Origin: a bacterium
Lineage (GTDB): Bacteria > Patescibacteriota > CPR2 > UBA1875 > JAJYID01
Direction: 5' to 3'
Assembly: GCA_021787535.1 (NCBI GenBank)
Contig: JAJYLR010000001.1
Span: 83,648-147,647, forward strand
Length of the DNA stretch: 64,000 nt
The notes under the pieces: model-generated
Databases searched by the model: none
What the model saw: only the letters and a program-made list of their open reading frames with translations
Told to the model about the DNA's origin: nothing
In this document: in pieces, positions 1-64,000 of the stretch
How the letters are laid out: each line of letters opens with the position of its first letter
Numbering within the stretch: the first letter of the stretch is position 1
Program-made: the position numbers and the translations under genes

Positions 1-2251
1 GTTTACTTTCGCCAACACTGATATAATTTTTAACTTCAGTATCACCCTTGTCGCCAACTGTTAAATCATTAATCTCTTTTTTAAAAGTTTCACGAATAGT
101 TTTTATTACCTCTGGCTCTGATAAATTTCTTAGGATATTCAAATCGAGCAGATCCACCCGTTTAATAAATAAATGATTTTGAATGAATTCTTTAACCTTG
201 CCAAAAAGAACGTCATAGCAATTGAATAATCTCAAATCGCGCATAATGGTTTGGGCAAAGAAGCCAACTACTCTTTGATAGTCTGGCGTTGTATTTGAAT
301 CCAATGTCAAAGAATGGTGAACTTCCTCGCTAACAACGTCTTTAAAAACTATTTCCTTCTTTTCCGTCTCACTAAATTCTTTAATGGGTAATTTATGATT
401 TGGAAATTTAGAAAGGTCAAGATCAGCTAAATTTTTATATTCTCGCTGGATTCTAGGAGATAATACCGGTAGTTCGATATCAAGTTTGTGCAGATCTTTT
501 TTTGAGTTTTCGCTATCTACTTCGATCACAATTGGAGCAATCGGTTTGGAGCCGACGGACATTTGGCGCTTTTCAAGGACAACACCCTCGCCTTTGATTG
601 ATTCGACAAAATCCATAAAAGCCGGCGTTCCAATAACGCTTACATATTCCTCAATAATATCTTGTCCAAAAAACATTCTTCTTAAACCTCGTCCCAGTGT
701 TTGTTCCGGCAAGATATTGCTTTTTGAAGAATAAGCTCTTAAACCAACGATTGTTGTTACGTTTTTTACGTCCCAACCTTCTTTAAGCATAAGGACCGAA
801 ATTATTGCCTTATATTTGCTGCTCCAGCCATCAATTGCGTTAGCTTGTTTTCTAAGCTCGATAAGTTCTTTTTCATCTTTACCCTTAACGCTTTCTGAAA
901 TATCACCGCTTTTGTTGGTGTGAATTGTGAGAACGGCATTTCTCATTTCATGAAAATTCTTTTCCAGATATTCCGCCACGTCATCACAATTTTTGGTGTC
1001 ATCAGTCATTACAAAAAGGATTGATTTCTTTCCGGCTTTCTCAAGCTCCTTGTATGTTTTACGCCATTCTTCGATGCCAAGGTTTAAATATTCTTCATAT
1101 TTTTCAGAAAAAACTGAGCTTTGTTTTTCTGTGAGTTTGCCTCGGCTGGCTTGATCCGGCACAACGGGTTTTTTAACAATTTGCTGATGTATGGCTTCAA
1201 CTAGGGGATAGTCAGATATAATCTGAACGAATATATTTCCATTATGATGTTTTGGAGTTGCCGTAACATCGATTTGCAAAGCAAGCTCGCCGCCTTTAAG
1301 TTTTAGCTGATTGTGAATATCTTGAATGGATTTAAACCAAGCTAATTTATCATCATGAATATGATGAGCTTCGTCATTTATTACGATCAGCTCATCGATA
1401 TCTCGCACAATTTTGCCAAGGTCTGTTTTTGACGCATTTGTTTTAGTAACCGGCTTATCTCCTAAGAAATAATTTGAAGTGTCTTCATCCTCTGGGCCTG
1501 GATCTTTAATATCTCCTTCAAAGACCCGATGAATATTAGTTAGAAATATGTTTCCGGTTTCAGAAATTGGGCCAACCTCGTCCTGCAAATGTAGTGTTAT
1601 TTGAAAATCGTCTTGCCAGTTTTGTCCGTGATAACCATTATCCGGTAAAATTGGATCTTCATAAAAGATTTTTAATCCTTCAAAATCTGTTTTAATTCTT
1701 TCTAGCACAATGATGTTCGGGGTAATGAGGAGAAAGTTTTTGGCTAAGCCAGAATCTGGCTCATAGAGTTTATGGAAATAGGCCCAGGTCAAAATTAGAC
1801 TCATAGTTTTTGTCTTGCCACTGCCGGTTGCCATTTTGATTACAAAACGCAGCCAATCTTCGGGAAACATATTTGGACTGACACGGCCGAGAGAATCATA
1901 TCGCAAAAGATCATATTTGCTTTTTACTTTTGCTACGTCATATAACCAAATAACGGTTTCGACTGCTTCTCTTTGAGCAAAGTAATATTGGAAAGGGGTA
2001 GCAACGCCATTTCTACCAAGAATATTATGTTCTTCCTTAAACCACCAGTTTAAGAGCGCTCTTGAAGTCTCTGTCGCTCCTTTATAATGATTGTCACGCC
2101 ATTCCTTTACTTGTTTACGAAGCTCAGGGACAAAAGGAGGCAAGAGCTTCTGGTATCCTTGCTCACGTAAATCTTCAGCCGCCGGAAACCAACGAATTCC
2201 CGGATCTAAGATTTCAAATGGGTTTTTGGGGAAATTTTTATGAAGTGCCAT
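1..2251 (-). CDS. Type III restriction endonuclease Res subunit (SF2 helicase-nuclease). Partial: the C-terminus runs off the window start. Not in the ORF track because there is no stop codon inside the window.
   Basis: Manual minus-strand translation from the ATG at 2251-2249 gives MALHKNFPKNPFEILDPGIRWFPAAEDLREQGYQ... with helicase motif I KMATGSGKTKTM and the DEAH box INDEAHHIH. It reads in frame to position 1. It lies immediately downstream of the Mod gene and the small gene. Confidence 0.75.
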   Translation of the reverse strand, partial: MALHKNFPKNPFEILDPGIRWFPAAEDLREQGYQKLLPPFVPELRKQVKEWRDNHYKGATETSRALLNWWFKEEHNILGRNGVATPFQYYFAQREAVETVIWLYDVAKVKSKYDLLRYDSLGRVSPNMFPEDWLRFVIKMATGSGKTKTMSLILTWAYFHKLYEPDSGLAKNFLLITPNIIVLERIKTDFEGLKIFYEDPILPDNGYHGQNWQDDFQITLHLQDEVGPISETGNIFLTNIHRVFEGDIKDPGPEDEDTSNYFLGDKPVTKTNASKTDLGKIVRDIDELIVINDEAHHIHDDKLAWFKSIQDIHNQLKLKGGELALQIDVTATPKHHNGNIFVQIISDYPLVEAIHQQIVKKPVVPDQASRGKLTEKQSSVFSEKYEEYLNLGIEEWRKTYKELEKAGKKSILFVMTDDTKNCDDVAEYLEKNFHEMRNAVLTIHTNKSGDISESVKGKDEKELIELRKQANAIDGWSSKYKAIISVLMLKEGWDVKNVTTIVGLRAYSSKSNILPEQTLGRGLRRMFFGQDIIEEYVSVIGTPAFMDFVESIKGEGVVLEKRQMSVGSKPIAPIVIEVDSENSKKDLHKLDIELPVLSPRIQREYKNLADLDLSKFPNHKLPIKEFSETEKKEIVFKDVVSEEVHHSLTLDSNTTPDYQRVVGFFAQTIMRDLRLFNCYDVLFGKVKEFIQNHLFIKRVDLLDLNILRNLSEPEVIKTIRETFKKEINDLTVGDKGDTEVKNYISVGESK

Positions 2252-2253
2252 TG

Positions 2254-2913
2254 CTATCCTTGAGATGCTATCTTACTTATTTTCTCTAATGCGGAAGTTC
2301 CAGATAATATTTTTACAGAGTCTATTGCAGCTTTAATTTGTTGAGAAAGAACTAAAGGTGATATGAACCATTGTTTGTTTAAAATGTTTGTTATTTTTTT
2401 CCATTCATCAATAGCGTTTTCTTCTAACTTCTGTAATTCAATGTCTTTGTTTTTTTTATCATTAATTTTATCGAATGCTTTTTGATTTAGATCGACTAGT
2501 TTTTGTATGCCAACATTTACTTGGCTATGAAACATTGAGTATAATACTTTGTCATGTTCACTAATGCGATCATCTAGTATCTGACATGAATTATAAAAAT
2601 CATTTACTAGTTCGTACTCATCGGAACTCAATTTTTTAATAAAAATATGACCATAATCTTTCCAACTATTTTTAGGTAGTAGTCGTTCAGGAATTAAGGT
2701 AGTTCCATTAAAATTGAAGTTCTTTAAAACCGAGATTACTCTCTGTGCGTTTAATACTTCAGATAAAATTGTTTCGGCGGCCTCGCGCCTTTTATTTTTT
2801 TGATATGTCTGAAATCGCCAAATAGCAACAAAAATCGACATCAAAGCTAGTATGCCAGTTGATTGATCGCTAAATATCCATTTTGCTATCTCAATGACAG
2901 GAATATTAATCAT
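2254..2913 (-). CDS. Hypothetical membrane-anchored protein (219 aa) inserted between mod and res of the Type III R-M operon
   Basis: ORF with an N-terminal hydrophobic segment ([12 protein letters not shown]) followed by a charged, coiled-coil-like region. Its start overlaps the mod stop (ATGA at 2910-2913). Its stop at 2254-2256 lies 2 nt before the res ATG, which suggests translational coupling. Confidence 0.5.
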
Positions 2914-5075
2914 ACATTCACCTCAATAACTTTCGTCGTATCGTTGCCAAAGATATCGACAACTTTTACAGCAATTTTATATTTTCCAGGAAGAACTTCT
3001 TTTGAAGAGGAAATTAATTCTAAATTTCTATTTTTCTTTGTTCTGAAAGATTGCCACTCATTTTCAAAGATGTAATTGCCGGTCCAGACTTCTTCAATCT
3101 CACCATTTTCTTTTTGTCGTGCCATTATTTCTTTTTTACTTGCGAAGTTAAAGTCTATCGCCCAGTAATCAACCCAATCTGCCCAATGTTTTGTTAAAAT
3201 TTCTCGTTCAATAATCCCTGATGCTTTATCTTTTGTAAGTTTAATGACCTTGCCGTCCTCAATAGCAATCTTGCTGCTTCCGGCTGATAATTTTTCTTCG
3301 ATTTCTCCCGTGTTTTCTTGGTTATAAAAAACGCTAAAATCAGTTAGCTCAATGGCGATTGTTTTTTTCTTAACAACTGGTTTTACCTCGATGTATGCCA
3401 CGTCATAAAATTTAACTTGGCCCTTTTCGACTGCTTTTCGGTCAAACACTTCTCGGGGAATAACTTTAAATTGTAGGTCTACGCCTCTTTGTCGTATTTC
3501 TGAAAAGTCTATTCCCATTTCGTAATCAAAACCCAAAATATCAGCTTTTAGAATTTCTTTTTCTCTGCATTCGGTTACAACATCTTCAATAAAGCTTGAG
3601 GTAATTGGATTATCGATTGGACCGACTGCAACCAAACGGTCTCTCTTCTTTCCTACAAAAGAAGTAAAAGAATCAACTGGCTCTGCCTTGTAAGCAGCCA
3701 AGATAAGTTTGATAAACTCCTTTTCTTTCCTCTCCAAAACTTTTGCTCTCTGTTCTTTTCTCAAATCCATCCCAGATGAAACATAATATTCGCGTTCATA
3801 CTTTCCGATATTTAAAATCTCGAACGGACGAAAATTTTTACCTGCTTTCTTTAATTCTCTCTGAATCCCAATCATTCTTTTTCTGGTTGTATGAATTGAG
3901 AATCTGCCAAGGTCAGATCCAATCCACTTCCTGCCAAGCTTTTCTGCCACCGCGAGCGTTGTGCCAGATCCACAAAAAAAATCAGCTATGATATCACCTT
4001 CACTGGAAGAGGCTTTCATGATACGTTCTAATAATTTTTCTGGTTTTTGGGTTGGATAATCTACTTTTTCTCTCAGGTCCTTAGGATCAACCGCCTTAAC
4101 ATTCCATACAGAATCTACTGTATTTCCTTCTATTCTTAAAATCACATCATTTGGTCCTGGTTTTCTGTGGTTTTCCTTTAGAAATCTATTATAGTAACCC
4201 TTAAATCGTGAGTCTGTTTTTGGATAATTTGCACCGGTAATCTCATTGTTTTCATTTAAATATTGGTTCCACCTTGTAAAGTCAATCGTTTGTTCGGGAT
4301 TTTCATCCTTCAAAAGATGAAAAATAGGGCTGTCAGTTTTACTATAAATAAGAATAGTATCATGTTTACGTGGAAAGTAGTTTTTAACCTGCCCCTGGTA
4401 TGTTTGATAATGCCAAACGATCTCATTTCTAAACATTTCTCTCCCCAACAATTCATCAAGAATAATTTTAATATAACTATTTACCCTATAATCGCAGTGA
4501 ACATAAATACTGCCATCATCAGCAAGCAGATCACGCATGAGCGAAAGGCGTTCGTAAATCATTGAGATAAAGCTATCGGCACCCTTGCCCCAAGTATCAC
4601 GGTAGGCGATTTCTTCTATCACTGAAGGCTTTTTTGTAAATGATTCATCGCCAATTTCAATATTCATTGAAAAGTCGGCGCCAACATCAAATGGCGGATC
4701 TATGTAGATAAGTTTCAGTCCGCCCTGAGCTTCTATTTCTCTCCTTAATGGTCCGTTTTTGAGCGATGAAAGAATGAGTTTGTTGTCACCCCAAATGAGT
4801 TTATTCGTCCAATCTTGTATTTGCTGACCGGAAGTATCAAAAAGTTGAACTTGACGATCTCTTTGCTCTTCGCTTCGAGGCTCGTCGATATGTTCAATGG
4901 TTTGGAATGGTAATACTAGATTAGTAATCTCATTTGTTTTTCCATTCCAAATAAGCTCAACCTCTCGCTTATCTTCAAACAAAAGAAAACGATATTTGTC
5001 AGGAAGATGTTTTCCTTTCTCCAAATATTTTCTTACATCTCTTTTTTCATTATCACTGAGATCTAGATTTGCCAC
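2910..5075 (-). CDS. Type III R-M system Mod subunit (beta-class N6-adenine/N4-cytosine DNA methyltransferase)
   Basis: Motif [15 protein letters not shown] comes before motif [14 protein letters not shown], the beta-class order. Size is 721 aa, with a central region consistent with a target-recognition domain, and res is adjacent. Confidence 0.85.
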
Positions 5076-5336
5076 CTTGAAAACCCCTTATCGTCTTATT
5101 GTTAGCTTAATTTTAGCATTTCTAAGCGTAAAAATAAAGAATGAAGTCGTGTAATTGCGAGTTCTCCTCCTGCCATTTCTTCAAGTATATGAACAGGTCT
5201 AGCCAAGTCAAGGTAGTCTAAGATAGTTTTCTTAGCTCCACCTTAGACTTGCCCAGCGTGCTGTTCCTCTCCTTTTGATCAAAGGCGGAGGTCGAACCGC
5301 TTTTGAAGTACTGAGTTAATTGAAAGGAGAGACAAG

Positions 5337-5648
5337 ATGTGTAATCAAGTTTCTAAAGTAGCTTTGCTTAACGATCAGTTCAGAAGATCGGGCCAAGGAG
5401 TAACCTTGACTTGCGATGTGGCGGAAATAGCTGATCTGTCCGGACTGATGAAGAAAGTCCGCTCATTCAAGGAATTTAATAAAAATAACGATCCTTGGAA
5501 TGAGCATGACTTTGGAAGACTGAATTGGAAAGGTGAAAGGGTCTTCTGGAAAATCGACTATTTCAACAAGACTCTTGATGAATGGGAAGATCCGCTATCT
5601 CCCGACTGTAAAAGGCTAATGACCGTGATGCTCGCTGAAGATTACTAG
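5337..5648 (+). CDS. Hypothetical 103-aa protein with a WNEHDFGRL motif, reminiscent of small plasmid-borne DUF3768-type proteins
   Basis: ORF followed by a hairpin plus T-run terminator. The DUF3768 family guess is from memory of an HDFG motif only. Confidence 0.35.
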   Translation: MCNQVSKVALLNDQFRRSGQGVTLTCDVAEIADLSGLMKKVRSFKEFNKNNDPWNEHDFGRLNWKGERVFWKIDYFNKTLDEWEDPLSPDCKRLMTVMLAEDY

Positions 5649-5671
5649 AAGCTAAACAGCCAAACAAATTA

Positions 5672-5707
5672 AGCCCTGAGAGTTTAGGCTCTTGGGGCTT
5701 TTTTTGT
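5672..5707 (+). terminator. Rho-independent terminator
   Basis: aagccc-tgagagtttaggctcttg-gggctt hairpin followed by tttttttg. Confidence 0.6.
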
Positions 5708-5814
5708 GGCTGGGGTTAATTGATTGTAAATGAGCTTTCATAAAAACTTCAGGCCGCCCTGTAGGGCGGCCTTGATTGGTGCGTGTTTTTGCTGGGGCAG
5801 CAGCGAACTTTCGA

Positions 5815-6369
5815 TTACCGATTCCATATAGATCTAATACCGACTGAATTCATATATTTACTTTGTTCACGAATATGGCCGATTAACCGATGAACAACAC
5901 TATTAAGACGTTCATCGTGTACTCTCTGTCCCTCATTATAAAGATCTTGATATAGGGCACCGAACACTAAAGCCAACTCGTAATGTGCTCTCGGAACCTC
6001 TTGACCAGACCCAGCGGAGTCGAGATCGTTTATGGCAACAAATGATCCTTTGCAAAACCACTTGTTGCAAAAATCCCACCACTCTCCTGTTATCTTACTT
6101 ATCTGGGAAGGTGCGAGGTGTTGATAACCAAAAGCTCCCCTGATGGGAATCGGGCAAAAGGGGTACTCAGTGTAGAAATGAACACTCGTCAGATTTAAGG
6201 GATTAGTGGTAGTTGTGCACAAGTTGAGCAAATCTACCCTGACCATTCCATGAAGGTCAGTGACTCCATCATGGAAAAACTTAACGCGAATTATTATTTT
6301 CTTTTCAAGTGTTTTTAGGAGACTATTATTTAGCTGTGCTGTTTTCATCCGCGTCCTTTCAATCACCAT
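5815..6369 (-). CDS. Hypothetical protein (184 aa)
   Basis: Clean ORF with no recognisable motifs, sitting inside the accessory block. Confidence 0.4.
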   Translation of the reverse strand: MVIERTRMKTAQLNNSLLKTLEKKIIIRVKFFHDGVTDLHGMVRVDLLNLCTTTTNPLNLTSVHFYTEYPFCPIPIRGAFGYQHLAPSQISKITGEWWDFCNKWFCKGSFVAINDLDSAGSGQEVPRAHYELALVFGALYQDLYNEGQRVHDERLNSVVHRLIGHIREQSKYMNSVGIRSIWNR

Positions 6370-6675
6370 TGGAATTTCACCAGTTGGCTATGATAAGGTT
6401 CTGGCCGTTTGAATCACCATTGGACTAATCCAGATGGCTATCTGGCCCTGACAACTCTCCTGCCCGAGAGTACAAGGATTATACTATATTTAAGCCATTT
6501 CCTCAACCCTGATTTGTAACTCGAATATAAAGAAGAGTTATCCTGAAATTTCTCATTATTTTTGTAACCTAGCTTTAAATAAGTTTTGAAGAGACGAACA
6601 AAATAAAACTCCCAAAACGGGAGTTTATTTGAAACTTGTTTAAAGATTGGTGGCAAATGCACCATATAACCATAG

Positions 6676-7443
6676 TTATATTCTCTTCCATATATCCCCG
6701 GTAAGGCCAAACTGCCTTGCCTTGGCTTCGGTCGTCAAATGGATTGCCAGTTCCGGTTCATCCAACAGGGCAAGTCTGGTTTTGAAATAGCGCTTCACAT
6801 AAGTTAGTACGTCGTTGCTTGGGCAGATTATCAAAATAGTTGGAAAGTCCGTTTCTGTCTCAGCTTCCCAGTCGCTCCACTGATAAAAAGAAAGATATTT
6901 TCTGACTCTTTGCCTTAATCTTTCCTTTGGCACATTGTAAAGTATCTCCAAGAAATAATCTTTGGTTTGATTCTTGGTCGTTTGCCGAATATAGGCGGTT
7001 GGCGAGAGGTCTTTCAAGAGTTCCCCCGAGGGGTGATTATCATACTCGCTTTTCACACTCACTTCGAATCTCACTTTCCGGCTGTCTCTGTTTGTTAGAT
7101 CAAGGCAAATGTCGGCAAGCAAAAGACAGGAATTTATGAAAGAAACTGATCTTTCATTTTCCCTGTAATATTTCTGGACTGTTTTGACAGATATATTTTT
7201 ATGCTCCTTTAAATAACGGATGCCGGCTTTGGCGAGATGGTACACGGCCGGCTGAGTGTTTTTGCAAGAAGGCTTAATATATTCTTTTTTGCTCAAGTCT
7301 TTCAGCCACCTGTTTATTCCTGCTTCATCTTTATGACGCAAAAATCTTTGGATCTGAATGCGATTTAAGAACCTGTAACGAAATAAAAGAGATATAATCT
7401 CTCCCTGCCTTTTGGTTATGTCTGTTTCTTCTGTGTTAGCCAT
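6676..7443 (-). CDS. Replication-relaxation family protein (winged-helix, plasmid/ICE-associated)
   Basis: The N-terminus TDITKRQGEIISLLFRYRFLNRIQIQRFL is typical of the replication-relaxation family. It is 255 aa and adjacent to the coupling-ATPase gene. Confidence 0.5.
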   Translation of the reverse strand: MANTEETDITKRQGEIISLLFRYRFLNRIQIQRFLRHKDEAGINRWLKDLSKKEYIKPSCKNTQPAVYHLAKAGIRYLKEHKNISVKTVQKYYRENERSVSFINSCLLLADICLDLTNRDSRKVRFEVSVKSEYDNHPSGELLKDLSPTAYIRQTTKNQTKDYFLEILYNVPKERLRQRVRKYLSFYQWSDWEAETETDFPTILIICPSNDVLTYVKRYFKTRLALLDEPELAIHLTTEAKARQFGLTGDIWKRI

Positions 7444-7584
7444 TGGTTTAATTGTTCTTTCAAAAATGGATATATTAGCTTATACAATTCTGCCAATCCC
7501 TTCCTGCACCTTTCTTGTATGGGTAGAGGTAAAAGAATTAAGATGTTTTGAACTTGAAAATTGCAAATTTTTGTCGCAGCAAGA

Positions 7585-10422
7585 TTACTTTGGGAGGAGC
7601 TCTTCTTCGTCTTTTTCGGTCAGCTCGCCAAGCTCCGGATTGCCTTTACTAACAATGGATTTAATCTCTTTAACTTCTTGTTGGACGGCTTTCTTTTCTT
7701 TGATTTGGTTGATTTTAGCCGCGTATCTTTTCCTGGACTCTCTGATCACGGCTTGGGCGGTCTTCGGATCCGCCTTAACCTTGAAATCGTAAGAGCCGGC
7801 CAGAAAACTGTCTTCGGCTTTTCCGACTGCGACCTTCATATAGAAGCGGTATAAGGGGAGATTTGCGATTTCATATTTTGAAACTTCCGGGGAAAAGATG
7901 GGCAGAATAAATTGTTCGTCTTCCGGATTGGCTGTCCTAAAACAGATGACCGTGCCGACATTGGCTAAAATCACTTTAACGATATCCCTGTTCTCTATTT
8001 GCGAGACAGACTGGTGAGCCATAACAACTGAGAGCCGGTATTTGCGGGCTTCTGAGACCAGCTCGGCAAAAGTATTGGTGGCGAAGTTCTGAAACTCATC
8101 GACATATAAAAAGAAGTCTTTTCTTTTTTCTTCGCTGGTTCGGGCTCTTTTTAAAGCGGCCAATTGAATCTTGGCAATGACAAGGGAGCCGAAGAAACTG
8201 GACTCGTCTTCGCCGATTTTGCCTTTTGACAGATCGCAGAGCAAAATCTTTCCCGAATCCATCGCTTCTTCAAAGTCCAGCTTTGAATGAACTTGAGTTA
8301 AGATATTGTAATTGATCGGAGAAGCAAGCAGGCCGCCGATTTTATTGGTAATCGGCGAAATCACCGAGTTTCGCTGCAATGCTCCCAGTTTCTCGAACTC
8401 GTAAGTCCAGTAATCCTTTAAGACCTCATTATCCAGGTTTTTCACGATCTCTTTTCGGTATCTGGTTTTGGTGAGCAGATCAAGGACCGTCTTTAAAGTC
8501 GGGTCTTTTGTTTCAAGAGCCGTCAGGATTGTATTTCTAAGGACGTACTCCATTCTCGGCCCGAAGAACTTGGCGTCGTAGAACTTTTGGATAATGGAGA
8601 TAATCGAGCTTGTGACCAAAGACTTTTGTTTTTGGAGCTGGCTTAGAGTCTGCTCTTTGTCTTTTGGCAGTTCCAGTAAGTTTAAAGCTATCGGGTAAGC
8701 GTCATCATCGGGGGCAAACCAAATGACATCCTTGGCTCTTTCTTTGGGAATCGCTTTTAATATTTCCTCGACCAGCTGTCCGTGAGGGTCAATGACGCCG
8801 ACGCCCTTGCCGGCTTTAATGTCATTTAAGATCATATTGGCCAATAGGGTGGTTTTGCCCGAGCCGGTCGCCCCCAGAATATATGTGTGCCTTCTTCTTT
8901 CTTCCAGCGTTTGGCCGATGGGCGTCTCTGTCCCGCCGTAAGTGTTTTTGGCAAAAACATTGTCGAACTTGGTGGCGCTTTTCTTGAAGGAAAGCGGAGC
9001 TGAAAGCTCGGAGCTTTTAGCTTTCACTAAATCTTCTGTTCTGGCAAGCGAATGCGGAAAATGATAAAGGCCGGCCAGTTCTGAGACTGAGAGAATCGGG
9101 TTTGAGAATGCCGCGAGCCGGCGGCCGGCAAGGTTGCTTAGCGTCCATTGATTGAATAAGGGAAGGCTTAGCTTCTTGAGTAATGACTGATGAGCATTAG
9201 ACAGGCCATGGAGGGAAGCTAAAAAGCCTGAAGTCCTAAGATCATAGTCAGCGCTTGAATCCGTTTTGGCAAACATCCTGATTGAAGTTTCAAACATGGG
9301 CTGATCTGTTTTGCCTTTGACCTTATCCCTTAACTCCTGCTCGATAGGATTTGCCACATTCTCATTTGAATGCGGTTTGTTAATGACATAAAGATCGGTC
9401 GGACCGTCGTTAAGAATATAGGTAGCCATTTTCAGCGGAATCTTAATGAACCAGGCCAAAGCCAGGAGCAAGGCTTTGGCTATCGCAAGCGGAGTAGCCA
9501 AGGCTTTTTCAAAAGGTGTTTTAAAAAGTTCTCCGCTTAACGGTTCGTTTCTAAGCATGGACACGTTCAGCTTTCTAATTCGCTTTAATACTCCCTTGTG
9601 AGTTGACTTTTTGACCGGAGTAACCACTATCTGAAAAACCATCAGCTCGCCGTCTTTTAATTTGGTCATCTGGCCTGTAAGATAGGCGATTTGATCATGC
9701 TCTTTTAAGCTGCCTTGCTCTTCCAGGGGCAAAGCAAAGTCGCTTGCCAGCTTTAGCTCGGTTACGCCTTCTTTAGTTTGGCTTTTTTTGCCGGCAATGT
9801 CATTTGATATATAGTCCTTCACCTTGGTCACCTTCAGCCCCGGCATAAACGACAGCAGGGATTTTTCAATAATCGGCGCTTCTTTTTTTGATATTCCCAA
9901 GATATATCTGATCCCTTCTTCTTTTGAGGCCGTTATCTCAAACGCATATCTTTTCTTGTACCTCAGAAGTTTATATACCCCTCTATTTTGCCTGGCCAGC
10001 GAATGCAGATGGGTGAAGAGCTGTTTGGTGGCGTAAGGTGTTTTGTCGGTACGGGCCGGAAAGACCAGTTCAAGATAGGTGAGCGGTTCTTTTTTGGACA
10101 GCCGGTTTAACAAGTATCTTTTCAGGAGATATATGCCGATTAGGATGAGGATGATTATGAGGATAAAGCCCGGGAATGAAAAGTGAGAGGCAGAGAGATT
10201 ATTTAGCCATTCAAAAAAGGCCAGCTTCCAGCTGATCGGCCCGGGAATGATAACGATTGTATAGAGAAAAGCTTTTTGCAGGCCGGTCAGTGGAGCGTTA
10301 TGCTTAAGAGCAAGCAAAAGACCGGTTGCAAACTTGCCGTCGTGAGGCGAAGGCGTATAGCCGGTTAGCATTTTGTTCTGAGACGAAGAAAGAAGGATTT
10401 GAGTTAAAGAAAAAGATTTCAT
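7585..10422 (-). CDS. VirD4/TraD/TraG-type coupling-protein-like P-loop ATPase (FtsK/HerA superfamily) with an N-terminal membrane anchor
   Basis: Two N-terminal TM segments are followed by an unusual ~400-aa spacer. Then come Walker A ILGATGSGKTTLL, Walker B FFLYVDEFQNF and the MAHQSVSQI motif characteristic of type IV coupling proteins. Confidence 0.6.
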   Translation of the reverse strand: MKSFSLTQILLSSSQNKMLTGYTPSPHDGKFATGLLLALKHNAPLTGLQKAFLYTIVIIPGPISWKLAFFEWLNNLSASHFSFPGFILIIILILIGIYLLKRYLLNRLSKKEPLTYLELVFPARTDKTPYATKQLFTHLHSLARQNRGVYKLLRYKKRYAFEITASKEEGIRYILGISKKEAPIIEKSLLSFMPGLKVTKVKDYISNDIAGKKSQTKEGVTELKLASDFALPLEEQGSLKEHDQIAYLTGQMTKLKDGELMVFQIVVTPVKKSTHKGVLKRIRKLNVSMLRNEPLSGELFKTPFEKALATPLAIAKALLLALAWFIKIPLKMATYILNDGPTDLYVINKPHSNENVANPIEQELRDKVKGKTDQPMFETSIRMFAKTDSSADYDLRTSGFLASLHGLSNAHQSLLKKLSLPLFNQWTLSNLAGRRLAAFSNPILSVSELAGLYHFPHSLARTEDLVKAKSSELSAPLSFKKSATKFDNVFAKNTYGGTETPIGQTLEERRRHTYILGATGSGKTTLLANMILNDIKAGKGVGVIDPHGQLVEEILKAIPKERAKDVIWFAPDDDAYPIALNLLELPKDKEQTLSQLQKQKSLVTSSIISIIQKFYDAKFFGPRMEYVLRNTILTALETKDPTLKTVLDLLTKTRYRKEIVKNLDNEVLKDYWTYEFEKLGALQRNSVISPITNKIGGLLASPINYNILTQVHSKLDFEEAMDSGKILLCDLSKGKIGEDESSFFGSLVIAKIQLAALKRARTSEEKRKDFFLYVDEFQNFATNTFAELVSEARKYRLSVVMAHQSVSQIENRDIVKVILANVGTVICFRTANPEDEQFILPIFSPEVSKYEIANLPLYRFYMKVAVGKAEDSFLAGSYDFKVKADPKTAQAVIRESRKRYAAKINQIKEKKAVQQEVKEIKSIVSKGNPELGELTEKDEEELLPK

Positions 10423-10544
10423 CTTTAAAACTCCAACCCTCCTTAATTTAAGGACAGCATAACAAATATGGGGCCAAACGGCAATTGTTTTTTGCTGTCA
10501 AAAATGGGTTTTTAGAGATATAATTGAAGGCGTGAGGAGGAAGA

Positions 10545-10772
10545 ATGGCAAAAACTATTGAAGAACATATAGCGGAAATGGATCCGGAGATTGTGGAAAT
10601 AGGAAAAAGCATAGCGAAAGAACGCTGGAACGAAAGGCTAAAAGAGGAAACAATCTTAACGCCCGAGCTTCAAGAGCAGGAAATCGTTGGAATGATCGAG
10701 GTAGGGCCTAAGCGCGCTGAAGCCATCAGATCTAAATATGAGACTAGGATAACTGAGTTGGATAGAAAATAA
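10545..10772 (+). CDS. Small hypothetical protein (75 aa)
   Basis: ORF preceded by a ggaggaag RBS. Confidence 0.3.
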   Translation: MAKTIEEHIAEMDPEIVEIGKSIAKERWNERLKEETILTPELQEQEIVGMIEVGPKRAEAIRSKYETRITELDRK

Positions 10773-10853
10773 AGTAGCTTACAATCTATTATTCTTAATT
10801 GTAATTTTAAGCGTTCAGTAGTAAAATATTGAGTACTAAAAAGAGAGGAAGTT

Positions 10854-11762
10854 ATGGCAGAAGTTGAGAAACCACTGACTATTAAAGATGCTGTTGAAAA
10901 TCTAGAAAAAATTAGAAAATCTACATTAATTTCTTACCTTGCAGATTCTAGGGCTATCTTTGATCCTAATGACTGCCTTGTTTTAGATGACAATTTGAGC
11001 CAATTAACAAATGGTGGACAAAGTAAAATTAAAAAACTCGATCTATTTCTACAAAGTCCAGGGGGAATCCTTGAAGCTGCTTATAAATTTTTCAGAATAT
11101 GCAGAGATTATTGTGATGAATTTAGCGTAATTATTCCTTTATCTGCAAAAAGTGCGTCTACTATCATTGCTCTTGGAGCTGATGAAATTGTCATGACTAC
11201 CATTTCCGAGTTAGGGCCTGTAGATCCTATTGTGCAACATCCTCAGAATCCAAACATCAGAGTTCAAGCTAGAGCAATTAAGGAGTATATAGACTTAGTG
11301 AGCAAACCAAACCAGGCAATAAATATGGGCCCAGAGCTTAAAAAGACACTAAATAGTACATTAGATGCATATTTAATTGGCAGTTATGAAATGGCAATCA
11401 AAAATTCAAAAGAGATTATCCAAAAGTTATTAACTGAAAACAAAAAGGTTGGTTTAAATGCTGATCAAATTAAAATAGTTGTTGAAGAACTTACAGAAAG
11501 CCATGCTTCTCATTCATATCCAATTGATAGATCGGATTTAATCGGTCTTGGGTTTAAAAACATTGTAAAGGCAGAAAAAACTCCAGAATTAATCGTAGCG
11601 ATCAAGCAACTATTTAGTATTTACTCTCAATTTATGGCTCAGAATAATTTAATCAAACTCCAGGGAAATAGGGATATGAATAGACATATTCAAATCCCAC
11701 CTCAGCAAATGGTCGGTTTTGAGGATAAAGATAATCCAATCCCTCCAATAAGTTTTTCTTGA
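10854..11762 (+). CDS. Clp-fold serine peptidase (SDH/S49 SppA-like family)
   Basis: LQSPGG and AKSASTIIALGADEIVMTTISELGPVDP match the ClpP/SppA-fold serine protease signature. An aggaag RBS is present. Confidence 0.55.
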   Translation: MAEVEKPLTIKDAVENLEKIRKSTLISYLADSRAIFDPNDCLVLDDNLSQLTNGGQSKIKKLDLFLQSPGGILEAAYKFFRICRDYCDEFSVIIPLSAKSASTIIALGADEIVMTTISELGPVDPIVQHPQNPNIRVQARAIKEYIDLVSKPNQAINMGPELKKTLNSTLDAYLIGSYEMAIKNSKEIIQKLLTENKKVGLNADQIKIVVEELTESHASHSYPIDRSDLIGLGFKNIVKAEKTPELIVAIKQLFSIYSQFMAQNNLIKLQGNRDMNRHIQIPPQQMVGFEDKDNPIPPISFS

Positions 11763-11763
11763 A

Positions 11764-12282
11764 ATGACTTCTTGGGCTGTAATGAAAATGCTATTTATCG
11801 ATGGCCAGCTATTGGCTGCGATTGTAACTGGCCTAGCTTTTGCCTTCCTTTTTTACTGGTTTAATAAAAAAGATAAACATAATTTACAAGAAACTATTTG
11901 GAAAAAAGAATTTGATATGCATCAAACTGACCCAATCATTACTATTTTTAGGGGAATATTATTGACACTTAACAGAAATGAAGTTAGCAGTATAAAATCA
12001 GGTATCCCACAAATTACGCTGGATGATCTCAGGGTCGAAATACATCTAGTTAGATATTTTGACGCAAAATTAAGAAATAGGATTCTAGAAAAGATTTATA
12101 AAGAATGCTTATATTATAATAATATTGGCATTGTAAGTTCTTCAAAGGCAGTTTCAAGTACAGATGAAGAAACTGATATCGTGGTTAACGAGAGCAAGGT
12201 CGAAAAAGATAAGAGGAAAAAACTTATAAAGGAAATTCTTGATGTTGTTGACGAAATTAAAAAAAGCTATGCTAAGAAATAG
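11764..12282 (+). CDS. Hypothetical membrane protein (172 aa) translationally coupled to the protease gene
   Basis: N-terminal TM helix LLAAIVTGLAFAFLFYWF. The start is 2 nt after the stop of the upstream gene. Confidence 0.4.
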   Translation: MTSWAVMKMLFIDGQLLAAIVTGLAFAFLFYWFNKKDKHNLQETIWKKEFDMHQTDPIITIFRGILLTLNRNEVSSIKSGIPQITLDDLRVEIHLVRYFDAKLRNRILEKIYKECLYYNNIGIVSSSKAVSSTDEETDIVVNESKVEKDKRKKLIKEILDVVDEIKKSYAKK

Positions 12283-12369
12283 ATTAAGCTTAATTCTCGA
12301 GGTATAACAATCTGAACAAAAATTTTTTCGACTTTTGCTTTCTAATATCGTATTATCATTGTAGCAAAA

Positions 12370-12690
12370 GTCGGTTTTCTGATTCCTTCCTTCCTTCCGC
12401 CCGATCTTTGCCGCAAAAACCCGAACCCGTTTATCCGGGGAAACCGGCGAAAGTTCATGCTTGAGGCGATACGAGATTCAAGAAAGACCGAAAGCCCAAC
12501 GGAAATTCGCCCCGACCCGAATTTCCGCCACAGATTTTTACAAATCCTTGTAAAAATCGCCCCTAGTATTCCTCTCCCTGTTCGAAATGGGTTCGAGCAA
12601 CGTTCAGCAATTGCGACCAAACTAAACTTTTTTCAAATTCAGGAGTATTTTGCTGTTCGCTCGCCCCGACCAAGAAAATTAATAAAATGC
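12370..12690. other. GC-rich noncoding island with internal hairpins and repeated cgccccgacc motifs. Unclassified (degenerate element cluster or small structured RNA).
   Basis: A local GC jump in an AT-rich genome. The hairpin ggaaattcg-ccccgacc-cgaatttcc is present. The only ORFs are overlapping low-quality ones (12342-12620 minus and 12457-12708 plus) with odd Arg/Pro-rich composition. Confidence 0.3.
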
Positions 12691-12691
12691 T

Positions 12692-13138
12692 ATGCAAAGT
12701 CAATATAACAAAATTGCAAAGAAAATAATTAGAAATAATATTTATCTTACACTGTCGACAGCTGGAAAAGATGGTAATCCTTGGGCTGCACCGCTTTTTT
12801 ATTGTCTGGATGACAAATATAATTTCTATTTTATCTCTCAGTTAGCATCTTTACATGTAAAGCATATTTTAGAAAGTCCGAAAGTTGCTTTCTCTATCTT
12901 TGACTCCCATCAGCCGGAAGGTTCAGGTAATGGAATACAAGGATTTGGAAAAGCTGTGGAATTGAAAGATGACGAAATTGATAATGCGCTTAAATGGTAT
13001 AGAACAAGCTTCATAGAATATATCCCCGGATATTTCAAAGGAGATTCGTATAGGATTTTTAAACTTGTCCCTAAAGAAGTTTATATACTAGACCCAGATG
13101 CTCAGATAGATCAGAGAGTTAAAGTGAAACTTTGTTAA
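12692..13138 (+). CDS. Pyridoxamine 5'-phosphate oxidase-like FMN-binding split-barrel protein
   Basis: 148 aa. YLTLSTAGKDGNPWAAPLFY is typical of the PNPOx-like / general stress protein 26 family. Confidence 0.55.
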   Translation: MQSQYNKIAKKIIRNNIYLTLSTAGKDGNPWAAPLFYCLDDKYNFYFISQLASLHVKHILESPKVAFSIFDSHQPEGSGNGIQGFGKAVELKDDEIDNALKWYRTSFIEYIPGYFKGDSYRIFKLVPKEVYILDPDAQIDQRVKVKLC

Positions 13139-13185
13139 GCACTTTGTCTACTTGTTTTAGCTTTGAGATAGGATAAACTTGATTT

Positions 13186-13581
13186 ATGAAAAAGGTTGTT
13201 ATTGCAGGCAGTCTTTCTTTTGAAAAAGAGATTAAGGAATGGGTTAGCTGGTGGACCGATCAGGGCTTAGCAGTGATTAATTATCCAAGTCCAAGCAGCG
13301 AGGGCGGAAAATTTCCTGAAAGTTATCCAGAAATTAAGAGAAAGTTTTATCAAGATCTTTCCAAAGCAGATATTTTGTTTGTGGTTAATGGAGATAAAAA
13401 CGGGATGAGCGGCTATATCGGTGCACAAGTTTTTGCAGAAATGGTCTTTGCCGTTGCCTTGAATTTGATTTATGATAAAAATGTTAAAATCATATTAGCT
13501 AAAGTGCCGTCCAAGAAAGTGCAATCGTATGAAGAGATAGAACATTGGTTGGCACTTGGTTGGATAAAAATATATGAGTAA
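13186..13581 (+). CDS. Nucleoside 2-deoxyribosyltransferase-like protein (putative)
   Basis: 131 aa with an N-terminal KVVIAGSLSF Rossmann-like start and ADILFVVNGD. Family assignment is tentative. Confidence 0.35.
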   Translation: MKKVVIAGSLSFEKEIKEWVSWWTDQGLAVINYPSPSSEGGKFPESYPEIKRKFYQDLSKADILFVVNGDKNGMSGYIGAQVFAEMVFAVALNLIYDKNVKIILAKVPSKKVQSYEEIEHWLALGWIKIYE

Positions 13582-13605
13582 GATTATCAATAACAGAGGA
13601 AAACT

Positions 13606-14289
13606 ATGGAAGATTTACAGGTACAATTGAAGTCGGGAGAAATTGATCCTAAGCTTCCCGCCAGGCTACAGATCAGCATGTTTAATTCTTATTGTTCTGG
13701 TGAGTATCTTTATGCATTATGCCATTGGCTAAAAAACCAAGGTCTTACTTCTGTTGAGTTTCAAGTCGCGGATACTTTGCAAAAACATAATATTTCCTGG
13801 AGAAATAAATGCTCTACAGATCAAGCCTTATCCGACGCGTATAAAACGGGTAACGATTGGTTCAGCGTTAATGCGGCAAGTTTTAAATATTGTTACGAGA
13901 ATTTTTCTTTTTTTTGCATTTCGAGGTGGGAGGACTGGATGAAACATACCGGTTTCTCGGAAGCCAAAGAATCCCTGCAAAAACTGCTTGAAACCGATAA
14001 TGGCTTTAGGGATGCTATTAATCAAGAAATCGAACTTTATTTTGAAAAAACAGGAAGATCTTTGAGTAAAGAAAGAAGAAAAATTTCACAAAACTTCCTC
14101 ATTGAAGAAATGGCAGTATCGGAAATATCTGCAAGGTATTGGCCGGCAAATGAAATATATCCGGGGCCACGATTTATTCCGGAAATATATTTAGAAGAAT
14201 CAAAGATTGGCAAGAACTTCTTTCTGACTAATGCAAGTTTTATTCATGTTGATTATGTATCAAAACAGAGGAAAGAAGTTGAAGTATGA
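13606..14289 (+). CDS. Hypothetical protein (227 aa)
   Basis: ORF with an RBS. Its stop overlaps the rnhA start (ATGA). Confidence 0.4.
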   Translation: MEDLQVQLKSGEIDPKLPARLQISMFNSYCSGEYLYALCHWLKNQGLTSVEFQVADTLQKHNISWRNKCSTDQALSDAYKTGNDWFSVNAASFKYCYENFSFFCISRWEDWMKHTGFSEAKESLQKLLETDNGFRDAINQEIELYFEKTGRSLSKERRKISQNFLIEEMAVSEISARYWPANEIYPGPRFIPEIYLEESKIGKNFFLTNASFIHVDYVSKQRKEVEV

Positions 14290-14717
14290 ATAAGCTAATC
14301 ATTTTTACAGACGGGGGGGCGAGGAACAATCCGGGGCCGGCGGGGATCGGGGTTGTTCTTTATGATGAAAACAAAAAGATACTGGAAACTTACAAAGAGT
14401 ACATCGGCGAGGCGACGAACAATCAGGCGGAATATCGGGCGCTTATTAAGGCGTTGGAATTAGCTCAAAAATATATAAATTCTGGACAAGGCCAGAATGA
14501 CCAGAAGGTTGCAATTGAATGTTTTTTGGACAGTGAACTTGTTGTTAAACAATTAAATAAAGAATACAAGGTCAAAGATCCGGCGATTAAGGAGCTTTAT
14601 AATCAGGTACTAGACCTCTCAATTTTTAAAAGTATTAGCTTCACTCATGTCAGGCGCGAACAGAACAAGCTGGCGGACAAGCTGGTCAATGAGGCGATAG
14701 ATGAAAAGCATCTATAA
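14286..14717 (+). CDS. rnhA: Ribonuclease HI
   Basis: IIFTDGGARNNPGPAGIGVV, TNNQAEYRALIKALE and a C-terminal HVRREQNKLADKL match RNase H type 1 catalytic residues. Confidence 0.8.
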   Translation: MNKLIIFTDGGARNNPGPAGIGVVLYDENKKILETYKEYIGEATNNQAEYRALIKALELAQKYINSGQGQNDQKVAIECFLDSELVVKQLNKEYKVKDPAIKELYNQVLDLSIFKSISFTHVRREQNKLADKLVNEAIDEKHL

Positions 14718-15618
14718 GAAAATTGTTAAATTAAGTGTTAGGCAAAAGTTTAAGCTTAAACGTCAAGCTATTCTTGTCTGTGCCGGTGTTTGTACTGTTT
14801 TGTTTGTTCTTATCCTCTCGGGAAGATACGCGTCTATTTTGAATCATAAAGAAAATTTGCATCCTCAATCTAGACAACAGGAACAAAATACCTTAAAAGA
14901 ACATCCGGTAATTGCTTCTGCTAAAAAATTGGTATCATCTCCATTGGCTCGTCAAAATTTAAAAATTCCTATCCTCATGTTTCACCATATACGCGATCCG
15001 AAGCCGATAAACGACAAGATACAGAAAAATCTTTCGGTTTCTCCGATAAAATTTAAGATTGATCTAGAATGGCTGCGCGATCATGGTTACCAAACCTATA
15101 GTATTGATGACCTGGAAGGTATTTTGAGCGGCCAGATGAAAGTGAGTAAAAAACCGGTGATTTTAACCTTTGATGATGGTTATGAGGATAACTATCAGAT
15201 AGCTTTTCAGGATCTAAAATCGATGGGTATGGTTGGCAATTTCTATATTATTACCGGCGCAGTTGGTAAACCGAACTATATGACAGATGCCGAACTCCAG
15301 GAAATGAGTCGTGGTAAAATGACGCTGGGGTCGCATACAGTGAGCCATCCCGACCTGGCTAAAGCTTCATTAGCGCGCCAGATCAAAGAGCTGACTGACA
15401 GCAGAGATTTTCTAGATAATCTGCTTCAGAAAAACATTACCAGCCTTTGCTATCCGTCCGGTAAATATACACCATTGACTCTCATGGTTGCCAAAGGTCT
15501 TGGCTATAAAACAGGAACAACTACAAAGTCTGGTTTTACGTCAGCAAGCTCTGATCCTTTGCAGTTACCGCGGCTCAGAATGACTGAGCTGACGGATTTA
15601 GCCCATCTTTTGCCTTAG
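14701..15618 (+). CDS. Polysaccharide deacetylase (CE4 family), membrane-anchored
   Basis: An N-terminal TM helix followed by the NodB motifs LTFDDGYEDNY and GSHTVSHPDL. Confidence 0.75.
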   Translation: MKSIYKKIVKLSVRQKFKLKRQAILVCAGVCTVLFVLILSGRYASILNHKENLHPQSRQQEQNTLKEHPVIASAKKLVSSPLARQNLKIPILMFHHIRDPKPINDKIQKNLSVSPIKFKIDLEWLRDHGYQTYSIDDLEGILSGQMKVSKKPVILTFDDGYEDNYQIAFQDLKSMGMVGNFYIITGAVGKPNYMTDAELQEMSRGKMTLGSHTVSHPDLAKASLARQIKELTDSRDFLDNLLQKNITSLCYPSGKYTPLTLMVAKGLGYKTGTTTKSGFTSASSDPLQLPRLRMTELTDLAHLLP

Positions 15619-15832
15619 AGCCTGTTTAAGAATCTCATGTCGTGCCTGAAATCCTCAGAATTTCGAGCGAGAAGCGTGAAAATGAGGAGTAATATCTAGA
15701 TATTACGACGAGATTTGAACGTTTTGCAGCCGAAATTATAAGATTTCAGCCGACAAGCTTATTCTTTTCATAATCTGCAGTGCTATGCACTAGACGGTAT
15801 ATGGCGGTGAGATTTTAAACAGGCTCCTAAAT

Positions 15833-17380
15833 TTAACGGTTGATACGCAGAACCTCGTAGTTGCCAAACTCTTTCTCGGGATGGTAGTGGTTTAGCATGT
15901 AGAGAATGACTTTTTTATTCTGGTAATAAACGTTTTTTGGGTCTTTTGCTATAATCCAGTACTTTGGCTTTGACTTTTCCATATCGCTGATAAAGGTGTC
16001 ATCGAGATGGAAGCCGTAGTTGTCACGATTATCGAGAAGGAGGACGCTTGCCGAAACATACCTGGAGCCGGCATCGCGCTCAGTCATGCGGTATAGGACT
16101 GCACCGTATGTATAAGCTTCGATTTTATCATTAGGGCTGGAATTTGCCTTCACGTAGTCGGCAATTTCCTGATACTGGTTCAGGTCTGTTTTTGCCGAAC
16201 CGGAAAAGAAATTCAAAAGCTCCTTATTAGATATGCCGAAAGAGACGAGCATCATAGCCAAAAGGATTAAAACGACAGCAAAATTTTTGGGTTTCGCAAG
16301 GTTTAGGAAAATATTTCCGCCGTAGGCAAAAATGAGGACAAAAAAGGGCATGCCGATCAGGAAATAGTAGGGATAAAATGATCCGACACCGAAGCAGGCG
16401 ATCACAGCAGCAACAGAACCGATTAAAATAAAGCGGTAAAACGTATCGGACTTTATTTTCTTTAAATCCTTTAAGAGATAAATAGCGAATGTAGCCAGAG
16501 CAAGGAAAAAAGGAGCAATTATCAAAATGAAAATCTTGTGGGGCGAGACATCGCCGCTCAAGGCGCTTTTGGCATACTTGGAACTGAAGGCGACCGCAGC
16601 AACCCAAAAATCGTTTAGGGCATTATGCGCCTTGAAGTAGAAAATCCAAAAGGCGGTTTGAAGGAGAAAAGGGATACCGAATATCAGGTAATTTACAATG
16701 AATTTCTTGAAACTCTTGTAACTTAGGAGGAATATTTCAATGATGATCGGCAGGGAAAGAAGCGAAAAGTTTTCTTTAAGATAGAAAAGCACTGAGAGGC
16801 AGATACCGGAGAGAAAGAGCCATCCTAAATTTGAAATTTGAAATTTGAAATTTTTATTGTCTGACATTTGATTTTTGATGATTGAATACCACTTGAAGAA
16901 TGCTAGAAGCATCAAAATTAAAAAGATGAGACCGAAATTTTCGCAGTTATTACCGCTTGATGTGAACTGAGATAGATTTCGCCAGAAAACATAAAGAAGC
17001 AGAGAAATCCTCACTATTTTATCTGCGTTTTCCTTGAAGAAATTTTTAGAGAATAACTTTGCCAGCTTATAAAAAAGGAAAGTATCAAAGACAGCAAGTA
17101 CGGTTAGAAATATGCGGTGAAGTACGAGATTACCCCCGAAAAGTATGCTCATTAAAGCGTTGAATTCAAAGATAATCGGAGGTTTGTGATCCCAGGCATT
17201 TACATATAGAAGGCCGCCATGCGCGATTGTCTTTCCTACGTAGTAAAAGATCCAGTGATCTGAATCATATGGATATAACCAGACCGCCAATCTCGTAACT
17301 ATGAAAACGAGAATAAGCGTAATCCAAAATACCTTCTTATTTTCTAGAAATTTATTAAACCCGCTTTGAATTTTTTGCAT
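15833..17380 (-). CDS. Polytopic membrane protein, GT-C-type glycosyltransferase-like (ArnT/PMT-like); assignment tentative
   Basis: 515 aa with more than 10 predicted TM helices. It contains an in-frame heptamer repeat that encodes NFKFQISNLG. Confidence 0.45.
   Translation of the reverse strand: MQKIQSGFNKFLENKKVFWITLILVFIVTRLAVWLYPYDSDHWIFYYVGKTIAHGGLLYVNAWDHKPPIIFEFNALMSILFGGNLVLHRIFLTVLAVFDTFLFYKLAKLFSKNFFKENADKIVRISLLLYVFWRNLSQFTSSGNNCENFGLIFLILMLLAFFKWYSIIKNQMSDNKNFKFQISNLGWLFLSGICLSVLFYLKENFSLLSLPIIIEIFLLSYKSFKKFIVNYLIFGIPFLLQTAFWIFYFKAHNALNDFWVAAVAFSSKYAKSALSGDVSPHKIFILIIAPFFLALATFAIYLLKDLKKIKSDTFYRFILIGSVAAVIACFGVGSFYPYYFLIGMPFFVLIFAYGGNIFLNLAKPKNFAVVLILLAMMLVSFGISNKELLNFFSGSAKTDLNQYQEIADYVKANSSPNDKIEAYTYGAVLYRMTERDAGSRYVSASVLLLDNRDNYGFHLDDTFISDMEKSKPKYWIIAKDPKNVYYQNKKVILYMLNHYHPEKEFGNYEVLRINR
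16828..16855. repeat. Tandem heptamer microsatellite (AAATTTG)x3.5 inside the glycosyltransferase-like gene, in frame
   Basis: The repeat aaatttgaaatttgaaatttgaaattt is directly visible. The same CAAATTT/CCAATTT unit recurs in intergenic DNA and inside uvrD and acs. Confidence 0.8.
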
Positions 17381-17465
17381 AAAACAACTCTAGCAGAAAA
17401 AAATAATTTTGTCATTCTAGAAATAACAAGGAGGTTTTTCCTGTTTCTACTTTGAAATTTAAAAT

Positions 17466-18083
17466 TTGTTTGTTTCTTGGAAATTTAAAAATTGTGCTAT
17501 AATGAAATCTATGAAAAAGATACTGAAAAATAAAATAGTTCTGATGTTTGCTGCAGCTCTTGTCGCGGGTTTTGGGGGCACTGTTCTTTATTTATCGAAA
17601 ACTGTCCCTTCCACGAAAAATGATAATCAGAAAAACAATGTCAGTACGCAAAACAACCAGAAAAACACTAATCCCCAAACTGAAAAAGGCAATCTGCCTG
17701 CCGCAAATCAAACCCCGCCTCCCAAAACTTCCGTACAAGAACAGGCGCCTAACTCAACCTCAACAAATCTTGCTGTCCTTAATGGTTTCGTGACCGCCAC
17801 TAAATCAAGCCAGGACGGCTCTATCAGTTTTTCTTTTTATCTTGAAGGGTCGGGATATTACAGTATTCAAGAAGAGCAAAGTGGAAGTTGGCAGACCACG
17901 GAAAACAATATTTACTATCGAGGTACCGGCGGTTTAGACGCGGGCAGTATTCCGGCCGGACAGTCGTCGGTGACTGTAAGAGCTCTAAAAATAGAGAATG
18001 GCAAATATACAGCCGTAACAAAAGCATTTACAATACAGAGATCAGAGGTGGAAGCAGCCGGAGGGGTGAAAACGTATAATTAG
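17466..18083 (+). CDS. Secreted/anchored hypothetical protein with a Q/N/T-rich low-complexity region. The true start is probably the ATG at 17511 or 17502.
   Basis: Signal-anchor IVLMFAAALVAGFGGTVLYL. An extended -10 (tgctataat, 17493-17501) lies immediately upstream, implying a leaderless or short-leader transcript. Confidence 0.45.
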   Translation: MFVSWKFKNCAIMKSMKKILKNKIVLMFAAALVAGFGGTVLYLSKTVPSTKNDNQKNNVSTQNNQKNTNPQTEKGNLPAANQTPPPKTSVQEQAPNSTSTNLAVLNGFVTATKSSQDGSISFSFYLEGSGYYSIQEEQSGSWQTTENNIYYRGTGGLDAGSIPAGQSSVTVRALKIENGKYTAVTKAFTIQRSEVEAAGGVKTYN

Positions 18084-18266
18084 AGAATTTCTAAATCCGA
18101 ATTTCTAATCTCTAAACAAATTCAAAATAATAAAGATCAAAACATTTTGGATTTTGGACATTTGAATTTATAATTTGTTTAGGATTTCGATATTAGAGTT
18201 TAGAATTTACAATCAGAGAAATATAAGCTGGCTTGGGTTATCATAAAGTAAGGTAAGGAGATTATC

Positions 18267-19262
18267 ATGAAAGTAGCGATCAATGGTTTTGGCAGGATTG
18301 GACGGCAGGTATTTAAAATTTTAAATGAAAAATATCCCGATGTTGATATTGTAGCTGTAAATGATTTAACCGATACCAAGACTCTGGCATATCTTTTGAA
18401 ATATGATTCCGTCCATGGTTCTTTCGCGGGTACAGTTGATGCGGGTGCGGACTCTCTCACCGTGAATGGGGAAAAAGTTCAAGTTTTGGCCGAGAAAGAT
18501 CCTATTAATCTGCCTTGGAAAGATTTGGATGTTGATGTGGTCATCGAGTCGACCGGTTTCTTTACTGATGGCGAAAAAGCCAAAGCCCACTTGGATGCCG
18601 GAGCGAAGAAAGTCTTAATCTCAGCTCCTGCAACAAATCAGGATATTACAATCGTTCTCGGTGTCAATGAAGACAAGTATGACAAAGAAAAGCACCATAT
18701 TATTTCAAATGCCTCCTGCACTACAAACTGCTTGGCACCTATCATAAAAGTTTTAGTCGATAGCTTTGGTGTGAAAAAAGGACTTATGACCACTGTGCAC
18801 TCATATACAAACGATCAGCGAATTCTGGATTTGCCCCATAAAGATCTTAGGCGAGCCAGGGCGGCAGCACTCAATATTATTCCGACTTCTACCGGAGCGG
18901 CCAAGGCGCTGAAAGAAGTTATTCCTGAAGTTGATGGTATCCTTGACGGTATGTCAATCCGGGTACCAACACCGGATGTATCGGTGGTTGATTTAACTAT
19001 AGAACTTGGGCATGGTACTACTCCTGATGAGATAACAGCTAAGATGAATGAGGCAGCCGCTGGCAGGATGAAAGGTGTCTTAGAGGTTACGGACGAACAG
19101 CTAGTCTCGATGGATTTCAAAGGAAATTGCCACTCTTCTATTTATGACAGTTTGCTGACTAAAAACATTGGGGACAATCTTTTTAAGATCATCAGCTGGT
19201 ATGACAATGAATGGGGATACTCGAATAGATTGGCAGATTTGACGAGTTTTATTATGCAATAA
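18267..19262 (+). CDS. gap: Glyceraldehyde-3-phosphate dehydrogenase
   Basis: [11 protein letters not shown]-binding motif and the [12 protein letters not shown] active-site Cys. A strong aaggag RBS is present. Confidence 0.95.
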
Positions 19263-19297
19263 AAAGCTACTCTTTATTGGTTAAATTCCCCCTTTTT

Positions 19298-19427
19298 AAG
19301 TAACAAGTAACAAGAAACAATGACCAAACAAATTTCAAATTTCAAATTAGAAACAGGGAGAATATCTTTGTTATTTGTTGATTGTTATTTGTTTGTATCT
19401 TGCTATCTTGCGCCTTGTATCTTTGAG
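19298..19427. repeat. MITE-like ~130-bp imperfect palindromic element (copy 1) immediately upstream of pgk
   Basis: aagtaacaagtaacaagaaacaatgaccaaacaaatttcaaatttcaaatt ... gttatttgttgattgttatttgtttgtatcttgctatcttgcgccttgtatcttt. It is a paralog of 51931-52065 and shows internal inverted symmetry. Confidence 0.7.
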
Positions 19428-19444
19428 ACCCGAAAGGGTGTAGC

Positions 19445-20614
19445 ATGAAGAGCATAAAAAACGCTAACTTAAAAGGTAAAAAAGTCATCATAAGGACTGA
19501 CTTTAATGTGCCTTTGGAAAACGGTAAAATCACAGACGATTCGAAGATTCAAGAGGTCATTCCAACGATAGAATATATCTTAAAATCAGGCGGTTCTATC
19601 ATTGTTATTTCTCACTTGGGTAGACCGGAGGGCAAGCGGGTTAGCGCTCTTTCACTAAAACCGGTTGCCAGAGGGCTAGAGAAACTTTTAGGCAAGAAGG
19701 TTATTTTCGTACCGGAAACTATCGGAGCAAAAGCGCGAGAAAGCGCTTCAAAGCTCAAACCCGGTCAAGTCTTGATGCTCGAAAATCTAAGATTTAGCGC
19801 TCAGGAGGAGCTGGGAGATCCTGAGTTTGCCAAAAAGCTGGCCGGTCTCGGGGATATATTTGTTCAGGAAGCATTTTCCTCAGCTCATCGTTCTCATGCC
19901 TCAATGCTTGCTATAACAAAGTTTTTGCCGTCATACGCCGGACTTCATTTCGAGGAAGAATACACGCATCTTACGAAAATCCTTAAAGAGCCGAAAAAAC
20001 CCTTTGTATTTGTTGCCGGGGGTAAAAAGGCCGGGACGAAAATTCAGTTGCTTGAAAAAATTATCGGTAAAGCCGATGTCGTATTGCTCGGGGGAGGCGT
20101 GGCCGATACCTTCCTCGTTGCCGAGGGTTACGAGATCGGCAAATCCTTTTATGAAGAAGATCATGTGAGTGATGCTGAGAGGGTCTTAAGGGAATCCTTT
20201 GACGGAGGTACCGAAATTCTTTTCCCTTCTGATGTGGTAACCGCTAAAAATGTATCCAAAGAAGCGAGAGTAGAAGAAAAAGATGTGGAACAAATGAACG
20301 GTAGTGATATAATCGTAGATATCGGACCTAAAACGGTTTCAAAGTATGCCCAACCAATAAAGTTTGCCGGCACTATCTTCTGGAACGGACCTATGGGTAT
20401 CGCTGAGTTTCCTAAATTTTCCGGCGGTACAAAAGCCATCGCAAGCATGATTGGCGAAACAGACACAGTTTCTGTGATTGGCGGCGGTGACACTCTATCT
20501 GCACTTAAAAATTTAGGTGCTATAGAAGATTTTACATATGTCTCAACTGCAGGGGGAGCGCTTATGGCTTTCTTATCGGGTGAAAAAATGCCGGTCATTG
20601 AAGCGCTCAGGTGA
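19445..20614 (+). CDS. pgk: Phosphoglycerate kinase
   Basis: IIRTDFNVP, an ISHLGRP-like motif and the C-terminal GGGDT motif. Confidence 0.95.
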   Translation: MKSIKNANLKGKKVIIRTDFNVPLENGKITDDSKIQEVIPTIEYILKSGGSIIVISHLGRPEGKRVSALSLKPVARGLEKLLGKKVIFVPETIGAKARESASKLKPGQVLMLENLRFSAQEELGDPEFAKKLAGLGDIFVQEAFSSAHRSHASMLAITKFLPSYAGLHFEEEYTHLTKILKEPKKPFVFVAGGKKAGTKIQLLEKIIGKADVVLLGGGVADTFLVAEGYEIGKSFYEEDHVSDAERVLRESFDGGTEILFPSDVVTAKNVSKEARVEEKDVEQMNGSDIIVDIGPKTVSKYAQPIKFAGTIFWNGPMGIAEFPKFSGGTKAIASMIGETDTVSVIGGGDTLSALKNLGAIEDFTYVSTAGGALMAFLSGEKMPVIEALR

Positions 20615-20656
20615 GTATAGAGTATGCAGTATTGGGTATTGGGGGTTGTCACACTC

Positions 20657-20703
20657 TATCATTCCGAGCGACTTCGCGGTAGCGACGAGCCGAGGAATCC
20701 CTT
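20657..20703. repeat. Palindromic element, type C (GTCATTCCGAGCG...CGAGGAATCCC), intergenic copy
   Basis: tcattccgagcgacttcgcggtagcgacgagccgaggaatccc. The same element occurs inverted at 37801-37848 and as variants inside uvrD and acs. Confidence 0.8.
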
Positions 20704-20735
20704 TTCAATAATGTAATTTAAAATATGATTTATAT

Positions 20736-20763
20736 AGATTCCCGCCTGCGCGGGAATGACAAA
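20736..20763. repeat. Palindromic element, type B (GATTCCCGCCTGCGCGGGAATGAC), intergenic copy
   Basis: Identical or near-identical copies at 38295-38320 (in ppsA) and 54436-54463 (in uvrD). Confidence 0.85.
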
Positions 20764-20797
20764 TAAGAGAAACAGGAATGACAAGTAAAGGAGCATT

Positions 20798-21586
20798 ATG
20801 GCTAAAAGAAAAAAGATTGTAATTGCAAACTGGAAAATGAATCTGACTGTTCCGGAAAGTACAGTATTAATTGAAAAACTCAAAAAAGAAATTTCGGGAA
20901 ATCTTCAACTGGAAGTAGCGGTGTGTCCCAGTTTTGTTGATATTTATTCAGCTTCAGCAGAATTAAAGAATTCCAAGATTAGCATTGGCGCACAAAACGT
21001 AGCTGAAGAGGAAAAAGGTTCTTATACCGGCGAAGTATCAGTACTGGCCCTTAAAGGTTTTGTGAAATATATCTTGGTGGGGCATTCGGAGAGAAGAAAT
21101 ATTTTCGGAGAAAACGATAAAGTGGTTGCGGGTAAAGCTGAAACAGTGGTGCGCCATGATATGACGCCGGTAATTTGTGTAGGCGAAACTTTACATGAAA
21201 GAGAAGATAAACTTTCTAAGATAGTAGTACTGTCTCAGCTCGAAGCATCATGCAAACAGTTGACGGCTGAAGAGATTTCCGAAAGTATCATCGCATATGA
21301 ACCAGTCTGGGCGATCGGTACCGGTCACGTTTGCTTACCAGAAGAAGCTGAAAAAATAGCAGCAGATATTCGAGGTCTTATTAAGTCTCTTTATGGCGAG
21401 AAAGCTGCCAGATTAGTGCATATTCTCTATGGCGGCAGCGTGACGGCAAAAACGGCGAAGGATTTTAGATATGCCAAAAATATCGATGGACTGCTCGTTG
21501 GCGGTGCCAGCCTGGATCATCATGAGTTTGCGGCAATAGTTAAAAATTTTTCATCAGAGAAGAAACCAAAAAAGGGTAGGAAATGA
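20798..21586 (+). CDS. tpiA: Triosephosphate isomerase
   Basis: The IANWKMN N-terminus, the GHSERR catalytic region and AYEPVWAIGTG. Confidence 0.9.
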   Translation: MAKRKKIVIANWKMNLTVPESTVLIEKLKKEISGNLQLEVAVCPSFVDIYSASAELKNSKISIGAQNVAEEEKGSYTGEVSVLALKGFVKYILVGHSERRNIFGENDKVVAGKAETVVRHDMTPVICVGETLHEREDKLSKIVVLSQLEASCKQLTAEEISESIIAYEPVWAIGTGHVCLPEEAEKIAADIRGLIKSLYGEKAARLVHILYGGSVTAKTAKDFRYAKNIDGLLVGGASLDHHEFAAIVKNFSSEKKPKKGRK

Positions 21587-22425
21587 TCGTTACTGCTAAA
21601 GATCTCTTAATTAAAGCAAGAGCAGGCAGGTACGCGATAGGAGCATTTAATACCTCAGATCTCGAAATAACCAAGGGAATTTTAGAGGCAGCTTTGGAGT
21701 TAAAATCGCCGGTTATTATTGAAACGTCTGAGGGTGAGGCACATTTTGAGGGATATCGAGTTTTCGTTGACAGCGTTCGTGATATGGCAGAAGACTTAAG
21801 CGTTGATGTTGCTATCAATCTGGATCACGGCAAGAGCTTTGAAAGTGTGAAGTATGCCATTGAGTCCGGTTACTCATCTGTACACATTGATTGTTCACTT
21901 CTGTCTAAAGCGGAAAACATTGCAGTGACAAAAAAAGTGGTTGAGTTTGCTCACTCGCGGGGCGTTTCGGTTGAGGGAGAATTCGGCCATGTCGGCGGAA
22001 GCAGCGAGATTCACGAAGGTGAACAGCCCCAAGATGGTACATTAACTGATCCTCAGGAAGCAGCCGATTACATTAAACAAACAGGGGTTGATATCTTCGC
22101 CGGTTCATATGGAAATATTCATGGTGTTTACAAAAATCCGCCGCATCTTGATATAGAAAGAATCAAGAAAATTGCAGAGGAATCCGGATTGCCGCTTTCC
22201 CTTCACGGGGGTTCAGGTATCCCGGACGACCAAATTAAAGCGGCAATTCAAGCCGGGATTTGCAAAATCAATGTCAATACTGAGATTAGAAAAGCTTACA
22301 GAGAAGCACTTGATAAAGCATTAAGGAACAAAGTTGCGGAAATAGTACCGTACAAATATATGCCGGAAGCCATTAACGCAGTCAAAGAAGTTGTAAGGCA
22401 GAAAATTTCATTATTTCATGCCTAG
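21583..22425 (+). CDS. fba: Class II fructose-bisphosphate aldolase
   Basis: YAIGAFN, LDHG and HGGSG class II FBA signatures. Its start overlaps the tpiA stop. Confidence 0.85.
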   Translation: MIVTAKDLLIKARAGRYAIGAFNTSDLEITKGILEAALELKSPVIIETSEGEAHFEGYRVFVDSVRDMAEDLSVDVAINLDHGKSFESVKYAIESGYSSVHIDCSLLSKAENIAVTKKVVEFAHSRGVSVEGEFGHVGGSSEIHEGEQPQDGTLTDPQEAADYIKQTGVDIFAGSYGNIHGVYKNPPHLDIERIKKIAEESGLPLSLHGGSGIPDDQIKAAIQAGICKINVNTEIRKAYREALDKALRNKVAEIVPYKYMPEAINAVKEVVRQKISLFHA

Positions 22426-22483
22426 TTTCGGGCTTGCAGTTTAAGCAATGTTCTGATAACATAAACTATATAAAAAAGGAGAT

Positions 22484-22945
22484 GTGATGAAGAAAAATAA
22501 TTTAACGTCCAAAAATGTTCTGATAGCAGTTTTAATCCTCGCGCTTTTGGCAGCGGGAGGATATGCTCTTTCACATAAAATTGAAGAACATTTTAACAAA
22601 GAGAGAACGGCAAGTGTTACACAACAAATCGATAGCAGTAAATATCAGGCAGTATTTTTAACAAACGGGCAGGTTTACTTCGGCAAACTTCAGGATAATG
22701 GCGGCGATTATGTAAAACTCACCGATATTTACTATCTTCAGAACCAAGATCAGAATAAGGTCCAGCCAAAAGATCAAAACTCTAATAATCAATCAAATCT
22801 AACCTTAATAAAGCTTGGCAAAGAGCTGCATGCTCCTGAGGATATGATGGAAATCTCACGACAACAGGTTCTTTTCTGGGAAAATATTCAAGATAACGGT
22901 AAGGTAGCTCAAGCTATCAAACAGTATAAAACGAATAATAAATAA
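22484..22945 (+). CDS. Membrane-anchored hypothetical protein (153 aa)
   Basis: N-terminal TM helix VLIAVLILALLAAGGYAL and an aaggag RBS. Confidence 0.4.
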   Translation: MMKKNNLTSKNVLIAVLILALLAAGGYALSHKIEEHFNKERTASVTQQIDSSKYQAVFLTNGQVYFGKLQDNGGDYVKLTDIYYLQNQDQNKVQPKDQNSNNQSNLTLIKLGKELHAPEDMMEISRQQVLFWENIQDNGKVAQAIKQYKTNNK

Positions 22946-22956
22946 TACATCCTGTC

Positions 22957-23035
22957 ATCCTTGGGCTTGACCCGAGGATCTAGATTCCCGCCGGAGTTTA
23001 TGCTGAGCTAGATTCAGTGCGGAAATGACAAGGGA
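22957..23035. repeat. Composite palindromic element cluster (type C-like plus type B-like variants) in the intergenic DNA after 22484-22945
   Basis: ctgtcatccttgggcttgacccgaggatc followed by gattcccgccgg...cggaaatgacaag. Confidence 0.6.
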
Positions 23036-23110
23036 ATAACAGCATAAAAAAATTGCTCACTCTCAAAACGGGCAATTTTTTATTGGCGGACGAAGTTTTT
23101 GAAAAAAATC

Positions 23111-23139
23111 TTGTGATGATGATTATGATTATCTATAAT
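23111..23139 (+). promoter_or_regulatory. Sigma70-like promoter (TTGTGA-17-TATAAT) for the first giant surface-protein gene
   Basis: ttgtga at 23111-23116, a 17-nt spacer, tataat at 23134-23139, then the ATG at 23163. Confidence 0.5.
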
Positions 23140-23162
23140 TTATTCATAACCGGAACAAGTTT

Positions 23163-26100
23163 ATGTACAGTGTGACTAAGGTATCAATTATCAAGCTTTT
23201 TATAGCAGCAGCTATCCTGATTATTGCGGGTTATCTTGCTGTTTATGAACTTACTCTCCACCAGGTGTATCAAAAATACAAAGCACAGCAAACTTCAGGC
23301 GGAAACATTCCTGTTTCAAATACTGACCTCTCCAAAGATTACGTTTCTCTAAAGGGCGGCAACCCTCAAGCCGGCGCTATCAATGTTAGCGGTGATATTG
23401 CCGGCAATGATGTCCAGGGGCAAACCATTACCTCAACCGTTCAGAATGGAACATCTCCGCTTAATGTCACTTCATCAACCTTAGTTAACAACCTTAATGC
23501 TGACATGGTGGACGGCAAGCACGCAGATGAATTAACCAAAACAACCGTAAACAATATTACAAACACTACAACAGGTGAATCTATCCAGCCGGGAACAACA
23601 GGCCAATACTACCGCGGCGATAAATCCTGGCAGACCTTAAATTCTTCTGCTGTCGGTCTTGGAAATGTCGAGAATACAGCTCTTTCGACATGGACGGGAT
23701 CAAACCAAGTTGCCATTTTAGGAACCGTCACTTCCGGAACCTGGAACGCTGGTGCAATCAACGCGGCCGGTTCTATTACCGGTACAGCTCTCCAAGGCAC
23801 ATCTCTAAACCTTGGCTCTGGCACTATTATCGCAGGAACTATCAATGGCGCAACTATCTCGGGAGGCACATTATCCGGCGGCAATATTTCAGGCGGAACA
23901 GTGCAGGGCGGAACTCTTTCTTCAACTGCCGTCAATGGCGTAACTACAGCAAATATCTTAATCAACACCGGCTCATACTCTGACCCGTCATGGCTACAAG
24001 GTCTTGCCGGTTCAAAGATTACCGGAGATATATCAGGAAATGCCAGTGGCCTTACCGGCACACCAAATATCACCGTCGGTACCATTAGCTCCGGAAATAT
24101 TACATCTTCAGGGACGCTTAGTATTACAGGAACAGGGAATTCATCGGTAGCTGGGAATTTAGGTGTTAACAGTTTACTTACGCCGGAAAGTCTTGGGCCT
24201 GAGCTCGATCCAAACCCTACGCTTGATAACAATTGTAACGGCTGGACAATAGGAGGCCCGGATTGGGTATGCCACGGCAACTATTACTCGCATGATTCTT
24301 ACGGAACCAGCTATACTTATTTAACTAATGGGATACCATCTGTAATCGGACAAGTCTATAAGCTGACTTTCACGGTATCCGGCTACTCTGCGGGAAGCTT
24401 CGATTTCTATGTTGCGGGAGATAGAACGCCTACCATAACAGCAAATGGCACTTATACTTTTTATCTTAAAGCGCGCTATGCCAATGATTGGTTCTTTCCA
24501 GAACAAACTGCGAACTCTCTTTTTGCATTAGATAACATCTACCTCGAGGCGCAAAACGCGCTACCCGTATATTCAACAATAACTGCCGGCGATGTAGTAA
24601 CAAGAGGCGGATCAAAAACTGATGTTAGGGCATTTGGCGCAAAATGCGACGGCGTGACGGATGATTCAGCTGCAATTCAAGCAGCTGAAGATAGTCTGCC
24701 TTATAACGGCGGTACGTTATTCTTTCCGGCGGGTACCTGTATTGGTCATTTCACGGTCAAATCCAATGTCCACATCATGGGCAGCGGCATTGAAGCTACT
24801 GTTTTAAAATTGCCCAATGGTGCCAATACTGACGTGATTAATACGCAAGATTTTAATAACCTAACGGGTACTGATAGTCAAAGAGGTGCCTTAAGGGTGA
24901 CTCTTGAAAATATAACTTTAGATGGCAACAAAGGTAACAATTCCAGCGGATATTGTCTCAAAAAGTACGGTGCTCAATGGAATATCCATGATACTGTTTT
25001 CAGAAACGGCGCAAGCGGAGGTATGTATGCAGAATGGGGAACTTATCTGGGCATACCTTATGGCGCTGACTCTATGGAGGATAAATGGAGTAATATCTGG
25101 GTTCATGATAACAATGGCGCTTACGCTATTTGGATGAAAGGACCCCATGATAGCGTAATGACAAACTCGCTAATATATGCAAATGCCGGCAGCGGAATTT
25201 TTATAGATCATTCAGGGAGTACGTTTAATGGCGGGGGATTAACTATCAATGATACGCATATTTGGGGCAACTCCACCACTGGTTATGGCATTCTCTCAGA
25301 TACGGCGCTTCGAATGAACGGAGATATCGTTGAAGGAGAAAGCGGCAGCGGCGGTGTAGGGATTAGGATGTACCAAAATTACGATACAGGTGTCCTTACT
25401 GCTACCAATCTCGAGATTTTTGGCAACGAAACTGGCATATTACTCGATGCAAATACCCAGAGAAACAATATTTCTGGTGTCTATGTGCATGAAAATACAA
25501 ATGGCATTAAGGTTTTAAGCAATGAAAATAACATAACCGGAGCTTTAATTACCTGGCAAACTTCAGGTACGGGCTTAATTATGGGTGACGGAACTCATGT
25601 TGTTTCCAATAACAATATTGAAGGAAAGTTTTATAATAATGCAACCAGCATTAATTGGGGCAATCCTTCAAACACTAACGATTCTATTGATGCTTTGATA
25701 TCGACATCAGGCGGACAAACTGCTCTTTCGGGTAGCCCCTCAAGCACTAACAAGTTAAATATCTTGTCAGCAGGTTCTGGCGCCAATACTTCACTTACCA
25801 ATATTGCCGGTCAATTATCCATTGAGTCCGCCCAAACCTCTGGCAATCTCACCACGATCGCAGCACCCTCTGCCGTAACTGCAACGGGTGACATTGTAGG
25901 CCAGAGAATTGATCTCCGAAGTAACTACACGATTTCTAATCATCAGGTAACAGGATCATGGCTATCTATGCCGAATGTGACAAACTCCAGTGCAACCAGT
26001 GCGTGGTACAATGCATACTATGTTGATGGCGGTTCACTGCAAAATGCCGGTATAGGCAATGATTATTGGACGGGTTTTGGTTACCAAGAACCCAACATTA

Positions 26101-28784
26101 CAACCACATCATCGGGTTCAATAACATCAGTCGGCATAGAACTTTATAAACCGAGCACGATCAGCGGAGCCAATGCTCATAACTATAGTATTATAGTTGA
26201 TCCCGGCGCGGGCAATGTCGGCATCGGTACCACAGCGCCAGCTAGTCTTTTAACTGTAAATGCTCCGGTGACGACTGATAGTTCCACGGTAACTGCCATG
26301 ATTACCTCGGCTAATGCCGCCAACAAAGGGCTGGTAGTCCAAGGTTATACTTCTCAAACAGCTGATTTAATCCAGGCACAGAGTTCGCTTGGAGCGGTGC
26401 TTTTTAGTGTTGATAATTCAGGCAACATTACAACTAGCGGTAATACCGCCAAAACAATCGCAGAGGCGCGCAATACTTCAAATGCTGCGGGAAACAATCT
26501 GACGGTGCAGAGCGGCGGGGCATACGCTGGCGGTACCGATCTAAATGGCGGAAACCTGATAGCTGCCTCGGGTATTTCCACGGGACTCGGGTCGTCTAAC
26601 ATCTATCTTCAGACAGCTTCGGGTACAGGGTCTATTTCGAGCGTTAATGCAACTCCGACGACAAGCGGCAGCGGCTATAGTTTGAATGATATTTTGACTA
26701 TTTCGGAAGGTTCCGGGGGACAGGTTAAAGTTACAGGCGTCAGCAGCGGCCAGGTTACTGCTGTGACTTTGTATGCCGCTGGCATTGGCTATACAACAGG
26801 GACAGGCAAGGTGACTACCGGAGGTACGGGGACGGGTTGTTCGATTAATATTACAGGTGTGTCGAGCGGGACAACCGATCAAACGCCGAGCACAAAGATG
26901 ACCATTCTAGGAAACGGGAATGTCGGCATAGGCACCACGGCTCCCGGTGCCAAACTGACAATCCAGGGGAATGCTGTCAACAACGGCGCTGCTCCAATTA
27001 TGGAAATTCAAGACAGCACCGGAGCCGAACTCTTCAGAATTAATGCAAATGTAGTAGACAACCTCTTCATCGGCAACTCAGCTGGTAATGCCATTCAGAC
27101 GCCGGGTGTTTCCACTCAAGGGCTCTATGATACATTTATCGGCACTTATTCCGGTATGCATAATACCACAGGACACTACAACACCTTTATCGGTAACAGA
27201 TCGGGATCGGAGGATACAACCGGCGATCACAACACCGCGATCGGGATGCAAAGCGGGTACAATATTACCACCGGACAATATAATACTTATCTAGGAATAA
27301 CTGCCGGTCAGGATGGGACGACTGCCAATCACAATGTTGCTATAGGCGACTATGCGGGTATAGGCAATGTCAACGGCGATAAAAATATCTTTGTCGGTAG
27401 TTACTCTGGCTACAACCGGCTGATGGGTATCGGGGAGATATTACAAGGTTACAATGCCGGCAGTTCCGGCAAGTCCGGCGGGTACAACATTAGTCTAGGA
27501 GTAAACTCTCTGTATAATGATTATGATGGTATCGGCAATGTTTCCTTAGGCACTTATTCGCTGTTTAGCAATAAATCCTCGACAGATAAGTCGATTACGG
27601 GCTTTGCCAACTATTCAGGCAGTGAAAAGGTCACTACCTTAAACCCTCATGGGCTGGCAGTCGGCGACTCTGTATATATTACCTTTAACTCAATGGCATC
27701 AACTGAACTGACGCATAGTGCGCTCTATACGGTACAAAGTGTGATAGATGCCAATGACTTTACTATTGCCAGAACATACGACTCTGCCAATGACCTGAAG
27801 GGCTACTGGGAAAGAGGTGCCACACTTTCAGATAACGGCAGCGGCAAGGTGAGAGTAACTTCAAACAACCATGGCGTGCCAAACGGAGGCCTTGTTATCC
27901 TTGGAGGAACGGGAGCAAATTCATCTTATGATGGTATGCATACAGCTACGCTTATAGATGCAAACCATTTCGATCTGACGGATTTAACTTATTCATCCAG
28001 CTATACAACGGGCTGGTTTGAATACGAGCCGCAATCAGGGAATAACACCGCTGTCGGAAGCTATGCCGGCTATGCCAATACAACCGGCTATAATAATACT
28101 TTTCTTGGCTACAATGCCGGCAATGCCGGCACGACAGGCACGCTGCAGAATGCTGCGGCTATCGGATATAACGCCCAAGTTACGGAAAGCAATGCTATAG
28201 TCTTGGGCGGTACGGGCTCAAGTGCGGTCAATGTTGGCATTGGCACAACTGCCCCGGGTGCTAACCTGGAGATTGATAGCAATGCTGCAGGTACTATCGT
28301 TCAGATCATTAAGGCGTATTCCGGTCAGACCGCAGATCTTTTGGAGATCCAGGGCTCTGATACCAGCGTTTTAGCGAAGATTGATGCATCCGGCAACCTG
28401 ACGGCAAAGGCCGCATCATTTACCGGAACACTCACCGTGACAGGTCACTTTAAATCAACCCAAACAACAGCTCCGACGATAGGTACGCCGACAAGCTGCG
28501 GTACGACACCGACTGCTGCAGTGACTGCCGGTTCAACCGACTCAGCTGGATCATTAACCATCACTGCCGGTACTGGTGCTCCTGGTAACTGCGCTGCTCA
28601 AATAACCTTTAATACTGCCTATGGCGCTGCCCCTAAGTCAATTATTCTGACGCCAAGTACTGCAACCGGTCCGGCTAAACAAGCATATATTTCTGCTAGT
28701 TCTGCTACCACATTCACAGTTACATTTGGAACGGCTCCGACTGCTTCTGAAGCTAATACTTTCTACTACTGGGTTGTAGAATGA
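23163..28784 (+). CDS. Giant surface protein (1873 aa) with an N-terminal signal-anchor, a pectate-lyase-superfamily right-handed beta-helix (tailspike/depolymerase-like) and tail-fibre-like NTxxG repeats
   Basis: VRAFGAKCDGVTDDSAAIQAAEDSLPYNGGTLFFPAGTC is the hallmark N-terminus of the pectate-lyase-3 beta-helix family. Repeated xNTxxGxxAG units lie between aa ~1300 and 1480. The N-terminus is hydrophobic: IIKLFIAAAILIIAGYLAVY. Confidence 0.8.
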   Translation: MYSVTKVSIIKLFIAAAILIIAGYLAVYELTLHQVYQKYKAQQTSGGNIPVSNTDLSKDYVSLKGGNPQAGAINVSGDIAGNDVQGQTITSTVQNGTSPLNVTSSTLVNNLNADMVDGKHADELTKTTVNNITNTTTGESIQPGTTGQYYRGDKSWQTLNSSAVGLGNVENTALSTWTGSNQVAILGTVTSGTWNAGAINAAGSITGTALQGTSLNLGSGTIIAGTINGATISGGTLSGGNISGGTVQGGTLSSTAVNGVTTANILINTGSYSDPSWLQGLAGSKITGDISGNASGLTGTPNITVGTISSGNITSSGTLSITGTGNSSVAGNLGVNSLLTPESLGPELDPNPTLDNNCNGWTIGGPDWVCHGNYYSHDSYGTSYTYLTNGIPSVIGQVYKLTFTVSGYSAGSFDFYVAGDRTPTITANGTYTFYLKARYANDWFFPEQTANSLFALDNIYLEAQNALPVYSTITAGDVVTRGGSKTDVRAFGAKCDGVTDDSAAIQAAEDSLPYNGGTLFFPAGTCIGHFTVKSNVHIMGSGIEATVLKLPNGANTDVINTQDFNNLTGTDSQRGALRVTLENITLDGNKGNNSSGYCLKKYGAQWNIHDTVFRNGASGGMYAEWGTYLGIPYGADSMEDKWSNIWVHDNNGAYAIWMKGPHDSVMTNSLIYANAGSGIFIDHSGSTFNGGGLTINDTHIWGNSTTGYGILSDTALRMNGDIVEGESGSGGVGIRMYQNYDTGVLTATNLEIFGNETGILLDANTQRNNISGVYVHENTNGIKVLSNENNITGALITWQTSGTGLIMGDGTHVVSNNNIEGKFYNNATSINWGNPSNTNDSIDALISTSGGQTALSGSPSSTNKLNILSAGSGANTSLTNIAGQLSIESAQTSGNLTTIAAPSAVTATGDIVGQRIDLRSNYTISNHQVTGSWLSMPNVTNSSATSAWYNAYYVDGGSLQNAGIGNDYWTGFGYQEPNITTTSSGSITSVGIELYKPSTISGANAHNYSIIVDPGAGNVGIGTTAPASLLTVNAPVTTDSSTVTAMITSANAANKGLVVQGYTSQTADLIQAQSSLGAVLFSVDNSGNITTSGNTAKTIAEARNTSNAAGNNLTVQSGGAYAGGTDLNGGNLIAASGISTGLGSSNIYLQTASGTGSISSVNATPTTSGSGYSLNDILTISEGSGGQVKVTGVSSGQVTAVTLYAAGIGYTTGTGKVTTGGTGTGCSINITGVSSGTTDQTPSTKMTILGNGNVGIGTTAPGAKLTIQGNAVNNGAAPIMEIQDSTGAELFRINANVVDNLFIGNSAGNAIQTPGVSTQGLYDTFIGTYSGMHNTTGHYNTFIGNRSGSEDTTGDHNTAIGMQSGYNITTGQYNTYLGITAGQDGTTANHNVAIGDYAGIGNVNGDKNIFVGSYSGYNRLMGIGEILQGYNAGSSGKSGGYNISLGVNSLYNDYDGIGNVSLGTYSLFSNKSSTDKSITGFANYSGSEKVTTLNPHGLAVGDSVYITFNSMASTELTHSALYTVQSVIDANDFTIARTYDSANDLKGYWERGATLSDNGSGKVRVTSNNHGVPNGGLVILGGTGANSSYDGMHTATLIDANHFDLTDLTYSSSYTTGWFEYEPQSGNNTAVGSYAGYANTTGYNNTFLGYNAGNAGTTGTLQNAAAIGYNAQVTESNAIVLGGTGSSAVNVGIGTTAPGANLEIDSNAAGTIVQIIKAYSGQTADLLEIQGSDTSVLAKIDASGNLTAKAASFTGTLTVTGHFKSTQTTAPTIGTPTSCGTTPTAAVTAGSTDSAGSLTITAGTGAPGNCAAQITFNTAYGAAPKSIILTPSTATGPAKQAYISASSATTFTVTFGTAPTASEANTFYYWVVE
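23403..23800. repeat. 398-bp tract 100% identical to 29102-29499 in the downstream paralog (recent gene conversion or duplication)
   Basis: Base-by-base comparison of the two listings across all lines in this interval. Flanks diverge immediately at 23402/29101 and at 23801/29500. Confidence 0.9.
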
Positions 28785-28861
28785 TTTTGGTGTTGACGTG
28801 GGAAAAGATTATGTTTACACTGAGGTTCTATACTTTTCTAGTATGTGAAGAGATTTAATGA

Positions 28862-31800
28862 ATGTATAACCCAACCAAGTCAACCTTAATTAAAATCTTC
28901 TCTTTAATATCTATTTTAATTTTATGCGGTTTTTTGCTTGTTTACGAACTGACGATTCATGAAGTTAATCAGAAATACAAAAACCAGCAGTCTTCGCAGG
29001 GCAATATTTCGCTTTCAACTTCCGATCTCTCCAAAGATTACGTATCACTCAAGGGCTCAAATCCTCAGTCCGGCAATATCAACCTTGAGGGCAATATCTC
29101 AGGCAATGATGTCCAGGGGCAAACCATTACCTCAACCGTTCAGAATGGAACATCTCCGCTTAATGTCACTTCATCAACCTTAGTTAACAACCTTAATGCT
29201 GACATGGTGGACGGCAAGCACGCAGATGAATTAACCAAAACAACCGTAAACAATATTACAAACACTACAACAGGTGAATCTATCCAGCCGGGAACAACAG
29301 GCCAATACTACCGCGGCGATAAATCCTGGCAGACCTTAAATTCTTCTGCTGTCGGTCTTGGAAATGTCGAGAATACAGCTCTTTCGACATGGACGGGATC
29401 AAACCAAGTTGCCATTTTAGGAACCGTCACTTCCGGAACCTGGAACGCTGGTGCAATCAACGCGGCCGGTTCTATTACCGGTACAGCTCTCCAAGGCACG
29501 TCCTTAAATCTTGGTTCAGGCGCTATCACATCAGGCGCAATTAACGGCCAAACTATTTCTTCCAGCGCTAACTTTACAGGAACTATTACGGCTGGCGGTA
29601 CCATTAACGGAGCTACAATCTCCGGAGGCACACTTTCCGGCGGAAATGTCTCAGGCGGTACTGTCCAGGGTGGAACGCTTTCGTCAACGGCTGTCAACGG
29701 CGTAACTACGGCAAACATTCTAGTCAACACCGGCTCATATTCTGATCCTTCTTGGCTACAAGGTCTTGCCGGTTCAAAGATTACCGGAGATATTCAAGGA
29801 AATGCTAGCGGGTTAACGGGTTCACCTAATATCACGGTTGGTACGATCACTTCCGGCAACATCACATCATCGGGAACACTGGATATTACAGGAACAGGGG
29901 ATTCAACAGTTGGCGGTAATATTTCAGTGAACCCGGACTTTGGCTCTGAGCTAACGACAAATGGAAACTTTAACGGCAGTGCCAACAACTGGCTGGTTTC
30001 CTGCACCGATTATTCCAGCGGTTCCACTGCCTGTAATACGGCTGATACGCCAAACTCAGTTCCGGCATCCGGTTGGTCTTACGGCTCAAACAGTGTTTCT
30101 CATGCTTCTGGAACAAACAACACTGATGCCTTATATCAGGACATTTCAAATACGGCGGGAGAAACATACGGATCAAATATCATTACAGACAGCAACTTTT
30201 CTCTCAATCCTGCAACTAACGGATGGGATTGGATGGATGCCGGCTGGCATTGGGTAAACAACACCGCTATGACTAATGCCGGAGGAGCGTATTTCGGCGA
30301 TGATCTCGGAACAAGCCTTACAGCCGGACTGTACAAAGTTCAATTCTCAACATCGGGAATGCCTGCTGGCGGGCAACTAAAAGTTGCTTTATCCAGTGGA
30401 GGGATAAGTGAAGATGCAGCAGTCGTATCAGGTAACGGCCAACATACTTTCTATTTCACAGTCGGCACCACTCCTGAGACGGGTGGCTGGCCATATTATC
30501 TATATTTTGATTCGACATCGGTTGGCACCACCATTGATAACGTGTCGGCTCAACTGGTTACCGGCGCTCAGTTCGGAGAATCGCAAACTCAGTCATACAA
30601 AGTTAGTTTCGCTGTCTCGGGCATGACAGCCGGATCGCTCTCCGCCAATCTCGGTGGTGTCGGCGGGTCGCCCATTACGGCCAATGGGACCTATACCCAG
30701 TATTTAATTGGCAAGCCCAACGCTAACATCATTTCATTTGTTCCATCACATGATGCTGTCTTTACTCTTTCAAATATTTCCGTTACTCCGGTTCAGAACG
30801 GCACTATTACTGTTCAGGATATCATTACCAAAGGAGGGCCGAAAGTTGACGTCAGAGCTTATGGCGCAAAAGGAGACGGGAAGACCGACAATACGGCGGC
30901 CATCCAGGCGGCGGAAGACAGTCTCCCTGATCAGGGCGGCACTCTTTATTTCCCATCCGGAACATTTCTCGGCCACGTAACCCTAAAGTCAAATGTCCAT
31001 GTTGAAGGTGCCGGTATCAACGCAACCATACTGAAACTTCCGAACGGCGCAAATACGGATGTGATTGCCTCCAAAGATTTCGCCAGCTTGACCGGCAACA
31101 CAACCAACAGAGATGGTGTTAATAGAGTTACACTCGATGACATAACCATCGACGGAAATGCAGGAAACAATACCGCGGGTTACGGTGTCAGAAAATACGG
31201 AGGCCAATGGAATGTTCATGACGTTGTCATTAAAAACTGCGCTCAGGACGGAGTCTATTCTGAGTGGGGTAGCTATGGGGGCGCTCCTCTTGTGGCTGAT
31301 TCAATGGAAGATCATTGGACTAATATTATGCTTACTGTTAATTCCGGCAGCGGTATGACCTGGAACGGCCCTCATGATAGCGTGCTCGACAACTTTATTG
31401 TAAGTAGCAACAGTGGCAATGGGATCAATTTTGAGAATGCATCCGGGGGGGTTGCCAATGGTACCCAGCTGAAGAATTCCCACATTTGGGGCAATTCATC
31501 AACAGGTTATGGTTTGTGGATTAAAACGAGTATAAATCTTGACAATGATATTGTCGAAGGGGCAACCGGTACTGGCGGAATCGGCATTTATGTGGATTCC
31601 GGCGGAGCCATCTTGGCAAACGGCCTCCAAGTCTATGCTTGTGAAACAGGAGTTTACATAAGCGGAGTGTCGCCGGGCGGAAATAATGAGATTACAGGAA
31701 TTACTTTGTCTACTATTACTAAAGCTAATATTGTCATTTATAGCGCTTGGTCCGTCCGAATAACCGGTGCCACAATTTCGATCTCTTCGAATTCTTCAAG

Positions 31801-32731
31801 TGCAGTGGGTATTGATCTGCAAAGCGGAGGAAATGCCTATATAGATAATGCAGTGATCAGTTTAGGACAGAATTCGCATGGCATTAATGTTGGTAGCTCA
31901 GGGTCGGCGTTTACCGGCAGTATGATTTCTGCCAGGATTGTAGGATATACCGGAAGCAGCCCGACCGGAACCATGATCAATTGGGCTAATGCCGGAGATG
32001 CCAACAACAACTTAACAGCCACAGTTTCGACACATACGGGAGAAACCGCTCTTGCAGGCAGTCCCGCAGCAAGTAATGAAATTAATATTTTATCAACAGG
32101 GACTGGGACAAATGCGAATTACAAAAACTTCTCAAGCGCCAATAACGTTGGGGTTGGGGTAATTAATTCTCAAAACAAGCTTAGCGTTAATGCTCCTGTT
32201 ACGGCTGACACGCTGGCAACCACGATAATTACGCCAACTGTGGCTTCGAACAAAGGTTTAGTAGTGCAAGGTTATACTTCGCAAACTGCTGACTTGATCC
32301 AGGCGCAAAGTTCACTAGGAGCCGTGTTATTTAAGATTGACAACTCGGGTAACTTGGCGGCTAAAAGCGCAACCTTCACCGGCACATTGACTATGAACGG
32401 TCATATTATTACCGGAAACTCAATCGGTTCGACGACGATTGCCGCCGGAGCTAATGCAGGAACGGGAGCCACGGCAACAATCAGTGGAAACGACACTTCG
32501 GGGACTATCACAGTGACGACTGGAACCGGCCCGGCTGCGGGAACTTTGGCAACTATTACATTTGCCGGTACCTATGGCTCGGCACCAAGAGTGGTTTTGA
32601 CACCAACCGGCGCAAATGGCGCAACTCTGCAATATTATGTCGGATCCACAACCACAACATTTACCTTATCTAGCGGTACGGCACCGACGGCTTCAACCGC
32701 CTACACCTACAATTATCAGGTAATGCAGTAG
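28862..32731 (+). CDS. Giant surface protein paralog (1289 aa) with the same N-terminal anchor, a shared conserved ~300-aa N-domain, a pectate-lyase-type beta-helix and a shared C-terminal domain
   Basis: VRAYGAKGDGKTDNTAAIQAAEDSLPDQGGTLYFPSGTF. The N- and C-terminal regions align with the upstream gene. The genes are in tandem with a 77-bp spacer. Confidence 0.8.
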   Translation: MYNPTKSTLIKIFSLISILILCGFLLVYELTIHEVNQKYKNQQSSQGNISLSTSDLSKDYVSLKGSNPQSGNINLEGNISGNDVQGQTITSTVQNGTSPLNVTSSTLVNNLNADMVDGKHADELTKTTVNNITNTTTGESIQPGTTGQYYRGDKSWQTLNSSAVGLGNVENTALSTWTGSNQVAILGTVTSGTWNAGAINAAGSITGTALQGTSLNLGSGAITSGAINGQTISSSANFTGTITAGGTINGATISGGTLSGGNVSGGTVQGGTLSSTAVNGVTTANILVNTGSYSDPSWLQGLAGSKITGDIQGNASGLTGSPNITVGTITSGNITSSGTLDITGTGDSTVGGNISVNPDFGSELTTNGNFNGSANNWLVSCTDYSSGSTACNTADTPNSVPASGWSYGSNSVSHASGTNNTDALYQDISNTAGETYGSNIITDSNFSLNPATNGWDWMDAGWHWVNNTAMTNAGGAYFGDDLGTSLTAGLYKVQFSTSGMPAGGQLKVALSSGGISEDAAVVSGNGQHTFYFTVGTTPETGGWPYYLYFDSTSVGTTIDNVSAQLVTGAQFGESQTQSYKVSFAVSGMTAGSLSANLGGVGGSPITANGTYTQYLIGKPNANIISFVPSHDAVFTLSNISVTPVQNGTITVQDIITKGGPKVDVRAYGAKGDGKTDNTAAIQAAEDSLPDQGGTLYFPSGTFLGHVTLKSNVHVEGAGINATILKLPNGANTDVIASKDFASLTGNTTNRDGVNRVTLDDITIDGNAGNNTAGYGVRKYGGQWNVHDVVIKNCAQDGVYSEWGSYGGAPLVADSMEDHWTNIMLTVNSGSGMTWNGPHDSVLDNFIVSSNSGNGINFENASGGVANGTQLKNSHIWGNSSTGYGLWIKTSINLDNDIVEGATGTGGIGIYVDSGGAILANGLQVYACETGVYISGVSPGGNNEITGITLSTITKANIVIYSAWSVRITGATISISSNSSSAVGIDLQSGGNAYIDNAVISLGQNSHGINVGSSGSAFTGSMISARIVGYTGSSPTGTMINWANAGDANNNLTATVSTHTGETALAGSPAASNEINILSTGTGTNANYKNFSSANNVGVGVINSQNKLSVNAPVTADTLATTIITPTVASNKGLVVQGYTSQTADLIQAQSSLGAVLFKIDNSGNLAAKSATFTGTLTMNGHIITGNSIGSTTIAAGANAGTGATATISGNDTSGTITVTTGTGPAAGTLATITFAGTYGSAPRVVLTPTGANGATLQYYVGSTTTTFTLSSGTAPTASTAYTYNYQVMQ

Positions 32732-32732
32732 G

Positions 32733-32772
32733 CAAGCAACCGCTTGCTTGCTTTTACAAGGACAGTCCTTGT
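32733..32772 (+). terminator. Tandem hairpins after the giant gene: gcaagcaa-ccgc-ttgcttgc followed by TTTT, then the 17-nt perfect palindrome acaaggacagtccttgt
   Basis: Inverted repeats read directly from the sequence. The second palindrome is a member of a recurring gene-end palindrome family (also at 33875, 58092 and 61281). Confidence 0.55.
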
Positions 32773-32780
32773 TAAAATTC

Positions 32781-32849
32781 TGTATAGATGCTTGAGTTTT
32801 TGTATAGATATTTGACATTTTGTATAGTTTTTGATAGTATATCTATACA
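32781..32849 (+). promoter_or_regulatory. Promoter (TTGACA-17-TAGTAT) carrying three direct TGTATAG(A) repeats and an inverted CTATACA. A candidate operator array for the downstream MerR-type regulator.
   Basis: tgtataga at 32781 and 32801, tgtatag at 32821 inside the spacer, ctataca at 32843. ttgaca at 32812-32817 and tagtat at 32835-32840. The ATG at 32852 implies a leaderless or very short leader. Confidence 0.5.
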
Positions 32850-32851
32850 AT

Positions 32852-33574
32852 ATGAAAAATAACAAAAAATTGATGCCGATCGGAGAAGCAGCTGATTTCC
32901 TGGAGGTATCGGTTATGACCCTCAGGCGTTGGGATGCTTCCGGAAAACTGCCGGCGCTCAAAAAGCCCAGCGGCCACCGATATTATGAACGCGAAGCGCT
33001 TGAGCGGTTTCGCGAGGATATTTTTGGCTTGGCGAGAACATGGGCGGGCAGCGAGACAGCCCCCGATATTCCAAAAGATTACTACTGTGAAACTCAGGAT
33101 CGCTTTCGCGCTCGGCTTGAACATATGGCAATACTTGCCAGCCAAAAATCCGGGGTATCCGAAGCCGTCCCGATTTTAACAGCTGTGGCGGGAGAAATCG
33201 GCAACAATTCCTTTGATCACAACTTGGGAAACTGGCCTGACGTTCCCGGCGTATTTTTTGTCTATGACACCAATAAGCGTATAATTGTGTTGGCGGATCG
33301 CGGAGTGGGCATTAAGGGAACACTGTCAAGGGTTCGTCCAAATTTAAAAGATGACATTGACGCTCTGACTGTCGCGATGACTGAGCGCATATCGGGGAGA
33401 TCGCCGGAACAAAGGGGAAACGGTTTAAAGTTTGTAGTGAGTGTTACAGCGGAAAATTTGATTAAGGTAACTTTACAATCAGGAATAGCAGTCGCCACTA
33501 TTGAAAGAGGCAAGGCGCACATCTCTCTGGCTGATCGCAATATTCGCGGAGTATTAACTAAGGTGGAGTATTAA
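32852..33574 (+). CDS. MerR-family HTH fused to a GHKL-type ATPase/serine-kinase-like domain (anti-sigma-factor-like). The ORF-track start at 32831 is a TTG; the ATG at 32852 is preferred.
   Basis: The HTH PIGEAADFLEVSVMTLRRWDASGKLPALKKPSGHRYY fits the MerR pattern. The N-box EIGNNSFDH, G1 DRGVGI and G2 GNGLKFV resemble SpoIIAB/RsbW-type GHKL motifs. Confidence 0.55.
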   Translation: MKNNKKLMPIGEAADFLEVSVMTLRRWDASGKLPALKKPSGHRYYEREALERFREDIFGLARTWAGSETAPDIPKDYYCETQDRFRARLEHMAILASQKSGVSEAVPILTAVAGEIGNNSFDHNLGNWPDVPGVFFVYDTNKRIIVLADRGVGIKGTLSRVRPNLKDDIDALTVAMTERISGRSPEQRGNGLKFVVSVTAENLIKVTLQSGIAVATIERGKAHISLADRNIRGVLTKVEY

Positions 33575-33576
33575 CG

Positions 33577-33840
33577 ATGAAAATTGAACTTAAAAAATTC
33601 GGATTGGTTTTGACCTCTAGGCCGGCAGGCAAGGAAGCATTTGCGGCCATCCGGCCAACTTTAGATCTTAACGCTGATAAGGTAGAAGTTGATTTTAGCG
33701 GAATAATCTCTCTGTCCCCATCATGGGCCGATGAGTTTTTTAAGGGTTTGGAAAGTTTGTATGGAGATCGTGTAATCTATCTTCCGAGTGATAATCCGTC
33801 CGTAAAGGCCACTCTCAAAATCCTTCAAGACGAAGAGTAA
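33577..33840 (+). CDS. STAS-domain protein (anti-sigma-factor-antagonist-like, DUF4325-like). Putative partner of the upstream GHKL protein.
   Basis: 87 aa. VEVDFSGIISLSPSWADEFF resembles the SpoIIAA-type STAS core. Its start is 3 nt after the upstream stop. Confidence 0.5.
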   Translation: MKIELKKFGLVLTSRPAGKEAFAAIRPTLDLNADKVEVDFSGIISLSPSWADEFFKGLESLYGDRVIYLPSDNPSVKATLKILQDEE

Positions 33841-33874
33841 ATATTGTCTCATTTTAAACATCGTGGTTGCTTTT

Positions 33875-33891
33875 ACAAGGACTGTCCTTGT
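33875..33891 (+). terminator. Gene-end palindrome acaaggactgtccttgt (family member, opposite central base)
   Basis: A perfect 17-nt palindrome 35 nt after the STAS stop. Confidence 0.45.
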
Positions 33892-33947
33892 TGAAATTGT
33901 ACACATTGTTTTTGAGGCTTTGTTGTGTTTTGGTATTTTTAGATTCT

Positions 33948-34037
33948 CTTTCTTTGTCATCCCGAGTGGAGCGATAGCGTAATCAAGGGATCTTTTTCCG
34001 AGGATTAAGGGATTCCTCCGCTTTGGTCGGAATGACA
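33948..34037. repeat. Composite palindromic element (type C variants) in the intergenic DNA upstream of the phosphoribosyltransferase gene
   Basis: tttgtcatcccgagtggagcgatagcgtaatcaagggatc ... gggattcctccgctttggtcggaatgacag. Confidence 0.65.
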
Positions 34038-34048
34038 GAGGAGATAAT

Positions 34049-34705
34049 ATGGCAGATGTTTATTTTAAAGATCGAGAAGATGCCGGGCGGAGGTTGACTG
34101 AGAAGTTAATTCAATACAAGGGTCAAAATCCGGTTGTTTTGGCTTTGCCGAGGGGTGGAGTTGTTCTTGGTGCAGAAGTTGCCGGGGTATTAAACTGCCC
34201 GTTAGACCTCGTAATTCCCAGAAAAATCGGCCATCCGATAAATCCGGAGTATGCTATCGCCGCTGTGACCGAAGGCGGGGCGCTTGTGGCAAATGAGAGC
34301 GAAGTTGCCACGGTTGATCCGGAATGGTTTGAACGAGAAAAAGCGGTCCAGATTGCCGAAGCCAAAAGGCGGCGGAGGGTTTACTTGAAAGACAGAAAGG
34401 CAGTAGATTTAACCGGTAAAACAGCTATTATCATCGATGACGGTATTGCCACGGGCCTGACTATGATGGCTGCAATTTCCGAGGTTAAGGCGAAAAATCC
34501 TGTCAAAATCATCATTGCCGTACCGGTAGCGCCGGCTGATATTTACCACAGAATTAGCCAAGAAGTTGACGATTTTGTTGCCATTGACGCGCCGGAGTAT
34601 TACCTGGGTTCGGTGGGCGCTTATTATCAGAAATTCCCGCAGGTGAGCGATGAGGAAGTGGTCGGGATTTTGTACCAAAATCTCAGGAAAACAAATAACA
34701 ATTAA
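34049..34705 (+). CDS. Phosphoribosyltransferase (type I PRTase fold)
   Basis: The PRPP-binding motif TAIIIDDGIATGLTMMAAI. The size is 218 aa. Confidence 0.7.
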   Translation: MADVYFKDREDAGRRLTEKLIQYKGQNPVVLALPRGGVVLGAEVAGVLNCPLDLVIPRKIGHPINPEYAIAAVTEGGALVANESEVATVDPEWFEREKAVQIAEAKRRRRVYLKDRKAVDLTGKTAIIIDDGIATGLTMMAAISEVKAKNPVKIIIAVPVAPADIYHRISQEVDDFVAIDAPEYYLGSVGAYYQKFPQVSDEEVVGILYQNLRKTNNN

Positions 34706-34782
34706 CAAATAACAAGGGACTGCTAATTTAGGACATAGTTGTTAATTGTTTACTGTTAATTGTTTACTGTTATAATAAGCTT

Positions 34783-35160
34783 ATGCAATATATCAGTTTT
34801 GTACCAGCACTTTTAATCTGGTGGTATGGGAGGGGACTGACTGATCTCTTTTCCTTTCTTTTAGCTTTGCTTGACTATATTCAAAATTTATTTTCTGTCA
34901 CAGCACTCTTAAAAACGCTTTTTTCGCCTTGGAAAAAAATGGTTGGTGAAAGAGGCCGGGGGATTGACGGTTTAAAAATATGGCTTCTTGATAACCTTGT
35001 TTCCCGAGGAGTCGGCTTCGTTGTCCGGGTACTGATGATTTTTGTCTTTCTGATAGCTTTTCTGGCCTTCCTTATCTTTTCAGTGATAGCAATTATATTT
35101 TGGCTTTTTATGCCTGGGATTGTAGCAGCTTCTTTTATTTACATCTTTATAGGGAAATAA
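34783..35160 (+). CDS. Small polytopic membrane protein (125 aa)
   Basis: Three hydrophobic segments. Its stop abuts the start of the Clp ATPase gene. Confidence 0.4.
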   Translation: MQYISFVPALLIWWYGRGLTDLFSFLLALLDYIQNLFSVTALLKTLFSPWKKMVGERGRGIDGLKIWLLDNLVSRGVGFVVRVLMIFVFLIAFLAFLIFSVIAIIFWLFMPGIVAASFIYIFIGK

Positions 35161-35161
35161 C

Positions 35162-37678
35162 ATGGTGAATCCGGAACAAATAGATTTTTCTAAAAATACG
35201 CGGCTTACGCTTATTGCGAACTTAAATGCGACCTTTAACCGAGAGCAGATAGTCAAGATATTAGGCGCTATCAGTGTTCTGGGCGGATTATCTTTTGCGA
35301 TTCTTTTGGCGGCTTACTTTACCGGGCTTTCCAGTCCCTTCTTCATTTTTGCCAGAATGTTTCTTTTTTTGGGGCTGATGGCTTTTGTCTTTTTGGTTTT
35401 CATTAAAAAATTTTTTCGCCAGACAGAAGATGCTATTCAAATAGGCGAAAATGCGTCCTCGTACCAAGTCTTTAAAATAGTGGATCTTGAAACTGTTAGA
35501 ATCCTATCCGGCATTGACTTTAATAAGCCGGATCTAACTGCTTTATACGAAAAAATACTTGCGTCCCGGAGAGTCCAGTTCATTGCCGGCGAGATGGGGA
35601 TGACAGTGGAATTTAACCGCAAACTTTTTTCAGGAATCATCAAAGGACAGAATCTGTTTCCTCAAATTTTTGCTTTGGCTATCGATAACGCCGTGAGCGA
35701 AAAATCTAACTTTGTTACAACAGCGGATATTTTTTACGGCTTTTTGAAAATTAGCACTGCGCTCGATGCCTCGCTTATGGCTATCGAAATCAACGAAGAT
35801 GACCTTCAAAATATTGTTTTCTGGGCTAATAACTTTTTTATGAAGGTTATGTATCCCAAAACCTTGATCCAAAAGATGCATTCTAAACAGGAGGGATTAG
35901 CTGAAAGCTGGGCTTCCGGTTACACGATATTTTTAGACAGATTTTCGCGCGATATTTCTAGTCCTGCGTATTTTGGCGCCTTTTCGACGGAGGGCAGAGA
36001 GAAAGTTCTTGCCGAGATGGAAAATGTTTTATCTAAAGAATCAAGACACAACTGTATCTTGACGGGCGAACCGGGAACCGGCAAAACCTCCGTTGTTTAC
36101 GGGCTGGCTGAAAAAATTTACTGGGGTGAAACTTTGCCTGCGCTATCGCACAAAAGAGTTGTATCGCTTGACACGGCTGCTCTTCTTTCCGGTGTTTCTT
36201 CGCCGGCTGAGGCAGATGAAAGGTTGCTCGGAGTTTTAAACGAAGCGGCTCGGGCAGGAAATGTTATCCTTTTTATCGACGACATTCATACGCTTTTTGC
36301 CGGATCGGGAGGCAAGGTCGGGACGATTGATGCTTCTGAAGTAATAGCTCCTTACCTTGCCGGCAGCAATCTAAGGATCGTCGGAGTGACAACTACCCAT
36401 AACTATCAGACTTACATTGCACCCAGGGGCAACATTGCCGGCAGTATGGAAAAAATTGAGGTTGAACCAGCGGATTTGAACCAGACAATCCGAATTCTTG
36501 AAGACCTTTCGCTTTATTTTTCTGCTAAATATCATCTGAGTATCAGTTATAACGTGCTTAAGGAAGTTTATCGGCTTGCCGAGAGATTTGTGAGTGAGAA
36601 AGGATTTCCGGCCAAAGCGGTGGATATGCTGGAAAATGTTTGTACGGCCGCCAAGAACAAAGGGGAAAAATCGCTCGACCGCCATATCACCGATATGCTG
36701 GCTGAAAACACCTTAAATGTGCCAATCCAGGAGGCAGAGGGATCTGAGAAGGAGACCTTATTAAATCTAGAAAGCAAACTGCACTCAAGAGTCATCGGAC
36801 AGGATGAAGCGGTAAGGGCTGTCACTCAGGCCCTTCAGCGCGCCAGAACGCAAGTGGCGGATACAAAAAGACCGATCGGAACATTTCTCTTTCTGGGCCC
36901 GACAGGGGTTGGTAAAACGGAGCTTTCTAAAGCGCTTGCTTGGGCATACTTTGGCAGCGAGGAAAATATGGTCCGGATGGATATGAACGAATTTCAGGAC
37001 GCCTCATCTGTCGATCGTTTCATCGGGCGCCAGATCCCCGGCAGTGAAGATCTAGAGGGCGGTGATTTTGTAAAGAAAGTACGAGAGCATCCGTTCTCTG
37101 TTGTTCTTTTGGACGAACTTGAAAAAGCGCATCCGGACATTCTAAATCTTTTCCTGCAAATTTTAGACGAGGGCTACTTTACAGATGCCCTTGGCAGTAA
37201 GATATCATTTCAAAACACCATTATCATTGCTACATCAAACGCTGGGGCGAATTTAATTCGGGAAGGCATTGTCTCCGGTCAAGACTCAAACAGTTTAAAA
37301 ACAGAACTGTTGGCATTTTTACAGAAAGAAGGCATTTACAAGCCGGAGTTTTTAAATAGATTTGACGGAACTATTATCTTTAAGCCATTAACAAAGGATG
37401 AACTCTTGAAAATTGCCCGGCTAATCTTCCAAAACTCTTGTACATCCTTGAAAGAAAAAGGTTATATTATTCAAATAGAGCCGCTAGCGCTTGAGAAGCT
37501 TGTTGAGTGGGGTTATCAGCCGGAGTTTGGCGCGCGTCCGATGAGACGGGTATTTCAAGATAAGTTAGAGAGCATGCTAGCCAGGAAAATCTTGGAGGGT
37601 ATAGTTCAAAAAGGCCAGCCGTTTACGGTCAAACTAGCTGATTTGGAAGGTGCCGACCAAGCGGTTGGAAATGCTTAA
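35162..37678 (+). CDS. Clp-family two-NBD AAA+ chaperone (ClpB/ClpC-like) with an N-terminal membrane anchor
   Basis: NBD1 Walker A LTGEPGTGKTSVVYGLAEKI and NBD2 LFLGPTGVGKTELSKALA. Clp-N-like repeats are present. Two TM helices at aa 30-80 are unusual for Clp ATPases. Confidence 0.8.
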   Translation: MVNPEQIDFSKNTRLTLIANLNATFNREQIVKILGAISVLGGLSFAILLAAYFTGLSSPFFIFARMFLFLGLMAFVFLVFIKKFFRQTEDAIQIGENASSYQVFKIVDLETVRILSGIDFNKPDLTALYEKILASRRVQFIAGEMGMTVEFNRKLFSGIIKGQNLFPQIFALAIDNAVSEKSNFVTTADIFYGFLKISTALDASLMAIEINEDDLQNIVFWANNFFMKVMYPKTLIQKMHSKQEGLAESWASGYTIFLDRFSRDISSPAYFGAFSTEGREKVLAEMENVLSKESRHNCILTGEPGTGKTSVVYGLAEKIYWGETLPALSHKRVVSLDTAALLSGVSSPAEADERLLGVLNEAARAGNVILFIDDIHTLFAGSGGKVGTIDASEVIAPYLAGSNLRIVGVTTTHNYQTYIAPRGNIAGSMEKIEVEPADLNQTIRILEDLSLYFSAKYHLSISYNVLKEVYRLAERFVSEKGFPAKAVDMLENVCTAAKNKGEKSLDRHITDMLAENTLNVPIQEAEGSEKETLLNLESKLHSRVIGQDEAVRAVTQALQRARTQVADTKRPIGTFLFLGPTGVGKTELSKALAWAYFGSEENMVRMDMNEFQDASSVDRFIGRQIPGSEDLEGGDFVKKVREHPFSVVLLDELEKAHPDILNLFLQILDEGYFTDALGSKISFQNTIIIATSNAGANLIREGIVSGQDSNSLKTELLAFLQKEGIYKPEFLNRFDGTIIFKPLTKDELLKIARLIFQNSCTSLKEKGYIIQIEPLALEKLVEWGYQPEFGARPMRRVFQDKLESMLARKILEGIVQKGQPFTVKLADLEGADQAVGNA

Positions 37679-37800
37679 AGAAAAGAGTAAAATAAGAATG
37701 ACTAATTACCAATATCTAATAACCAATCAATTCTAAAATTTAAAAATTAATTAATTGAAAATTGACTGGAAATTGGGACTTGAAAATTAGAAATTAAGGT

Positions 37801-37848
37801 TAAGGGATTCCTCGGCTTGTCGCTACCGCGAAGTCGCTCGGAATGACA
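37801..37848. repeat. Palindromic element type C, inverted copy of 20657-20703, upstream of ppsA
   Basis: gggattcctcggcttgtcgctaccgcgaagtcgctcggaatgacaaa is the reverse complement of the 20.66-kb copy, with 1-2 differences. Confidence 0.8.
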
Positions 37849-37863
37849 AAAACGGAGGGTTGA

Positions 37864-40395
37864 ATGAGTAAGAATATACTTTGGTTTAAAGAAGTCGGGA
37901 AAGACGACGGAGCAAGGGTTGGCGGTAAGGGTGCAAATCTTGGTGAGATGTTTAGTGCCGGTCTCCCGGTGCCGAACGGTTTTATCGTCACGGCGCAGGC
38001 TTACTTTGATTTTCTGGATCATACCGGGCTCAAGGCAAAGATTGCAGAAGCGCTTGAAGGCTTAAATGTTGAGGATTCCAAGGATCTGCAAGCGAGAGCG
38101 GAAAAGGTGCAGAGTTTAATAAAGAAGGCTGATTTCCCCCAGGACTTAGCTAATGAAATTACCAAAAATTACCACAAGCTTTCTGAAGAAGGCCAAAAGG
38201 AAAAGGGAAGGAGCAAAAAAGAAGATTCCGGTCAAGCCGGAATGACGGAAGATTCCCCCAATACCCAATACCCAATACCCAATACAGATCGACTGGATTC
38301 CCGCCTGCGCGGGAATGACAAGGCGGGCGTATATGTGGCTGTTCGTTCGAGCGCGACGGCCGAGGATTTGGCTGATGCGTCATTTGCCGGCCAGCAGGCG
38401 ACATACCTGAACATTCTTGGCGATATTCCTGTTTTGCATGCGGTTTTAAAATGCTGGGCGTCGCTCTTTGAAGCCAGAGCTATTTATTATCGCGAAGACA
38501 AAGGGTTTGACCAGCTGGAAGTGGGTATTGCAGTGCCGGTGCAGAAAATGGTCAACTCCGAAAAAGCGGGAGTTATGTTTACCATTGATCCTACAAATAA
38601 CGACATGGAGCATATTTCCATCGAAGCGGCTTACGGGCTTGGCGAAGTGGTTGTTCTGGGCGCCGTTACCCCGGATCGTTATCTGATTGATAAAAAAACC
38701 AGGCAAGTGACCGACAAGGAAATTCACAAACAGACTTGGATGCTAACCCGCGAAGGCGGCAATGCCGATACGGATAACACGGAAGACATCTCAAAGAATG
38801 GCGTCCCCGTACCGGAGGATAAGCAAGGATTGCAAAAGCTGAGCGATGACGAAATCTCACAGCTTACCGATCTGGCTTTGAAAATTGAGAAGCATTACGG
38901 CAAACCGCAAGACACAGAGTGGGCGGTCGAGGGCGGAAAAGTTTACATGACCCAGTCGCGACCGATAACGACATTGCCAAGTAAAGATGATCAGGCAGGA
39001 ATGGATTCCGGACAAGCCGGAATGACAAATGAAGGGCAGGATATTTCCGAGGCCAAAGTGATATTAAAAGGTTCGGCGGCATCAGTCGGGATGGCCGGGG
39101 GACCGGTAAAGATCATTCATTCGCCGAGCGAGATAGACCAGATCTTGGACGGCGATGTTTTGGTCACAGAAATGACCACCCCGGATTTCGTGCCGGCTAT
39201 GAAGAGGGCTTCGGCTATCGTTACTGATGAAGGCGGACGGACCTGCCATGCGGCCATTGTTTCAAGAGAACTTGGTATTCCTTGCGTTGTCGGGACTGAG
39301 ACAGCTACAACTACGCTTAAGGATTACCCGAAAGTAACCGTCGATGGCAAAAGCGGCGCGGTTTATGAAGGTAAGGTTAAATCTCAATCGGATTCTGGAC
39401 AGGATTCTGGACAAGCCAGAATGACGAGCTCAGAGCCAGCGCCGATAACTGCCACGAAAATTTATGTCAACTTGGGAGAACCGGAACTGGCCGAGAAAGT
39501 AGCGGCTCGCGACGTCGATGGGGTGGGCTTGCTGCGCGCTGAGTTCATTATCATGGAGTCCATCGGCGAACATCCCAAGAAAATGATCAAGGAAGGGCGC
39601 CAAGAGGAATATATTACAAAACTAGCCGAAGGACTGGAAACATTTGCCCGGGCCTTTGATCCAAGACCTGTTGTTTATAGGGCTACTGATTTTAAGACTA
39701 ACGAATATCGAGGGCTAAAGGGCGGAGAAGAGTTCGAGCCCGAGGAAGACAATCCGATGATCGGCTATCGCGGCTGCTTCAGATACTTAAAAGATCCGGA
39801 AGAATTTTCATTGGAGCTTGAGGCGATTAAAAAAGTGCGCCAAAACCACAGAAATCTCCACCTGATGATTCCCTTTGTTCGCCGCACCGATGAGTTTCAA
39901 AAAGTTAAAGCAATGGTCGAAAAGAGTGGATTAAATAAAGAGAGCGACCCCGACTTTAAACTTTGGATTATGGTGGAGGTGCCATCGGCTGTTATCGAAA
40001 TAGAAAAGTTCTGCCAGATGGGCATCGACGGCGTGTCAATCGGCTCAAATGACCTGACCCAGCTGACTTTGGGATTAGATCGGGATTCAAATCTTGTGGC
40101 AGAGGAGTTTGATGAGCGAAACGATGCCGTCCAATGGATGATTAAAAGAACGGTGGAAACATGCAAAAAATACGGCGTTACTTGCTCGATCTGCGGCCAG
40201 GCGCCAAGCGTTTATCCCGAAGTAGCGCAGAAAATGGTGGAGTATGGCACCACATCCATTTCCGTAAACCCCGATATGATTGAGAGCACGCGCAAACTGG
40301 TGGCGCAGGTTGAAGAGAAGATTTTGATGAATGAAATGAGCGCAGTTCAGGCGAAATTGTCTGAATTGGAACAAAAGATAGAGACAAATGAGTAA
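37864..40395 (+). CDS. ppsA: Phosphoenolpyruvate synthase (pyruvate, water dikinase)
   Basis: N-terminal ATP-grasp VGGKGANLGEM, phosphohistidine domain GGRTCHAAIVSRELGIPCVVG, and a C-terminal PEP-utilising domain SICGQAPSVYPE...SVNPD. A ggaggg RBS is present. It contains three in-frame repeat-element insertions. Confidence 0.85.
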   Translation: MSKNILWFKEVGKDDGARVGGKGANLGEMFSAGLPVPNGFIVTAQAYFDFLDHTGLKAKIAEALEGLNVEDSKDLQARAEKVQSLIKKADFPQDLANEITKNYHKLSEEGQKEKGRSKKEDSGQAGMTEDSPNTQYPIPNTDRLDSRLRGNDKAGVYVAVRSSATAEDLADASFAGQQATYLNILGDIPVLHAVLKCWASLFEARAIYYREDKGFDQLEVGIAVPVQKMVNSEKAGVMFTIDPTNNDMEHISIEAAYGLGEVVVLGAVTPDRYLIDKKTRQVTDKEIHKQTWMLTREGGNADTDNTEDISKNGVPVPEDKQGLQKLSDDEISQLTDLALKIEKHYGKPQDTEWAVEGGKVYMTQSRPITTLPSKDDQAGMDSGQAGMTNEGQDISEAKVILKGSAASVGMAGGPVKIIHSPSEIDQILDGDVLVTEMTTPDFVPAMKRASAIVTDEGGRTCHAAIVSRELGIPCVVGTETATTTLKDYPKVTVDGKSGAVYEGKVKSQSDSGQDSGQARMTSSEPAPITATKIYVNLGEPELAEKVAARDVDGVGLLRAEFIIMESIGEHPKKMIKEGRQEEYITKLAEGLETFARAFDPRPVVYRATDFKTNEYRGLKGGEEFEPEEDNPMIGYRGCFRYLKDPEEFSLELEAIKKVRQNHRNLHLMIPFVRRTDEFQKVKAMVEKSGLNKESDPDFKLWIMVEVPSAVIEIEKFCQMGIDGVSIGSNDLTQLTLGLDRDSNLVAEEFDERNDAVQWMIKRTVETCKKYGVTCSICGQAPSVYPEVAQKMVEYGTTSISVNPDMIESTRKLVAQVEEKILMNEMSAVQAKLSELEQKIETNE
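38221..38325. repeat. Composite in-frame insertion in ppsA: type A half-element (gattccggtcaagccggaatgac), (CCCAATA)x4 heptamer, and type B element (ggattcccgcctgcgcgggaatgac)
   Basis: Read directly from the sequence. It is translated as EDSGQAGMTEDSPNTQYPIPNTDRLDSRLRGNDKAG. Confidence 0.85.
39003..39028. repeat. Type A half-element (ggattccggacaagccggaatgacaa) in frame in ppsA
   Basis: Translated as DSGQAGMT. Confidence 0.8.
39391..39425. repeat. Type A half-element with a 12-bp internal duplication (gattctggacag-gattctggacaagccagaatgac) in frame in ppsA
   Basis: Translated as SDSGQDSGQARMT. Confidence 0.8.
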
Positions 40396-40565
40396 TTAAG
40401 AATTTCTAATTTCTATTGAAGTCCCAATTAAAGAATTTAAAAATTTAGACATTGATTGGAAATTGTGAATTAGAAATTGAAAATTGAGCCAGCTAAAAGT
40501 TTGGATTTAAACAAGTAAAAAGCAAAAATCATCCGTTGTAAATTAAGTTTACTAGAAGGAAACCC

Positions 40566-41246
40566 ATGTTTTGCCCCAAGTGCGGCCAGGTAACAATTAA
40601 TCTAAATAACAAAGAAGTTTGCACGAATTGCGGCATTGTTTTCGATGATCTTAATGCCAAGGAACAGGTTTTAAGTCAAATCCGCGCTAAAGCGCAAGTA
40701 AAAACGGCGCCGGAAGAGCCGGTGGAAGAGTATATTTCTCCGGCCGGTTTGGTCACAAAAGCGGAACCAATGCCAAAACCGCGCGCGTATGAACATACGG
40801 AAAAAAATATTCAGGCATCCGGAACTATAGAAGAAATGGCAAGGCGCATGCATACGCCACCTATAAAGATCGCTCCTCCGGTTGCGCAAGCGGCGGTTGA
40901 GATCGCTCCGGCAGAGTCATCCGTTCAAAAAGTGATTCCGCAAGAACAGCCGGCATTCAAAAATCCCTCGGCCATGATGCCGCCATCCGCGCCTTCCCCG
41001 GCTGTACAAACCTCCTCGAAATCATCTGCGGAACTCCAAATAAATACAGAAGAAAACGAGCAGCCAAATGCTCCGCGGATTTACCCTTCGCATGAAGTCA
41101 ATCCCATTCTTATTAAAATGCTGATCGGTATCTTTGTGATTGCTCTCCTGGTTTTAGGAGGAATGTTTTTATATTCTCACTTGACCTTTTTGCGCGATAC
41201 CGTGAATAATATTATAAAGGGTGTGGGGGTGAATTTATTTAAATGA
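40566..41246 (+). CDS. Zinc-ribbon membrane protein (226 aa)
   Basis: N-terminal CPKCG...CTNCG zinc ribbon, a Pro/Ala-rich linker and a C-terminal TM helix. Its stop overlaps the eno start. Confidence 0.45.
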   Translation: MFCPKCGQVTINLNNKEVCTNCGIVFDDLNAKEQVLSQIRAKAQVKTAPEEPVEEYISPAGLVTKAEPMPKPRAYEHTEKNIQASGTIEEMARRMHTPPIKIAPPVAQAAVEIAPAESSVQKVIPQEQPAFKNPSAMMPPSAPSPAVQTSSKSSAELQINTEENEQPNAPRIYPSHEVNPILIKMLIGIFVIALLVLGGMFLYSHLTFLRDTVNNIIKGVGVNLFK

Positions 41247-42547
41247 AGATAAAAAATATAAAAGCAAATGAAATACTGGATTCACGGGGCAATCCCACCG
41301 TTTCTACCGAGATAGAGTTGGAAAACGGCATAATTTCTCATGCATCGGTTCCCAGCGGGGCGTCGACCGGTATTCATGAGGCGCATGAGCTGCGTGACGG
41401 CGACATGAAACGTTTTGACGGCAAAGGAGTCTTAAAGGCCTGTCAAAACATTGAGCAGATTATACAGCCGGAAATTAAAAAAATTGACATTGAAAATCAG
41501 GCGGAAATCGATAGTAAAATGTGCGAGCTGGACGGCACAAAAAACAAGGAAAAACTCGGAGCAAATGCTATTTTAGCGGTTTCGATCGCGGCTCTTAGGG
41601 CTCATGCCGCACATAACGGTAAAGAGCTGTATGAGATTATCGGCGAGCTTTACGGATTTCATGATTTTCGCCTTCCCAAGCCCTTGTCGGTTATTCTAGA
41701 AGGCGGCAAACATTCGGATTCTAATTGTGAAATCCAAGAATTCATGATTCAAATCGAGGAAGAGAAAATCGAGGAAAATTTACGGAAGATTGAACTTGTT
41801 TACCATTCGCTTGAGCAGGTGCTTGAAAGCCAGGGTAAAAATACCAACATTGGTTATGAAGGAGCATTTGGTCCGAATTTAACCTCGAACCGGGAGGGGC
41901 TTGATCTGATTATGCAGGCGATTGAAATGTCCGGATTAAAGCCCCGATATGATGTGCGTATTGCCCTCGATATTGCTGCCAGTGAATTTTACGATACTGA
42001 GAGCAGCCAATACCTTCTAAAAAGTGAGAACATTGCTCTGCGCGGGAGCCAGATGGTGGCTTACAATGAAGAGTTAGCGAGGGATTATCCTATCCTTTCT
42101 ATCGAAGACGGCATGTACGAGGATGACTGGGAAGGATGGCAAGCGCTCTATGAGCGTCTGGGCGATAAAATCATGCTGGTTGGCGACGATCTGTTTGTGA
42201 CCAACACCGAGCGCATTAGAAATGGCATTGATCGCCATGCTGCTAACGCAGTTTTGATTAAGCCGAATCAGATTGGTACAGTGACAGAAACCATCGAAGC
42301 TGTCAAAATGACCAAATTTGCCAGTTGGGAACCGATTGTTTCGCACAGGAGCGGAGAGACGAACGATAGTTTTATCGCCGATCTGGCCGTGGCGATCAGC
42401 GCCAAGTATATTAAAGCCGGCGCGCCGGCCAGAGGCGAGAGAGTAGCGAAATATAATCGGCTGATGGAAATTTCCTCTGTCATTCCCGCCCCCGATCGGG
42501 TCGAGGGTAAAGCTTCGGCGGGAATCCAGGAAGATAATTCAAAATGA
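41243..42547 (+). CDS. eno: Enolase
   Basis: ILDSRGNPTV N-terminus, the SHRSGETND signature and IKPNQIGT. Confidence 0.95.
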   Translation: MKIKNIKANEILDSRGNPTVSTEIELENGIISHASVPSGASTGIHEAHELRDGDMKRFDGKGVLKACQNIEQIIQPEIKKIDIENQAEIDSKMCELDGTKNKEKLGANAILAVSIAALRAHAAHNGKELYEIIGELYGFHDFRLPKPLSVILEGGKHSDSNCEIQEFMIQIEEEKIEENLRKIELVYHSLEQVLESQGKNTNIGYEGAFGPNLTSNREGLDLIMQAIEMSGLKPRYDVRIALDIAASEFYDTESSQYLLKSENIALRGSQMVAYNEELARDYPILSIEDGMYEDDWEGWQALYERLGDKIMLVGDDLFVTNTERIRNGIDRHAANAVLIKPNQIGTVTETIEAVKMTKFASWEPIVSHRSGETNDSFIADLAVAISAKYIKAGAPARGERVAKYNRLMEISSVIPAPDRVEGKASAGIQEDNSK

Positions 42548-42737
42548 AAATTTAAAATTAAAAAGATGATATCAAAATCCCAAGAATCAATTATCAATGT
42601 TCAATTCATCCAAATCTCAATGATTAAAAATAATTTGAAAATTGAAAATTCTTAAAGTTCTATTGTTTTCGCGAAATTTGAGCTATTATTGAATAAACGA
42701 ACTGATCGTTAAAAATAGAGGAGGGAGGTGAAAAAAT

Positions 42738-43103
42738 ATGTTAGCATTACTTGCACAAGCAACCGACAACTTACCGGATGTATCGAACAGCGTCAACAAC
42801 ACGAATGCGACCGGCATTATTGCGGGTCTTGGAATATTTCTTCTCGTCATAGTAATTATCGGATTAGTTTTATGGCTCTTTAATCTCTGGATGGCTATCG
42901 ACTGTGCTGTCAGAAAAGATACTGATTTTCCAGGCAACAACAAAACTCTTTGGCTTGTACTTCTTTTTGTGGGTCTTTTTGTGGGTTTTGGATGGATAGT
43001 TGCTCTTGTATATTACTTTTCCGTCAAGAAAAAAGCCGGCCAAGGCGGTGGTGGAGCTGCCCCATCGCAGCCCGCAAATACAGACACGCCAGCACAGGAG
43101 TAA
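42738..43103 (+). CDS. Small membrane protein (121 aa)
   Basis: ggagggagg RBS, two TM helices and a Gly-rich C-terminal tail. Confidence 0.4.
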   Translation: MLALLAQATDNLPDVSNSVNNTNATGIIAGLGIFLLVIVIIGLVLWLFNLWMAIDCAVRKDTDFPGNNKTLWLVLLFVGLFVGFGWIVALVYYFSVKKKAGQGGGGAAPSQPANTDTPAQE

Positions 43104-43116
43104 TATTGATTTAAAA

Positions 43117-43146
43117 AGAACCTTCCGGAACGAAGGTTCTTTTTAA
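43117..43146 (+). terminator. Rho-independent terminator
   Basis: A perfect 9-bp stem agaaccttc-cggaac-gaaggttct followed by tttt. Confidence 0.7.
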
Positions 43147-43186
43147 GATTAAAGATTTGTTTTATCCTTATTGATAGACATAATTA

Positions 43187-43975
43187 ATGGAGGCGATGCT
43201 GAAATATCTAAAATTAGCTTTATTTTGCATATTGCTTGCGGTTTTTCTCATCTCATTTTTTTACAAGGATGATTTTCATCGCCGGACAGAGATTGTACCA
43301 GATGCTTTGAACGATCCTGTTCAAACCGACCTAAAAGATAAAACTCCTGTTACTTTTGAAAGAGACGGATACTCTTACAAAGTGACGCCGCTTTATGATT
43401 ATGATATCAGCGGCATGCTTGTCCATAAAAACGATTATCGTTTTTTCAGTTTGGATAAGGTTGACAATGCCATTCCCTTTGATTTTTGCATGATATGGGG
43501 CCAAAATCTCGCAACCGGCACTTACGAAGATAGTTCTTTAAAATTCAGCCAGGACAGCCGGTTTTGTAATGCTACATGGGGTCCCGGAGTTGGTCTCAAG
43601 ATTTCCGATGTTTCGAATAACCATTTAATTATCAATGATGATAATGTAGCAAAAGAAGCCAAAAATGTTTCAGTTGGCGATCAAGTCAGGATTAAAGGAG
43701 AACTAGTAAACCTTCAAGCTGTAAGAAATGATCAGCAGGAAACAGAAACTTGGCATACCAGTGTCACAAGAGATGATACCGGAGCCGGGGCTTGTGAAGT
43801 GATTTTAGTCAAAGACATAGAAATCTTAGGAAAGTCAGATTCTTCAATGCGCATATTAAATAAAATTGCTTTCTGGGGCTTAATTCTTTTTATACCTGTC
43901 AATATAATATGGTTTTTTATCAATGTATCTCGCAAAAGAAAACAGATAGAGAAAGATGATCTCTTACCCTATTAG
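43187..43975 (+). CDS. Hypothetical membrane protein (262 aa) with TM helices at both ends
   Basis: Hydrophobic N- and C-terminal segments. No recognisable motifs. Confidence 0.4.
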   Translation: MEAMLKYLKLALFCILLAVFLISFFYKDDFHRRTEIVPDALNDPVQTDLKDKTPVTFERDGYSYKVTPLYDYDISGMLVHKNDYRFFSLDKVDNAIPFDFCMIWGQNLATGTYEDSSLKFSQDSRFCNATWGPGVGLKISDVSNNHLIINDDNVAKEAKNVSVGDQVRIKGELVNLQAVRNDQQETETWHTSVTRDDTGAGACEVILVKDIEILGKSDSSMRILNKIAFWGLILFIPVNIIWFFINVSRKRKQIEKDDLLPY

Positions 43976-44004
43976 CTCTTGATTCTTTTTGCTACAATAG
44001 GTTT

Positions 44005-45276
44005 ATGCAGAAGATTCTTTTTATCATATTTGACGGGCTTGGCGATAGGCCTATCAAAAAATTTGGCGGGCTGACTCCGCTTGAAGCGGCGCATACCCCT
44101 AATATGGATCAATGGGTACACAAGGGCATTTGCGGAACGATGAATGCCATGCCAACCAATTTATATCCGACAAGCGAAGAAGCGCACCTGGCCATTTTCG
44201 GCTATGATTTTGTGAGAGATTATCCCGGACGGGGAGTTTTGGAAGCGCTTGGCATTGGCATTAAATTAAAACCGGATGAGATGGCATTTCGCATAGATTT
44301 CGGGACGGTGGATCAAAGTTTAAAGCTGATTGATCCGAGAGCGGGAGTGATTGAGTCGACTGAGAAGCTGTGCAAGGCGGTCGACGGAGTTGAGGTGGAC
44401 GGGGTAACTTTCAAGATTTATCCTTCGCTTCTATATCGGGGTGTTTTGGTTCTTTCGGGCCAGCCGGTTAAAAATTATCTGAAAAAAGTCAAGCATGCTG
44501 CAATTTCTGATACTGATCCTCACAAAAGCGGGCCTCACAAACTGGATGTTAGAGTGCTTCATCCCCAGTCATTTGGCGAGTGCCGCGAGGGTAAAACGGT
44601 GGCTAGAGCACTGGAGCGGTACCAGTATTTGACGCATGAGATTCTAGAAGAGTATAAGGTTAACAAAAAAAGAGTTAAGCAAGGCCTGCCGCCGGCAAAC
44701 TTTATCCTGGCGCGCGGTGAAGGCAGACTTAAGCCCGTCCAAAGCTTCAAAGATAGATACGGCTTGAAAGCCGCTTGCGTTGCCGGTGCCCCGCTCTACA
44801 AAGGCATTGCTTCATATTTAGGCATGGATGTCCTGCATGTTCGGGGAGCGACCGGAACGCTAGATACAAATGCCGATGCAAAAGTGAAAGCTTCTATAAA
44901 AGCGCTCAAAAAGAATGATTTTGTATTCTTGCATTTCAAAGGAACGGATATGGCAGCCGAAGAACTAGGTAGTCCAGAGCTCAAAAAGAAATTCATCGAG
45001 AAAGTTGACAAATCGTTTTCAAGACTTTCCGGGCTCAAAAATGTTATGATAGTAGTGACCGGTGATCACTCGACACCCTGTGAACTGCACGACCATTCGA
45101 CAGATCCAGTACCGCTGTTAATTAACAGCCAATTTCCAATACCTAATGCCCGATTAAATTCCCAAGGCAAAAGGTCAAATGCCAAGTTTGGAGAGAGCGA
45201 GTGCAAAGATGGCAATTTGGGACATATTTATGGGAAAGACATGATGAAAAAATTATTGGAAATGAGGGCAATGTAG
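44005..45276 (+). CDS. apgM: 2,3-bisphosphoglycerate-independent phosphoglycerate mutase, archaeal type
   Basis: The N-terminal ILFIIFDGLGDRP metal-binding motif characteristic of ApgM. The size is 423 aa. Confidence 0.8.
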   Translation: MQKILFIIFDGLGDRPIKKFGGLTPLEAAHTPNMDQWVHKGICGTMNAMPTNLYPTSEEAHLAIFGYDFVRDYPGRGVLEALGIGIKLKPDEMAFRIDFGTVDQSLKLIDPRAGVIESTEKLCKAVDGVEVDGVTFKIYPSLLYRGVLVLSGQPVKNYLKKVKHAAISDTDPHKSGPHKLDVRVLHPQSFGECREGKTVARALERYQYLTHEILEEYKVNKKRVKQGLPPANFILARGEGRLKPVQSFKDRYGLKAACVAGAPLYKGIASYLGMDVLHVRGATGTLDTNADAKVKASIKALKKNDFVFLHFKGTDMAAEELGSPELKKKFIEKVDKSFSRLSGLKNVMIVVTGDHSTPCELHDHSTDPVPLLINSQFPIPNARLNSQGKRSNAKFGESECKDGNLGHIYGKDMMKKLLEMRAM

Positions 45277-45352
45277 GAGATAAGCGAAATGAAAAAACAA
45301 CAATACCCACGATGGAAGCGATTCAACAATTCCAACATTTGCGGAGCAGACT

Positions 45353-46345
45353 ATGTTTGATTGCATTACATTTGGCGGAGCTACAAGGGATATTTTCTTT
45401 AAAACGGCGAAAGGCGTAATATTCCCTGACCCGGAGGACGCCGAGGAGAAAATGCTGGCTTTTAAATACGGCCAGAAGATCATTACTGATAATGCTTATT
45501 TTTCCTTTGGCGGAGGCGCTTTTAACGCAGCTGTTAGTATGGCTAAGTCGGGACTCAAAGTTGCAGCTCATATCAATGTCGGCAGAGACGAGAGCGCTTA
45601 TTCCATAGTTCAGCAACTTAAATTTCTGGGAATTGATACTTCGCTTGTCATGACTGATCCGGAAAATCATACTGCCATGTCAATATTAGTGATAGATAAA
45701 AAAGATCACGTGGCCTTTTTGCACCGCGGAGCCAACAACTACCTTAAAACCCCGCCGGCAGACAAACTAAAAAATACAAAATGGTTTTTTATCACATCTC
45801 TCACAGGCGAATCAGCAAAGATGCTGCCTGATCTAATAGATTTTGCCAGTACAAACAATATCAAAGTGGCCTTAAATCCCGGCTCAGCTCAGCTGAAAGG
45901 CGACTGTCGCCAGCTTAAAGCACTGATAGAAAAAATCGAACTTTTGATCTTAAACAGGGAAGAAGCGGAAACACTCATTTGCAGCAACGAAGCTTGTGAG
46001 ATTATTGAAGATAATAATGTTTTATTATCTAAGGCCCAGAAGCTCGGGGCAAAGAGAGTTATTATTACCGAAGGGGCAAAAGGAAGTTATTATACCGACA
46101 GCGAGCTAGTAAATTTTGAGCCGGCTTTCAAAGAGAACGGGGTAGCAGTTGATACGACCGGAGCCGGAGATGCCTTCGGTTCAACATTCATGGCTAATAT
46201 CATTCAAGGAGCAAGCACGCCTCTTGCTCAGAAAAGAGCGGCTGTAAATGCAGCCAGCGTGACTGAATATATTGGGGCTCAGGAAGGGCTTTTGACTCCC
46301 AAAGCGATTGAAGCGAAATTAAAGAAAATAAAGGTCATAAGATGA
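45353..46345 (+). CDS. PfkB-family carbohydrate/nucleoside kinase (ribokinase-like)
   Basis: The C-terminal DTTGAGDAFGSTF ATP-binding signature and an N-terminal glycine-rich region. Confidence 0.7.
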   Translation: MFDCITFGGATRDIFFKTAKGVIFPDPEDAEEKMLAFKYGQKIITDNAYFSFGGGAFNAAVSMAKSGLKVAAHINVGRDESAYSIVQQLKFLGIDTSLVMTDPENHTAMSILVIDKKDHVAFLHRGANNYLKTPPADKLKNTKWFFITSLTGESAKMLPDLIDFASTNNIKVALNPGSAQLKGDCRQLKALIEKIELLILNREEAETLICSNEACEIIEDNNVLLSKAQKLGAKRVIITEGAKGSYYTDSELVNFEPAFKENGVAVDTTGAGDAFGSTFMANIIQGASTPLAQKRAAVNAASVTEYIGAQEGLLTPKAIEAKLKKIKVIR

Positions 46346-47166
46346 CATTATCAAAAATACCTACACGCGTCAGAAAAAAAAGAGAGATAAATACAGGCAA
46401 GAAAAAAATTCTCTTCGTTTTGGGTATTATTTTTGCTCTTATAGTACTTTTCGGCATTTACAATTTGAAGAAAAAAGTCCTTCCCGACAATAAGAGTAAA
46501 ATTCCTATTAAAATTCAGTCAACCGATCAGCCGATGGCGGCGCAAAAGAGCGTCATAGTCAATACCGGCGGCGGAGCTTTAAATATCCGAGCCGATCATA
46601 GCGCAACGGCGAAAAAGATAGGAGAGATACCCAACAAAACTAAGGTTGAGGTTAAGGCAGAAACTGACGGTTGGTATCAGATTTCTTATAACGGCAAACA
46701 AGGGTGGATTTCCAAGCAATATACTGTTTCGGCTAACGCGGATTCATCTGGTCAAGCTTCGACAAGCGGCCAGACCTTTCAAGGCAGCGGCTATACTTTT
46801 CAATATTCCAAGGATTGGAATTTACAAAATTATCCTACAACTGACTCCACGACTTGGGTGGCTCTTTCAAACAATCAGTTGCCGGCCGATCCTCCTCAAG
46901 GGTCGTACTTTTTTCCGATTACGCTTAAGGTTTACCCGGATAATATCAAACCAACTGGCGGCTTTAGAACTGATCCAGCTACTCAAAGTGCGCCAATCTT
47001 AGTTGGCGGTGCGAACGGAACCCGCTATACTTATACAAGTCAAGATACTTCAACTCAGGTGAATACTGTTGAATTTGAAAAAAACGGCATGCTTTATGAT
47101 TTTACGGATAATGGCGGATACTGGGATGATTTGAATAAGATTTTAGGAACGTTTATATTCAATTAA
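46342..47166 (+). CDS. Membrane-anchored SH3b-domain protein
   Basis: A TM helix, then GGGALNIRADHSATAKKIGEIPNKTKVEVKAETDGWYQISYNGKQGWISKQY, a typical bacterial SH3b domain. Confidence 0.55.
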   Translation: MTLSKIPTRVRKKREINTGKKKILFVLGIIFALIVLFGIYNLKKKVLPDNKSKIPIKIQSTDQPMAAQKSVIVNTGGGALNIRADHSATAKKIGEIPNKTKVEVKAETDGWYQISYNGKQGWISKQYTVSANADSSGQASTSGQTFQGSGYTFQYSKDWNLQNYPTTDSTTWVALSNNQLPADPPQGSYFFPITLKVYPDNIKPTGGFRTDPATQSAPILVGGANGTRYTYTSQDTSTQVNTVEFEKNGMLYDFTDNGGYWDDLNKILGTFIFN

Positions 47167-47231
47167 GATAAAAAACCAATGACCTATACCCAATAACTAA
47201 TCAAATCCTAATTTAAAAATTTTAAAATTCA

Positions 47232-49571
47232 TTGATTGAAAATTCAAAAATCGGAGGGGCTTTGCTAGATCGTTTCTTCAATCCAAAGAGTGTAGCTGTT
47301 ATCGGGGCTTCTCATCATAAAGAGAAGCTTGGGTTTTTGGTTTATGACAATATCAGAAAATACGGTTATAAAGGAAAACTTTATGGAGTGAATATCAAGG
47401 GCGGTTCCGCACATATTTCGCGTAAAAAATCAGGAGCGCAAAATATGTGCGGAATTCCACTCTACAAAACTGTAGGCGATATCCCTGGGCCGATAGATTT
47501 AGCTGTTGTGGTGATACCTGCGAAAGCTGTACCTCAAATAGTTAAAGATTGCGGTAAAAAAGGAATAACTTCTGTCATTATTATCTCGGCCGGGTTTTCT
47601 GAAACTGGAGCAGAAGGCAAAAAGTTAGAGGAAAAAATTGCCGATTTGTCACATAAATACGGTATCAGAATCTTGGGGCCGAACTGTCTCGGCATCATCG
47701 ACTCTTGGAGCAAAATGAACGCCTCTTTTGCCGAAAGTATGCCGGACAAGATGAAGATTTCTCTTCTTTCCCAGTCAGGAGCCATCTGCACGGCTATTTT
47801 AGACTGGGCCAATAGCGAAGAAATCGGTTTCTCCAGATTTATTTCTTTGGGCAATAAGCTTGATATCGATGAAAATGATGTCTTGGCTTATCTAGCCCGT
47901 GACACAAAAACCAAAGTTGTCCTGGCATATCTCGAAAGCATTGCCGATGGCCAGAAATTTATGGATAATGCTAGAAATCTTGCCTTGAAAAAGCCATTTA
48001 TCATGGTGAAGTCAGGCCGAACCAGCGAAGGCGCCAAAAGCATCTCTTCTCATACGGGCAGTATTGCCGGGTCGGATATTGTTATCGATACCGCTCTTCG
48101 CCAGAGCGGAGTGATACGGGCTGAGAGCTTAGAGGACCTCTTTGATCTGGCAAAAATATTTGCCTTTTCACCGGAAATGAAAGGCAAGAACGTTGCTGTT
48201 ATTTCAAATGCCGGCGGTCCGGCAGTTATGCTTGCCGATACGATTGGTCAAAGCCGCTTAAAGCTGGCTAAGTTTGAGCCAAAAACCCGTAAAATTCTAG
48301 AAGAGACATTGCCTCCTGAAGCTGCGACTCATAATCCTGTAGACGTCATCGGTGATGCCAGAGCCGATCGTTATGAAACTGCTACTTGCGAGGTTTTAAA
48401 AGATGAAAATGTTGATGCGGCCATAGTTGTTTTAACACCCCAAGTTATGACAGAGATTGAAGCGACAGCTAAAGTCATTAACAAGGCAAAAAAGTACGGA
48501 AAACCTTTGGCGGTATCTTTTATTGGCGGAGAAAAAGTCGGAGATGGCAGGAAAATTCTCGAAGACTTTGAAATACCTTCATATGAGTTTCCGGAGAGAG
48601 CGATCAAAGCGCTAGAAGCACTATTTGAGTACTATGAATTTAAGAGACACTATGGTCTTTGTCATTCCGACTGCCACCACGTGAGTTGCAAGCGGAGGAA
48701 TCCCTTAAAGAATAGCCAATTTCCAATAACCAATGACCAATCAAGCTCTAATAATCAGATGTCAAACAAAGGTGGTCATTCTGGGGACGGCAGGACCCCG
48801 GAATCTAATACAGATAAGGATTCTGGACAGGTCAGAATGACGAACAACAGGCAAAAGGTATCTGAAATTATCGGACCGGTATTTAACCGGCGCCAAAAGC
48901 TTATCACAGACGGAAGTTCGAGCGCTTTTGATGTTTTTGACGCCTATGGTATCAGCACTATCAAAAGAGCATATGGTCTGGGACTAAAGGATTTGAAAAA
49001 GAAATCGGAAGAACTGGGGTTTCCGCTTGTTGCGAAGACTTGCGCCGAAGGCGTTTTGCACAAAACGGATATTGGCGGAGTCAAGTTGGGTATGAGAGAT
49101 GAAAGCGAACTGCAAAAAGCGTATTTTTCAATTTGTAATAAAGTGCGAAAAGCTGGTTTCGAGGAGGGTTCGGATCGGGTTGACATTTATAAACAAGAAG
49201 AGGACGGCGTCCAAATATTTCTGGGCGCAAAAAAGGATTCCAGTTTTGGACCGCTCATAATTTTTGGTTTAGGCGGAATATTCGTCGAGGCGCTTAAAGA
49301 TTTTTCATATAGAATCGCGCCGGTTACGCATACCGAGGCCAAGAGAATGATCGGCGAAATAAGATCGCAGAAAGTTCTAAACGGTTTTCGGGGCATGCCG
49401 GAAGTTGATCGGGACAAAGTGGCAGATGCAATCGTTGGTTTGTCCCAGCTTATGCTCGACTTCCCGGAAATCAAAGAAGTAGATATTAATCCCTTAATGG
49501 CAACGGATAAAAAATGCGTTGCCATAGACGGAAAAATAATTTTGGACTTAGAAGTAGACCATGGTTTCTAA
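47232..49571 (+). CDS. Acetyl-CoA synthetase (ADP-forming), fused alpha/beta type. The real start is probably the TTG at 47265, which has a GGAGG RBS.
   Basis: The CoA-binding N-terminus FFNPKSVAVIGAS, succinyl-CoA-synthetase-like flavodoxin domains and a C-terminal ATP-grasp. A ~60-aa repeat-element insertion sits in the inter-domain linker. Confidence 0.85.
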   Translation: MIENSKIGGALLDRFFNPKSVAVIGASHHKEKLGFLVYDNIRKYGYKGKLYGVNIKGGSAHISRKKSGAQNMCGIPLYKTVGDIPGPIDLAVVVIPAKAVPQIVKDCGKKGITSVIIISAGFSETGAEGKKLEEKIADLSHKYGIRILGPNCLGIIDSWSKMNASFAESMPDKMKISLLSQSGAICTAILDWANSEEIGFSRFISLGNKLDIDENDVLAYLARDTKTKVVLAYLESIADGQKFMDNARNLALKKPFIMVKSGRTSEGAKSISSHTGSIAGSDIVIDTALRQSGVIRAESLEDLFDLAKIFAFSPEMKGKNVAVISNAGGPAVMLADTIGQSRLKLAKFEPKTRKILEETLPPEAATHNPVDVIGDARADRYETATCEVLKDENVDAAIVVLTPQVMTEIEATAKVINKAKKYGKPLAVSFIGGEKVGDGRKILEDFEIPSYEFPERAIKALEALFEYYEFKRHYGLCHSDCHHVSCKRRNPLKNSQFPITNDQSSSNNQMSNKGGHSGDGRTPESNTDKDSGQVRMTNNRQKVSEIIGPVFNRRQKLITDGSSSAFDVFDAYGISTIKRAYGLGLKDLKKKSEELGFPLVAKTCAEGVLHKTDIGGVKLGMRDESELQKAYFSICNKVRKAGFEEGSDRVDIYKQEEDGVQIFLGAKKDSSFGPLIIFGLGGIFVEALKDFSYRIAPVTHTEAKRMIGEIRSQKVLNGFRGMPEVDRDKVADAIVGLSQLMLDFPEIKEVDINPLMATDKKCVAIDGKIILDLEVDHGF
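48661..48842. repeat. Composite in-frame insertion in the acs linker: type C variant, a CCAAT-type heptamer stretch, and a full type A element (gtcattctggggacggcaggaccccggaatc-N13-gattctggacaggtcagaatgac)
   Basis: Read directly. It is translated as CHSDCHHVSCKRRNPLKNSQFPITNDQSSSNNQMSNKGGHSGDGRTPESNTDKDSGQVRMT. Confidence 0.85.
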
Positions 49572-49655
49572 AATTGATTTACAAAGCCAAGGGTGTTAAA
49601 CCAAGGGTTGACTTTGTGAATTTGAAAGCTTATTCTGTTTAAACTATCTTGAATT

Positions 49656-49955
49656 TTGACAAAGGAGGCGGCAATGGGATGTTCTTTCGAAGAGTCTTTT
49701 GAAGACTGGAGAAAGATGGAACAAGCACGCGAGAGATATGTAGTAAAGTACAGGCAAGAACAAAAAGAGCTGATGCAGTTTCCTTGCTACTGCGATGAGT
49801 CGGTTTTTGAGGGGACTGATAACTGTTCGAAAACATGCCCAGAAATTGCCGATTCGTGTAAGCGCAGGGTCGCTTTTCAGAGAAACCCGGAAGCAGCAGC
49901 AGATTTACTTGAGTCAGCGAATGATATGCGGGCATTGATAGCGCGGACATCATAA
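49656..49955 (+). CDS. Small Cys-rich hypothetical protein (99 aa)
   Basis: aaaggagg RBS. Followed by the hairpin gggacttgc-tgcatt-gcaagtccc at 49969-49992. Confidence 0.35.
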   Translation: MTKEAAMGCSFEESFEDWRKMEQARERYVVKYRQEQKELMQFPCYCDESVFEGTDNCSKTCPEIADSCKRRVAFQRNPEAAADLLESANDMRALIARTS

Positions 49956-50037
49956 TCAAAATCCAGGATGCCTGGGACTTGCTGCATTGCAAGTCCCTTC
50001 GCCTTTATGTTAAAATTATTTAGTAATTGGAGGGTGA

Positions 50038-51141
50038 GTGGCAACTCAAACTAAAACTAAAACGGTTTTAATGACCGGGAATCAAGCGGTGGTGAAAGCG
50101 GCTTTGGCTGTCGGTGCTGAGATGTTCAGCGGTTATCCGATAACGCCGACTACTGAAATTCTGACCGAATGGTCAAAAGCGGCCGAAAATAATAAAGATC
50201 TCATATTTTTGCAGACCGAGGATGAGCCGGCGGCCGGCTTTGTGATGATTGGCGGAGTTTCCATGGGCAAAAAGGCTTGGACGGCGACAGCCGGCGTCGG
50301 GCACGTTCTGATGCAGGATCCGCTCTCTATGGCAGAAGCTATGAGAATCCCGACGGTGACTTATATCGGCCAGCGCGGCGGTCCCTCAACCGGCACAGTG
50401 ATCTATTCCCAGCAAGAGCTGAATCTGGCTCGGATGGGCGGAAACGGCGAAGGCCTTCGCATCGTCTTTGCGCCTTCGAACCTGCAAGAACTCTACGATC
50501 TGACCATTAAGGCATTTAATGTAGCTTGGAAATACCGGTTTCCGACATTTATTCTATCCGACGGATATCTTGCCAAAACATATGGAGAAATTGAGCTTTG
50601 GCAGCCAAACAAATCGGAAATCGTGCCGACCGAAAGTTTCTTTTTGAATCCCAAAACAAGTCCGAACAATATCAGAAACTGCTACTCTATGGAGGTTGAG
50701 CTTTATGACCAACTGCTCAAAGACTTTGCCGATTATGCCAAAATGTCAGAGAAAGTTGAAGAAAGCGAGCTACTTGGCGACAAGAAGACAAATCTTTTAG
50801 TTTGCGCCTGGGGTGCGGTAGGAAACTCGGCTAAAACAGCGCTTAAGGCACTGGAAAAACAAAACATTTATTTTAAACTTTTCCGTCCGATTACTCTTAG
50901 GCCGTTTCCGGCAAAAGATCTGCAAAAAGCGGCGGAAGGAGTGACGGATATCCTCATTTTAGAGTCAGCAAACGGGCAGTTTGGCCGCATTGTGCGAGAA
51001 TCTTTGTATGGCACGACCGAAGCCGAAGTGCATCGCCTGTACAAACCGGCTATGGGCATCATGCCGGAAGAAATTCAAGCCAAAGTTAAGGAAGTATTTA
51101 AATTGGAGGATTCTGGACAAGCCAGAATGACGCAATCATGA
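50038..51141 (+). CDS. 2-oxoacid:ferredoxin oxidoreductase alpha subunit (pyruvate/2-ketoisovalerate type)
   Basis: LMTGNQAVVKAALAVGAEMFSGYPITPTTEI matches the PorA/KorA N-terminus. The C-terminal tail EDSGQARMTQS is encoded by a type A half-element. Confidence 0.85.
   Translation: MATQTKTKTVLMTGNQAVVKAALAVGAEMFSGYPITPTTEILTEWSKAAENNKDLIFLQTEDEPAAGFVMIGGVSMGKKAWTATAGVGHVLMQDPLSMAEAMRIPTVTYIGQRGGPSTGTVIYSQQELNLARMGGNGEGLRIVFAPSNLQELYDLTIKAFNVAWKYRFPTFILSDGYLAKTYGEIELWQPNKSEIVPTESFFLNPKTSPNNIRNCYSMEVELYDQLLKDFADYAKMSEKVEESELLGDKKTNLLVCAWGAVGNSAKTALKALEKQNIYFKLFRPITLRPFPAKDLQKAAEGVTDILILESANGQFGRIVRESLYGTTEAEVHRLYKPAMGIMPEEIQAKVKEVFKLEDSGQARMTQS
51108..51131. repeat. Type A half-element (ggattctggacaagccagaatgac) forming the 3' end of the OFOR alpha gene
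   Basis: Identical to the copy at 39403-39425. Confidence 0.85.
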
Positions 51142-51896
51142 TAAGCCCTCGATTTGCTTCGACAATTAAACCTTCTTCAAAACCATCGAACTTCTGTCCA
51201 GGATGTGGCCATTCCATAATCCTCAAGAATTTAGGGCAGATAATATCAGATCTCAAAATAGAAAAAAAGACGGTATTTCCCATAGACATCGGCTGTTCGC
51301 TTCTGGCTTGGGATTTTTTTGATGTTGATACTTTCCAGACACATCATGGCCGGACCACGGCAGCAGCAGTGGGACAGAAAAGGGCGCGTCCGGATGCTAT
51401 TATCCTCGCTTACATGGGCGACGGCGGAGGGTATGCCATCGGACTGCAAAACTTAGTTCATGCCTGCTATCGCAATGAGAATATTACGGTGATTTTGGTC
51501 AACAATACTATGTTTTCCATGACCGGAGGACAGATGGCGCCGACATCTTTGCCGCATGAGGTAACATCATCATCGCCGGACGGTGCATTTACCCAAGACA
51601 AACCCTTCTACGGTCCGGAAATGCTGGCTCGCGAAGCCCATGACGGCGCATATATCGCCAGAGCGGCCGTCTCAAATCCGGGGCAGATGAAAGCTTATAT
51701 GCAAAAAGCTATCCAAAATCAGATAGACGGCAAAGGTTTTTCATTTGTCGAAGTGCTTTCGTACTGTCCGACGAACTGGAAGACAAACGCCGAACAAACA
51801 ATTAGGTTTTTAGAAAAAATGAAAGAAACGTTTCCGGTAGGAGAGATTAAAAATCCTTCTCTGTCATCCCGAGCCCATTCGACAAGCTCAGGATAA
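51138..51896 (+). CDS. 2-oxoacid:ferredoxin oxidoreductase beta subunit (TPP-binding)
   Basis: FCPGCGH near the N-terminus, and a GDGG thiamine-diphosphate-binding motif. The start overlaps the alpha-subunit stop. The C-terminal 15 aa and the stop are encoded by a type C element. Confidence 0.85.
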   Translation: MISPRFASTIKPSSKPSNFCPGCGHSIILKNLGQIISDLKIEKKTVFPIDIGCSLLAWDFFDVDTFQTHHGRTTAAAVGQKRARPDAIILAYMGDGGGYAIGLQNLVHACYRNENITVILVNNTMFSMTGGQMAPTSLPHEVTSSSPDGAFTQDKPFYGPEMLAREAHDGAYIARAAVSNPGQMKAYMQKAIQNQIDGKGFSFVEVLSYCPTNWKTNAEQTIRFLEKMKETFPVGEIKNPSLSSRAHSTSSG

Positions 51897-51925
51897 ACTC
51901 CGCAATAGCGGAGTCGAGGGATCCC
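51863..51925. repeat. Type C variant element (gtcatcccgagcccattcgacaagctcagg...gagtcgagggatccc) spanning the 3' end of the OFOR beta gene
   Basis: It encodes the ...PSLSSRAHSTSSG tail and the TAA stop. Confidence 0.75.
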
Positions 51926-51930
51926 TTAAA

Positions 51931-52065
51931 AAGAAGTAACAAGATACAAGAGACAATGACCAAACAATACTCAAAATTCAATTTTCAAGAAGCAAACGAC
52001 GTCGGTTTGTTATTTGGTTATTGTTCCTTGTTTGTACCTTGCTTTCTTGCATCTTGTATCTTTAA
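51931..52065. repeat. MITE-like ~135-bp element (copy 2) immediately upstream of the OFOR gamma gene. Paralog of 19298-19427.
   Basis: aagaagtaacaagatacaagagacaatgaccaaacaatactcaaaattcaattttcaag ... gtttgttatttggttattgttccttgtttgtaccttgctttcttgcatcttgtatcttt. Confidence 0.7.
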
Positions 52066-52080
52066 CGACAGGAGGATGGC

Positions 52081-52677
52081 ATGAAGGACGTAAAACGAAT
52101 ACTAGTTTCAGGCGAAGGAGGACAAGGCGTTCAGACTATTGCCAAAGTTTTAGCCGAAGCAGCTTATGACTCAGGTGAGAAAGCCCTCTATGTGCCAAAC
52201 TACGGTGTGGAACAGCGCGGAGGCGTATCGCTTGGCTTTGTCCAGATTTCAAAAGAAGAGATCGGCTTTCCCAAGTTCCAAGACGCTGATATTTTGGTTA
52301 TCTTGGCTGAAAGAGCCATTGAGAGGGTGATAGAATATATCACAAAAGATACAGTAGTGATTTATGACGAAACCTTAGTATCGGAAGATAAACTGAAAGG
52401 TATTTCAAGTGAAAAGATAGCTATACAAGCGCTCAAATGCGCCGAAGAAACGATGACTGGAAGAGTGATGAACATGATTGTTCTTGGGTTTTTAGCAAAT
52501 ATGGTTGGCGGAATGAGCTTAGACAGGATGGAAAAGACCGTTCACGAACGCCTGAAGGAAAAATACGAGAGAAGCCCAGAACTGAAACATTTTAATACAA
52601 GGGCGCTGGAAATAGGAATGAGAGAAATTCCAAAAAGTTTATGGATCAAAGATGGCAAGAAGGAGGTTTCTGTATGA
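52081..52677 (+). CDS. 2-oxoacid:ferredoxin oxidoreductase gamma subunit
   Basis: ILVSGEGGQGVQTIAKVLAEAA matches the Por/Kor gamma N-terminal motif. A ggagg RBS is present. Confidence 0.8.
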   Translation: MKDVKRILVSGEGGQGVQTIAKVLAEAAYDSGEKALYVPNYGVEQRGGVSLGFVQISKEEIGFPKFQDADILVILAERAIERVIEYITKDTVVIYDETLVSEDKLKGISSEKIAIQALKCAEETMTGRVMNMIVLGFLANMVGGMSLDRMEKTVHERLKEKYERSPELKHFNTRALEIGMREIPKSLWIKDGKKEVSV

Positions 52678-52922
52678 TGCGTGATTGGAAAGGCAAAATT
52701 TATTCAGATAGCCAGAAAGCATGGACAAACTTCGCCGAACTCTGCAAGGGTTGCGGACTATGCATAGAGAAATGTCCGCAGAAATGTTTGGCATTTGATA
52801 AAACAAGGACCAACCATTACGGTACCGATACCGTAAAGTGCGATATTGGCAAATGTATCGCCTGCGACATTTGCGAAATCAACTGCCCGGATATGGCGAT
52901 AAGAGTGGATCGGAAAAGTTGA
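52641..52922 (+). CDS. 2-oxoacid:ferredoxin oxidoreductase delta subunit (2x[4Fe-4S] ferredoxin)
   Basis: CKGCGLCIEKCP and CIACDICEINCP cluster motifs. It overlaps the gamma gene. Confidence 0.8.
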   Translation: MDQRWQEGGFCMMRDWKGKIYSDSQKAWTNFAELCKGCGLCIEKCPQKCLAFDKTRTNHYGTDTVKCDIGKCIACDICEINCPDMAIRVDRKS

Positions 52923-53003
52923 CTTTCTAGCCAGTTTATCATATAATTATCAAAAGAGGAGAAACCTCTTTTTTCGCATCTTTGTCAACTTAAGGAGAAT
53001 CTG

Positions 53004-53249
53004 ATGATTTATGTGCTGCAGGTGATTTTTTTCTGGATTTTTGCAATAGCCGGCGTTGTGGGAACTGTAATCGGATTTTCGAGTGCTATGTCAGGCGCGA
53101 TTATTGGTATCGCGCGGCCAGACATAGTAGACATAGATCCCAGCGGCAAAGAGGAACGTTGGATGAAGAGAGGGATTGCCGTAATGCTGATCGGTGCTGC
53201 AGGGGCTTTCCTCGTGTCTCCTTACTGGTCAGCGTTCGGTATGCTATAA
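53004..53249 (+). CDS. Small membrane protein (81 aa)
   Basis: Two TM helices and an aaggag RBS. Confidence 0.35.
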   Translation: MIYVLQVIFFWIFAIAGVVGTVIGFSSAMSGAIIGIARPDIVDIDPSGKEERWMKRGIAVMLIGAAGAFLVSPYWSAFGML

Positions 53250-53343
53250 GATCGTTCCCCAGTTTTTCTTTTCACATGGATAGCGAGCCACCGGGTTCAT
53301 ACTGCCGCTCTGACAAGGGCGGCAGTCTTCTTTTAAAAAAGTG

Positions 53344-53371
53344 TTGACAAAAATTTTGTATATGATATAAT
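53344..53371 (+). promoter_or_regulatory. Strong sigma70 promoter with an extended -10 (TTGACA-16-TGaTATAAT)
   Basis: ttgaca at 53344-53349 and tgatataat at 53363-53371. It drives the GC-rich non-coding unit downstream. Confidence 0.6.
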
Positions 53372-53377
53372 GATTTT

Positions 53378-54098
53378 CATTGCACTTTGAGAATATTCGC
53401 GGTTTATACAGCTGTAATTGGTTTCTAGATTAGAGATCAGTTATAGCTGTATAAGCAAAAGTTTCCTCTCGGGTGCCACTGGAAAGTGGGACGAGGGGAC
53501 CCTCTGTACTCCCAGGGGGATACATGAGCAACCCGGAGATTGGGGAAGAGGTTGTTCTGAAAGGGAGCCGAATATAGCAGCCCCAACTGCGTATGTCGGG
53601 CCAGGTCCTCTGGTTACTCCATGAAAAACCTCATGTGGAGGTCAATGATAGAAGGAGGATATCCTGATCTAGTTTTACTGGTCTTCTATCGTTGCATCGT
53701 TAAAAGGAGATATGCACGGCAACCGCAATCTCGCCCCGAAGGAGGGAATAAAGCGGTACCAGTTGCAACTGGACGTGCGTGGGTTCTCTATTCAGTCAGG
53801 AGAATAGTTAATCTACGCTTTCAAAGATTCCCAAGGGCTTGGCTTTTATTGAAGTTCCCTCCGATGGCGGAAGGAGAGCGCTGCTCTCATATTTCTTGCC
53901 GCCCAGTGCGCCACATATGTTGGGGTACTGATCTGTGTGAGGGGGTCGGAGCTATTGGGGTCGCGGTTCTCCCGTCCTCCTTAAGGAGGCTTAGAACGAA
54001 CCGAAGTCGGTAGGGTGCCCAAATCCGGAGCCCTGAATACGCACCCTGCCCAACTAGTAAGGGACGCCTCCAATTGGAGGCGTCCCGATTTCTTTTTG
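53378..54098 (+). ncRNA. Candidate large structured ncRNA (~0.7 kb) of unknown class: promoter-to-terminator unit, GC-rich, no credible ORF
   Basis: ~52% GC against a ~40% background. Multiple GNRA-capped hairpins (ctggaaagtgg, gttctgaaaggg). Long-range complementarity cgggtgcc (53470s) with gcaccctg (54040s) would close the molecule. It ends in a perfect hairpin plus U-run. The overlapping ORFs are Arg/Pro/Trp-rich junk. Bacterial RNase P P4 motifs and tmRNA ends were looked for and not found. Confidence 0.3.
54061..54098 (+). terminator. Rho-independent terminator
   Basis: gggacgcctcc-aatt-ggaggcgtccc (an 11-bp perfect stem) followed by gatttcttttt. Confidence 0.8.
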
Positions 54099-54139
54099 TA
54101 TACTTACTCTCACTTCCCAAATCCGCTATAATAGAATGC

Positions 54140-56647
54140 ATGGCGGATTTTTTAGATGATTTAAATGAGATGCAGAAAGAGGCGGTCAAAACTACCGAAG
54201 GGCCCCTTCTTATTTTAGCCGGGGCCGGCAGCGGCAAGACCAAAGCCCTGACTTACCGCATCGCTTACTTAATTAGCGAAAAAAATGTCGATCCGGAGCG
54301 GATTTTGGCCGTGACTTTTACCAATAAAGCGGCCAAGGAAATGGTCTCGAGAGTTGAGAAACTACTCTCGAGAAATAACCAATTTCCAAGTCCCAATTTC
54401 CAATCAATTTTCAATGATCAAAATTCAAAAAGTCTGGATTCCCGCCTTCGCGGGAATGACAAGGAGGGAAAGGGATCCGTCGACTCCCATTCGGCTGCGC
54501 TCAGGGCAGGCTTTCGCGAAGTCGCTCAGAATGACAGAAAAGGGGAGCAAGAAGTCTGTCGAAATGACCCACGCACCGAAAATGGTGCGGGGCAAGCAAT
54601 ACAGAATACCGAATACTCAATACAGCATACTGTCACCGGCCGCAGGCCTGTCATGGGTACTTTTCACTCTGTTTGCGTCAAAATTCTACGGCGGGAGATA
54701 GGCCATCTCGGCTATAAATCGAGCTTTACCATTTATGACTCGGGCGACTCCAATAGGGCGGTAAAGATTGCCATGAAAGAACTCTCTATTGATGAGAAGA
54801 AATTCAATCCCAGAACAATACAAAATTACATCTCCTCGGCAAAAAATGAGCTGATTGGCGAGAAAGAGTACGCTGCGCTCGTCAACGGCTATATCCAGGA
54901 AATGGCTTCCAAAGTGTACTTTGAATACCAAAAAATTCTTAAAAACGCCCATGCGCTGGACTTTGACGATCTGATTATGAAGACGGTAGAAATCTTCCAA
55001 AAATTTCCAGAAATCTTGGAGAAATATCAGAAGCAATTCAAATATATTCATATAGATGAGTATCAGGACACAAACCACGCCCAGTATGTTTTTTCAAAAC
55101 TGCTGGCAGCTAAACATGAAAATATCTGTGTGGTGGGGGACGACTGGCAAAGTGTTTATGCATTTCGCGGGGCGAACTTCCAGAACATCCTAGATTTCGA
55201 GAAGGATTATCCGAATGCAAAAGTGGTCAAACTTGAGCAAAATTATAGATCAACAAAAACCATTTTGGATGCTGCCCATCATATTATCAAAAAGAATGAA
55301 AACCGAAGCGACAAAGAGCTCTGGACTGAAAACATTCTGGGTGTTCCTATCCTGACATTTGAGGCAAAAGACGAGGTAGATGAAGGAAGATTTATCATTC
55401 AGGAAATTTCGAGTTCAGCCCGCGATCTTTCTGATTTTGCTGTTTTATACCGCACAAATGCCCAGTCAAGAAGCCTTGAAGAACAGTTTCTAAAAGCCGG
55501 CATGAAGTACAGGATTTTCGGAGGAGTGAGGTTCTATGAGCGAAAGGAAATTAAAGATATTATCGCATACCTCAGGTTCATTCAGAATCCAAATGACTGG
55601 GTGGCGCTCGAGCGGATTATCAATGTTCCGTCGAGAGGAATAGGGGCAGCTAGTTTGAAAAAAATAAAGGAATTTTTTTCAAATAATTTGCAATTTCCAA
55701 TTTCCAATTTTCAATCAAATTCCAATAACCAAATTCCAAACAAAAGCCGTCATTTTGGGGACGATAGGACTCCAGAATCAAACTCGGATAAGGATTCTGG
55801 TCAAGCCAGAATGACGGAAGGTAAGGGTGACTTGGTTGGTATACTGGAAAAAGTGAAATTCAGCAATATTCTTTCCGGCAAAGCGCTAGCCGGATTTAAG
55901 TCATTTATGAAAGCCATTATTGAGCTCGAAGATCAGAAAGATAAATTGCAACTGGTGAAGTTCATCGATCAGGTTATGAAAAAAACCGGCTACTATGATT
56001 CGCTTGATGACAAAACTATCCAAGGTGAAGAAAGGCAGGAAAACCTGAAAGAGCTTTTGTCGGTAGCAGAGGAATTTGTCAAGGATAGAGAAGACTTCGG
56101 TCTTGAGGATTTTCTCGAGGAAGTGGCTCTTATTTCCGATATTGATAACTACTCGGAAGACGAGCAGTCCGTGGCGCTTATGACCTTGCATTCGGCCAAA
56201 GGGCTCGAGTTTCCCTGTGTTTTCATTGCCGGGATGGAAGAGGGGATCTTTCCGCATTCTCGTTCACAGCTTGATATCGAAGAAATGGAAGAAGAGCGCA
56301 GATTGGCATATGTCGGTATCACAAGAGCAAAAGAAAGAGCGTATCTGGTTAGCGCTCGCAGGCGTCTTCTCTATGGAAACTATCAGTCCAATCCGGCGTC
56401 GAGATTCATCTCTGATATTCCCGGTGAGCTCAAGAAAGACATTAACCGGTTTGAAACGTCATTGGACTCAAAGATTTATGAAAAGCAAATCCCGCAGTTT
56501 GCTCCCGGAGAAAAAGTTCTGCATGACAAGTTTGGCGTAGGCATAGTCCAAGACGTCAAAGGCGATGAGATGACTGTATCTTTTGAAAAGGTGGTGGGTC
56601 TCAAAGTTCTCTCTACCATTTACGCGCCGATTGAGAAGATAAGATGA
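54140..56647 (+). CDS. uvrD: ATP-dependent DNA helicase UvrD/PcrA (SF1). The ORF-track start at 54074 lies inside the upstream terminator; the ATG at 54140 is preferred.
   Basis: Motif I LLILAGAGSGKTKALTYRIAYLI, then GTFHSVC, DEYQDTN and later SF1 motifs. tataat at 54127-54132 sits 7 nt before the ATG, implying a leaderless mRNA. There are two large in-frame repeat insertions. Confidence 0.85.
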   Translation: MADFLDDLNEMQKEAVKTTEGPLLILAGAGSGKTKALTYRIAYLISEKNVDPERILAVTFTNKAAKEMVSRVEKLLSRNNQFPSPNFQSIFNDQNSKSLDSRLRGNDKEGKGSVDSHSAALRAGFREVAQNDRKGEQEVCRNDPRTENGAGQAIQNTEYSIQHTVTGRRPVMGTFHSVCVKILRREIGHLGYKSSFTIYDSGDSNRAVKIAMKELSIDEKKFNPRTIQNYISSAKNELIGEKEYAALVNGYIQEMASKVYFEYQKILKNAHALDFDDLIMKTVEIFQKFPEILEKYQKQFKYIHIDEYQDTNHAQYVFSKLLAAKHENICVVGDDWQSVYAFRGANFQNILDFEKDYPNAKVVKLEQNYRSTKTILDAAHHIIKKNENRSDKELWTENILGVPILTFEAKDEVDEGRFIIQEISSSARDLSDFAVLYRTNAQSRSLEEQFLKAGMKYRIFGGVRFYERKEIKDIIAYLRFIQNPNDWVALERIINVPSRGIGAASLKKIKEFFSNNLQFPISNFQSNSNNQIPNKSRHFGDDRTPESNSDKDSGQARMTEGKGDLVGILEKVKFSNILSGKALAGFKSFMKAIIELEDQKDKLQLVKFIDQVMKKTGYYDSLDDKTIQGEERQENLKELLSVAEEFVKDREDFGLEDFLEEVALISDIDNYSEDEQSVALMTLHSAKGLEFPCVFIAGMEEGIFPHSRSQLDIEEMEEERRLAYVGITRAKERAYLVSARRRLLYGNYQSNPASRFISDIPGELKKDINRFETSLDSKIYEKQIPQFAPGEKVLHDKFGVGIVQDVKGDEMTVSFEKVVGLKVLSTIYAPIEKIR
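54370..54655. repeat. ~285-bp composite in-frame insertion in uvrD between helicase motifs I and Ia: heptamer stretch, type B element, an inverted type C variant, and AATAC-type repeats
   Basis: Translated as a ~95-aa insert: SRNNQFPSPNFQSIFNDQNSKSLDSRLRGNDKEGKGSVDSHSAALRAGFREVAQNDRKGEQEVCRNDPRTENGAGQAIQNTEYSIQHTVTGRRPV. The type B copy at 54436-54463 matches 20736-20763. Confidence 0.85.
55684..55814. repeat. Composite in-frame insertion in uvrD: (AATTTCC)-type heptamer stretch plus a full type A element (gtcattttggggacgataggactccagaatc-N13-gattctggtcaagccagaatgac)
   Basis: Translated as NLQFPISNFQSNSNNQIPNKSRHFGDDRTPESNSDKDSGQARMT. Confidence 0.85.
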
Positions 56648-56842
56648 TAAATTGTTTTTTCTGAGCACAAAATATCGATTTTTTGCCTTTAAATCAATAT
56701 TCTGATTCTAAAAAATCTACTTGACATGGGATAGCGTAATCATTAAAATAGTCCGCGTACCTTTTAAAGCAGGGTATATACGGGTGATTGAAAAGGGCAA
56801 AATATAAACCCCTCTAAATGTTTCTATTTCTTAAAGAGGCAG

Positions 56843-58039
56843 GTGTCTATTTTACTAGGCAGAACGAGAAATTATTTTTTTAATTCTCATCTAAAAATTA
56901 ACTCGAGCATTTCGCTTTTGGCATTTATGCCGCTTTTTGCTGTTGCGCTTGGTGTAGGCAATGTTCAAAATAATACCGTTTTGAACGGCGTAGAAACGCC
57001 TGTTCGGGCTTTTTGCGATGGCCAGGAGTACGACATTAACACAAAAGCGAATATAGTTTCAGATGCTTTGAAAGAAACGCCATGCACTCTAGGGCAAAAC
57101 GATCTTTCCAATCCGTCAGCCGATTCGAAGCTTGACGGTAACTCGGTTGATGTTCATGTAACGAAGGCGATGCCGGTAACGGTTGTTGACAGCGGCAAAA
57201 TTACCGAGGCAAAAAGTGCTTATAAAAACACATCAGATATTTTAAAACAGTTAAATATTACGGTTTATCCGGAAGACAAGGTGACGTCTGAGCTCATCAT
57301 TTCAAACTTTGATAAGGATGGCTTTGGCCAGAAAATTACCATTGAAAGAAGGCCGAAGGTGACTTTAGAAGTTGACGGCAAAGTGATCAACACCGCGACT
57401 TCGAAAGAAACAGTTGGTGAATTTATAAAAGATCAAAATATTAGTCTAGGCGTAAAAGACGAGGTTACGCCGTCTCTGGACGCTAAAATTACAAGGGACA
57501 TGAAGATTATTATTACCAGAGTGAATGAAGCCGATATTAAGGAAATCAATGCCATACCTTTTGATACAATTAATAAAACCGACTACGGCTTGTATCAGGG
57601 GCAAAGCAGGGTCGAAACAGCCGGAGCGGATGGTCTGGCAATCCAGACGATCCACATAGTCTATAAAAATGGTATGCCAGTTAGCCAGATTATTGCCGAC
57701 GTTCAGGTGCTACAGCCATCTAAGACAAAGATTGTGGATGTTGGGGCTAAGCCGTATGACGCAGGCGATCTCTGGAATATCATTGTTGAAGCCGGCCAGA
57801 AATATGGTGTAGATCCCGGTTCGATGTATCGGGTAATGGAATGTGAGAGTGGCGGCCGGGTGAATGCTGTGAACTCCTGGGGTTACAAGGGCCTTTTCCA
57901 GTGGGACGGTTCATTCTATAAATGGACGGCTATTGCAGGTGTTCCGGCCGATTACTTTAATCCTAGATCTCAAATTTTTGCCACAGCAGCGCGAGTATCT
58001 GCTTCAGGCGGCTGGCGTGCTTGGCAGTGCAAACCGTAA
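56843..58039 (+). CDS. Secreted RpfB-like protein (G5 / DUF348-like repeats plus a C-terminal transglycosylase-like domain)
   Basis: The C-terminal MYRVMECESGGRVNAVNSWGYKGLFQWDGSFYKW matches the Rpf-type transglycosylase-like domain. There is an N-terminal hydrophobic signal. Confidence 0.6.
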   Translation: MSILLGRTRNYFFNSHLKINSSISLLAFMPLFAVALGVGNVQNNTVLNGVETPVRAFCDGQEYDINTKANIVSDALKETPCTLGQNDLSNPSADSKLDGNSVDVHVTKAMPVTVVDSGKITEAKSAYKNTSDILKQLNITVYPEDKVTSELIISNFDKDGFGQKITIERRPKVTLEVDGKVINTATSKETVGEFIKDQNISLGVKDEVTPSLDAKITRDMKIIITRVNEADIKEINAIPFDTINKTDYGLYQGQSRVETAGADGLAIQTIHIVYKNGMPVSQIIADVQVLQPSKTKIVDVGAKPYDAGDLWNIIVEAGQKYGVDPGSMYRVMECESGGRVNAVNSWGYKGLFQWDGSFYKWTAIAGVPADYFNPRSQIFATAARVSASGGWRAWQCKP

Positions 58040-58091
58040 AGTATAGCCACAGAAGAACTAAAGAACAAGATAACAGATTCGATTTATTCAA

Positions 58092-58127
58092 AAGGACAGT
58101 CCTTGCATTCTAGAAGGACTGTCCTTA
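58092..58127 (+). terminator. Pair of gene-end palindromes (aaggacagtcctt ... aaggactgtcctt) after the RpfB-like gene
   Basis: Same core as 32756-32772 and 33875-33891. Confidence 0.45.
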
Positions 58128-58172
58128 TTAAGTAAATTCAGCTATAATAAGCGTGCAAACAAAGAAGAAACT

Positions 58173-59051
58173 ATGGATTTAACCAATATTTTAGAATTAA
58201 AGAAATTAATGCGGACATATGGTGCTTGGCCAAACAAAGACCTTGGCCAGCATTTTTTAACTGATAAAAGCGTCTTGGCTAAAATGGTTGAAACAACCGG
58301 TCTTTCCAAGAACGATATAGTAGTAGAAGTCGGTCCAGGTCTTGGCATTATGACTCGTGAACTGGCAAAAAGAGCCAAAAAAGTTTATGCCGTTGAAATA
58401 GATCCGAAGATTGCCGAGATTCTCTCTACTACCTGCATTAAATACCCTAATATAAAAATCGTCAGAGGAGATATTAGGGATTTTAGTCCGAAAGGTATTG
58501 GAAAGTATAAGGTGGCGGCAAATCTCCCGTACTACATCACTTCTCATGTTATAAAAAAATTTCTGGAGGAAAAACATAAGCCAGCAACCATTACTGTGCT
58601 CATACAGCGAGAAGTAGCCGAAAGAATCTGCGCCAAGCCGGGCAGAATGAGTATTCTCTCTGTGGCTGTTCAGTTTTATGGGATGCCTGAGATTGTGGAG
58701 CTTGTGTCACCCATGGCTTTCTTCCCGTCACCGAAAGTTTATTCGGCAATTCTTAAAATTAAGGTTTTCAAGGAACCTCTTTTTGAAGATATAAATGCGA
58801 GAGTATTTTTCAGATTGGTCAGAGCCGGTTTTGGCGAGAAGAGGAAAATGCTGTCAAACTCAATGTCCGGAGGACTGGGCATTGATAAGGATATAGCTGA
58901 AAAGCTTTTGAAAGGCGCCGGAGTTGAGCCGATGCTTCGGGCAGAAAGATTATCTCTAGATGACTGGCGGCGCATCTATCTGGTTTTTAATAAATATTTA
59001 AACTTAAGCGGAGGTAAGAGTGCGCAGATGGCGGATCAAAGTGACTGGTGA
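58173..59051 (+). CDS. rsmA: 16S rRNA (adenine1518/1519-N6)-dimethyltransferase
   Basis: LGQHFL, the VVEVGPGLG SAM motif and NLPYYIT. Confidence 0.85.
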   Translation: MDLTNILELKKLMRTYGAWPNKDLGQHFLTDKSVLAKMVETTGLSKNDIVVEVGPGLGIMTRELAKRAKKVYAVEIDPKIAEILSTTCIKYPNIKIVRGDIRDFSPKGIGKYKVAANLPYYITSHVIKKFLEEKHKPATITVLIQREVAERICAKPGRMSILSVAVQFYGMPEIVELVSPMAFFPSPKVYSAILKIKVFKEPLFEDINARVFFRLVRAGFGEKRKMLSNSMSGGLGIDKDIAEKLLKGAGVEPMLRAERLSLDDWRRIYLVFNKYLNLSGGKSAQMADQSDW

Positions 59052-59289
59052 CGTCCAAGGCGTTTTCTATCGCTTTAGCGCGAAGATGGAGGCGGAAAAG
59101 CTGGGAATAACAGGTTTTGGTGAAAATGAGTCTGATGACAGTGTCCTTATAATCGCAGAAGGCGAACAGGAAGCGTTGGAAAAATTTAGCCGGTGGTTGA
59201 AAGAAGGCCCGCCGATGGCTGAAGTTGAAGATGTACAGATCGAGGAAGATGATTATACTGGAGAATTTAAAGGTTTCGAGGTCCGGTAA
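59020..59289 (+). CDS. acyP: Acylphosphatase
   Basis: The VTGDVQGVFYRFSAKMEAEKLGITGF acylphosphatase signature. It overlaps the rsmA 3' end in another frame, and the exact start is uncertain. Confidence 0.65.
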   Translation: MRRWRIKVTGDVQGVFYRFSAKMEAEKLGITGFGENESDDSVLIIAEGEQEALEKFSRWLKEGPPMAEVEDVQIEEDDYTGEFKGFEVR

Positions 59290-60011
59290 TGCTGTATGTA
59301 GTTTCTACTCCGATTGGTAATCTGGATGACATCACTCTTCGCGCGCTCGAAACCTTAAAGAATGTCGATCTTGTTGCCTGCGAAGATACGCGCCATACAA
59401 AAATCCTGCTTGATAAGCATAGTATCCCTTTTTGTCATTCTGGGGACGGTAGGACGCCAGAATCTGATTCTGGGCAAGCCAGAATGACGAGCCGGTCACG
59501 GCTCGTCAGCTATCATCAGCATTCAGGGTCAGTAAAAACCGAGAAAATTCTAACGATGCTGAAAGATGGCAAAGATGTTGCTCTTGTGACTGATGCCGGT
59601 ACGCCCGGTATTTCTGATCCTGGCAGTAAGTTAGTTGCCGAAGCAGCAGCAGATGGTATCGAGATTACATCCATTCCGGGCCCTGCCGCCTTTGTGAGTG
59701 CTTTAAGCGTTTCTGGATTTGACACTTCTGAATTTATTTTTATCGGATTTCTTCCTCACAAAAAGGGACGGCAAACAAAGCTGAAAGAAATAAGCGGTGA
59801 AAAGCGGACAGTTGTGTTGTATGAATCGGTACATCGGATAAAAAAGTTGTTCGGAGAGCTGTCAGAAATTATTCCAAACAGAGAGATATGTGTTTGCCGT
59901 GAACTGACTAAGAAATTTGAAGAGATCTATCGTGGAAAACCATCAGAGCTCATGGATCAAATTATAGAAAAAGGAGAATTTGCGGTTGTTATAGGAGGCA
60001 GAAATGATTAA
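59289..60011 (+). CDS. rsmI: 16S rRNA C1402 2'-O-methyltransferase (tetrapyrrole-methylase fold)
   Basis: LYVVSTPIGNLDDITLRALETLKNVDLVACEDTRHT matches the RsmI N-terminus. It contains one in-frame type A insertion. Confidence 0.85.
   Translation: MLYVVSTPIGNLDDITLRALETLKNVDLVACEDTRHTKILLDKHSIPFCHSGDGRTPESDSGQARMTSRSRLVSYHQHSGSVKTEKILTMLKDGKDVALVTDAGTPGISDPGSKLVAEAAADGIEITSIPGPAAFVSALSVSGFDTSEFIFIGFLPHKKGRQTKLKEISGEKRTVVLYESVHRIKKLFGELSEIIPNREICVCRELTKKFEEIYRGKPSELMDQIIEKGEFAVVIGGRND
59434..59488. repeat. Full type A element, short form (gtcattctggggacggtaggacgccagaatc-tgattctgggcaagccagaatgac), in frame in rsmI
   Basis: Translated as CHSGDGRTPESDSGQARMT. Confidence 0.85.
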
Positions 60012-60672
60012 AGCAGTTATCTTTGATTTTGACGACACCTTGATCTACACGCAAAGGATTTGTATAAAAAACTATATTAGCGCTGCTAAAAATCTTAATA
60101 TGCGCGTTCCTACCGAGAGGGAAGTAGTCCGGCTTTTCGGTCTGCCTTGGCCAAAGATAGTTGAGATTTTATGGCCTGAAGCAGATCTTGAAACTTTCAA
60201 TGAGGCATACGTACAATGCAGAGGCAAGGAGGAATATGAAGCGGTCAAAAATGCCGGGGAAACTATCAAAAAACTCAAACAGAGTTTTACACTTGGTATC
60301 TTGACCTCGAGAAGGGGAAGCAGTATTTATCGGGTAATGAAAGAGACAGGTTATGACAAAGAAGACTTTAAGTTTATTGATACGCATAATGATGGCAAAA
60401 TCTCTAAGCCGGACCCAAAAGTTTTTAATCATTTTAAAAATATTTTGGACACCGAAGGAATTATTGCGGAAGAAACCGTTTATGTCGGTGATGCCATATT
60501 TGACTATCAGGCGGCAAGAGATGCGGGACTCCACTTTATTGCTTTCATTAATGGGGCCTATACCGGCGAAGAATTCATTGAGGAGGGCTTAGACAAGAAT
60601 CTGGTAATGAAATCATTTAAAGAACTGCCGGGTATTTTGGCAAAGAATTTTAAAATGGAGAAAGTTGCATGA
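60004..60672 (+). CDS. HAD-superfamily hydrolase (phosphatase / beta-phosphoglucomutase-like)
   Basis: Motif I AVIFDFDDTL, then GILTSR and VYVGDAIFD. Confidence 0.7.
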   Translation: MIKAVIFDFDDTLIYTQRICIKNYISAAKNLNMRVPTEREVVRLFGLPWPKIVEILWPEADLETFNEAYVQCRGKEEYEAVKNAGETIKKLKQSFTLGILTSRRGSSIYRVMKETGYDKEDFKFIDTHNDGKISKPDPKVFNHFKNILDTEGIIAEETVYVGDAIFDYQAARDAGLHFIAFINGAYTGEEFIEEGLDKNLVMKSFKELPGILAKNFKMEKVA

Positions 60673-61301
60673 TTAAGACGATTATTTTTGACAATCACGG
60701 AGTTATTACATCGAGTACTGCGGAAGGAGCAGACGAAAAGTTCGCCGATTTTTTGGGCGTGGACCTCGACCGGTTTAACAAGGTCTGGGGCAGCTTAGAA
60801 GGCATTGTCGATGAAGGGAAAATGACTAGTGATGATTTTTTAAAAAATCTTTTACACAGAACAAACTGCCATAAAGATTTATCGGATTTTAAGAAGATCT
60901 ATTTTGGAAGCTATTTCCCGAAACTTGATGTCCAAGATTTTGCCAAAGAACTGGGCAAAAGCTTTGAAATCGTCCTGCTTACAAACTACGGCGACAGTTT
61001 TCGTTATGTTAACGGCAGAAGCTGGCACCTAGAAAAAATATTCGGCGATAAAATATTTGTTTCAGCCGAACTGAAAATGAGAAAGCCCCATAAAGATATT
61101 TACCAGTATGTTCTGGACAAAATCGGGAAGAAGCCGGAAGAAACTGTATTTATCGATGACAATCCCAAGTTCATAAAAACGGCGAAAGAACTCGGAATGC
61201 ACACTATTCTTTTTGAGTCGCTTGACCAGGTCAAAAAAAATCTCGAAGAAATATTAGTTTCACAAGGGCAATCTCTGCAGACACAAGGTCTGTCCTTGTA
61301 G
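60669..61301 (+). CDS. HAD-superfamily hydrolase
   Basis: Motif I TIIFDNHGVI and motif IV FIDDN. Its start overlaps the stop of the upstream gene. Confidence 0.65.
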   Translation: MIKTIIFDNHGVITSSTAEGADEKFADFLGVDLDRFNKVWGSLEGIVDEGKMTSDDFLKNLLHRTNCHKDLSDFKKIYFGSYFPKLDVQDFAKELGKSFEIVLLTNYGDSFRYVNGRSWHLEKIFGDKIFVSAELKMRKPHKDIYQYVLDKIGKKPEETVFIDDNPKFIKTAKELGMHTILFESLDQVKKNLEEILVSQGQSLQTQGLSL

Positions 61302-61326
61302 GTGCTGTCTGTGCTAAAATACACTT

Positions 61327-62778
61327 ATGTCTAAAAAGTTTTATATAGATACTTCTATTCCGTATGCAAACGGAAATCCCCACATAGGACATCCTCTGGA
61401 TCCTTTATACGGTGATGTTCTAGCAAGATATTATCGCGCTAACGGTTATGATGTTTTTTTTCTTGTCGGCTTGGACGAGAATGGCCAAAGCGTTTACAAC
61501 AAAGCCAAATGCGCGGAAGTCCCGGTTCAGGAGTTTACTGAGAATGTGCGCAAGAAATTCATAGAAATGCATGAAAAGTTAAATGATTCTTACGATGGAT
61601 TTATCAGGACTACCGATAAAAAACTGCATTGGCCGACGGCGCAGGAGATATGGAAAAGGGCTGAGAAGGCCGGTGATATTTACAAAAAAAACTATCAAGG
61701 GCTTTACTGTGTCGGTTGTGAAGAGTTCAAGCTGGAAAGAGATTTGGTTGATGGCAAATGTCCGGATCACCAAACCAAACCGGAGAAAATCGAGGAGGAA
61801 AACTATTTCTTCAAACTCTCAAATTACCAAAAATTTTTACAGGATTTGTTTGATAAAAATCCGGATTTTGTTTATCCGAAAAACAAATATAACGAAGCTT
61901 ATCAAATCATCAAAGGTGGGCTGGAAGACGTAAGTATTTCCCGGCCGAAGGAAAGGCTTCCGTGGGGTGTACCCGTGCCGGGTGATGACAGCCACGTTAT
62001 GTATGTCTGGTTTGACGCGCTGACAAATTACTTATCCGGTATTGGGTTTACCTCAGACAAAAAGAAATTCGAAAGGTATTGGCCGACTGACCTAAACATC
62101 GTTGGCAAAGACAACAACAAATGGCATTCTATTCTCTGGCCGGCAATTTTAAAGTCGGTAGGACTTCAGTTGCCTAAGAAAGTTTTTGTTCATGGGCACG
62201 TTCTTGGCAAAGGCAATGTAAAGATGAGCAAAACGATAGGCAACGTAGTCGATCCGATGGAGATGATTGATAAATATGGGGCTGATGCTTTTCGATATTT
62301 TATTCTTGCCAAAATCCCAGTGGATTCTGATGGCGCCTTTGATGAAGATCATTTCAGGGAAGTTTATAATTCAGAGCTTTCAAATAAGTTGGGTAATCTT
62401 TTACAGAGAACAATTTCAATGATTAATAAGTATAATGTAAAAATTTCTGACAAGGAGATCGACAGGTTTGGCGGAAGCATAGACGAAAAGATCGGGAATT
62501 TAGATTTTAATGGGGCTTTGCGTTCAGTTATTAGAATGGTAGAGGTGGCAAATGAAGAAATTGATAGTAAAAGACCTTGGGAATTGGCAAAATCTGGTAA
62601 AACGAGAGAGCTAAATGCATTATTAAGTGAAATCTATTGGATATTGAATTCAGTAGCCAAAAATATCTATCCTTTCATGCCCGACACCAGTAAAAAAATG
62701 AAAAAACAGCTTAAAAATTTAAAACCGGTACCTTTGTTTCCGAGGATGGAGAAAGATTCCCGATCGGGTCGGGAATGA
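61327..62778 (+). CDS. metG: Methionyl-tRNA synthetase (class I, compact form)
   Basis: The HIGH motif ANGNPHIGHPL, the KMSKS motif VKMSKTIGN, and the zinc-knuckle region CVGCEEF...CPDHQ. Confidence 0.9.
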   Translation: MSKKFYIDTSIPYANGNPHIGHPLDPLYGDVLARYYRANGYDVFFLVGLDENGQSVYNKAKCAEVPVQEFTENVRKKFIEMHEKLNDSYDGFIRTTDKKLHWPTAQEIWKRAEKAGDIYKKNYQGLYCVGCEEFKLERDLVDGKCPDHQTKPEKIEEENYFFKLSNYQKFLQDLFDKNPDFVYPKNKYNEAYQIIKGGLEDVSISRPKERLPWGVPVPGDDSHVMYVWFDALTNYLSGIGFTSDKKKFERYWPTDLNIVGKDNNKWHSILWPAILKSVGLQLPKKVFVHGHVLGKGNVKMSKTIGNVVDPMEMIDKYGADAFRYFILAKIPVDSDGAFDEDHFREVYNSELSNKLGNLLQRTISMINKYNVKISDKEIDRFGGSIDEKIGNLDFNGALRSVIRMVEVANEEIDSKRPWELAKSGKTRELNALLSEIYWILNSVAKNIYPFMPDTSKKMKKQLKNLKPVPLFPRMEKDSRSGRE

Positions 62779-62783
62779 CAAGC
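62755..62783. repeat. Type B variant element (gattcccgatcgggtcgggaatgacaag) forming the last codons and the TGA stop of metG
   Basis: The ORF ends ...EKDSRSGRE, followed by a TGA that lies inside the gggaaTGAc terminus of the element. Confidence 0.8.
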
Positions 62784-62849
62784 GTAGGAGGGTAAGTGAA
62801 ACACTATATTAATCACATTCATCATAGCAAAAACCGAGAGCTTAATGAG

Positions 62850-64000
62850 ATGTACGTTGCCATGAGCATGCGTTCGTTTGCGATTTCTCTGATCGGTATC
62901 TTCATCCCAATCTACCTTTTCACGATCGGATACTCGCTTCGGAACATATTCCTTTTCTATATCATGGCAAATACTTTTCAGTTTGTTGGTGATTATTTGT
63001 CCGGTCATGGCATAGCCAGATATGGCGCTAAGCATTTGCTAATCGCCAGCTATCCGATGATGGCCGTCAATTTGACCATGCTTGTTACAATGAAAACTTT
63101 CCATTGGCCGCTTTGGGCTTTGGCCCTCACTACCGCTGTTGCCTTAAATCTCTTCTGGACTCCGTATCACGATGATTTTTCAAAAGCAAAAGATAAAAAG
63201 TCAGCGGGAAGACAGGTCGGCAGATGGATTATTTTGTCAGAAGTTTGCGGCGCTTTCGGACCTTTGCTTGGCGGCATTATTGCTCAAAGGTTTGGTATGA
63301 CTTATGGCATTATCGCGGCACTTGTCATAGTGGTCGGGGCAATGATCCCGCTTCTAGGCAAACACGAAATAGTGCCCAGAAAACCTTTCAATCGAAGCGC
63401 CTGTTCAGTCAAAAAATATTATAAAGATCTGATCGCATATGGAGGTTTAAGTTTGGAGGGAATGACGGTTGGCGTGGTCTGGCCGCTTTTCCTATACTTT
63501 TTTATCAGGGATTTTGCCAAAGTGGGCTTCATTGTCACAATGTCGTTTTTGCTCGTCATATTTTTATCGCTTCTTATTGGCAAATTGACTGATCAATACG
63601 GGAAAGAAAGGGCAATGAAAACTGGGAGTGTCGTAACATTTTTTACTGCGGGATCGCGCGTACTAACATCGGGGGTCTCTATGGCTTATGTGATTGGTAC
63701 CGTTTCGTCGCTTTCCCAGATATTTCTCCTTATCCCTTTCTATAGCGTATTCTATATCCATGCGGATAAAGAACCAAGGACAGAGTATGTGACGCTGATG
63801 GAAATGTCGGTTGATGTTTTTCGCGGGATTCTTTATGGGATTATGTACGCAAGTACTTTCTTTCTGCCGGTTCGCTATGTCTTCTTAATTGCTTTCTGTT
63901 TCGCGGCAGTCGGCGCTCTCACAACCAGCTTAATTGCCCGATCTGGTAAGAGTTTGCCAAAGCAAATTAAAACTCATAGAGAAATTGCAAAGGCCAGGGT
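62850..64000 (+). CDS. Polytopic membrane transporter-like protein (MFS-like), truncated at the 3' end by the window. Not in the ORF track because there is no stop.
   Basis: Manual translation from the ATG at 62850 (MYVAMSMRSFAISLIGIFIPIYLF...) stays open to the window end, with many hydrophobic helices. It is in frame with an upstream GTG at 62805. Confidence 0.5.
   Translation, partial: MYVAMSMRSFAISLIGIFIPIYLFTIGYSLRNIFLFYIMANTFQFVGDYLSGHGIARYGAKHLLIASYPMMAVNLTMLVTMKTFHWPLWALALTTAVALNLFWTPYHDDFSKAKDKKSAGRQVGRWIILSEVCGAFGPLLGGIIAQRFGMTYGIIAALVIVVGAMIPLLGKHEIVPRKPFNRSACSVKKYYKDLIAYGGLSLEGMTVGVVWPLFLYFFIRDFAKVGFIVTMSFLLVIFLSLLIGKLTDQYGKERAMKTGSVVTFFTAGSRVLTSGVSMAYVIGTVSSLSQIFLLIPFYSVFYIHADKEPRTEYVTLMEMSVDVFRGILYGIMYASTFFLPVRYVFLIAFCFAAVGALTTSLIARSGKSLPKQIKTHREIAKAR

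Follow-up and report, generated by a model that had tools for sequence, protein, structure and literature searches.

Rickettsia palindromic element RPE-1, reportedly found by Ogata et al. in 2000, is said to be inserted in frame in conserved functional proteins, in units of ca. 100–150 bp. A second group of repeats, the CGTC REPs, is recognized by a CGTC or TGTC tag, a stem of 8–9 bp opening with the pairs A-T and T-A, a loop of 4–5 nt, a CCA tail and frequent head-to-head dimers (PMC3733652). Two Rickettsia conorii elements belong to this group, RPE-6 being CGTC-1 and RPE-4 being CGTC-4, and no dedicated transposase was found for CGTC REPs (Di Nocera et al. 2013, PMC3733652). For the dRS3/NTS hairpins of Neisseria, a role in limiting or steering the recombination of incoming DNA has been proposed; nucleotides of importance for binding and cutting by the GIY-YIG single-strand nuclease SsnA are the GTC ahead of the stem and the C behind it, what was demonstrated for Ssn is cleavage of single-stranded DNA, not transposition, and the NTS-ssnA-NTS arrangement was likened to an insertion sequence as a proposal only (2025 Ssn paper, PMC11893778).

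Here, a 64-kb stretch of DNA from a WS5-like member of the Patescibacteria with a tiny genome, referred to in its full length as the window, was analyzed for repeats of this kind, with emphasis on gene ppsA. The gene and its repeat-derived elements are as follows.

37806-37848, + strand: family member of the 41-nt class, 15 nt 5' of the ppsA start codon, with 40/41 identity to 20659-20699 (- strand)
37864-40395, + strand: ppsA, encoding PEP synthase (pyruvate, water dikinase), a single intact ORF of 843 aa
~38191-38328, + strand: segment 1, composite, 46 aa (aa 110-155), GQKEKGRSKKE-DSGQAGMT-EDSPNTQYPIPNT-DRL-DSRLRGND-KAG
38224-38246, + strand: 22-nt-class hairpin GATTCCGGTCAAGCCGGAATGAC of segment 1, stem 7, loop 5, peptide DSGQAGMT
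38257-38284, + strand: (CCCAATA)x4 heptamer array of segment 1, peptide PNTQYPIPN
38296-38319, + strand: 23-nt-class hairpin GATTCCCGCCTGCGCGGGAATGAC of segment 1, stem 8, loop 4, peptide DSRLRGND
38992-39026, + strand: segment 2, a half copy (CAGGCAGGAATG) followed by a full 22-nt-class hairpin (39004-39026), peptide QAGM-DSGQAGMT
39391-39425, + strand: segment 3, a 12-nt duplicate of the left arm followed by a full 22-nt-class hairpin (39403-39425), peptide DSGQ-DSGQARMT

The initial annotation had described ppsA as a continuous ORF interrupted by three palindromic elements. Continuity was confirmed: the product contains the three Pfam domains of PEP synthases (PPDK_N, PEP-utilizers and PEP-utilizers_C), keeps all invariant columns of an alignment of 34 orthologues, and matches PDB 9dae (E=1e-210). 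Three segments are indeed present, but they amount to four perfect hairpins plus two half copies, segment 1 being a composite in which a purine-rich run, a 22-nt hairpin, the heptamer array and a 23-nt hairpin follow one another. All four hairpins have the layout GATTC-stem-loop-stem-GAATGAC. The claim that each insertion is a multiple of 3 does not hold for two of the spans given, which measure 26 and 35 nt; the absence of stop codons and the D-S-G-Q-A-G/R-M-T-type peptides were verified as DSGQAGMT and DSGQARMT, to which DSRLRGND is to be added. The CCCAATA heptamer motif also adjoins an intergenic hairpin, at 20629-20642 (- strand).

The window contains about 20 members of the hairpin family, in units of 22–47 nt, only composites reaching ca. 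140 nt. Those outside the ppsA region include:

14479-14501, + strand: short-class hairpin in RNase H, in the common frame, peptide NSGQGQND
20659-20760, both strands: two intergenic members, between pgk and the neighbouring gene, one of the 41-nt class at 20659-20699 (-) and one of the 23-nt class at 20737-20760 (+)
34011-34036, + strand: imperfect 25-nt member 5' of a phosphoribosyltransferase gene
42480-42526, - strand: C-terminal tail of enolase (VIPAPDRVEGKASAGIQ), made up of a 47-nt-class element
48662-48841, both strands: ADP-forming acetyl-CoA synthetase (ACS), cluster in the linker between domains, with a 41-nt copy (-), CCAATNN heptamers, a 30-nt copy (-) at 48776-48805 and a 22-nt copy (+) at 48819-48841
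51109-51131, + strand: 22-nt-class hairpin in PorA, inside a 36-nt insertion that makes PorA 12 aa longer and keeps the porA/porB ATGA overlap
54374-54535, + strand: UvrD/PcrA cluster belonging to a 94-aa insertion, with heptamers, a 23-nt-class hairpin (54437-54460) and a long-class copy in degenerate form (54482-54535)
55749-55815, both strands: UvrD/PcrA head-to-head dimer of a degenerate 30-nt copy (-) at 55749-55779 and a 22-nt copy (+) at 55793-55815
59435-59488, both strands: RsmI head-to-head dimer of a 30-nt (-) and a 22-nt (+) copy, a 22-aa insertion with respect to E. coli RsmI
62755-62778, + strand: 24-nt hairpin at the end of MetRS, whose TGA is the stop codon

As the initial annotation had noted, the palindromes of ppsA recur in intergenic DNA, the 24-mer at 20737-20760 being identical to ppsA 38296-38319 and accompanied by the 41-nt relative at 20659-20699; the hairpin of segment 3 equals the PorA copy letter for letter. 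Its remark on three hits in one gene understates the case because most family members of the window are intragenic, with further ones in RNase H, enolase, ACS, PorA, UvrD/PcrA (twice), RsmI and MetRS. Searches gave 3–6 matches as compared with 0.00–0.03 in dinucleotide-preserving shuffles, and the hairpins folded as single-stranded DNA with energies of -5.5 to -8.7 kcal/mol (z ~ -3.5 to -4). No Rfam family matched the 64-kb window.

Insertion was assessed by alignment of the 34 PpsA orthologues and by comparison at the DNA level with relatives, of which L001, L003 and L004 share the ClpB-ppsA synteny of the window. Segment 1 is missing in 31 of the 34 orthologues; orthologue P0002 is without the DSRLRGND part, and the version in P0004 is partial. 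Relative to P0003 its net gain is 39 codons, and the hairpin at 38296-38319 was found at its ppsA site in the window genome only. Segment 2 differs from L001 by a clean indel of exactly 18 nt, and its linker carries elements also in P0003, P0016-18, P0092 and P0107, and one of the 23-nt type in P0004. Segment 3 has zero net length relative to L001 and L003, indicating that linker sequence was replaced; its position is shared by L004, whose copy carries a 33-nt insertion nested in the loop. As judged from these alignments, segments 1 and 2 are lineage-specific, as had been proposed for all three, and segment 3 is no net insertion. The linkers of PpsA differ in length and sequence among all orthologues, and the PpsA tree points to several gains and losses of segments. 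Insertions with respect to orthologues were also observed in ACS, where the cluster is missing from the L003 orthologue, in PorA, enolase and RsmI, and in UvrD, where the dimer sits in an insertion (aa 537-590) of ca. 42 aa net versus PcrA. The enolase tails of L001, L003 and L004 differ from that of the window, and at the porA/porB junction L003 has an independent dimer insertion of its own. The length of the inserts is not fixed (18 nt, 36 nt, ca. 100 nt or zero net), the RNase H copy adding no length at all. A target-site duplication, a mark of MITEs along with the terminal inverted repeats of a parent IS, was not detected at the two cleanest pairs of filled and empty sites, ppsA segment 2 and the porA/porB junction.

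The expectation that the segments would map to loops or linkers was borne out. In the AlphaFold model of PpsA, pLDDT falls below 50 at residues 116-153, 368-390 and 508-524, the three lowest-confidence stretches of the model. In this prediction the three segments coincide with these stretches, which are a helix-to-strand loop, lying between helix 93-120 and strand 158-161 (segment 1), and two linkers around the phospho-histidine domain, one joining it to the nucleotide-binding domain (segment 2) and the other to the PEP-binding domain (segment 3). In comparisons with the solved PEP synthases 9dae and 8a8e all three segments fall at unaligned or gapped positions, and 9dae has ca. 6 residues, between two aligned stretches, where residues 110-154 of the query fall. 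Among other in-gene copies, those of enolase, PorA and MetRS are C-terminal and those of ACS lie in its linker.

Eleven of the 12 short copies of the window are intragenic, all on the coding strand and in a single frame, phase 0, reading D-S-G-Q-A-G/R-M-T or D-S-R-L-R-G-N-D. When intragenic short copies of other Patescibacteria were included, 16 of 17 were in phase 0, one of four open frames, a count compatible with the peptides being under purifying selection; ORFs overlapping the hairpins in non-CPR loci, by contrast, used scattered frames. The GTCATTC strand is the template strand in 12/12 short window copies, and peptide-level selection alone may be insufficient to account for a frame bias of 16:1 together with a strand bias of 12:0. 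In a broad sample the strand of the hairpin did not track GC skew (59 vs 49, p=0.39) and tracked the main coding strand weakly (50 vs 30, p=0.03), so that a general replication bias is unsupported. The variable stem position forms a Watson-Crick pair in 132/139 copies from many genomes.

On the basis of their motifs, the hairpins are assigned to the family of CGTC-tagged REP, dRS3, NTS and Ssn-related repeats. The core shared by each copy consists of a GTC tag, a stem beginning with ATTC and a C after the stem. The tag appears as GAC plus a purine on the + strand in all 12 short copies, equivalent to YGTC on the opposite strand, and long-class copies carry GTCATTC. Stems start with AT in all short classes and measure 8 bp in the 23- and 24-nt classes and 7 bp only in the 22-nt class; loops are of 4 nt in the 23-nt class and 5 nt in the 22- and 24-nt classes, with one copy of 6 nt. 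A C follows the stem in 11/12 short copies, and CC(A/T) in about half. With respect to the Neisseria NTS consensus CGTCATTCCCGCGMAVGCGGGAATCYRG, members of the 23-nt class agree at 27/28, 26/28 and 27/28 positions, the reverse complement of 38293-38320 showing 27/28 agreement and fitting the published SRM pattern, which has 3 matches in the window versus 0.18 expected; the 22-nt class, with its 7-bp stem, fails the strict pattern.

Likeness to CGTC REPs extends to the [C/T]GTC tag, the AT stem start, the 4–5-nt loop and the head-to-head dimers, of which the window has three (48776-48841, 55749-55815 and 59435-59488). It also includes the occurrence in both cases of intragenic copies, some at C-termini or giving stop codons, of clusters encoding tens of residues, and of a UvrD-type helicase and a tRNA synthetase among the host genes (PMC3733652). 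However, CGTC REPs are mostly intergenic even in R. conorii, in contrast to 11/12 short copies in genes and in one frame here, and the stem of the 22-nt class is shorter than in all four described CGTC families, with the CCA tail kept partly (PMC3733652). Similarly, Neisseria dRS3/NTS repeats share with the elements described here the ATTCCC-N8-GGGAAT fit (23-nt class), the GTC ahead of the stem and the C behind it, the hairpin and the many copies, but differ in that Patescibacteria are absent as hosts from the main text of that paper, the most frequent class here combines a stem of 7 bp with a loop of 5 nt, and the copies are mostly in genes, read through in frame, in a window with no ssn gene (PMC11893778). 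The parallel with RPEs drawn in the initial annotation, of in-frame palindromes filtered by selection, stands: the copies lie in frame in intact conserved genes, 16/17 in phase 0, and RPE-4 and RPE-6 are of the same family (PMC3733652, PMC11893778). As with RPE-1, insertion is in frame in intact conserved proteins, at fold-compatible sites and with lineage-specific peptides, although the units are of 22–47 nt versus ~100–150 bp; the link to RPEs goes through the assignment of RPE-4 and RPE-6 (PMC3733652). Thus the phenomenon itself was already known from Neisseria and Rickettsia, and ppsA is a clear further example. In agreement with the initial annotation, a literature search found no published description of such elements in Patescibacteria/CPR, the family itself being already named; apparently new are the lineage of the host, the very large share of copies in genes and the strictness of the frame.

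A possible source of the hairpins was found in related phyla. Four sets of Patescibacteria loci (L109, L125/126, L127-130 and L131) contain single-domain GIY-YIG genes of 87–102 aa with hairpins on both sides, GTCATTCTGG...CCAGAATC being found upstream of each gene and GATTCTGGACAAGCCAGAATGA downstream. This layout equals that of NTS-ssnA-NTS in Neisseria (PMC11893778), and the CPR nucleases are putatively Ssn-like; an NCBIfam search assigned them to no family. It also recalls the REPtrons formed by GTAG REPs and RAYT, likewise dispersed short tagged hairpins with an enzyme gene bracketed by inverted copies as the likely source of the repeat, but the tag is YGTC and the enzyme GIY-YIG, as opposed to the Y1 HUH enzyme of REPtrons. 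The dimers of the window have the same left-plus-right arrangement as the ends of these cassettes, and look like cassettes minus the gene. GIY-YIG motif scans of the six frames of the 64-kb window found none, nor was such a gene present in the readable loci of WS5 relatives; among 119 genome loci it occurred in L109 only. A search with the L109 nuclease gave, among the 120 matches listed, none from a contig of 635,771 bp, the length of the contig to which the window belongs. When proteins of the window were compared by tblastn with the loci retrieved, no close relative turned up among the 'MAG: bacterium' genomes. The 23-mer recurs elsewhere, in more than 119 loci from other genomes, being identical in Nitrospirota, many classes of Patescibacteria, Gemmatimonadota and others, and in other phyla it is mostly intergenic (128/139 copies). 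Only 13 stretches with the 23-mer were found in viral contigs, with no cassette recognized, so a phage vector is not indicated.

The segments of ppsA are thus probably copies of dispersed CGTC/NTS/Ssn-type hairpin repeats, mobile, filtered by selection and simply translated. A rather unlikely competitor is that the hairpins are functional and selected rather than tolerated parasites, either as Ssn-type nuclease sites that limit or steer recombination or as mRNA hairpins pausing ribosomes at domain boundaries. The hairpin at 38224-38246 is identical in L001 and lies, with the heptamers, in a 63-nt stretch that is the best-conserved 21-codon window of the gene (100% identity versus a median of 82.5%), but this local identity could equally be due to recent recombination or re-insertion. 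Copies in the window are flawless palindromes that retain the complete tag amid unalignable linker, the SsnA-relevant GTC and C being kept in 11/12 short-class copies (the exception, at 14479, has no C; PMC11893778) and GTCATTC lying on the template strand in all 12; against this, the elements decay in relatives, with stem or tag mismatches in L003 and L004 and loss of segment 2 in L001, they occur at unrelated sites and in unrelated host proteins, and the 23-mer is mostly intergenic in other phyla.

Mobilization as classical REPs by a RAYT of the IS200/IS605 Y1 family would agree with the short hairpins with an unpaired tag and with a Y1_Tnp gene in relative L004 (4820-5443), yet it is very unlikely: the tag is [C/T]GTC, not GTAG, a Pfam scan of 29 window proteins detected no Y1_Tnp, and the link to the L004 gene is rejected because this gene is flanked by a different palindrome, ACAAGGACWGTCCTTGT. 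The length of segment 3, equal to the linkers of L001 and L003, and the variability of linkers in all orthologues could suggest native low-complexity linker with a coincidental or convergent likeness to intergenic palindromes, but this is scarcely credible given identities of 23 or 24 nt with intergenic copies and with copies in unrelated genes, against a chance expectation of 0, the absence of the segments from most orthologues and the recurrence of the 23-mer elsewhere; the DNA-level identities contradict it. Just as implausible is an origin as assembly artefacts through chimeric joins at short repeats. One independent ENA contig departs from the window at 37819, inside the palindrome 5' of ppsA, so that at least one discrepancy between assemblies or strains does fall on a repeat of this family; that same contig, however, is 100% identical over all of ppsA (3077 nt), every element included, the insertions of P0002 and P0004 appear each in two or more assemblies, the frame is kept everywhere, and synteny is that of L001, L003 and L004.

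Under the preferred reading of mobile, selection-filtered repeats, the complete element in Patescibacteria would be a small GIY-YIG (Ssn-like) nuclease gene between two inverted hairpins, singletons and head-to-head dimers being its gene-less derivatives, with movement presumably by the nuclease or another host function. Most new copies would land in genes because the genome is ca. 85% coding. Those surviving would keep the frame, avoid TGA frames, specify a small peptide of hydrophilic character and occupy sites that accommodate additional residues; for PpsA, these are one loop at the surface of the nucleotide-binding domain and the pair of flexible tethers on which the phospho-histidine domain swivels. 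The peptides would be made and PpsA would still be active. A bolder version, rather improbable at present, holds that Ssn-type hairpins are both currently mobile, as a regular source of new linker, loop and C-terminal peptides for core enzymes, and kept in genes at the nucleotide level as sites for Ssn-like nucleases. If true, nuclease reading of the hairpins could limit the replacement of core genes by incoming DNA, with a uniform orientation the cleavable strand would not be the exposed non-template and lagging-template one, and the 23-mer across phyla would reflect horizontal spread of nuclease-hairpin pairs.

For the question of how CGTC/NTS/Ssn-related hairpins spread, these Patescibacteria genomes are unusually well suited: filled sites can be compared with empty ones in close relatives, porA/porB with its two independent insertions among them, hairpin/GIY-YIG cassettes and gene-less dimers have matching two ends, and each surviving copy has its frame and strand recorded by the surrounding coding sequence. 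The peptides DSGQA(G/R)MT, DSR(L/F)RGND and HSGDGRTPES can serve as annotation flags for repeat-derived segments in CPR proteins. Where a genome has next to no intergenic DNA, enzymes of central metabolism and DNA repair can steadily receive extra residues from a repeat that is selfish or semi-domesticated.

The gene for PEP synthase, ppsA, is a single ORF of 843 aa (37864-40395, + strand) with the domains PPDK_N, PEP-utilizers and PEP-utilizers_C; among solved structures, the multimeric PEP synthases 9dae and 8a8e match it best (E=1e-210). The protein was aligned with 34 orthologues from WS5 and other Patescibacteria, 67-89% identical to it, and retains all invariant columns of the alignment, so that the gene looks functional from its sequence. 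The initial annotation had described a continuous ppsA ORF carrying palindromes, and this was borne out. Four perfect hairpins of the form G-ATTC...GAAT-GAC and two half copies were found within segment 1 (38191-38328), segment 2 (38992-39026) and segment 3 (39391-39425):

38224-38246, + strand, hairpin 1, stem 7, loop 5
38296-38319, + strand, hairpin 2, stem 8, loop 4
38992-39003, half copy directly upstream of hairpin 3
39004-39026, + strand, hairpin 3
39391-39402, half copy directly upstream of hairpin 4
39403-39425, + strand, hairpin 4

Matches to this type of hairpin numbered 3-6, against 0.00-0.03 in shuffled sequence, and folding as single-stranded DNA was estimated at -5.5 to -8.7 kcal/mol (z ~ -3.5 to -4). 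A predicted peptide spanning an element junction is EDSGQAGMTEDSPNTQYPIPNTDR. The intergenic palindromes of the same annotation are also real, 20737-20760 being identical to hairpin 2 and 20659-20699 being a 41-nt relative.

Scanning of the window with the patterns GATTC...GAATGA and perfect ATTC/GAAT hairpins revealed about 20 family members, 12 of them short (22-24 nt) and the remainder long (30-47 nt) with the same ends. In this window, which is ~85% coding, 11 of the 12 short copies lie within genes: four in ppsA, two in that of UvrD/PcrA and one each in those of RNase H, ADP-forming acetyl-CoA synthetase (ACS), PorA, RsmI and MetRS. All 11 have the orientation of their host gene and are translated in the frame that starts at the G of GATTC, yielding the peptides D-S-G-Q-A-G/R-M-T or D-S-R-L-R-G-N-D; because four of the six frames of the element are open, the use of a single one represents a strong bias. 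The 12 short copies are all on the + strand, which is the G-rich and coding strand from ~10.8 kb onward. Long-class copies are found in the opposite orientation and encode VIPA...AGIQ or HSGDGRTPES, and three head-to-head dimers, a 30-nt (-) followed by a 22-nt (+) hairpin, are present in ACS, UvrD and RsmI. The stop codon of MetRS comes from its hairpin copy. The PorA copy sits in a 36-nt insertion within the region 51095-51141 that extends PorA in frame and keeps the porA/porB ATGA overlap. Separately, at ~8000-10850 the sign of the GC skew reverses and the genes turn from the - to the + strand, which may mark a replication origin near 10.4-10.85 kb; the final gene on the minus strand before this switch (7585-10422) encodes a VirD4/TraG-like coupling ATPase.

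The three ppsA segments had been proposed to be lineage-specific insertions, which the orthologues support for segments 1 and 2 but not for segment 3. Segment 1 (aa 110-155) is missing in 31 of the 34 orthologues; of the others, P0002 lacks the DSRLRGND hairpin but carries the first hairpin together with the heptamers, and P0004 has a partial, decaying version. Segment 2 is a clean 18-nt indel relative to L001, the locus of the nearest relative (80.6% nucleotide identity), and the same linker also bears an element in orthologues P0003, P0016-18, P0092 and P0107, and one of the 23-nt type in P0004. The position of segment 3 is common to the window and relative locus L004, and the linker in the window is exactly as long as those of L001 and a third relative, L003, indicating that the element replaced sequence and added no length. 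The L004 copy (11069-11123, in the P0004 gene) has an extra 33-nt insertion in the hairpin loop, CCCTCCTCCGTTGAAAACTGCGGAACGGGCAGG, which is partly palindromic and in frame. In a neighbour-joining tree, each ppsA site requires more than one gain or loss. When ppsA was compared between the window and L001, the most conserved 21-codon stretch was that of the first hairpin and heptamers (100% versus a median of 82.5%), which could reflect nucleotide-level constraint, recent recombination or re-insertion.

Other host genes were compared likewise. With respect to L003, ACS has ~40 additional linker residues and PorA 12 additional C-terminal residues; UvrD carries insertions relative to PcrA at aa 100-193 and 537-590, RsmI has 22 more residues than E. 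coli RsmI, and the enolase tail differs in every relative. The porA/porB junction of L003 (21713-21830) contains an independent insertion of ~100 nt after the third porB codon, a dimer of a 22-nt (-) and a 23-nt (+) hairpin in an arrangement other than that of the window, which brings a new AGGAGG ribosome-binding site and start codon. These independent porA/porB insertions are the clearest indication that insertion happened more than once, as separate events.

Placement of the segments in loops or linkers was supported by a structural model. An AlphaFold2 model of PpsA built from the 34-sequence alignment (mean pLDDT 73.7) contains nine stretches with pLDDT <50, and the three longest (116-153, 368-390 and 508-524) are the three segments, where confidence is lowest (26-34, means of 10-residue blocks). 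Segment 1 is placed after helix 93-120 and before strand 158-161, and is unaligned in the comparison with 9dae (~45 query residues opposite ~6); segment 2 is aligned to gaps in 8a8e. Segments 2 and 3 correspond to the two linkers that flank the phospho-histidine domain (PEP-utilizers, 429-498), known in the PPDK/PEP synthase family as the flexible tethers of the swivelling domain.

Assemblies were also compared. P0002 with its insertion is present in two NCBI assemblies, and P0004 in one NCBI and one ENA assembly. ENA contig ERZ27233565 k141_813560 (133,868 bp) matches the window at 100% identity along 3077 nt (37819-40895), including all of ppsA. Upstream of 37819 (positions 1-455 of locus L145) it is wholly different, with a reversed asparaginase gene in place of ClpB, and the breakpoint falls inside a 41-nt palindrome of the long class (37806-37848). 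Since L001, L003 and L004 all have the ClpB-ppsA order of the window, the join in the ENA contig must stem either from a mis-join in assembly or from a rearrangement at the repeat in that strain.

These repeats are members of an already described family. The 23-nt class reads on the opposite strand as TGTCATTCCCGCGCAGGCGGGAATCCAG, and the Neisseria transformation sequence (NTS) is CGTCATTCCCGCGMAVGCGGGAATCYRG, dRS3 being ATTCCC-N8-GGGAAT (PMC11893778). The three window copies of this class show 1, 2 and 1 mismatches to the NTS consensus over 28 positions, and are the three matches in the window to the published degenerate Ssn-related motif pattern (0.18 expected). Copies of the 22-nt class share these ends, but their stem is 7 bp long and they fail the strict pattern. 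The elements also resemble the CGTC-tagged REPs described by Di Nocera et al. (PMC3733652) in the [C/T]GTC tag, the stem starting with AT, the 4-5-nt loop and the head-to-head dimers, and in part in the C-rich tail (a C after the stem in 11 of the 12 short copies, CC(A/T) in about half). That work regards CGTC-1 as the same family as Neisseria dRS3 and as RPE-6 of R. conorii, regards CGTC-4 as RPE-4, and lists intragenic copies in UvrD-type helicases, tRNA synthetases and other genes (PMC3733652). The reading of the palindromes as in-frame, Rickettsia-like insertions was essentially right. In-frame copies of the family are already known from Rickettsia and other bacteria.

SsnA, a 94-aa single-domain GIY-YIG protein, binds and cuts one NTS strand as single-stranded DNA, the key nucleotides being GTC before and C after the stem, and hairpins typically flank ssn genes (PMC11893778). 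A search for the 23-mer GATTCYGGNCAAGCCRGAATGAC in one genome per species yielded at least 119 loci with exact matches, the majority in Nitrospirota and others in at least eight Patescibacteria classes, Gemmatimonadota, Bacteroidota, Gammaproteobacteria and further groups. These loci (L006-L124), mostly Nitrospirota/Thermodesulfovibrionia, often contain several copies within 8 kb, and often pairs in inverted orientation at a spacing of 40-50 nt. That unrelated phyla share an identical sequence is suggestive of horizontal spread or of a common protein partner. One of these loci, L109, contains a 96-aa GIY-YIG ORF with an inverted 22-nt hairpin immediately on either side, and homologues of its product are common in Patescibacteria. 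In all three further cases examined (Levybacteria, Woykebacteria and Blackburnbacteria), GTCATTCTGG...CCAGAATC (30-41 nt) lies upstream of the GIY-YIG gene. The Levybacteria and Woykebacteria genes end in, or precede, GATTCTGGACAAGCCAGAATGA, a sequence that recurs unchanged in the window at 39403 and 51109, and a longer member with the same ends lies downstream of the Blackburnbacteria gene. A further Patescibacteria-type GIY-YIG protein, P0156 (contig JAJYQQ010000063.1, L025), ends in ...IIDSGQARMTNRLEID, so that the nuclease gene reads through the downstream 22-nt hairpin in the same frame as within host genes. No GIY-YIG ORF was found in the 64-kb window, and the window dimers have the same left and right ends as the GIY-YIG cassettes, 1-13 nt apart. 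We infer the means of movement of the elements; the window dimers would be GIY-YIG cassettes that lost the gene.

Other repeats were noted. AT-rich arrays of 7-nt period (CCAATNN) accompany the hairpins:

19298-19348, 37697-37747, 47171-47221 and 51934-51984, arrays upstream of genes
38257-38284, 45118-45157, 48711-48761, 54374-54424 and 55685-55735, arrays within intragenic clusters

ACS (48707-48842) and UvrD (55681-55816) share a 136-nt composite of heptamers and 30-nt and 22-nt hairpins (77% identity). From this composite and the arrays, the inserted unit, which resembles intergenic DNA, may be larger than the hairpin. A module of ~130 nt (84-86% identity), whose halves resemble an imperfect long inverted repeat, occurs at 19298-19424 and 51934-52063, upstream of pgk (19445) and a POR gamma-type gene (52081), and may be a common regulatory leader. 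A second palindrome, ACAAGGACWGTCCTTGT, is present at 32758-32770 and 33877-33889 (also 58092 and 58114), in L004 (4756-4785 and 5446-5475), in L003 (4748-4775) and in L001 (174). It brackets a two-gene cassette in the window (MerR-type HTH protein, 32831-33574; DUF4325/STAS-like protein, 33577-33840) and in L001; in L004, the gene enclosed by it at this chromosomal position is that of an IS200-like Y1 transposase, and in L003 it is single and without cargo; the site looks like an insertion site with swappable cargo. Two adjoining very large ORFs, 23163-28784 (1873 aa) and 28862-32731 (1289 aa), the latter syntenic with beta-helix/pectate-lyase-like genes in L003 and L004, have several blocks in common (139-300 nt, 73-80% identity), which points to tandem paralogues.

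The variable stem position, scored in 139 copies drawn from many genomes, was C-G in 95, T-A in 37 and mismatched in only 7, indicating that the hairpin is maintained. In this broad sample hairpin strand was unrelated to GC skew and only weakly associated with the coding strand. No published description of such elements in Patescibacteria was found in a literature search; hence the occurrence of the family in this group, the almost exclusive placement of the short class in coding sequence and in a single frame, the 22-nt subclass and the association of this subclass with GIY-YIG cassettes of CPR genomes all look new. As many as 128 of the 139 copies lie outside long ORFs, and at non-CPR loci the long ORFs that overlap short-class copies do so in scattered frames, whereas 16 of 17 intragenic copies in Patescibacteria use the one frame. 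The large in-gene fraction thus characterises this lineage and not the element family.

Follow-up and report, generated by a model that had tools for sequence, protein, structure and literature searches.

An in-frame composite of dispersed repeats in the interdomain linker of a fused ADP-forming acyl-CoA synthetase gene

The synthetase gene and its linker

The window analysed, a 64-kb stretch of bacterial DNA, contains an ORF open from a TTG at 47232 (779 codons) whose product is recognizable from its sequence as a putative fused ADP-forming acyl-CoA synthetase (ACS) of the acetate--CoA ligase family, with the substrate assigned by family only (Table 1). The true start of the gene is likely to be the TTG at 47262, which is preceded by a Shine-Dalgarno-like GGAGGGG (47253-47259) and gives a protein of 769 aa, equal in length to the database copy (P0001). 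Residues are nevertheless numbered here from TTG 47232. Pfam analysis identified CoA_binding, Succ_CoA_lig, Ligase_CoA_2 and ATP-grasp_5 domains; 7888 homologues were retrieved from the protein database, and PDB relatives include 8wzu, 9y43 and 4xyl. By these domains and a conserved His in both parts, the protein fits the five-domain ADP-forming acyl-CoA synthetases. H274 (in SSHTGS, the phosphohistidine loop of the alpha part) and H610 (beta part) were invariant among 118 aligned sequences, and the putative catalytic and invariant residues are kept in this insert-bearing enzyme. This exact gene is carried by one assembly only, on a 636-kb metagenomic contig.

Table 1. Features of the synthetase gene, its linker insert and related copies in the window
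Feature	Position	Strand	Basis
Fused ADP-forming acyl-CoA synthetase gene (host; likely start)	47262..49571	+	Pfam, homologues, PDB relatives
Second in-frame palindromic insertion in host gene, unrelated to linker mosaic	47405..47454	+	alignment, fold
Type C repeat, variant copy	48658..48706 (core 48661-48703)	+	blastn-short, alignment A4
Heptamer tract, (NNCCAAT) x 4-5	48711..48745	+	TRF, repeat families D3 and D8
Composite spacer (...CAAACAAAGGTG), part of ~135-nt unit	48746..48774	+	alignment A5, 7 copies
Type A left hairpin unit, GTCATTCTGGGG-ACGGCAGGA-CCCCGGAATC	48775..48805	+	folds, copy comparison
Type A dimer spacer, 13 nt	48806..48818	+	comparison of 12 full dimer copies
Type A right hairpin unit, GATTCTGGACAGGTCAGAATGACG	48819..48842	+	families D4 and D5, 6-7 copies
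Sister heptamer and type A composite, in frame in UvrD helicase gene (54074..56647)	55681..55816	+	family D6
Type A dimer, basal 56-nt form, in frame in TP_methylase-family gene (59289..60011)	59434..59489	+	matches, copy comparison

The linker of this protein is occupied by a 182-bp block (48661-48842) that consists of three repeat modules: a type C variant, a period-7 tract and a 68-bp type A dimer. In the synthetase frame, positions 48660-48842 make up 61 codons (CHSDCHHVSC...DSGQVRMT), and this is the only one of the six frames open across the insert; the other five hold 3-6 stops each, and 2.8% of shuffled versions of the stretch were open. Since 182 is not divisible by 3 and the net gain relative to homologues is ~52-55 residues, either the native linker was partly replaced or the boundaries are fuzzy. 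The insert is flanked by Ligase_CoA_2 (ending at residue 463) and ATP-grasp_5 (starting at residue 563), and it coincides with the point at which 4xyl, an archaeal enzyme of two subunits, is broken into chains A and B (alpha|beta). The linker segment spans 69 residues here versus 13-19 in 115 of 118 homologues. In a largely confident AlphaFold model (pTM 0.84), confident helices at residues 454-473 and 540-552 border a stretch without secondary structure (478-535) whose pLDDT below 50 is owed in part to the lack of aligned sequences over the insert. Predicted tryptic peptides of the insert include GGHSGDGR, TPESNTDK, DSGQVR and NSQFPITNDQSSSNNQMSNK. A previous sequence-only reading had proposed a composite of this extent, read in frame as ~60 aa between the alpha part and the ATP-grasp beta part, and had expected it to be disordered and missing from distant orthologues; the coordinates, frame, Pfam bounds, alignment and structural model all agree with it.

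The second insertion in the gene has perfect 14-bp arms, folds with z = -5.6 and adds 12 residues to the N-terminal CoA-binding domain, where the model again drops below a pLDDT of 50 (residues 60-71). It was absent from all 15 homologues of alignment A1, and no further copy was found in the window.

As a whole, the 182-bp block is enclosed by 19-nt arms that are 79% complementary, and terminal inverted repeats of 10 bp are also present; no flanking direct repeat indicative of a target-site duplication was common to the 7 copies of alignment A5. Folded as RNA, the 206-nt region gave a non-significant z of -1.24, and the type C copies fold like shuffled sequence, so the idea of a single large structured RNA was dropped. 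The window had no Rfam match at gathering thresholds, and ARAGORN detected no tRNA or tmRNA. Ideas of an internal promoter and an attenuator were likewise abandoned, as a scan for promoter-like and terminator-like sites gave none on the + strand inside the element. The 64-residue insert peptide had no candidate match in a word-indexed protein database. A profile of the insert peptides (A6) returned 0 hits at E <= 0.001 among 1.84 billion representative proteins, a search limited by a short, low-complexity query and by cluster representatives that may be without the insert, and the range of host proteins was therefore taken from DNA pattern scans instead.

Repeat modules of the insert

The type C copy (core GTCATTCCGACTGCCACCACGTGAGTTGCAAGCGGAGGAATCC, with family-conserved flanks on either side) belongs to a dispersed GTCATTCC...GGAATCCCTTAA repeat family. 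Its ends, TTTGTCATTCCGA and CGGAGGAATCCCTT, are conserved, and its translation is CHSDCHHVSCKRRNP. Matches were obtained by blastn-short at 34007-34023, 37802-37850 and 20692-20703; the ends are identical to the family over 17/17 nt (34007-34023) and 13/13 nt (37838-37850), and the copy as a whole is 70% identical to 20654-20703. It had been called a type C palindrome variant. The word variant is apt because the middle 22 nt are unique, but palindrome was dropped: inverted pairing is limited to ATTCC/GGAAT, and folding is no better than that of shuffled sequence (z = -0.42; intergenic type C copies also about 0). Rather than a true palindrome, type C is a repeat bounded by short inverted sequences.

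The heptamer tract, anticipated as a CCAAT-type stretch, was recovered by TRF at 48711-48741 with a period of 7, 4.4 copies and 79% matches. It belongs to families with 4-7 copies in the window, is translated as SQFPITNDQ and also occurs in the intergenic DNA immediately upstream of the synthetase gene (47171-47221). The spacer that follows the tract is conserved ahead of the REP dimer in intragenic copies. A perfect heptamer tract, (CCCAATA)x4, is found in the PPDK gene.

The type A element, predicted at ~68 bp, measures exactly 68 bp (48775-48842) and is an inverted dimer of REP-like hairpin units. All stems begin with AT. In the left unit, a 9-nt loop tops a stem of 9 bp, one of them a G.T pair; in the right unit, the stem is 6-7 bp, the loop 5 nt and the tail CCT. 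The right unit ends in GAATGACG, which is a CGTC tag on the other strand, and is translated as DSGQVRMT; the left-unit tag is GGTC in the ACS copy, CGTC in UvrD and TGTC in the methylase. Across the window, the tag that marks the CGTC-tagged REP superfamily is CGTC in six units and TGTC in about nine, and the + strand holds 20 RGAATGAC motifs versus 2.8 expected from shuffles of the 64 kb. Type B copies at 38296-38320 and 54430-54460 have the stem, loop and tail of that superfamily. Inverted dimers, dispersed as in the superfamily, were located at three sites in the window and at 9 loci in other assemblies. The three window dimers fold into hairpins as REPIN-style inverted doublets do, with DNA fold z of -2.7 for the ACS copy and -3.9 and -4.7 for its sisters. 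Comparison of 12 full dimer copies identified a basal form with a 1-nt spacer; the 13-nt spacer would descend from a 12-13-nt duplication of the 5' arm of the right unit, and TRF detected a 12-nt duplication at 39390-39413. The non-Watson-Crick pairs in dimer stems are all G.T on the sense strand and none are A.C, a pattern that may reflect some structural constraint specific to one strand and would not be expected of a purely neutral passenger. The ~35 window ORFs scanned included no RAYT/IS200-type (Y1_Tnp) or other transposase.

Recurrence in other genes and genomes

The heptamer and type A modules recur together in the UvrD gene of the window, where the composite is 77% identical to 48707-48842 over 136 nt (82% for its type A part, 55749-55816), reads NNLQFPISNFQ...RHFGDDRTPESNSDKDSGQARMT and is missing from the L010 orthologue. 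The basal dimer of the TP_methylase-family gene reads CHSGDGRTPESDSGQARMT. The peptides HSGD[GD]RTPES..DSGQARMT and QFPI[ST]N are thus found, in the same frame, in three proteins of the window. Related metagenome-assembled genomes (MAGs) also have the heptamer-plus-dimer unit (~135 nt), read in that frame, in their UvrD, UvrB and an ELP3-like protein, and two different MAGs (L006, L007) have the composite at the same UvrD site. Each copy within an intact gene is open only in the gene's own frame. Intergenic copies of the dimer on metagenome contigs show it to be a free-standing dispersed element. A match in Hyphomicrobium (L005) was set aside as chance or very distant; it covers only 22 nt of GC-rich intergenic DNA and has no right unit.

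Against the related empty-site genome L010, whose ACS has 709 aa, 8 of 13 syntenic housekeeping genes (those for PPDK, enolase, phosphoglycerate mutase, ACS, POR alpha, POR beta, UvrD and TP_methylase) have repeat-made in-frame insertions or C-terminal extensions. In the synthetase tree, the window protein groups with P0002 at 100% bootstrap; P0002 retains a shorter, decayed version of the insert, and the next-nearest relative (P0003, from L010) is without it. In another clade, the linker of P0004 holds a separate element of type-C-like sequence, and that of its sister P0006 holds none. The decayed and the separate element together point to the linker as a recurrently tolerated site. The sequence-only reading had suggested that such elements are tolerated at domain boundaries, and this holds for the linker; it does not hold as a restriction, for C-termini and intradomain loops are struck too.

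Interpretation and comparison with known systems

Several other origins of the segment were weighed. In a metagenome assembly, a repeat-built region known from a single 636-kb contig could be a chimera created by the repeats, or could reflect repeat collapse or expansion. Individual repeats are nevertheless <=70 bp, unique ACS sequence lies on either side and the frame is preserved; inserts that are homologous or analogous occupy this linker in independent assemblies (L001/L002, L003/L004), and the UvrD composite is shared by two MAGs as described above, making an artefact extremely improbable. It is also conceivable that separate alpha and beta genes, of which archaea have two-gene versions, were fused through stop-codon loss and that the linker is their former repeat-rich intergenic spacer, given that the intergenic regions of this genome (e.g., 47171-47221) are made of the same heptamer and palindrome modules. 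However, 117 of the 117 other aligned homologues are fused, 115 of them with short linkers, including the next-nearest relative P0003/L010; a split followed by re-fusion is less parsimonious than an insertion; and the same modules lie within single-domain regions of other genes, where fusion is impossible. We rejected this origin on phylogeny and regard it as very improbable.

The hairpins that border the segment and an in-frame ATG at 48837-48839, within GAATGAC, could be taken to mean that the element, although encoded, is missing from the mature protein, whether by RNA removal, ribosome bypass or protein splicing, or that an internal start makes a separate beta chain. Removal or bypass would need no open frame, yet the gene frame alone is open, here and in the other intact-gene copies, and ribosomal bypassing was rejected on that ground. 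Identity as an intein or a self-splicing intron was rejected as well: Pfam gave no Hint/intein hit, the 61-residue insert ends in RMT|NN rather than His-Asn, and there was no Rfam match. The ATG lies inside a stem with no Shine-Dalgarno at a usable distance, and the + strand scan gave no promoter-like or terminator-like site in the element. These alternatives therefore seem highly unlikely. Large domain movements underlie the working of this enzyme family (4xyl-type structures), and the insert, kept open in two sister lineages, might be an adaptive linker, either an extended alpha-beta tether for swinging movements or a metal-binding module built on its CHxxCHHxxC spacing (C477, H478, C481, H482, H483, C486). 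Against this, the cluster is encoded by the repeat (TGTCAT reading as Cys-His) and the unique loop, and the linker of the sister protein reads VHFQEEKPKH without it; this upholds the former description of the cluster as a by-product of the repeat and leaves the metal binding that was entertained alongside unsupported. The remaining peptide is a module shared with UvrD, UvrB, ELP3-like and methylase proteins, nearly all homologues (115/118) manage with 13-19 residues, and the model predicts no structure in the insert. An adaptive role is on balance improbable.

We consider it probable, at roughly 0.8, that the segment is a tolerated, translated REP/RPE-like insertion in the synthetase linker, with translation in vivo presumed from the open frame. 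This reading builds on the repeat identity, in-frame status, absence from homologues, position, predicted disorder and recurrence in other proteins and genomes documented above. The mosaic would have formed from the genome's own short dispersed hairpin-forming repeats, REP-like units with CGTC/TGTC tags, joined to a heptamer tract, and would owe its arrival to repeat copies that transposed or recombined. It would have settled in the unconserved linker between the alpha (CoA-binding, Succ_CoA_lig, Ligase_CoA_2) and beta (ATP-grasp) parts, and selection on an important gene would have spared only a copy whose single open frame is that of the gene. Because the frames coincide, transcription and translation of the enzyme would include the element and give a disordered, low-complexity loop ~61 residues long. 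Its effect would be neutral or nearly so, and it may be tolerated because the junction bears no structural load, the two parts being separate polypeptides in archaeal enzymes. The insert is presumably old, as a decayed version persists in the sister genome, and would be one case of a lineage-wide process that spreads the same modules through housekeeping genes.

It is unlikely, though worth stating, that the ~135-nt unit is a lineage-specific mobile coding module of Patescibacteria-like bacteria, shaped for one translatable frame, with its sense-strand hairpins kept and a role in mRNA; it could then be, for example, an mRNA pause or stability element between domains and donate disordered linkers to many housekeeping enzymes. 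Speculatively, intragenic perfect heptamer tracts such as the (CCCAATA)x4 of PPDK might slip and switch genes off and on. 

Most genes of the glycolysis/acetate-fermentation cluster are affected, and the modules account for many unexplained low-complexity protein insertions in such MAGs. They can mislead annotation, alignment and structure prediction, and they also mark structurally permissive enzyme sites. The system is compact enough to ask how CGTC-type repeats spread with no known transposase and whether strand-specific hairpin conservation reflects an RNA function.

REPIN is the name for RAYT-mobilised inverted REP doublets. The type A element resembles them in its two inverted REP units, short spacer and ability to fold as one long or two short hairpins; it differs in its CGTC/TGTC tag, where REPIN/RAYT systems have GTAG and a cognate RAYT gene, and no Y1_Tnp gene was present among the window ORFs scanned. 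MITEs are marked by terminal inverted repeats, a target-site duplication and a parent IS element; at the insert, 10-bp terminal inverted repeats were observed, and no flanking direct repeat was shared among the 7 aligned copies. Cyanobacterial STRR heptamers form period-7 tracts of TGACCAA-type units scattered in intergenic DNA, as in this window. By that general description the tracts are alike, but those of this window come linked to REP dimers and also lie, in translated form, inside genes. The type B unit of the window presumably also fits the ATTCCC-N8-GGGAAT form of Neisseria dRS3.

The closest structural counterpart is the CGTC-tagged REP superfamily (Di Nocera et al., 2013; PMC3733652), for which the relevant sections describe stems of 8-9 bp with the first two pairs A-T, loops of 4-5 nt and a short CCA-like tail, an unpaired CGTC tag with TGTC and CCTC as accepted variants, a REP-RAYT association, and the correspondence of Neisseria CGTC-1 elements to dRS3. 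As described there, window units are short stem-loops that begin with AT and have an unpaired CGTC/TGTC tag at one end, and they likewise form inverted dimers and mosaics with other repeats, occur inside genes (notably uvr) and have no dedicated transposase among the window ORFs scanned. The type B unit, TGTC-ATTCCCGC-GCAG-GCGGGAAT-CCA, matches CGTC-1 (PMC3733652) in its 8-bp stem, 4-nt loop and CCA tail, whereas the ACS units depart from the canon in the 6-7-bp right stem, the 9-nt left loop with its GGTC tag and tails other than CCA. PMC3733652 lists five phyla, and no Patescibacteria species is named in the sections considered here; we found no relevant literature on REPs for either the candidate phyla radiation or Patescibacteria.

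Translated repeat insertions are already known (Ogata 2000; Di Nocera 2013), in Rickettsia as a form of selfish DNA within genes, with no Patescibacteria report found. As summarised in parts of PMC10969869 and PMC3733652, REPs and RPEs inside genes have precedent as clusters encoding 43-82 residues with a preference for uvr genes; RPEs were described by Ogata et al. (2000, 2002), and RPE-4 and RPE-6 are themselves CGTC-tagged REPs. Like the insert, RPEs are there portrayed as palindromic repeats, some 100-150 nt long and scattered over a small genome, that lie in frame at permissive sites of unrelated housekeeping genes and yield a recurrent, family-specific peptide. They differ in being single elements, whereas the insert is a mosaic of a type C repeat, a heptamer tract and a REP dimer; in their phylum, that of Rickettsia rather than a Patescibacteria-like MAG lineage; and in local density, which is very high here (8/13 syntenic genes). 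We propose that the insert works like an RPE, a claim of behaviour rather than of membership in an RPE sequence family; this would extend Rickettsia-type translated intragenic repeats to a very different small-genome lineage of the Patescibacteria/CPR type.

Repeat anatomy and reading frame of the ACS linker insert

The fused ADP-forming acyl-CoA synthetase gene (ACS) is a single open reading frame, and residue numbering follows its 779 codons. Its start is likely the TTG at 47262, downstream of GGAGGGG, which yields a 769-aa protein of the same length as P0001, the database copy. Pfam domains CoA_binding (residues 17-156), Succ_CoA_lig (175-310), Ligase_CoA_2 (321-463) and ATP-grasp_5 (563-771) identify the protein, at the level of sequence, as the fused form of the enzyme, and the family's invariant residues are preserved, as judged from an alignment of 118 sequences. 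The segment 48661-48842 (codons 477-537; translation CHSDCHHVSCKRRNPLKNSQFPITNDQSSSNNQMSNKGGHSGDGRTPESNTDKDSGQVRMT) is repeat DNA of the genome's own. A sequence-only reading had described a type C palindrome variant, a CCAAT-type heptamer stretch and a full ~68-bp type A element; the last two were recovered as listed in the table. The type C copy does have family ends, matching 34007-34023 (17/17 nt) and 37838-37850 (13/13 nt), with 70% identity to 20654-20703 and a unique central 22 nt. The palindrome label was dropped, since ATTCC/GGAAT is the family's sole pairing and folding is no better than that of shuffled sequence; type C is better called a repeat bounded by short inverted ends.

Features of ACS and repeat-made gains in genes of the window (gains relative to the syntenic locus L010 unless stated)
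Feature	Position	Strand	Description
ACS ORF	47232..49571	+	779 codons; +52 aa in linker, +12 aa from palindrome
ACS palindrome	47405-47454	in frame	second insertion; perfect 14-bp arms TTCCGCACATATTT ... AAATATGTGCGGAA, 22-nt loop
Type C repeat	48658-48706	+	both ends belong to dispersed family
Heptamer tract	48711-48745	+	period 7, 4.4 copies
Type A dimer	48775-48842	+	exactly 68 bp; two hairpin units, inverted orientation
PPDK	37864-40395		39-residue mosaic (38191-38320); REP units in both inter-domain linkers (39004-39031, 39386-39426)
Enolase			C-terminus, +15 aa
Phosphoglycerate mutase			+10 aa (+9 aa vs L001); gain adjoins in-frame heptamer tract 45130-45156
POR alpha			C-terminus, +12 aa
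POR beta			C-terminus, +13 aa
UvrD	54074..56647		two in-frame repeat mosaics: +87 aa (54374-54634), +44 aa (55697-55828)
TP_methylase-family gene			+22 aa

The heptamer family also occupies intergenic DNA, for example at 47171-47221 directly upstream of ACS. The type A dimer has outer arms GTCATTCTGG / TCAGAATGAC and inner arms CCGGAATC / GATTCTGG separated by a 13-nt spacer, with a DNA fold z of -2.7 (-3.9 and -4.7 in two sister copies). Elsewhere the basal form is 56 nt with a 1-nt spacer; ACS and UvrD have the longer spacer in common, and it appears to have arisen by duplication of 12-13 nt of the right arm, followed by divergence. On the + strand of the window, 20 occurrences of the core motif RGAATGAC were counted where 2.8 would be expected. 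Folding of the whole insert region as RNA was not significant, and Rfam and tRNA scans of the window were empty. Across 48658-48845 the gene's own frame is the sole open one of six, and the other five hold 3-6 stops; an open frame of such length arose in 2.8% of shuffles. The element would be read in frame as the ~60-aa linker proposed earlier. The ACS palindrome, unrelated to this insert, adds 12 residues within the N-terminal CoA-binding domain (DNA fold z = -5.6). It is missing from 15/15 close homologues, has no further copy in the window, and could represent another repeat family or a template-switch event.

Homologues and structure of the linker junction

From the last alpha helix to the first beta helix, 115 of the 118 aligned homologues have 13-19 residues, versus 69 in the window protein, 42 in homologue P0002 and 40 in P0004. 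The insert is missing from nearly all homologues and occupies the only open frame at an unconstrained junction. In a neighbour-joining tree of ACS proteins, the window protein grouped with P0002 (100% bootstrap) and P0003 branched next (88%), while P0004 and P0006 were sisters (100%). In the P0002 linker DNA (locus L001), a type-C-like start survives in decayed form, together with an AT-rich tract and a single GTCATT unit; because L001 keeps this decayed version, the insert is older than the split of the two genomes. P0003 (L010) is without it, and the linker of P0004 (L003) holds a separate GTCATCCCGAG...CCCTTAGAA element that the sister protein P0006 lacks. From this pattern, the linker was hit or retained at least twice.

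Structural relatives suggest why this site tolerates the insert. The alpha subunit, PDB chain 4xyl_A, aligns with ACS residues 12-470 and the beta subunit 4xyl_B with 569-771, and in 9y43 the alpha-like part is C-terminal (chain residues 249-700); at the junction, some relatives thus have a break between chains, and another has its alpha-like part at the opposite chain end. An AlphaFold model built from the 118 sequences (pTM 0.84) gave pLDDT < 50 and no secondary structure for residues 478-535 between confident helices 454-473 and 540-552; the only other weak internal stretch, 60-71 (pLDDT < 50), is the palindromic insertion. As anticipated, the insert lies at a domain boundary, between Ligase_CoA_2 and ATP-grasp_5, and is predicted to be disordered.

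Repeat-made insertions in the window and in other genomes

With syntenic L010 (GCA_030647205.1) as empty-site reference, recognisable repeat-made in-frame insertions or C-terminal extensions were found in 8/13 genes, and the motif was densest in the window (4.1 per 10 kb; L001, 1.4; L010, 0.45). The PPDK mosaic combines a REP unit and a dRS3-like palindrome with a heptamer tract of perfect repeats, (CCCAATA)x4.1, at 38257-38285; slippage in such a tract might in principle cause a frameshift in an essential gene. The REP units of its inter-domain linkers read DSGQAGMT and DSGQDSGQARMT, and the tails of enolase, POR alpha and POR beta are built of REP-like units (42479-42547, 51103-51141, 51855-51930). 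The same peptides recur in the same frame: GHSGDGRTPESNTDKDSGQVRMT in ACS, RHFGDDRTPESNSDKDSGQARMT in UvrD and CHSGDGRTPESDSGQARMT in the methylase, DSGQA[RG]MT with three occurrences in PPDK and one at the POR alpha end, and the heptamer-derived QFPI[ST]N.

Intergenic palindrome copies (20740-20797, 34005-34048, 37800-37863) end 5-15 nt upstream of an SD-like GGAG and the next start codon, in the layout GGAATGACA, short gap, GGAGG, ATG, which suggests a role at mRNA 5′ ends or in operon processing. A typical mobile-element gene block on the - strand (2254-10422: N6/N4 DNA methylase, Replic_Relax protein, 945-residue TraG/VirD4-like coupling ATPase) holds no RGAATGAC / GTCATTCY units, which fits recently acquired DNA. 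Two adjacent very large ORFs (23163-28784, 1873 aa; 28862-32731, 1289 aa) have several ~300-nt segments in common at ~80% identity (families D1, D2, D7) and are probably paralogous surface or repeat proteins. The ACS-POR alpha spacer (49572-50037) measures 466 bp versus 9 bp in L001 and contains a small ORF rich in Cys (49656-49955), whose probable start is ATG 49675 behind AGGAGG and which has no similarity to the 87-aa ORF at the same position in L010. Between the DUF2516 and phosphoglycerate mutase genes, a 262-residue ORF (43187-43975) has no Pfam match and no counterpart at that position in syntenic L001 or L010.

Four copies of the left unit turned up when 185,579 species genomes were scanned; they lie in two MAGs (DBS2-1.bin143, DBS1-2.bin101), all intragenic, in the same frame and with the same heptamer tract and spacer upstream. 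Their hosts are UvrD (at the site seen in the window), UvrB and an ELP3-like radical-SAM protein, and both UvrD copies carry a nested 21-nt palindromic insertion in the right hairpin loop. The 1138-aa UvrD/PcrA orthologue of DBS2-1.bin143 (L006 183-3599, - strand) also appears to contain an intein-like insertion (CCPGDTKV ... VGHNS) besides the repeat composite. In metagenomes, five loci (three nearly identical) had a plain 56-nt dimer or truncated copy, all apparently intergenic and one right behind a stop codon. The 23-nt right unit GATTCTGGNCAAGCCAGAATGAC was present in IMG/VR putative viral contigs (L016-L021) of 46-58% GC, in one case in frame within a 642-residue open stretch, and sometimes adjoined GTCATTCCCGCTTGTCGGGAATCC; the hairpin type has therefore spread far beyond the window's lineage. 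The ~135-nt composite of heptamer tract, spacer and dimer seems confined to that lineage. Neither a word search nor a profile search of protein databases matched the insert peptide, a query that is short and low in complexity.

We infer that the insert is transcribed and translated along with the enzyme as a passenger loop, that copies landing in essential genes would persist only in this frame and at permissive sites, and that old copies, such as that of L001, would decay. An adaptive or metal-binding linker, the latter raised from the cluster's Cys and His residues, is unsupported: these residues are encoded by TGTCAT plus the unique loop, a by-product of the repeat as had been supposed, and are absent from the sister linker, while the remaining peptide is common to unrelated proteins. 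Capture of an intergenic spacer as the linker's origin is unparsimonious, because the surrounding relatives are fused and have short linkers. Removal from the transcript or the protein is unlikely, as every intragenic copy keeps the frame open and there is no intein or Rfam signal; so is an assembly artefact, given repeats of at most 70 bp and comparable inserts in independent assemblies.

As to how copies spread, no transposase families were detected among the window ORFs scanned, and no target duplication was visible in seven aligned copies. In 10 dimer copies (48775-48842, 55749-55816, 59434-59489; L006-L009, L011-L013), non-Watson-Crick stem positions are all G.T on the sense strand except for one G.G mismatch in the methylase copy, with no A.C. 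This pattern, which takes at least four separate transitions (p roughly 0.03-0.06), hints weakly at a strand-specific structural constraint, in mRNA or one DNA strand, and away from pure neutrality.

Comparison with known repeat systems

Among described repeats, the CGTC-tagged REP superfamily and the Rickettsia palindromic elements come closest; no report of such repeats in Patescibacteria or CPR was found in the searchable literature. In Di Nocera et al. (2013; PMC3733652), CGTC REPs are defined by a tag (CGTC/TGTC) that is left unpaired, a stem of 8-9 bp beginning with AT, a loop of 4-5 nt and a CCA tail; Neisseria dRS3 is equated with CGTC-1, RPE-4 and RPE-6 with CGTC REPs, and intragenic clusters that encode as many as 43-82 residues are reported, frequently in uvr genes. 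On that definition, the window's type B unit, TGTC-ATTCCCGC-GCAG-GCGGGAAT-CCA, agrees fully, whereas both ACS-insert units match in tag and stem start but differ in stem length, loop length and tail. GTAG REPs donate TAG stops; comparably, the methionyl-tRNA synthetase-like ORF (61327..62778) ends at the TGA inside GGAATGAC (62755-62778). The Rickettsia elements, as outlined in a published account (PMC10969869), belong to another lineage and are likened here by mode of insertion, from description and not sequence: they too insert in frame, yield a recurrent peptide and occupy permissive sites. The phenomenon itself is known; what stands out here is its local density, together with a heptamer-plus-dimer composite that is conserved and has just one frame open.

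Follow-up and report, generated by a model that had tools for sequence, protein, structure and literature searches.

In the window, by which we mean the whole 64-kb stretch of DNA that was analyzed, the genes of the alpha and beta subunits of a 2-oxoacid:ferredoxin oxidoreductase (OFOR) end in C-terminal tails that come from inserted hairpin repeats resembling the NTS/dRS3 family. The original prediction of repeat-derived tails at these two 3' ends was confirmed: the sequences lie where it had placed them, the tails occur in none of the orthologues compared (about 40 for alpha and about 25 for beta, 55-90% identity), and the tail sequence is repeated elsewhere. Very probably, hairpins of this family multiplied and hit the ATGA overlaps of the OFOR operon, the tails being tolerated by-products. 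The host would be a Patescibacteria-like genome with multiplied small non-autonomous hairpin repeats, whose copies would have been retained only where the gene was not destroyed.

The OFOR operon and its two junctions

The enzyme belongs to the four-subunit OFORs, as one operon encodes alpha (POR_N and PFOR_II), beta (TPP-binding), gamma (POR) and delta (4Fe-4S ferredoxin) subunits, according to the precomputed Pfam assignments of the homologues of the window proteins and of the syntenic loci. The features of the operon are as follows.

50038..51141, + strand: OFOR alpha subunit gene (367 aa, POR_N + PFOR_II), 12 codons beyond orthologue length
51103..51138, + strand: 36-nt (12-codon) in-frame insertion coding for LEDSGQARMTQS, directly 5' of the retained stop; absent from relatives L001/L009, L003 and L005/L010
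51108..51132, + strand: type A hairpin core GGATTCTGGACAAGCCAGAATGACG (7-bp stem, 5-nt loop), translation DSGQARMT
51138..51141, + strand: retained ATGA overlap (beta start ATG and alpha stop TGA), the ancestral translational-coupling junction, both roles still used
51138..51896, + strand: gene of the OFOR beta subunit (252 aa, TPP_enzyme_C), to which the insertion contributes the final 13 codons PSLSSRAHSTSSG (51855-51893) as well as the stop, TAA (51894-51896)
51854..52080, + strand: composite insertion of about 227 nt, splitting the ancestral beta/gamma ATGA
51861..51925, + strand: type C long-loop hairpin (CT)GTCATCCCGAG...TCGAGGGATCC(C), with a 62-nt hairpin at 51863-51924 (folding z = -4.0)
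51934..52063, + strand: 130-nt imperfect palindrome, a MITE-like module (z = -3.1), with a second copy at 19298-19424
52070..52075, + strand: AGGAGG, resembling a Shine-Dalgarno sequence, with which the insertion ends 5 nt upstream of the gamma ATG at 52081
52081..52677, + strand: OFOR gamma subunit gene (POR), its gap to beta now 184 nt

DNA comparison with syntenic relatives free of the elements (L003, GCA_021823605.1; L005/L010, GCA_030647205.1) revealed an ATGA stop/start overlap at both the alpha/beta and the beta/gamma junction, which means that the window has insertions at exactly these two junctions. The ancestral ATGA is still recognizable at both of them (51138-51141 and 52081-52084). 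At the alpha/beta junction the insertion, whose boundaries are ambiguous by 1-3 nt, accounts for the 12 additional codons; alpha subunits of relatives (55-85% identity) end in ...KEV(L/F)K and are 344-355 aa long. The core GGATTCTGGACAAGCCAGAATGACG occurs in the window in 6 copies at no more than 3 mismatches, with 0 expected. The type A origin of this tail had been predicted correctly, while its length, put at about 8 codons, has to be corrected to 12, of which 8 are covered by the hairpin core. We suppose that a one-hairpin block of 36 nt (3n) entered just 5' of the ATGA and gave alpha 12 more residues with its stop left on the beta start; since alpha still ends on the beta start codon, the translational coupling has probably been kept. 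A GGAGG within the insert was considered as a new ribosome-binding site for beta and rejected, as its distance to the ATG is 28 nt and part of it falls in the predicted outer helix.

As to the beta/gamma junction, beta subunits of relatives end in ...GEIK(N/K), at 239 aa in most of them, and the junction in L003 and L005 reads ...AAGAAATGAGAG... without a spacer. The beta gene of the window has 13 additional codons and a new stop (about 15 codons and the stop in the original prediction, which was right as to the stop and the type C origin). The type C hairpin provides codons L242-G252 and the TAA; the frame that beta reads is its sole closed + strand frame, the other two being open, and 4 of its 6 frames are open overall. 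This exact variant is present in the window in a single copy, and near-identical copies were found amid unrelated flanks in 4 metagenome contigs, which identifies it as a dispersed repeat. In the proposed course of events, the composite would have parted the two genes, so that beta would read 13 codons to the first in-frame TAA and gamma would start 5 nt past the AGGAGG at the 3' edge of the insert. Comparison with the junctions of relatives places this AGGAGG within the insert, and the ancestral ATGA now serves as the gamma start only.

The tails are predicted from the reading frames to be translated, in which case peptides such as ...EVFKLEDSGQAR and ...GEIKNPSLSSR are to be expected. In the AF2 model of beta the core is confident, and the final 12 residues have a pLDDT of about 47-56. 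Being short, hydrophilic and probably disordered, the tails are best regarded as tolerated, presumably neutral by-products and not as new functional domains.

False gene ends could also stem from collapsed or wrongly joined repeats in a metagenome-assembled genome, or from faulty annotation. Repeats do trouble assemblers in this region, as the independently assembled Logan contig SRR13170411_261463 (3210 nt) ends inside repeats on both sides (48675 and 51884). The same contig, however, is 100% identical to positions 48675-51884 of the window, including the right half of an insert in the neighboring ADP-forming acetyl-CoA synthetase (ACD) gene, the hairpin of alpha and the transition from beta into type C; several sources record the same 367-aa alpha and 483-aa MetG proteins, and the sister genome has analogous inserts. 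An artefact is therefore extremely improbable.

MetG, enolase and the turnover of elements among relatives

Two further genes of the window have hairpin-coded ends.

61327..62778, + strand: MetG gene (483 aa) with a hairpin-coded 7-aa tail DSRSGRE
62755..62779, + strand: MetG hairpin GATTCCCGATCGGGTCGGGAATGAC, in which GAA TGA gives the MetG stop at 62776-62778
42477..42547, + strand: enolase 3' end, where a hairpin (42479-42527) and its flank code for VIPAPDRVEGKASAGIQEDNSK and the stop, replacing the ancestral ...ESLRKVKK and its stop

The MetG reading frame terminates in ...LFPRMEK-DSRSGRE, its final 7 codons and TGA lying within the hairpin, whereas MetG of relatives ends in ...LFPR(L/M)EK. 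In two relatives, L007 and L131, the spacer reads ...GAAAAA TGA TA GATTCTCGTTTCGGCGAGAAGAG, with a 6-bp hairpin of the same shape directly behind the stop; of the other relatives, L008 retains GATTGCCGAT and L130 terminates in GAT TAG. The window and its sister L006 are without the 5 nt TGATA and read GAT TCC... into the hairpin. The expectation that metG would follow the pattern of the OFOR genes thus holds for the outcome, a hairpin-coded tail; the route was probably different, the hairpin of L007 and L131 being already located behind the TGA.

These data bring in another possibility, namely that the reading frames came to run on into hairpins already situated downstream once their own stop had been lost by deletion or mutation. 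We give it a little more than an even chance. The spacers of L007 and L131 and the loss of TGATA speak for it, as does the Shine-Dalgarno sequence AGGAGGGTAA past MetG, which is homologous across the window and all relatives compared and, hence, was not brought by an element; an element-borne origin was also considered for the AGGAGG in front of the gene that follows MetG and rejected, since the relatives show the motif to be ancestral. The OFOR genes argue against it: their element-free junctions have no spacer, only the ATGA overlaps, which calls for an insertion, and downstream of it the ancestral ATGA persists. For the MetG and enolase tails we propose the same general route of multiplied and tolerated hairpins, in MetG likely by loss of the TGATA stop before an older hairpin.

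In the shared syntenic stretch of 21-25 kb, at least 11 hairpins were counted in the window, about 6 in the sister L009, and no genuine one in L010 or L003; the only pattern match in L010 is a 64-nt coding stretch that was judged not to be a hairpin, and the stem filter of the scan was relaxed, as a stricter version missed real copies. Both OFOR junctions of the sister genome carry inserts as well, independent of and different from those of the window, and the content of elements at shared sites turns over rapidly. The MetG tail (DSRSGRE in the window, DYRSDQK in the sister) diverges faster than the gene, its length and stop position being conserved across the two sister genomes. The hairpin copy of the sister has decayed, with 8 of 24 nt different and the stem lost. 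A compensatory change from C:G to T:A in the MetG stem between lineages hints at possible selection on the hairpin as such.

The latter change could be taken to mean that the hairpins were co-opted for regulation, either tuning mRNA stability, ribosome traffic or stoichiometry in the manner of REP/BIME or marking DNA for Ssn-type control of recombination, with the tails as a side effect. Good folding of the type C hairpin and of the 130-nt palindrome, recurrence of elements at operon junctions in both sister genomes and the modulation of transformation by NTS repeats via SsnA in Neisseria (PMC11893778) are in line with such a role. It is nevertheless unlikely, given that the operon of close relatives is entirely element-free, that the sister MetG copy has lost its stem, that shared sites turn over rapidly, and that no intrinsic-terminator-like site was detected at the OFOR junctions.

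Copies inside genes and the family of the elements

Insertion of these elements is not confined to gene ends, as evidenced by an in-frame composite in the ACD gene.

48647..48846, + strand: composite (about 200 nt) built from the same modules within the gene of the ADP-forming acetyl-CoA synthetase, where it keeps the frame and codes for about 70 aa

In-frame elements are also found inside the PPDK and UvrD genes (in the latter as a mosaic of about 90 aa) and in other genes, at least 9 internal sites in all. The proposal that elements landing at gene ends create new tails instead of breaking the genes is supported, but in view of these internal sites it is best taken as survivorship. The last 25 codons have more than their share of the sites within reading frames (4 of 13, P = 0.012). 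Since a single hairpin leaves 5 of its 6 frames free of stops, many hairpins persist in reading frames and would be translated. All 9 internal sense copies of the window are in the DSGQARMT frame, although not all are independent, three of them being the same composite module. In other genomes type A is found in frame in ArgRS, TrmD, DNA ligase, TatD and other genes, and 11 copies there read DSGQARMT against 0 in the other open sense frame. Avoidance of stops alone does not account for so strict a preference, which could reflect peptide selection or phase-specific insertion.

This preference, seen in unrelated genes and genomes, together with the constant length and stop position of the MetG tail in two sisters, might suggest that the tails are functional additions under protein-level selection, such as surface linkers or interaction peptides. 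We consider this highly improbable, since the same peptide occurs at unrelated positions of functionally unrelated proteins, the MetG tail outpaces its gene in divergence, the AF2 confidence of the tail is low, and the nearest relatives are tail-less.

Judging from their sequence, the elements belong to the described NTS/dRS3/Ssn-related motif family (PMC11893778) and are not types specific to this genome. Their general form is (C)GTCAT(T/C)C-stem-loop-stem-G(A/G)ATCC, single or in mosaics with other modules. The published SRM pattern, HGTCWYN(0-2)YYVSBRHN(0-5)WNVSBRGN(0-2)RNCYNB, has 3 matches in the window (20734, 38293 and 54434) against 0.19 expected in shuffles, and the same three copies (TGTCATTCCCGCGCAGGCGGGAATCCAG) share 27 of 28 positions with the NTS consensus CGTCATTCCCGCGMAVGCGGGAATCYRG. 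These ATTCCCGCG-type copies are the only hairpins of the window that satisfy the strict pattern; type A (51108) and type C (51863) do not match it and share with it only the CGTCAT(T/C)C...G(A/G)ATCC flanks and the hairpin shape. At least 119 contigs, belonging to many phyla, contain the exact type A 23-mer. Three Patescibacteria contigs (L076, L080, L049) have a single-domain GIY-YIG gene (PF01541, about 80 aa) at a distance of 35-40 nt from an exact copy of the type A hairpin, and the elements may have spread by means of a GIY-YIG enzyme of the Ssn type acting on single-stranded DNA. No GIY-YIG or transposase gene came to light in the 64-kb window when 20 of its small ORFs were scanned against Pfam and a tblastn probe was run.

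As for other classes, a search of positions 47000-56000 against Rfam at a permissive E-value gave two chance-level matches only and no family match. Alignments of filled and empty sites (alpha/beta, beta/gamma, ACD, UvrD, TP-methylase, PGM) revealed no consistent target-site duplication or common target motif. The hairpins are single stem-loops without the terminal inverted repeats and target-site duplication of MITEs; only the 130-nt module at 51934-52063 appears MITE-like. Literature searches with raw strings (GGGAATGAC, RGND and similar) returned primer noise only.

Relation to known repeats and significance

The closest parallel in mode of action is provided by the Rickettsia palindromic elements (RPEs; Ogata et al., 2000, Science 290:347; Ogata et al., 2002, Genome Res 12:808). 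According to the summary of these studies in PMC10969869, RPEs are, like the elements of the window, dispersed palindromic repeats inserted in frame in unrelated housekeeping genes, with a preferred frame, hydrophilic peptides, tolerance by the host protein and variation among close relatives. In that summary RPEs are about 100-150 bp long, form Rickettsia-specific families and are mainly inserted internally, whereas the units of the window are mosaic-building hairpins of 25-65 nt from another sequence family and a different phylum, which, at operon junctions, additionally take the place of stop, Shine-Dalgarno and start signals. They work like RPEs, being inserted in unrelated protein-coding genes in a conserved frame, and, to judge from unit size, host and the absence of any family match, are not members of RPE-1 to RPE-10. 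Our literature search found no RPE-like report for CPR/Patescibacteria.

With the NTS/SRM repeats (PMC11893778) the elements share oriented flanks (CGTCAT / GAATC), a hairpin core, presence in many phyla and, in other Patescibacteria contigs, adjacency to single-domain GIY-YIG genes; the Ssn association is defined there by such a gene (Ssn, cd10448), often arranged as NTS-ssn-NTS. The differences are that the published degenerate pattern does not cover types A and C, that the window has no ssn gene, and that the published repeats are treated as gene-flanking while the copies of the window mostly lie inside ORFs. In the main text of PMC11893778 the terms "intragenic" and "open reading" were not found, and two uses of "coding" do not concern translated copies. 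NIME of Neisseria and REP/BIME of E. coli are likewise mosaics of short hairpins with other repeat modules between them, whose arrays expand and are renewed at shared sites of related genomes, but they are extragenic by definition, in contrast to the mosaics within the ACD and UvrD coding sequences. The Correia elements (CREE) of Neisseria and other bacterial MITEs, as outlined in PMC10969869, are also small and non-autonomous, are located at gene borders and can change ORF ends or provide expression signals; Correia elements differ by their terminal inverted repeats and a TA target duplication, a duplication not detected here, and they are unrelated in sequence.

The case is a new instance of known phenomena, RPE-like coding palindromes and SRM hairpins. 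It offers a before-and-after view at the DNA level of selfish hairpins entering a 4-nt stop/start overlap with survival of the operon, and it has two outcomes: the overlap is kept by a 3n insertion, or the stop is replaced and the insert ends in a ribosome-binding-like motif before the next gene. Protein-coding palindromes, described as a peculiarity of Rickettsia, are thereby extended to Patescibacteria and linked to the recently defined Ssn/SRM system. For annotation, DSGQARMT, DSRLRGND, (L)SSRAHSTSSG and VIPA...AGIQ at the ends of or inside CPR proteins should be read as repeat-derived and not as homology. Quite tentatively, SRM/NTS hairpins, which have been described as extragenic and linked to Ssn single-strand nucleases, might generally drive changes of protein length in Patescibacteria, a role not described before; they would be translation-proof (five of six frames open, the sixth giving a stop), inserted or retained in one preferred phase (DSGQARMT, DSRLRGND) and able to swap stop, Shine-Dalgarno and start signals at overlapping junctions. 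If this is true, part of the lineage-specific insertions and tails in CPR housekeeping proteins would be explained.

Hairpin inserts at the OFOR junctions

One operon, spanning 47.2-52.9 kb of the window, encodes the ADP-forming acetyl-CoA synthetase (ACD), a small ORF and a four-subunit 2-oxoacid:ferredoxin oxidoreductase (OFOR), whose alpha, beta, gamma and delta subunits were assigned by domain content. Dispersed hairpin repeats have been inserted in a lineage-specific manner at both ATGA junctions of the OFOR genes.

Genes and hairpin elements (window positions)
47232-49571, ACD
50038-51141, OFOR alpha, 367 aa
51108-51132, type A 25-mer GGATTCTGGACAAGCCAGAATGACG
51138-51896, OFOR beta, 252 aa
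51863-51924, type C long-loop hairpin, 62 nt, GTCATCCCGAG...TCGAGGGATCC
52081-52677, OFOR gamma
61327-62778, MetG, ending ...LFPRMEK-DSRSGRE; stop within GATTCCCGATCGGGTCGGGAATGAC

The original prediction derived the C-terminal tail of alpha from a type A half-element, and the tail and stop of beta from a type C variant; both derivations were borne out. The 25-mer, present in the window in six copies at up to three mismatches (none in shuffles), lies inside the alpha 3' end, and the protein terminates in ...KEVFK-LEDSGQARMTQS, while its orthologues (55-85% identity, 344-355 aa) end in ...KE(V/I)xK and have no tail. Beta terminates in ...GEIKN-PSLSSRAHSTSSG; its orthologues (56-90% identity, mostly 239 aa) end in ...GEIK(N/K) or in short unrelated tails. 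Filled and empty sites were compared between the window and the syntenic DNA of three relatives. In GCA_021823605.1 (L003) and GCA_030647205.1 (L005/L010) the operon is seamless, with stop and start overlapping as ATGA both at alpha/beta and at beta/gamma.

In the window, the alpha/beta junction reads TTTAAA-TTGGAGGATTCTGGACAAGCCAGAATGACGCAATC-ATGA, i.e., a 3n block of 36 additional nucleotides (12 codons) immediately upstream of the kept overlap (51138-51141), so that the ancestral alpha stop is still in use and the beta start is untouched. The beta/gamma insert, on the contrary, splits the overlap: ...ATTAAAAA and ATGAAGG now stand about 227 nt apart (51854-52080), and beta reads into this block and terminates at TAA 51894-51896. 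In this block the type C hairpin is followed by an imperfect palindrome of 130 nt and a 3' edge ...AACGACAGGAGGATGGC; the element thus provides the beta stop, and a Shine-Dalgarno-like motif, AGGAGG (52070-52075), lies at its end, 5 nt upstream of the gamma ATG. After the insert, the ancestral ATGA can still be recognised (52081-52084). The MITE-like 130-nt palindrome occurs at 51934-52063 and 19298-19424, in two operon spacers (beta/gamma and GAPDH-PGK), its copies being 84-86% identical (RNA fold z = -3.1).

Misassembly at these junctions is very unlikely, since an independently assembled Logan contig (3210 nt), 100% identical to window positions 48675-51884, reproduces the alpha hairpin and the beta-element junction; its two ends both break within repeats. 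The AF2 model of beta is confident in the core, with pLDDT of about 47-56 over the final 12 residues, which is consistent with a floppy tail.

In the sister genome (loci L001/L009), assembled from the same sequencing run and with proteins of this region 85-90% identical to those of the window, the same two junctions are filled by different inserts, which indicates that both 3' and 5' gene ends have been remodelled, in recent, lineage-specific events. An insert of some 100 nt after beta codon 3, with two hairpins, GTCATTCCGGCTTGTCCAGAATC and GGATTCTCGCCTGCGCGGGAGTGAC, ends in GGAGGGGTAAATG and gives a new beta start, MLQPKFA replacing MISPRFA and a 38-aa ORF being left running from the old start. 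This insert (sister positions 3898-4014) brings a new Shine-Dalgarno sequence and ATG, and the 38-aa ORF begins at the old, translationally coupled ATG. The sister beta ends in ...GEIKN-RDQYPISDD, derived from a CCAAT-type module.

The tails would be translated and may be neutral passengers. The 3n insert would keep the termination-reinitiation coupling, which would explain its survival.

MetG and other genes with element-coded sequence

The MetG terminus, supposed to follow the same pattern, does so in part: its tail and stop are hairpin-coded and absent from the orthologues, which end in ...LFPR(L/M/I)EK, but the route was probably stop loss. In two relatives that look element-free (L007, L131) the sequence runs GAAAAA TGA TA GATTCTCGTTTCGGCGAGAAGAG..., and 2 nt past the stop stands a 6-bp hairpin, likewise of GATTC...GAA shape; L008 retains GATTGCCGAT, and L130 terminates in GAT TAG. 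In the window and in its sister (L006) the five nucleotides TGATA are missing, and GAT TCC CGA... continues into the hairpin. The sister has a decayed copy, GACTATCGATCAGATCAGAAATAA, coding for DYRSDQK with the stop position unchanged; therefore the hairpin-coded tail predates the split of the two genomes. A compensatory stem change distinguishes the lineages, and the MFS gene downstream has its ancestral Shine-Dalgarno sequence. Most likely, the stop was lost ahead of an already present hairpin. Among the alpha, beta and MetG orthologues no case of the same tail without the element was found.

Twenty syntenic genes were examined by protein alignment against L009 and L010 and by sequence inspection. 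Enolase proved to be a fourth C-terminal case (...EISESLRKVKK in L010, ...EISS-VIPAPDRVEGKASAGIQEDNSK in the window, ...PISNNPSNLNAKI in L009). The proposal that elements at gene ends create tails instead of breaking the genes stands for OFOR alpha and beta; MetG and enolase also have hairpin-coded tails, and inserts are internal as well. Stop-free element-coded ones were found in PPDK (three sites), PGM, ACD (about 70 aa, 48647-48846), UvrD (about 90 and 45 aa) and a TP-methylase (23 aa). Four of the 13 ORF-overlapping sites fall within the last 25 codons, i.e., 7% of codons (P = 0.012), as expected if additions are best tolerated at termini. The syntenic stretch has at least 11 hairpins in the window, about six in L009 and none in L003 or, genuinely, in L010, whose sole pattern match, a 64-nt coding stretch, was judged not to be a hairpin.

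The PPDK inserts are separate hairpins (38216-38330, 39003-39027, 39386-39430), one being a mosaic coding for DSGQAGMT-EDSPNTQYPIPNTDRL-DSRLRGND and another including a partial tandem duplication (DSGQ-DSGQARMT). ACD has a second, separate palindromic insert at 47406-47460, TCCGCACATATTT...AAATATGTGCGGA (about 12 aa, SAHISRK..MCGIP), absent from L009 and L010 and not of the same sequence family as the GTCAT...GAATCC hairpins. Modules that are A/T-rich and have a CCAATxx-like period of 7 nt (48711-48761, 54374-54424, 55685-55735, 45118-45157, 47171-47221, 37697-37747) are read as QFPI(S/T/P)N... in ACD, UvrD and PGM and are found in spacers too. Two big adjacent paralogous genes, 23163-28784 (1873 aa) and 28862-32731 (1289 aa), have common segments about 80% identical (repeat families D1, D2 and D7).

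Reading frames, identity and spread of the elements

Single hairpins are open in five of six frames, the closed one reading GAA TGA, the stop used by MetG; in type C the frame of beta is a closed one, and in the 188-nt ACD composite the only open frame is the one used. All nine internal sense copies in the window, not all independent as three come from one composite module, are in the phase giving DSGQARMT or DSRLRGND (DS phase). The exact type A 23-mer occurs elsewhere on at least 119 contigs of other genomes; of 126 copies on these, 98 are outside long ORFs. Eleven lie well within ORFs in sense orientation, every one in DS phase and none in the other open phase; the hosts of in-ORF copies are real genes, ArgRS (twice), TrmD, an Eco57I-like methylase, FemAB, GT2, TatD and an ATP-dependent DNA ligase.

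Window copies at 20734, 38293 and 54434 read TGTCATTCCCGCG(C/A)AGGCGGGAATC... and agree with the Neisseria Transformation Sequence (NTS) consensus CGTCATTCCCGCGMAVGCGGGAATCYRG in 27 of its 28 positions; these three also match the published Ssn-related-motif (SRM) pattern, for which 0.19 matches are expected (PMC11893778). NTS/SRM-type hairpins flank small GIY-YIG nucleases (SsnA) across phyla, and such nucleases cut them as single-stranded DNA (PMC11893778). Types A and C share oriented flanks and hairpin design with SRM but fall outside its strict pattern. Three Patescibacteria contigs have single-domain GIY-YIG genes (about 80 aa) at 35-40 nt from the exact type A hairpin; neither a GIY-YIG gene nor a transposase was found in the 64-kb window. 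Neither an Rfam family nor a terminator-like site accounts for the elements, and comparison of filled and empty sites revealed no target duplication. The elements may have spread via Ssn-type activity acting on single-stranded DNA. The strict DS phase, the absence of target duplication and the compensatory stem change in MetG are not explained.

The exact 23-nt type A hairpin was seen in many Patescibacteria lineages, Nitrospirota/Thermodesulfovibrionia, Gammaproteobacteria, Ignavibacteriaceae, Bacteroidetes, Nitrospinota and Desantisbacteria. That the identical sequence recurs in different phyla points to horizontal spread or strong constraint. In other metagenomes there are near-identical copies of type C, with unrelated flanks.

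The Rickettsia palindromic elements (PMC10969869) represent the same functional phenomenon, in-frame coding palindromes, whereas the window repeats are a different, shorter family (SRM/NTS hairpins) in a different phylum; their mosaics resemble NIME/BIME arrays. A search of the literature library for this phenomenon in CPR found no report. The window genome and its sister were both assembled from run SRR13170411 (loci L002 and L133) and differ in element content; the shared run would permit direct population-level comparison. The original observation and its interpretation hold, and the case provides a neat mechanistic illustration of repeats at overlapping gene junctions.
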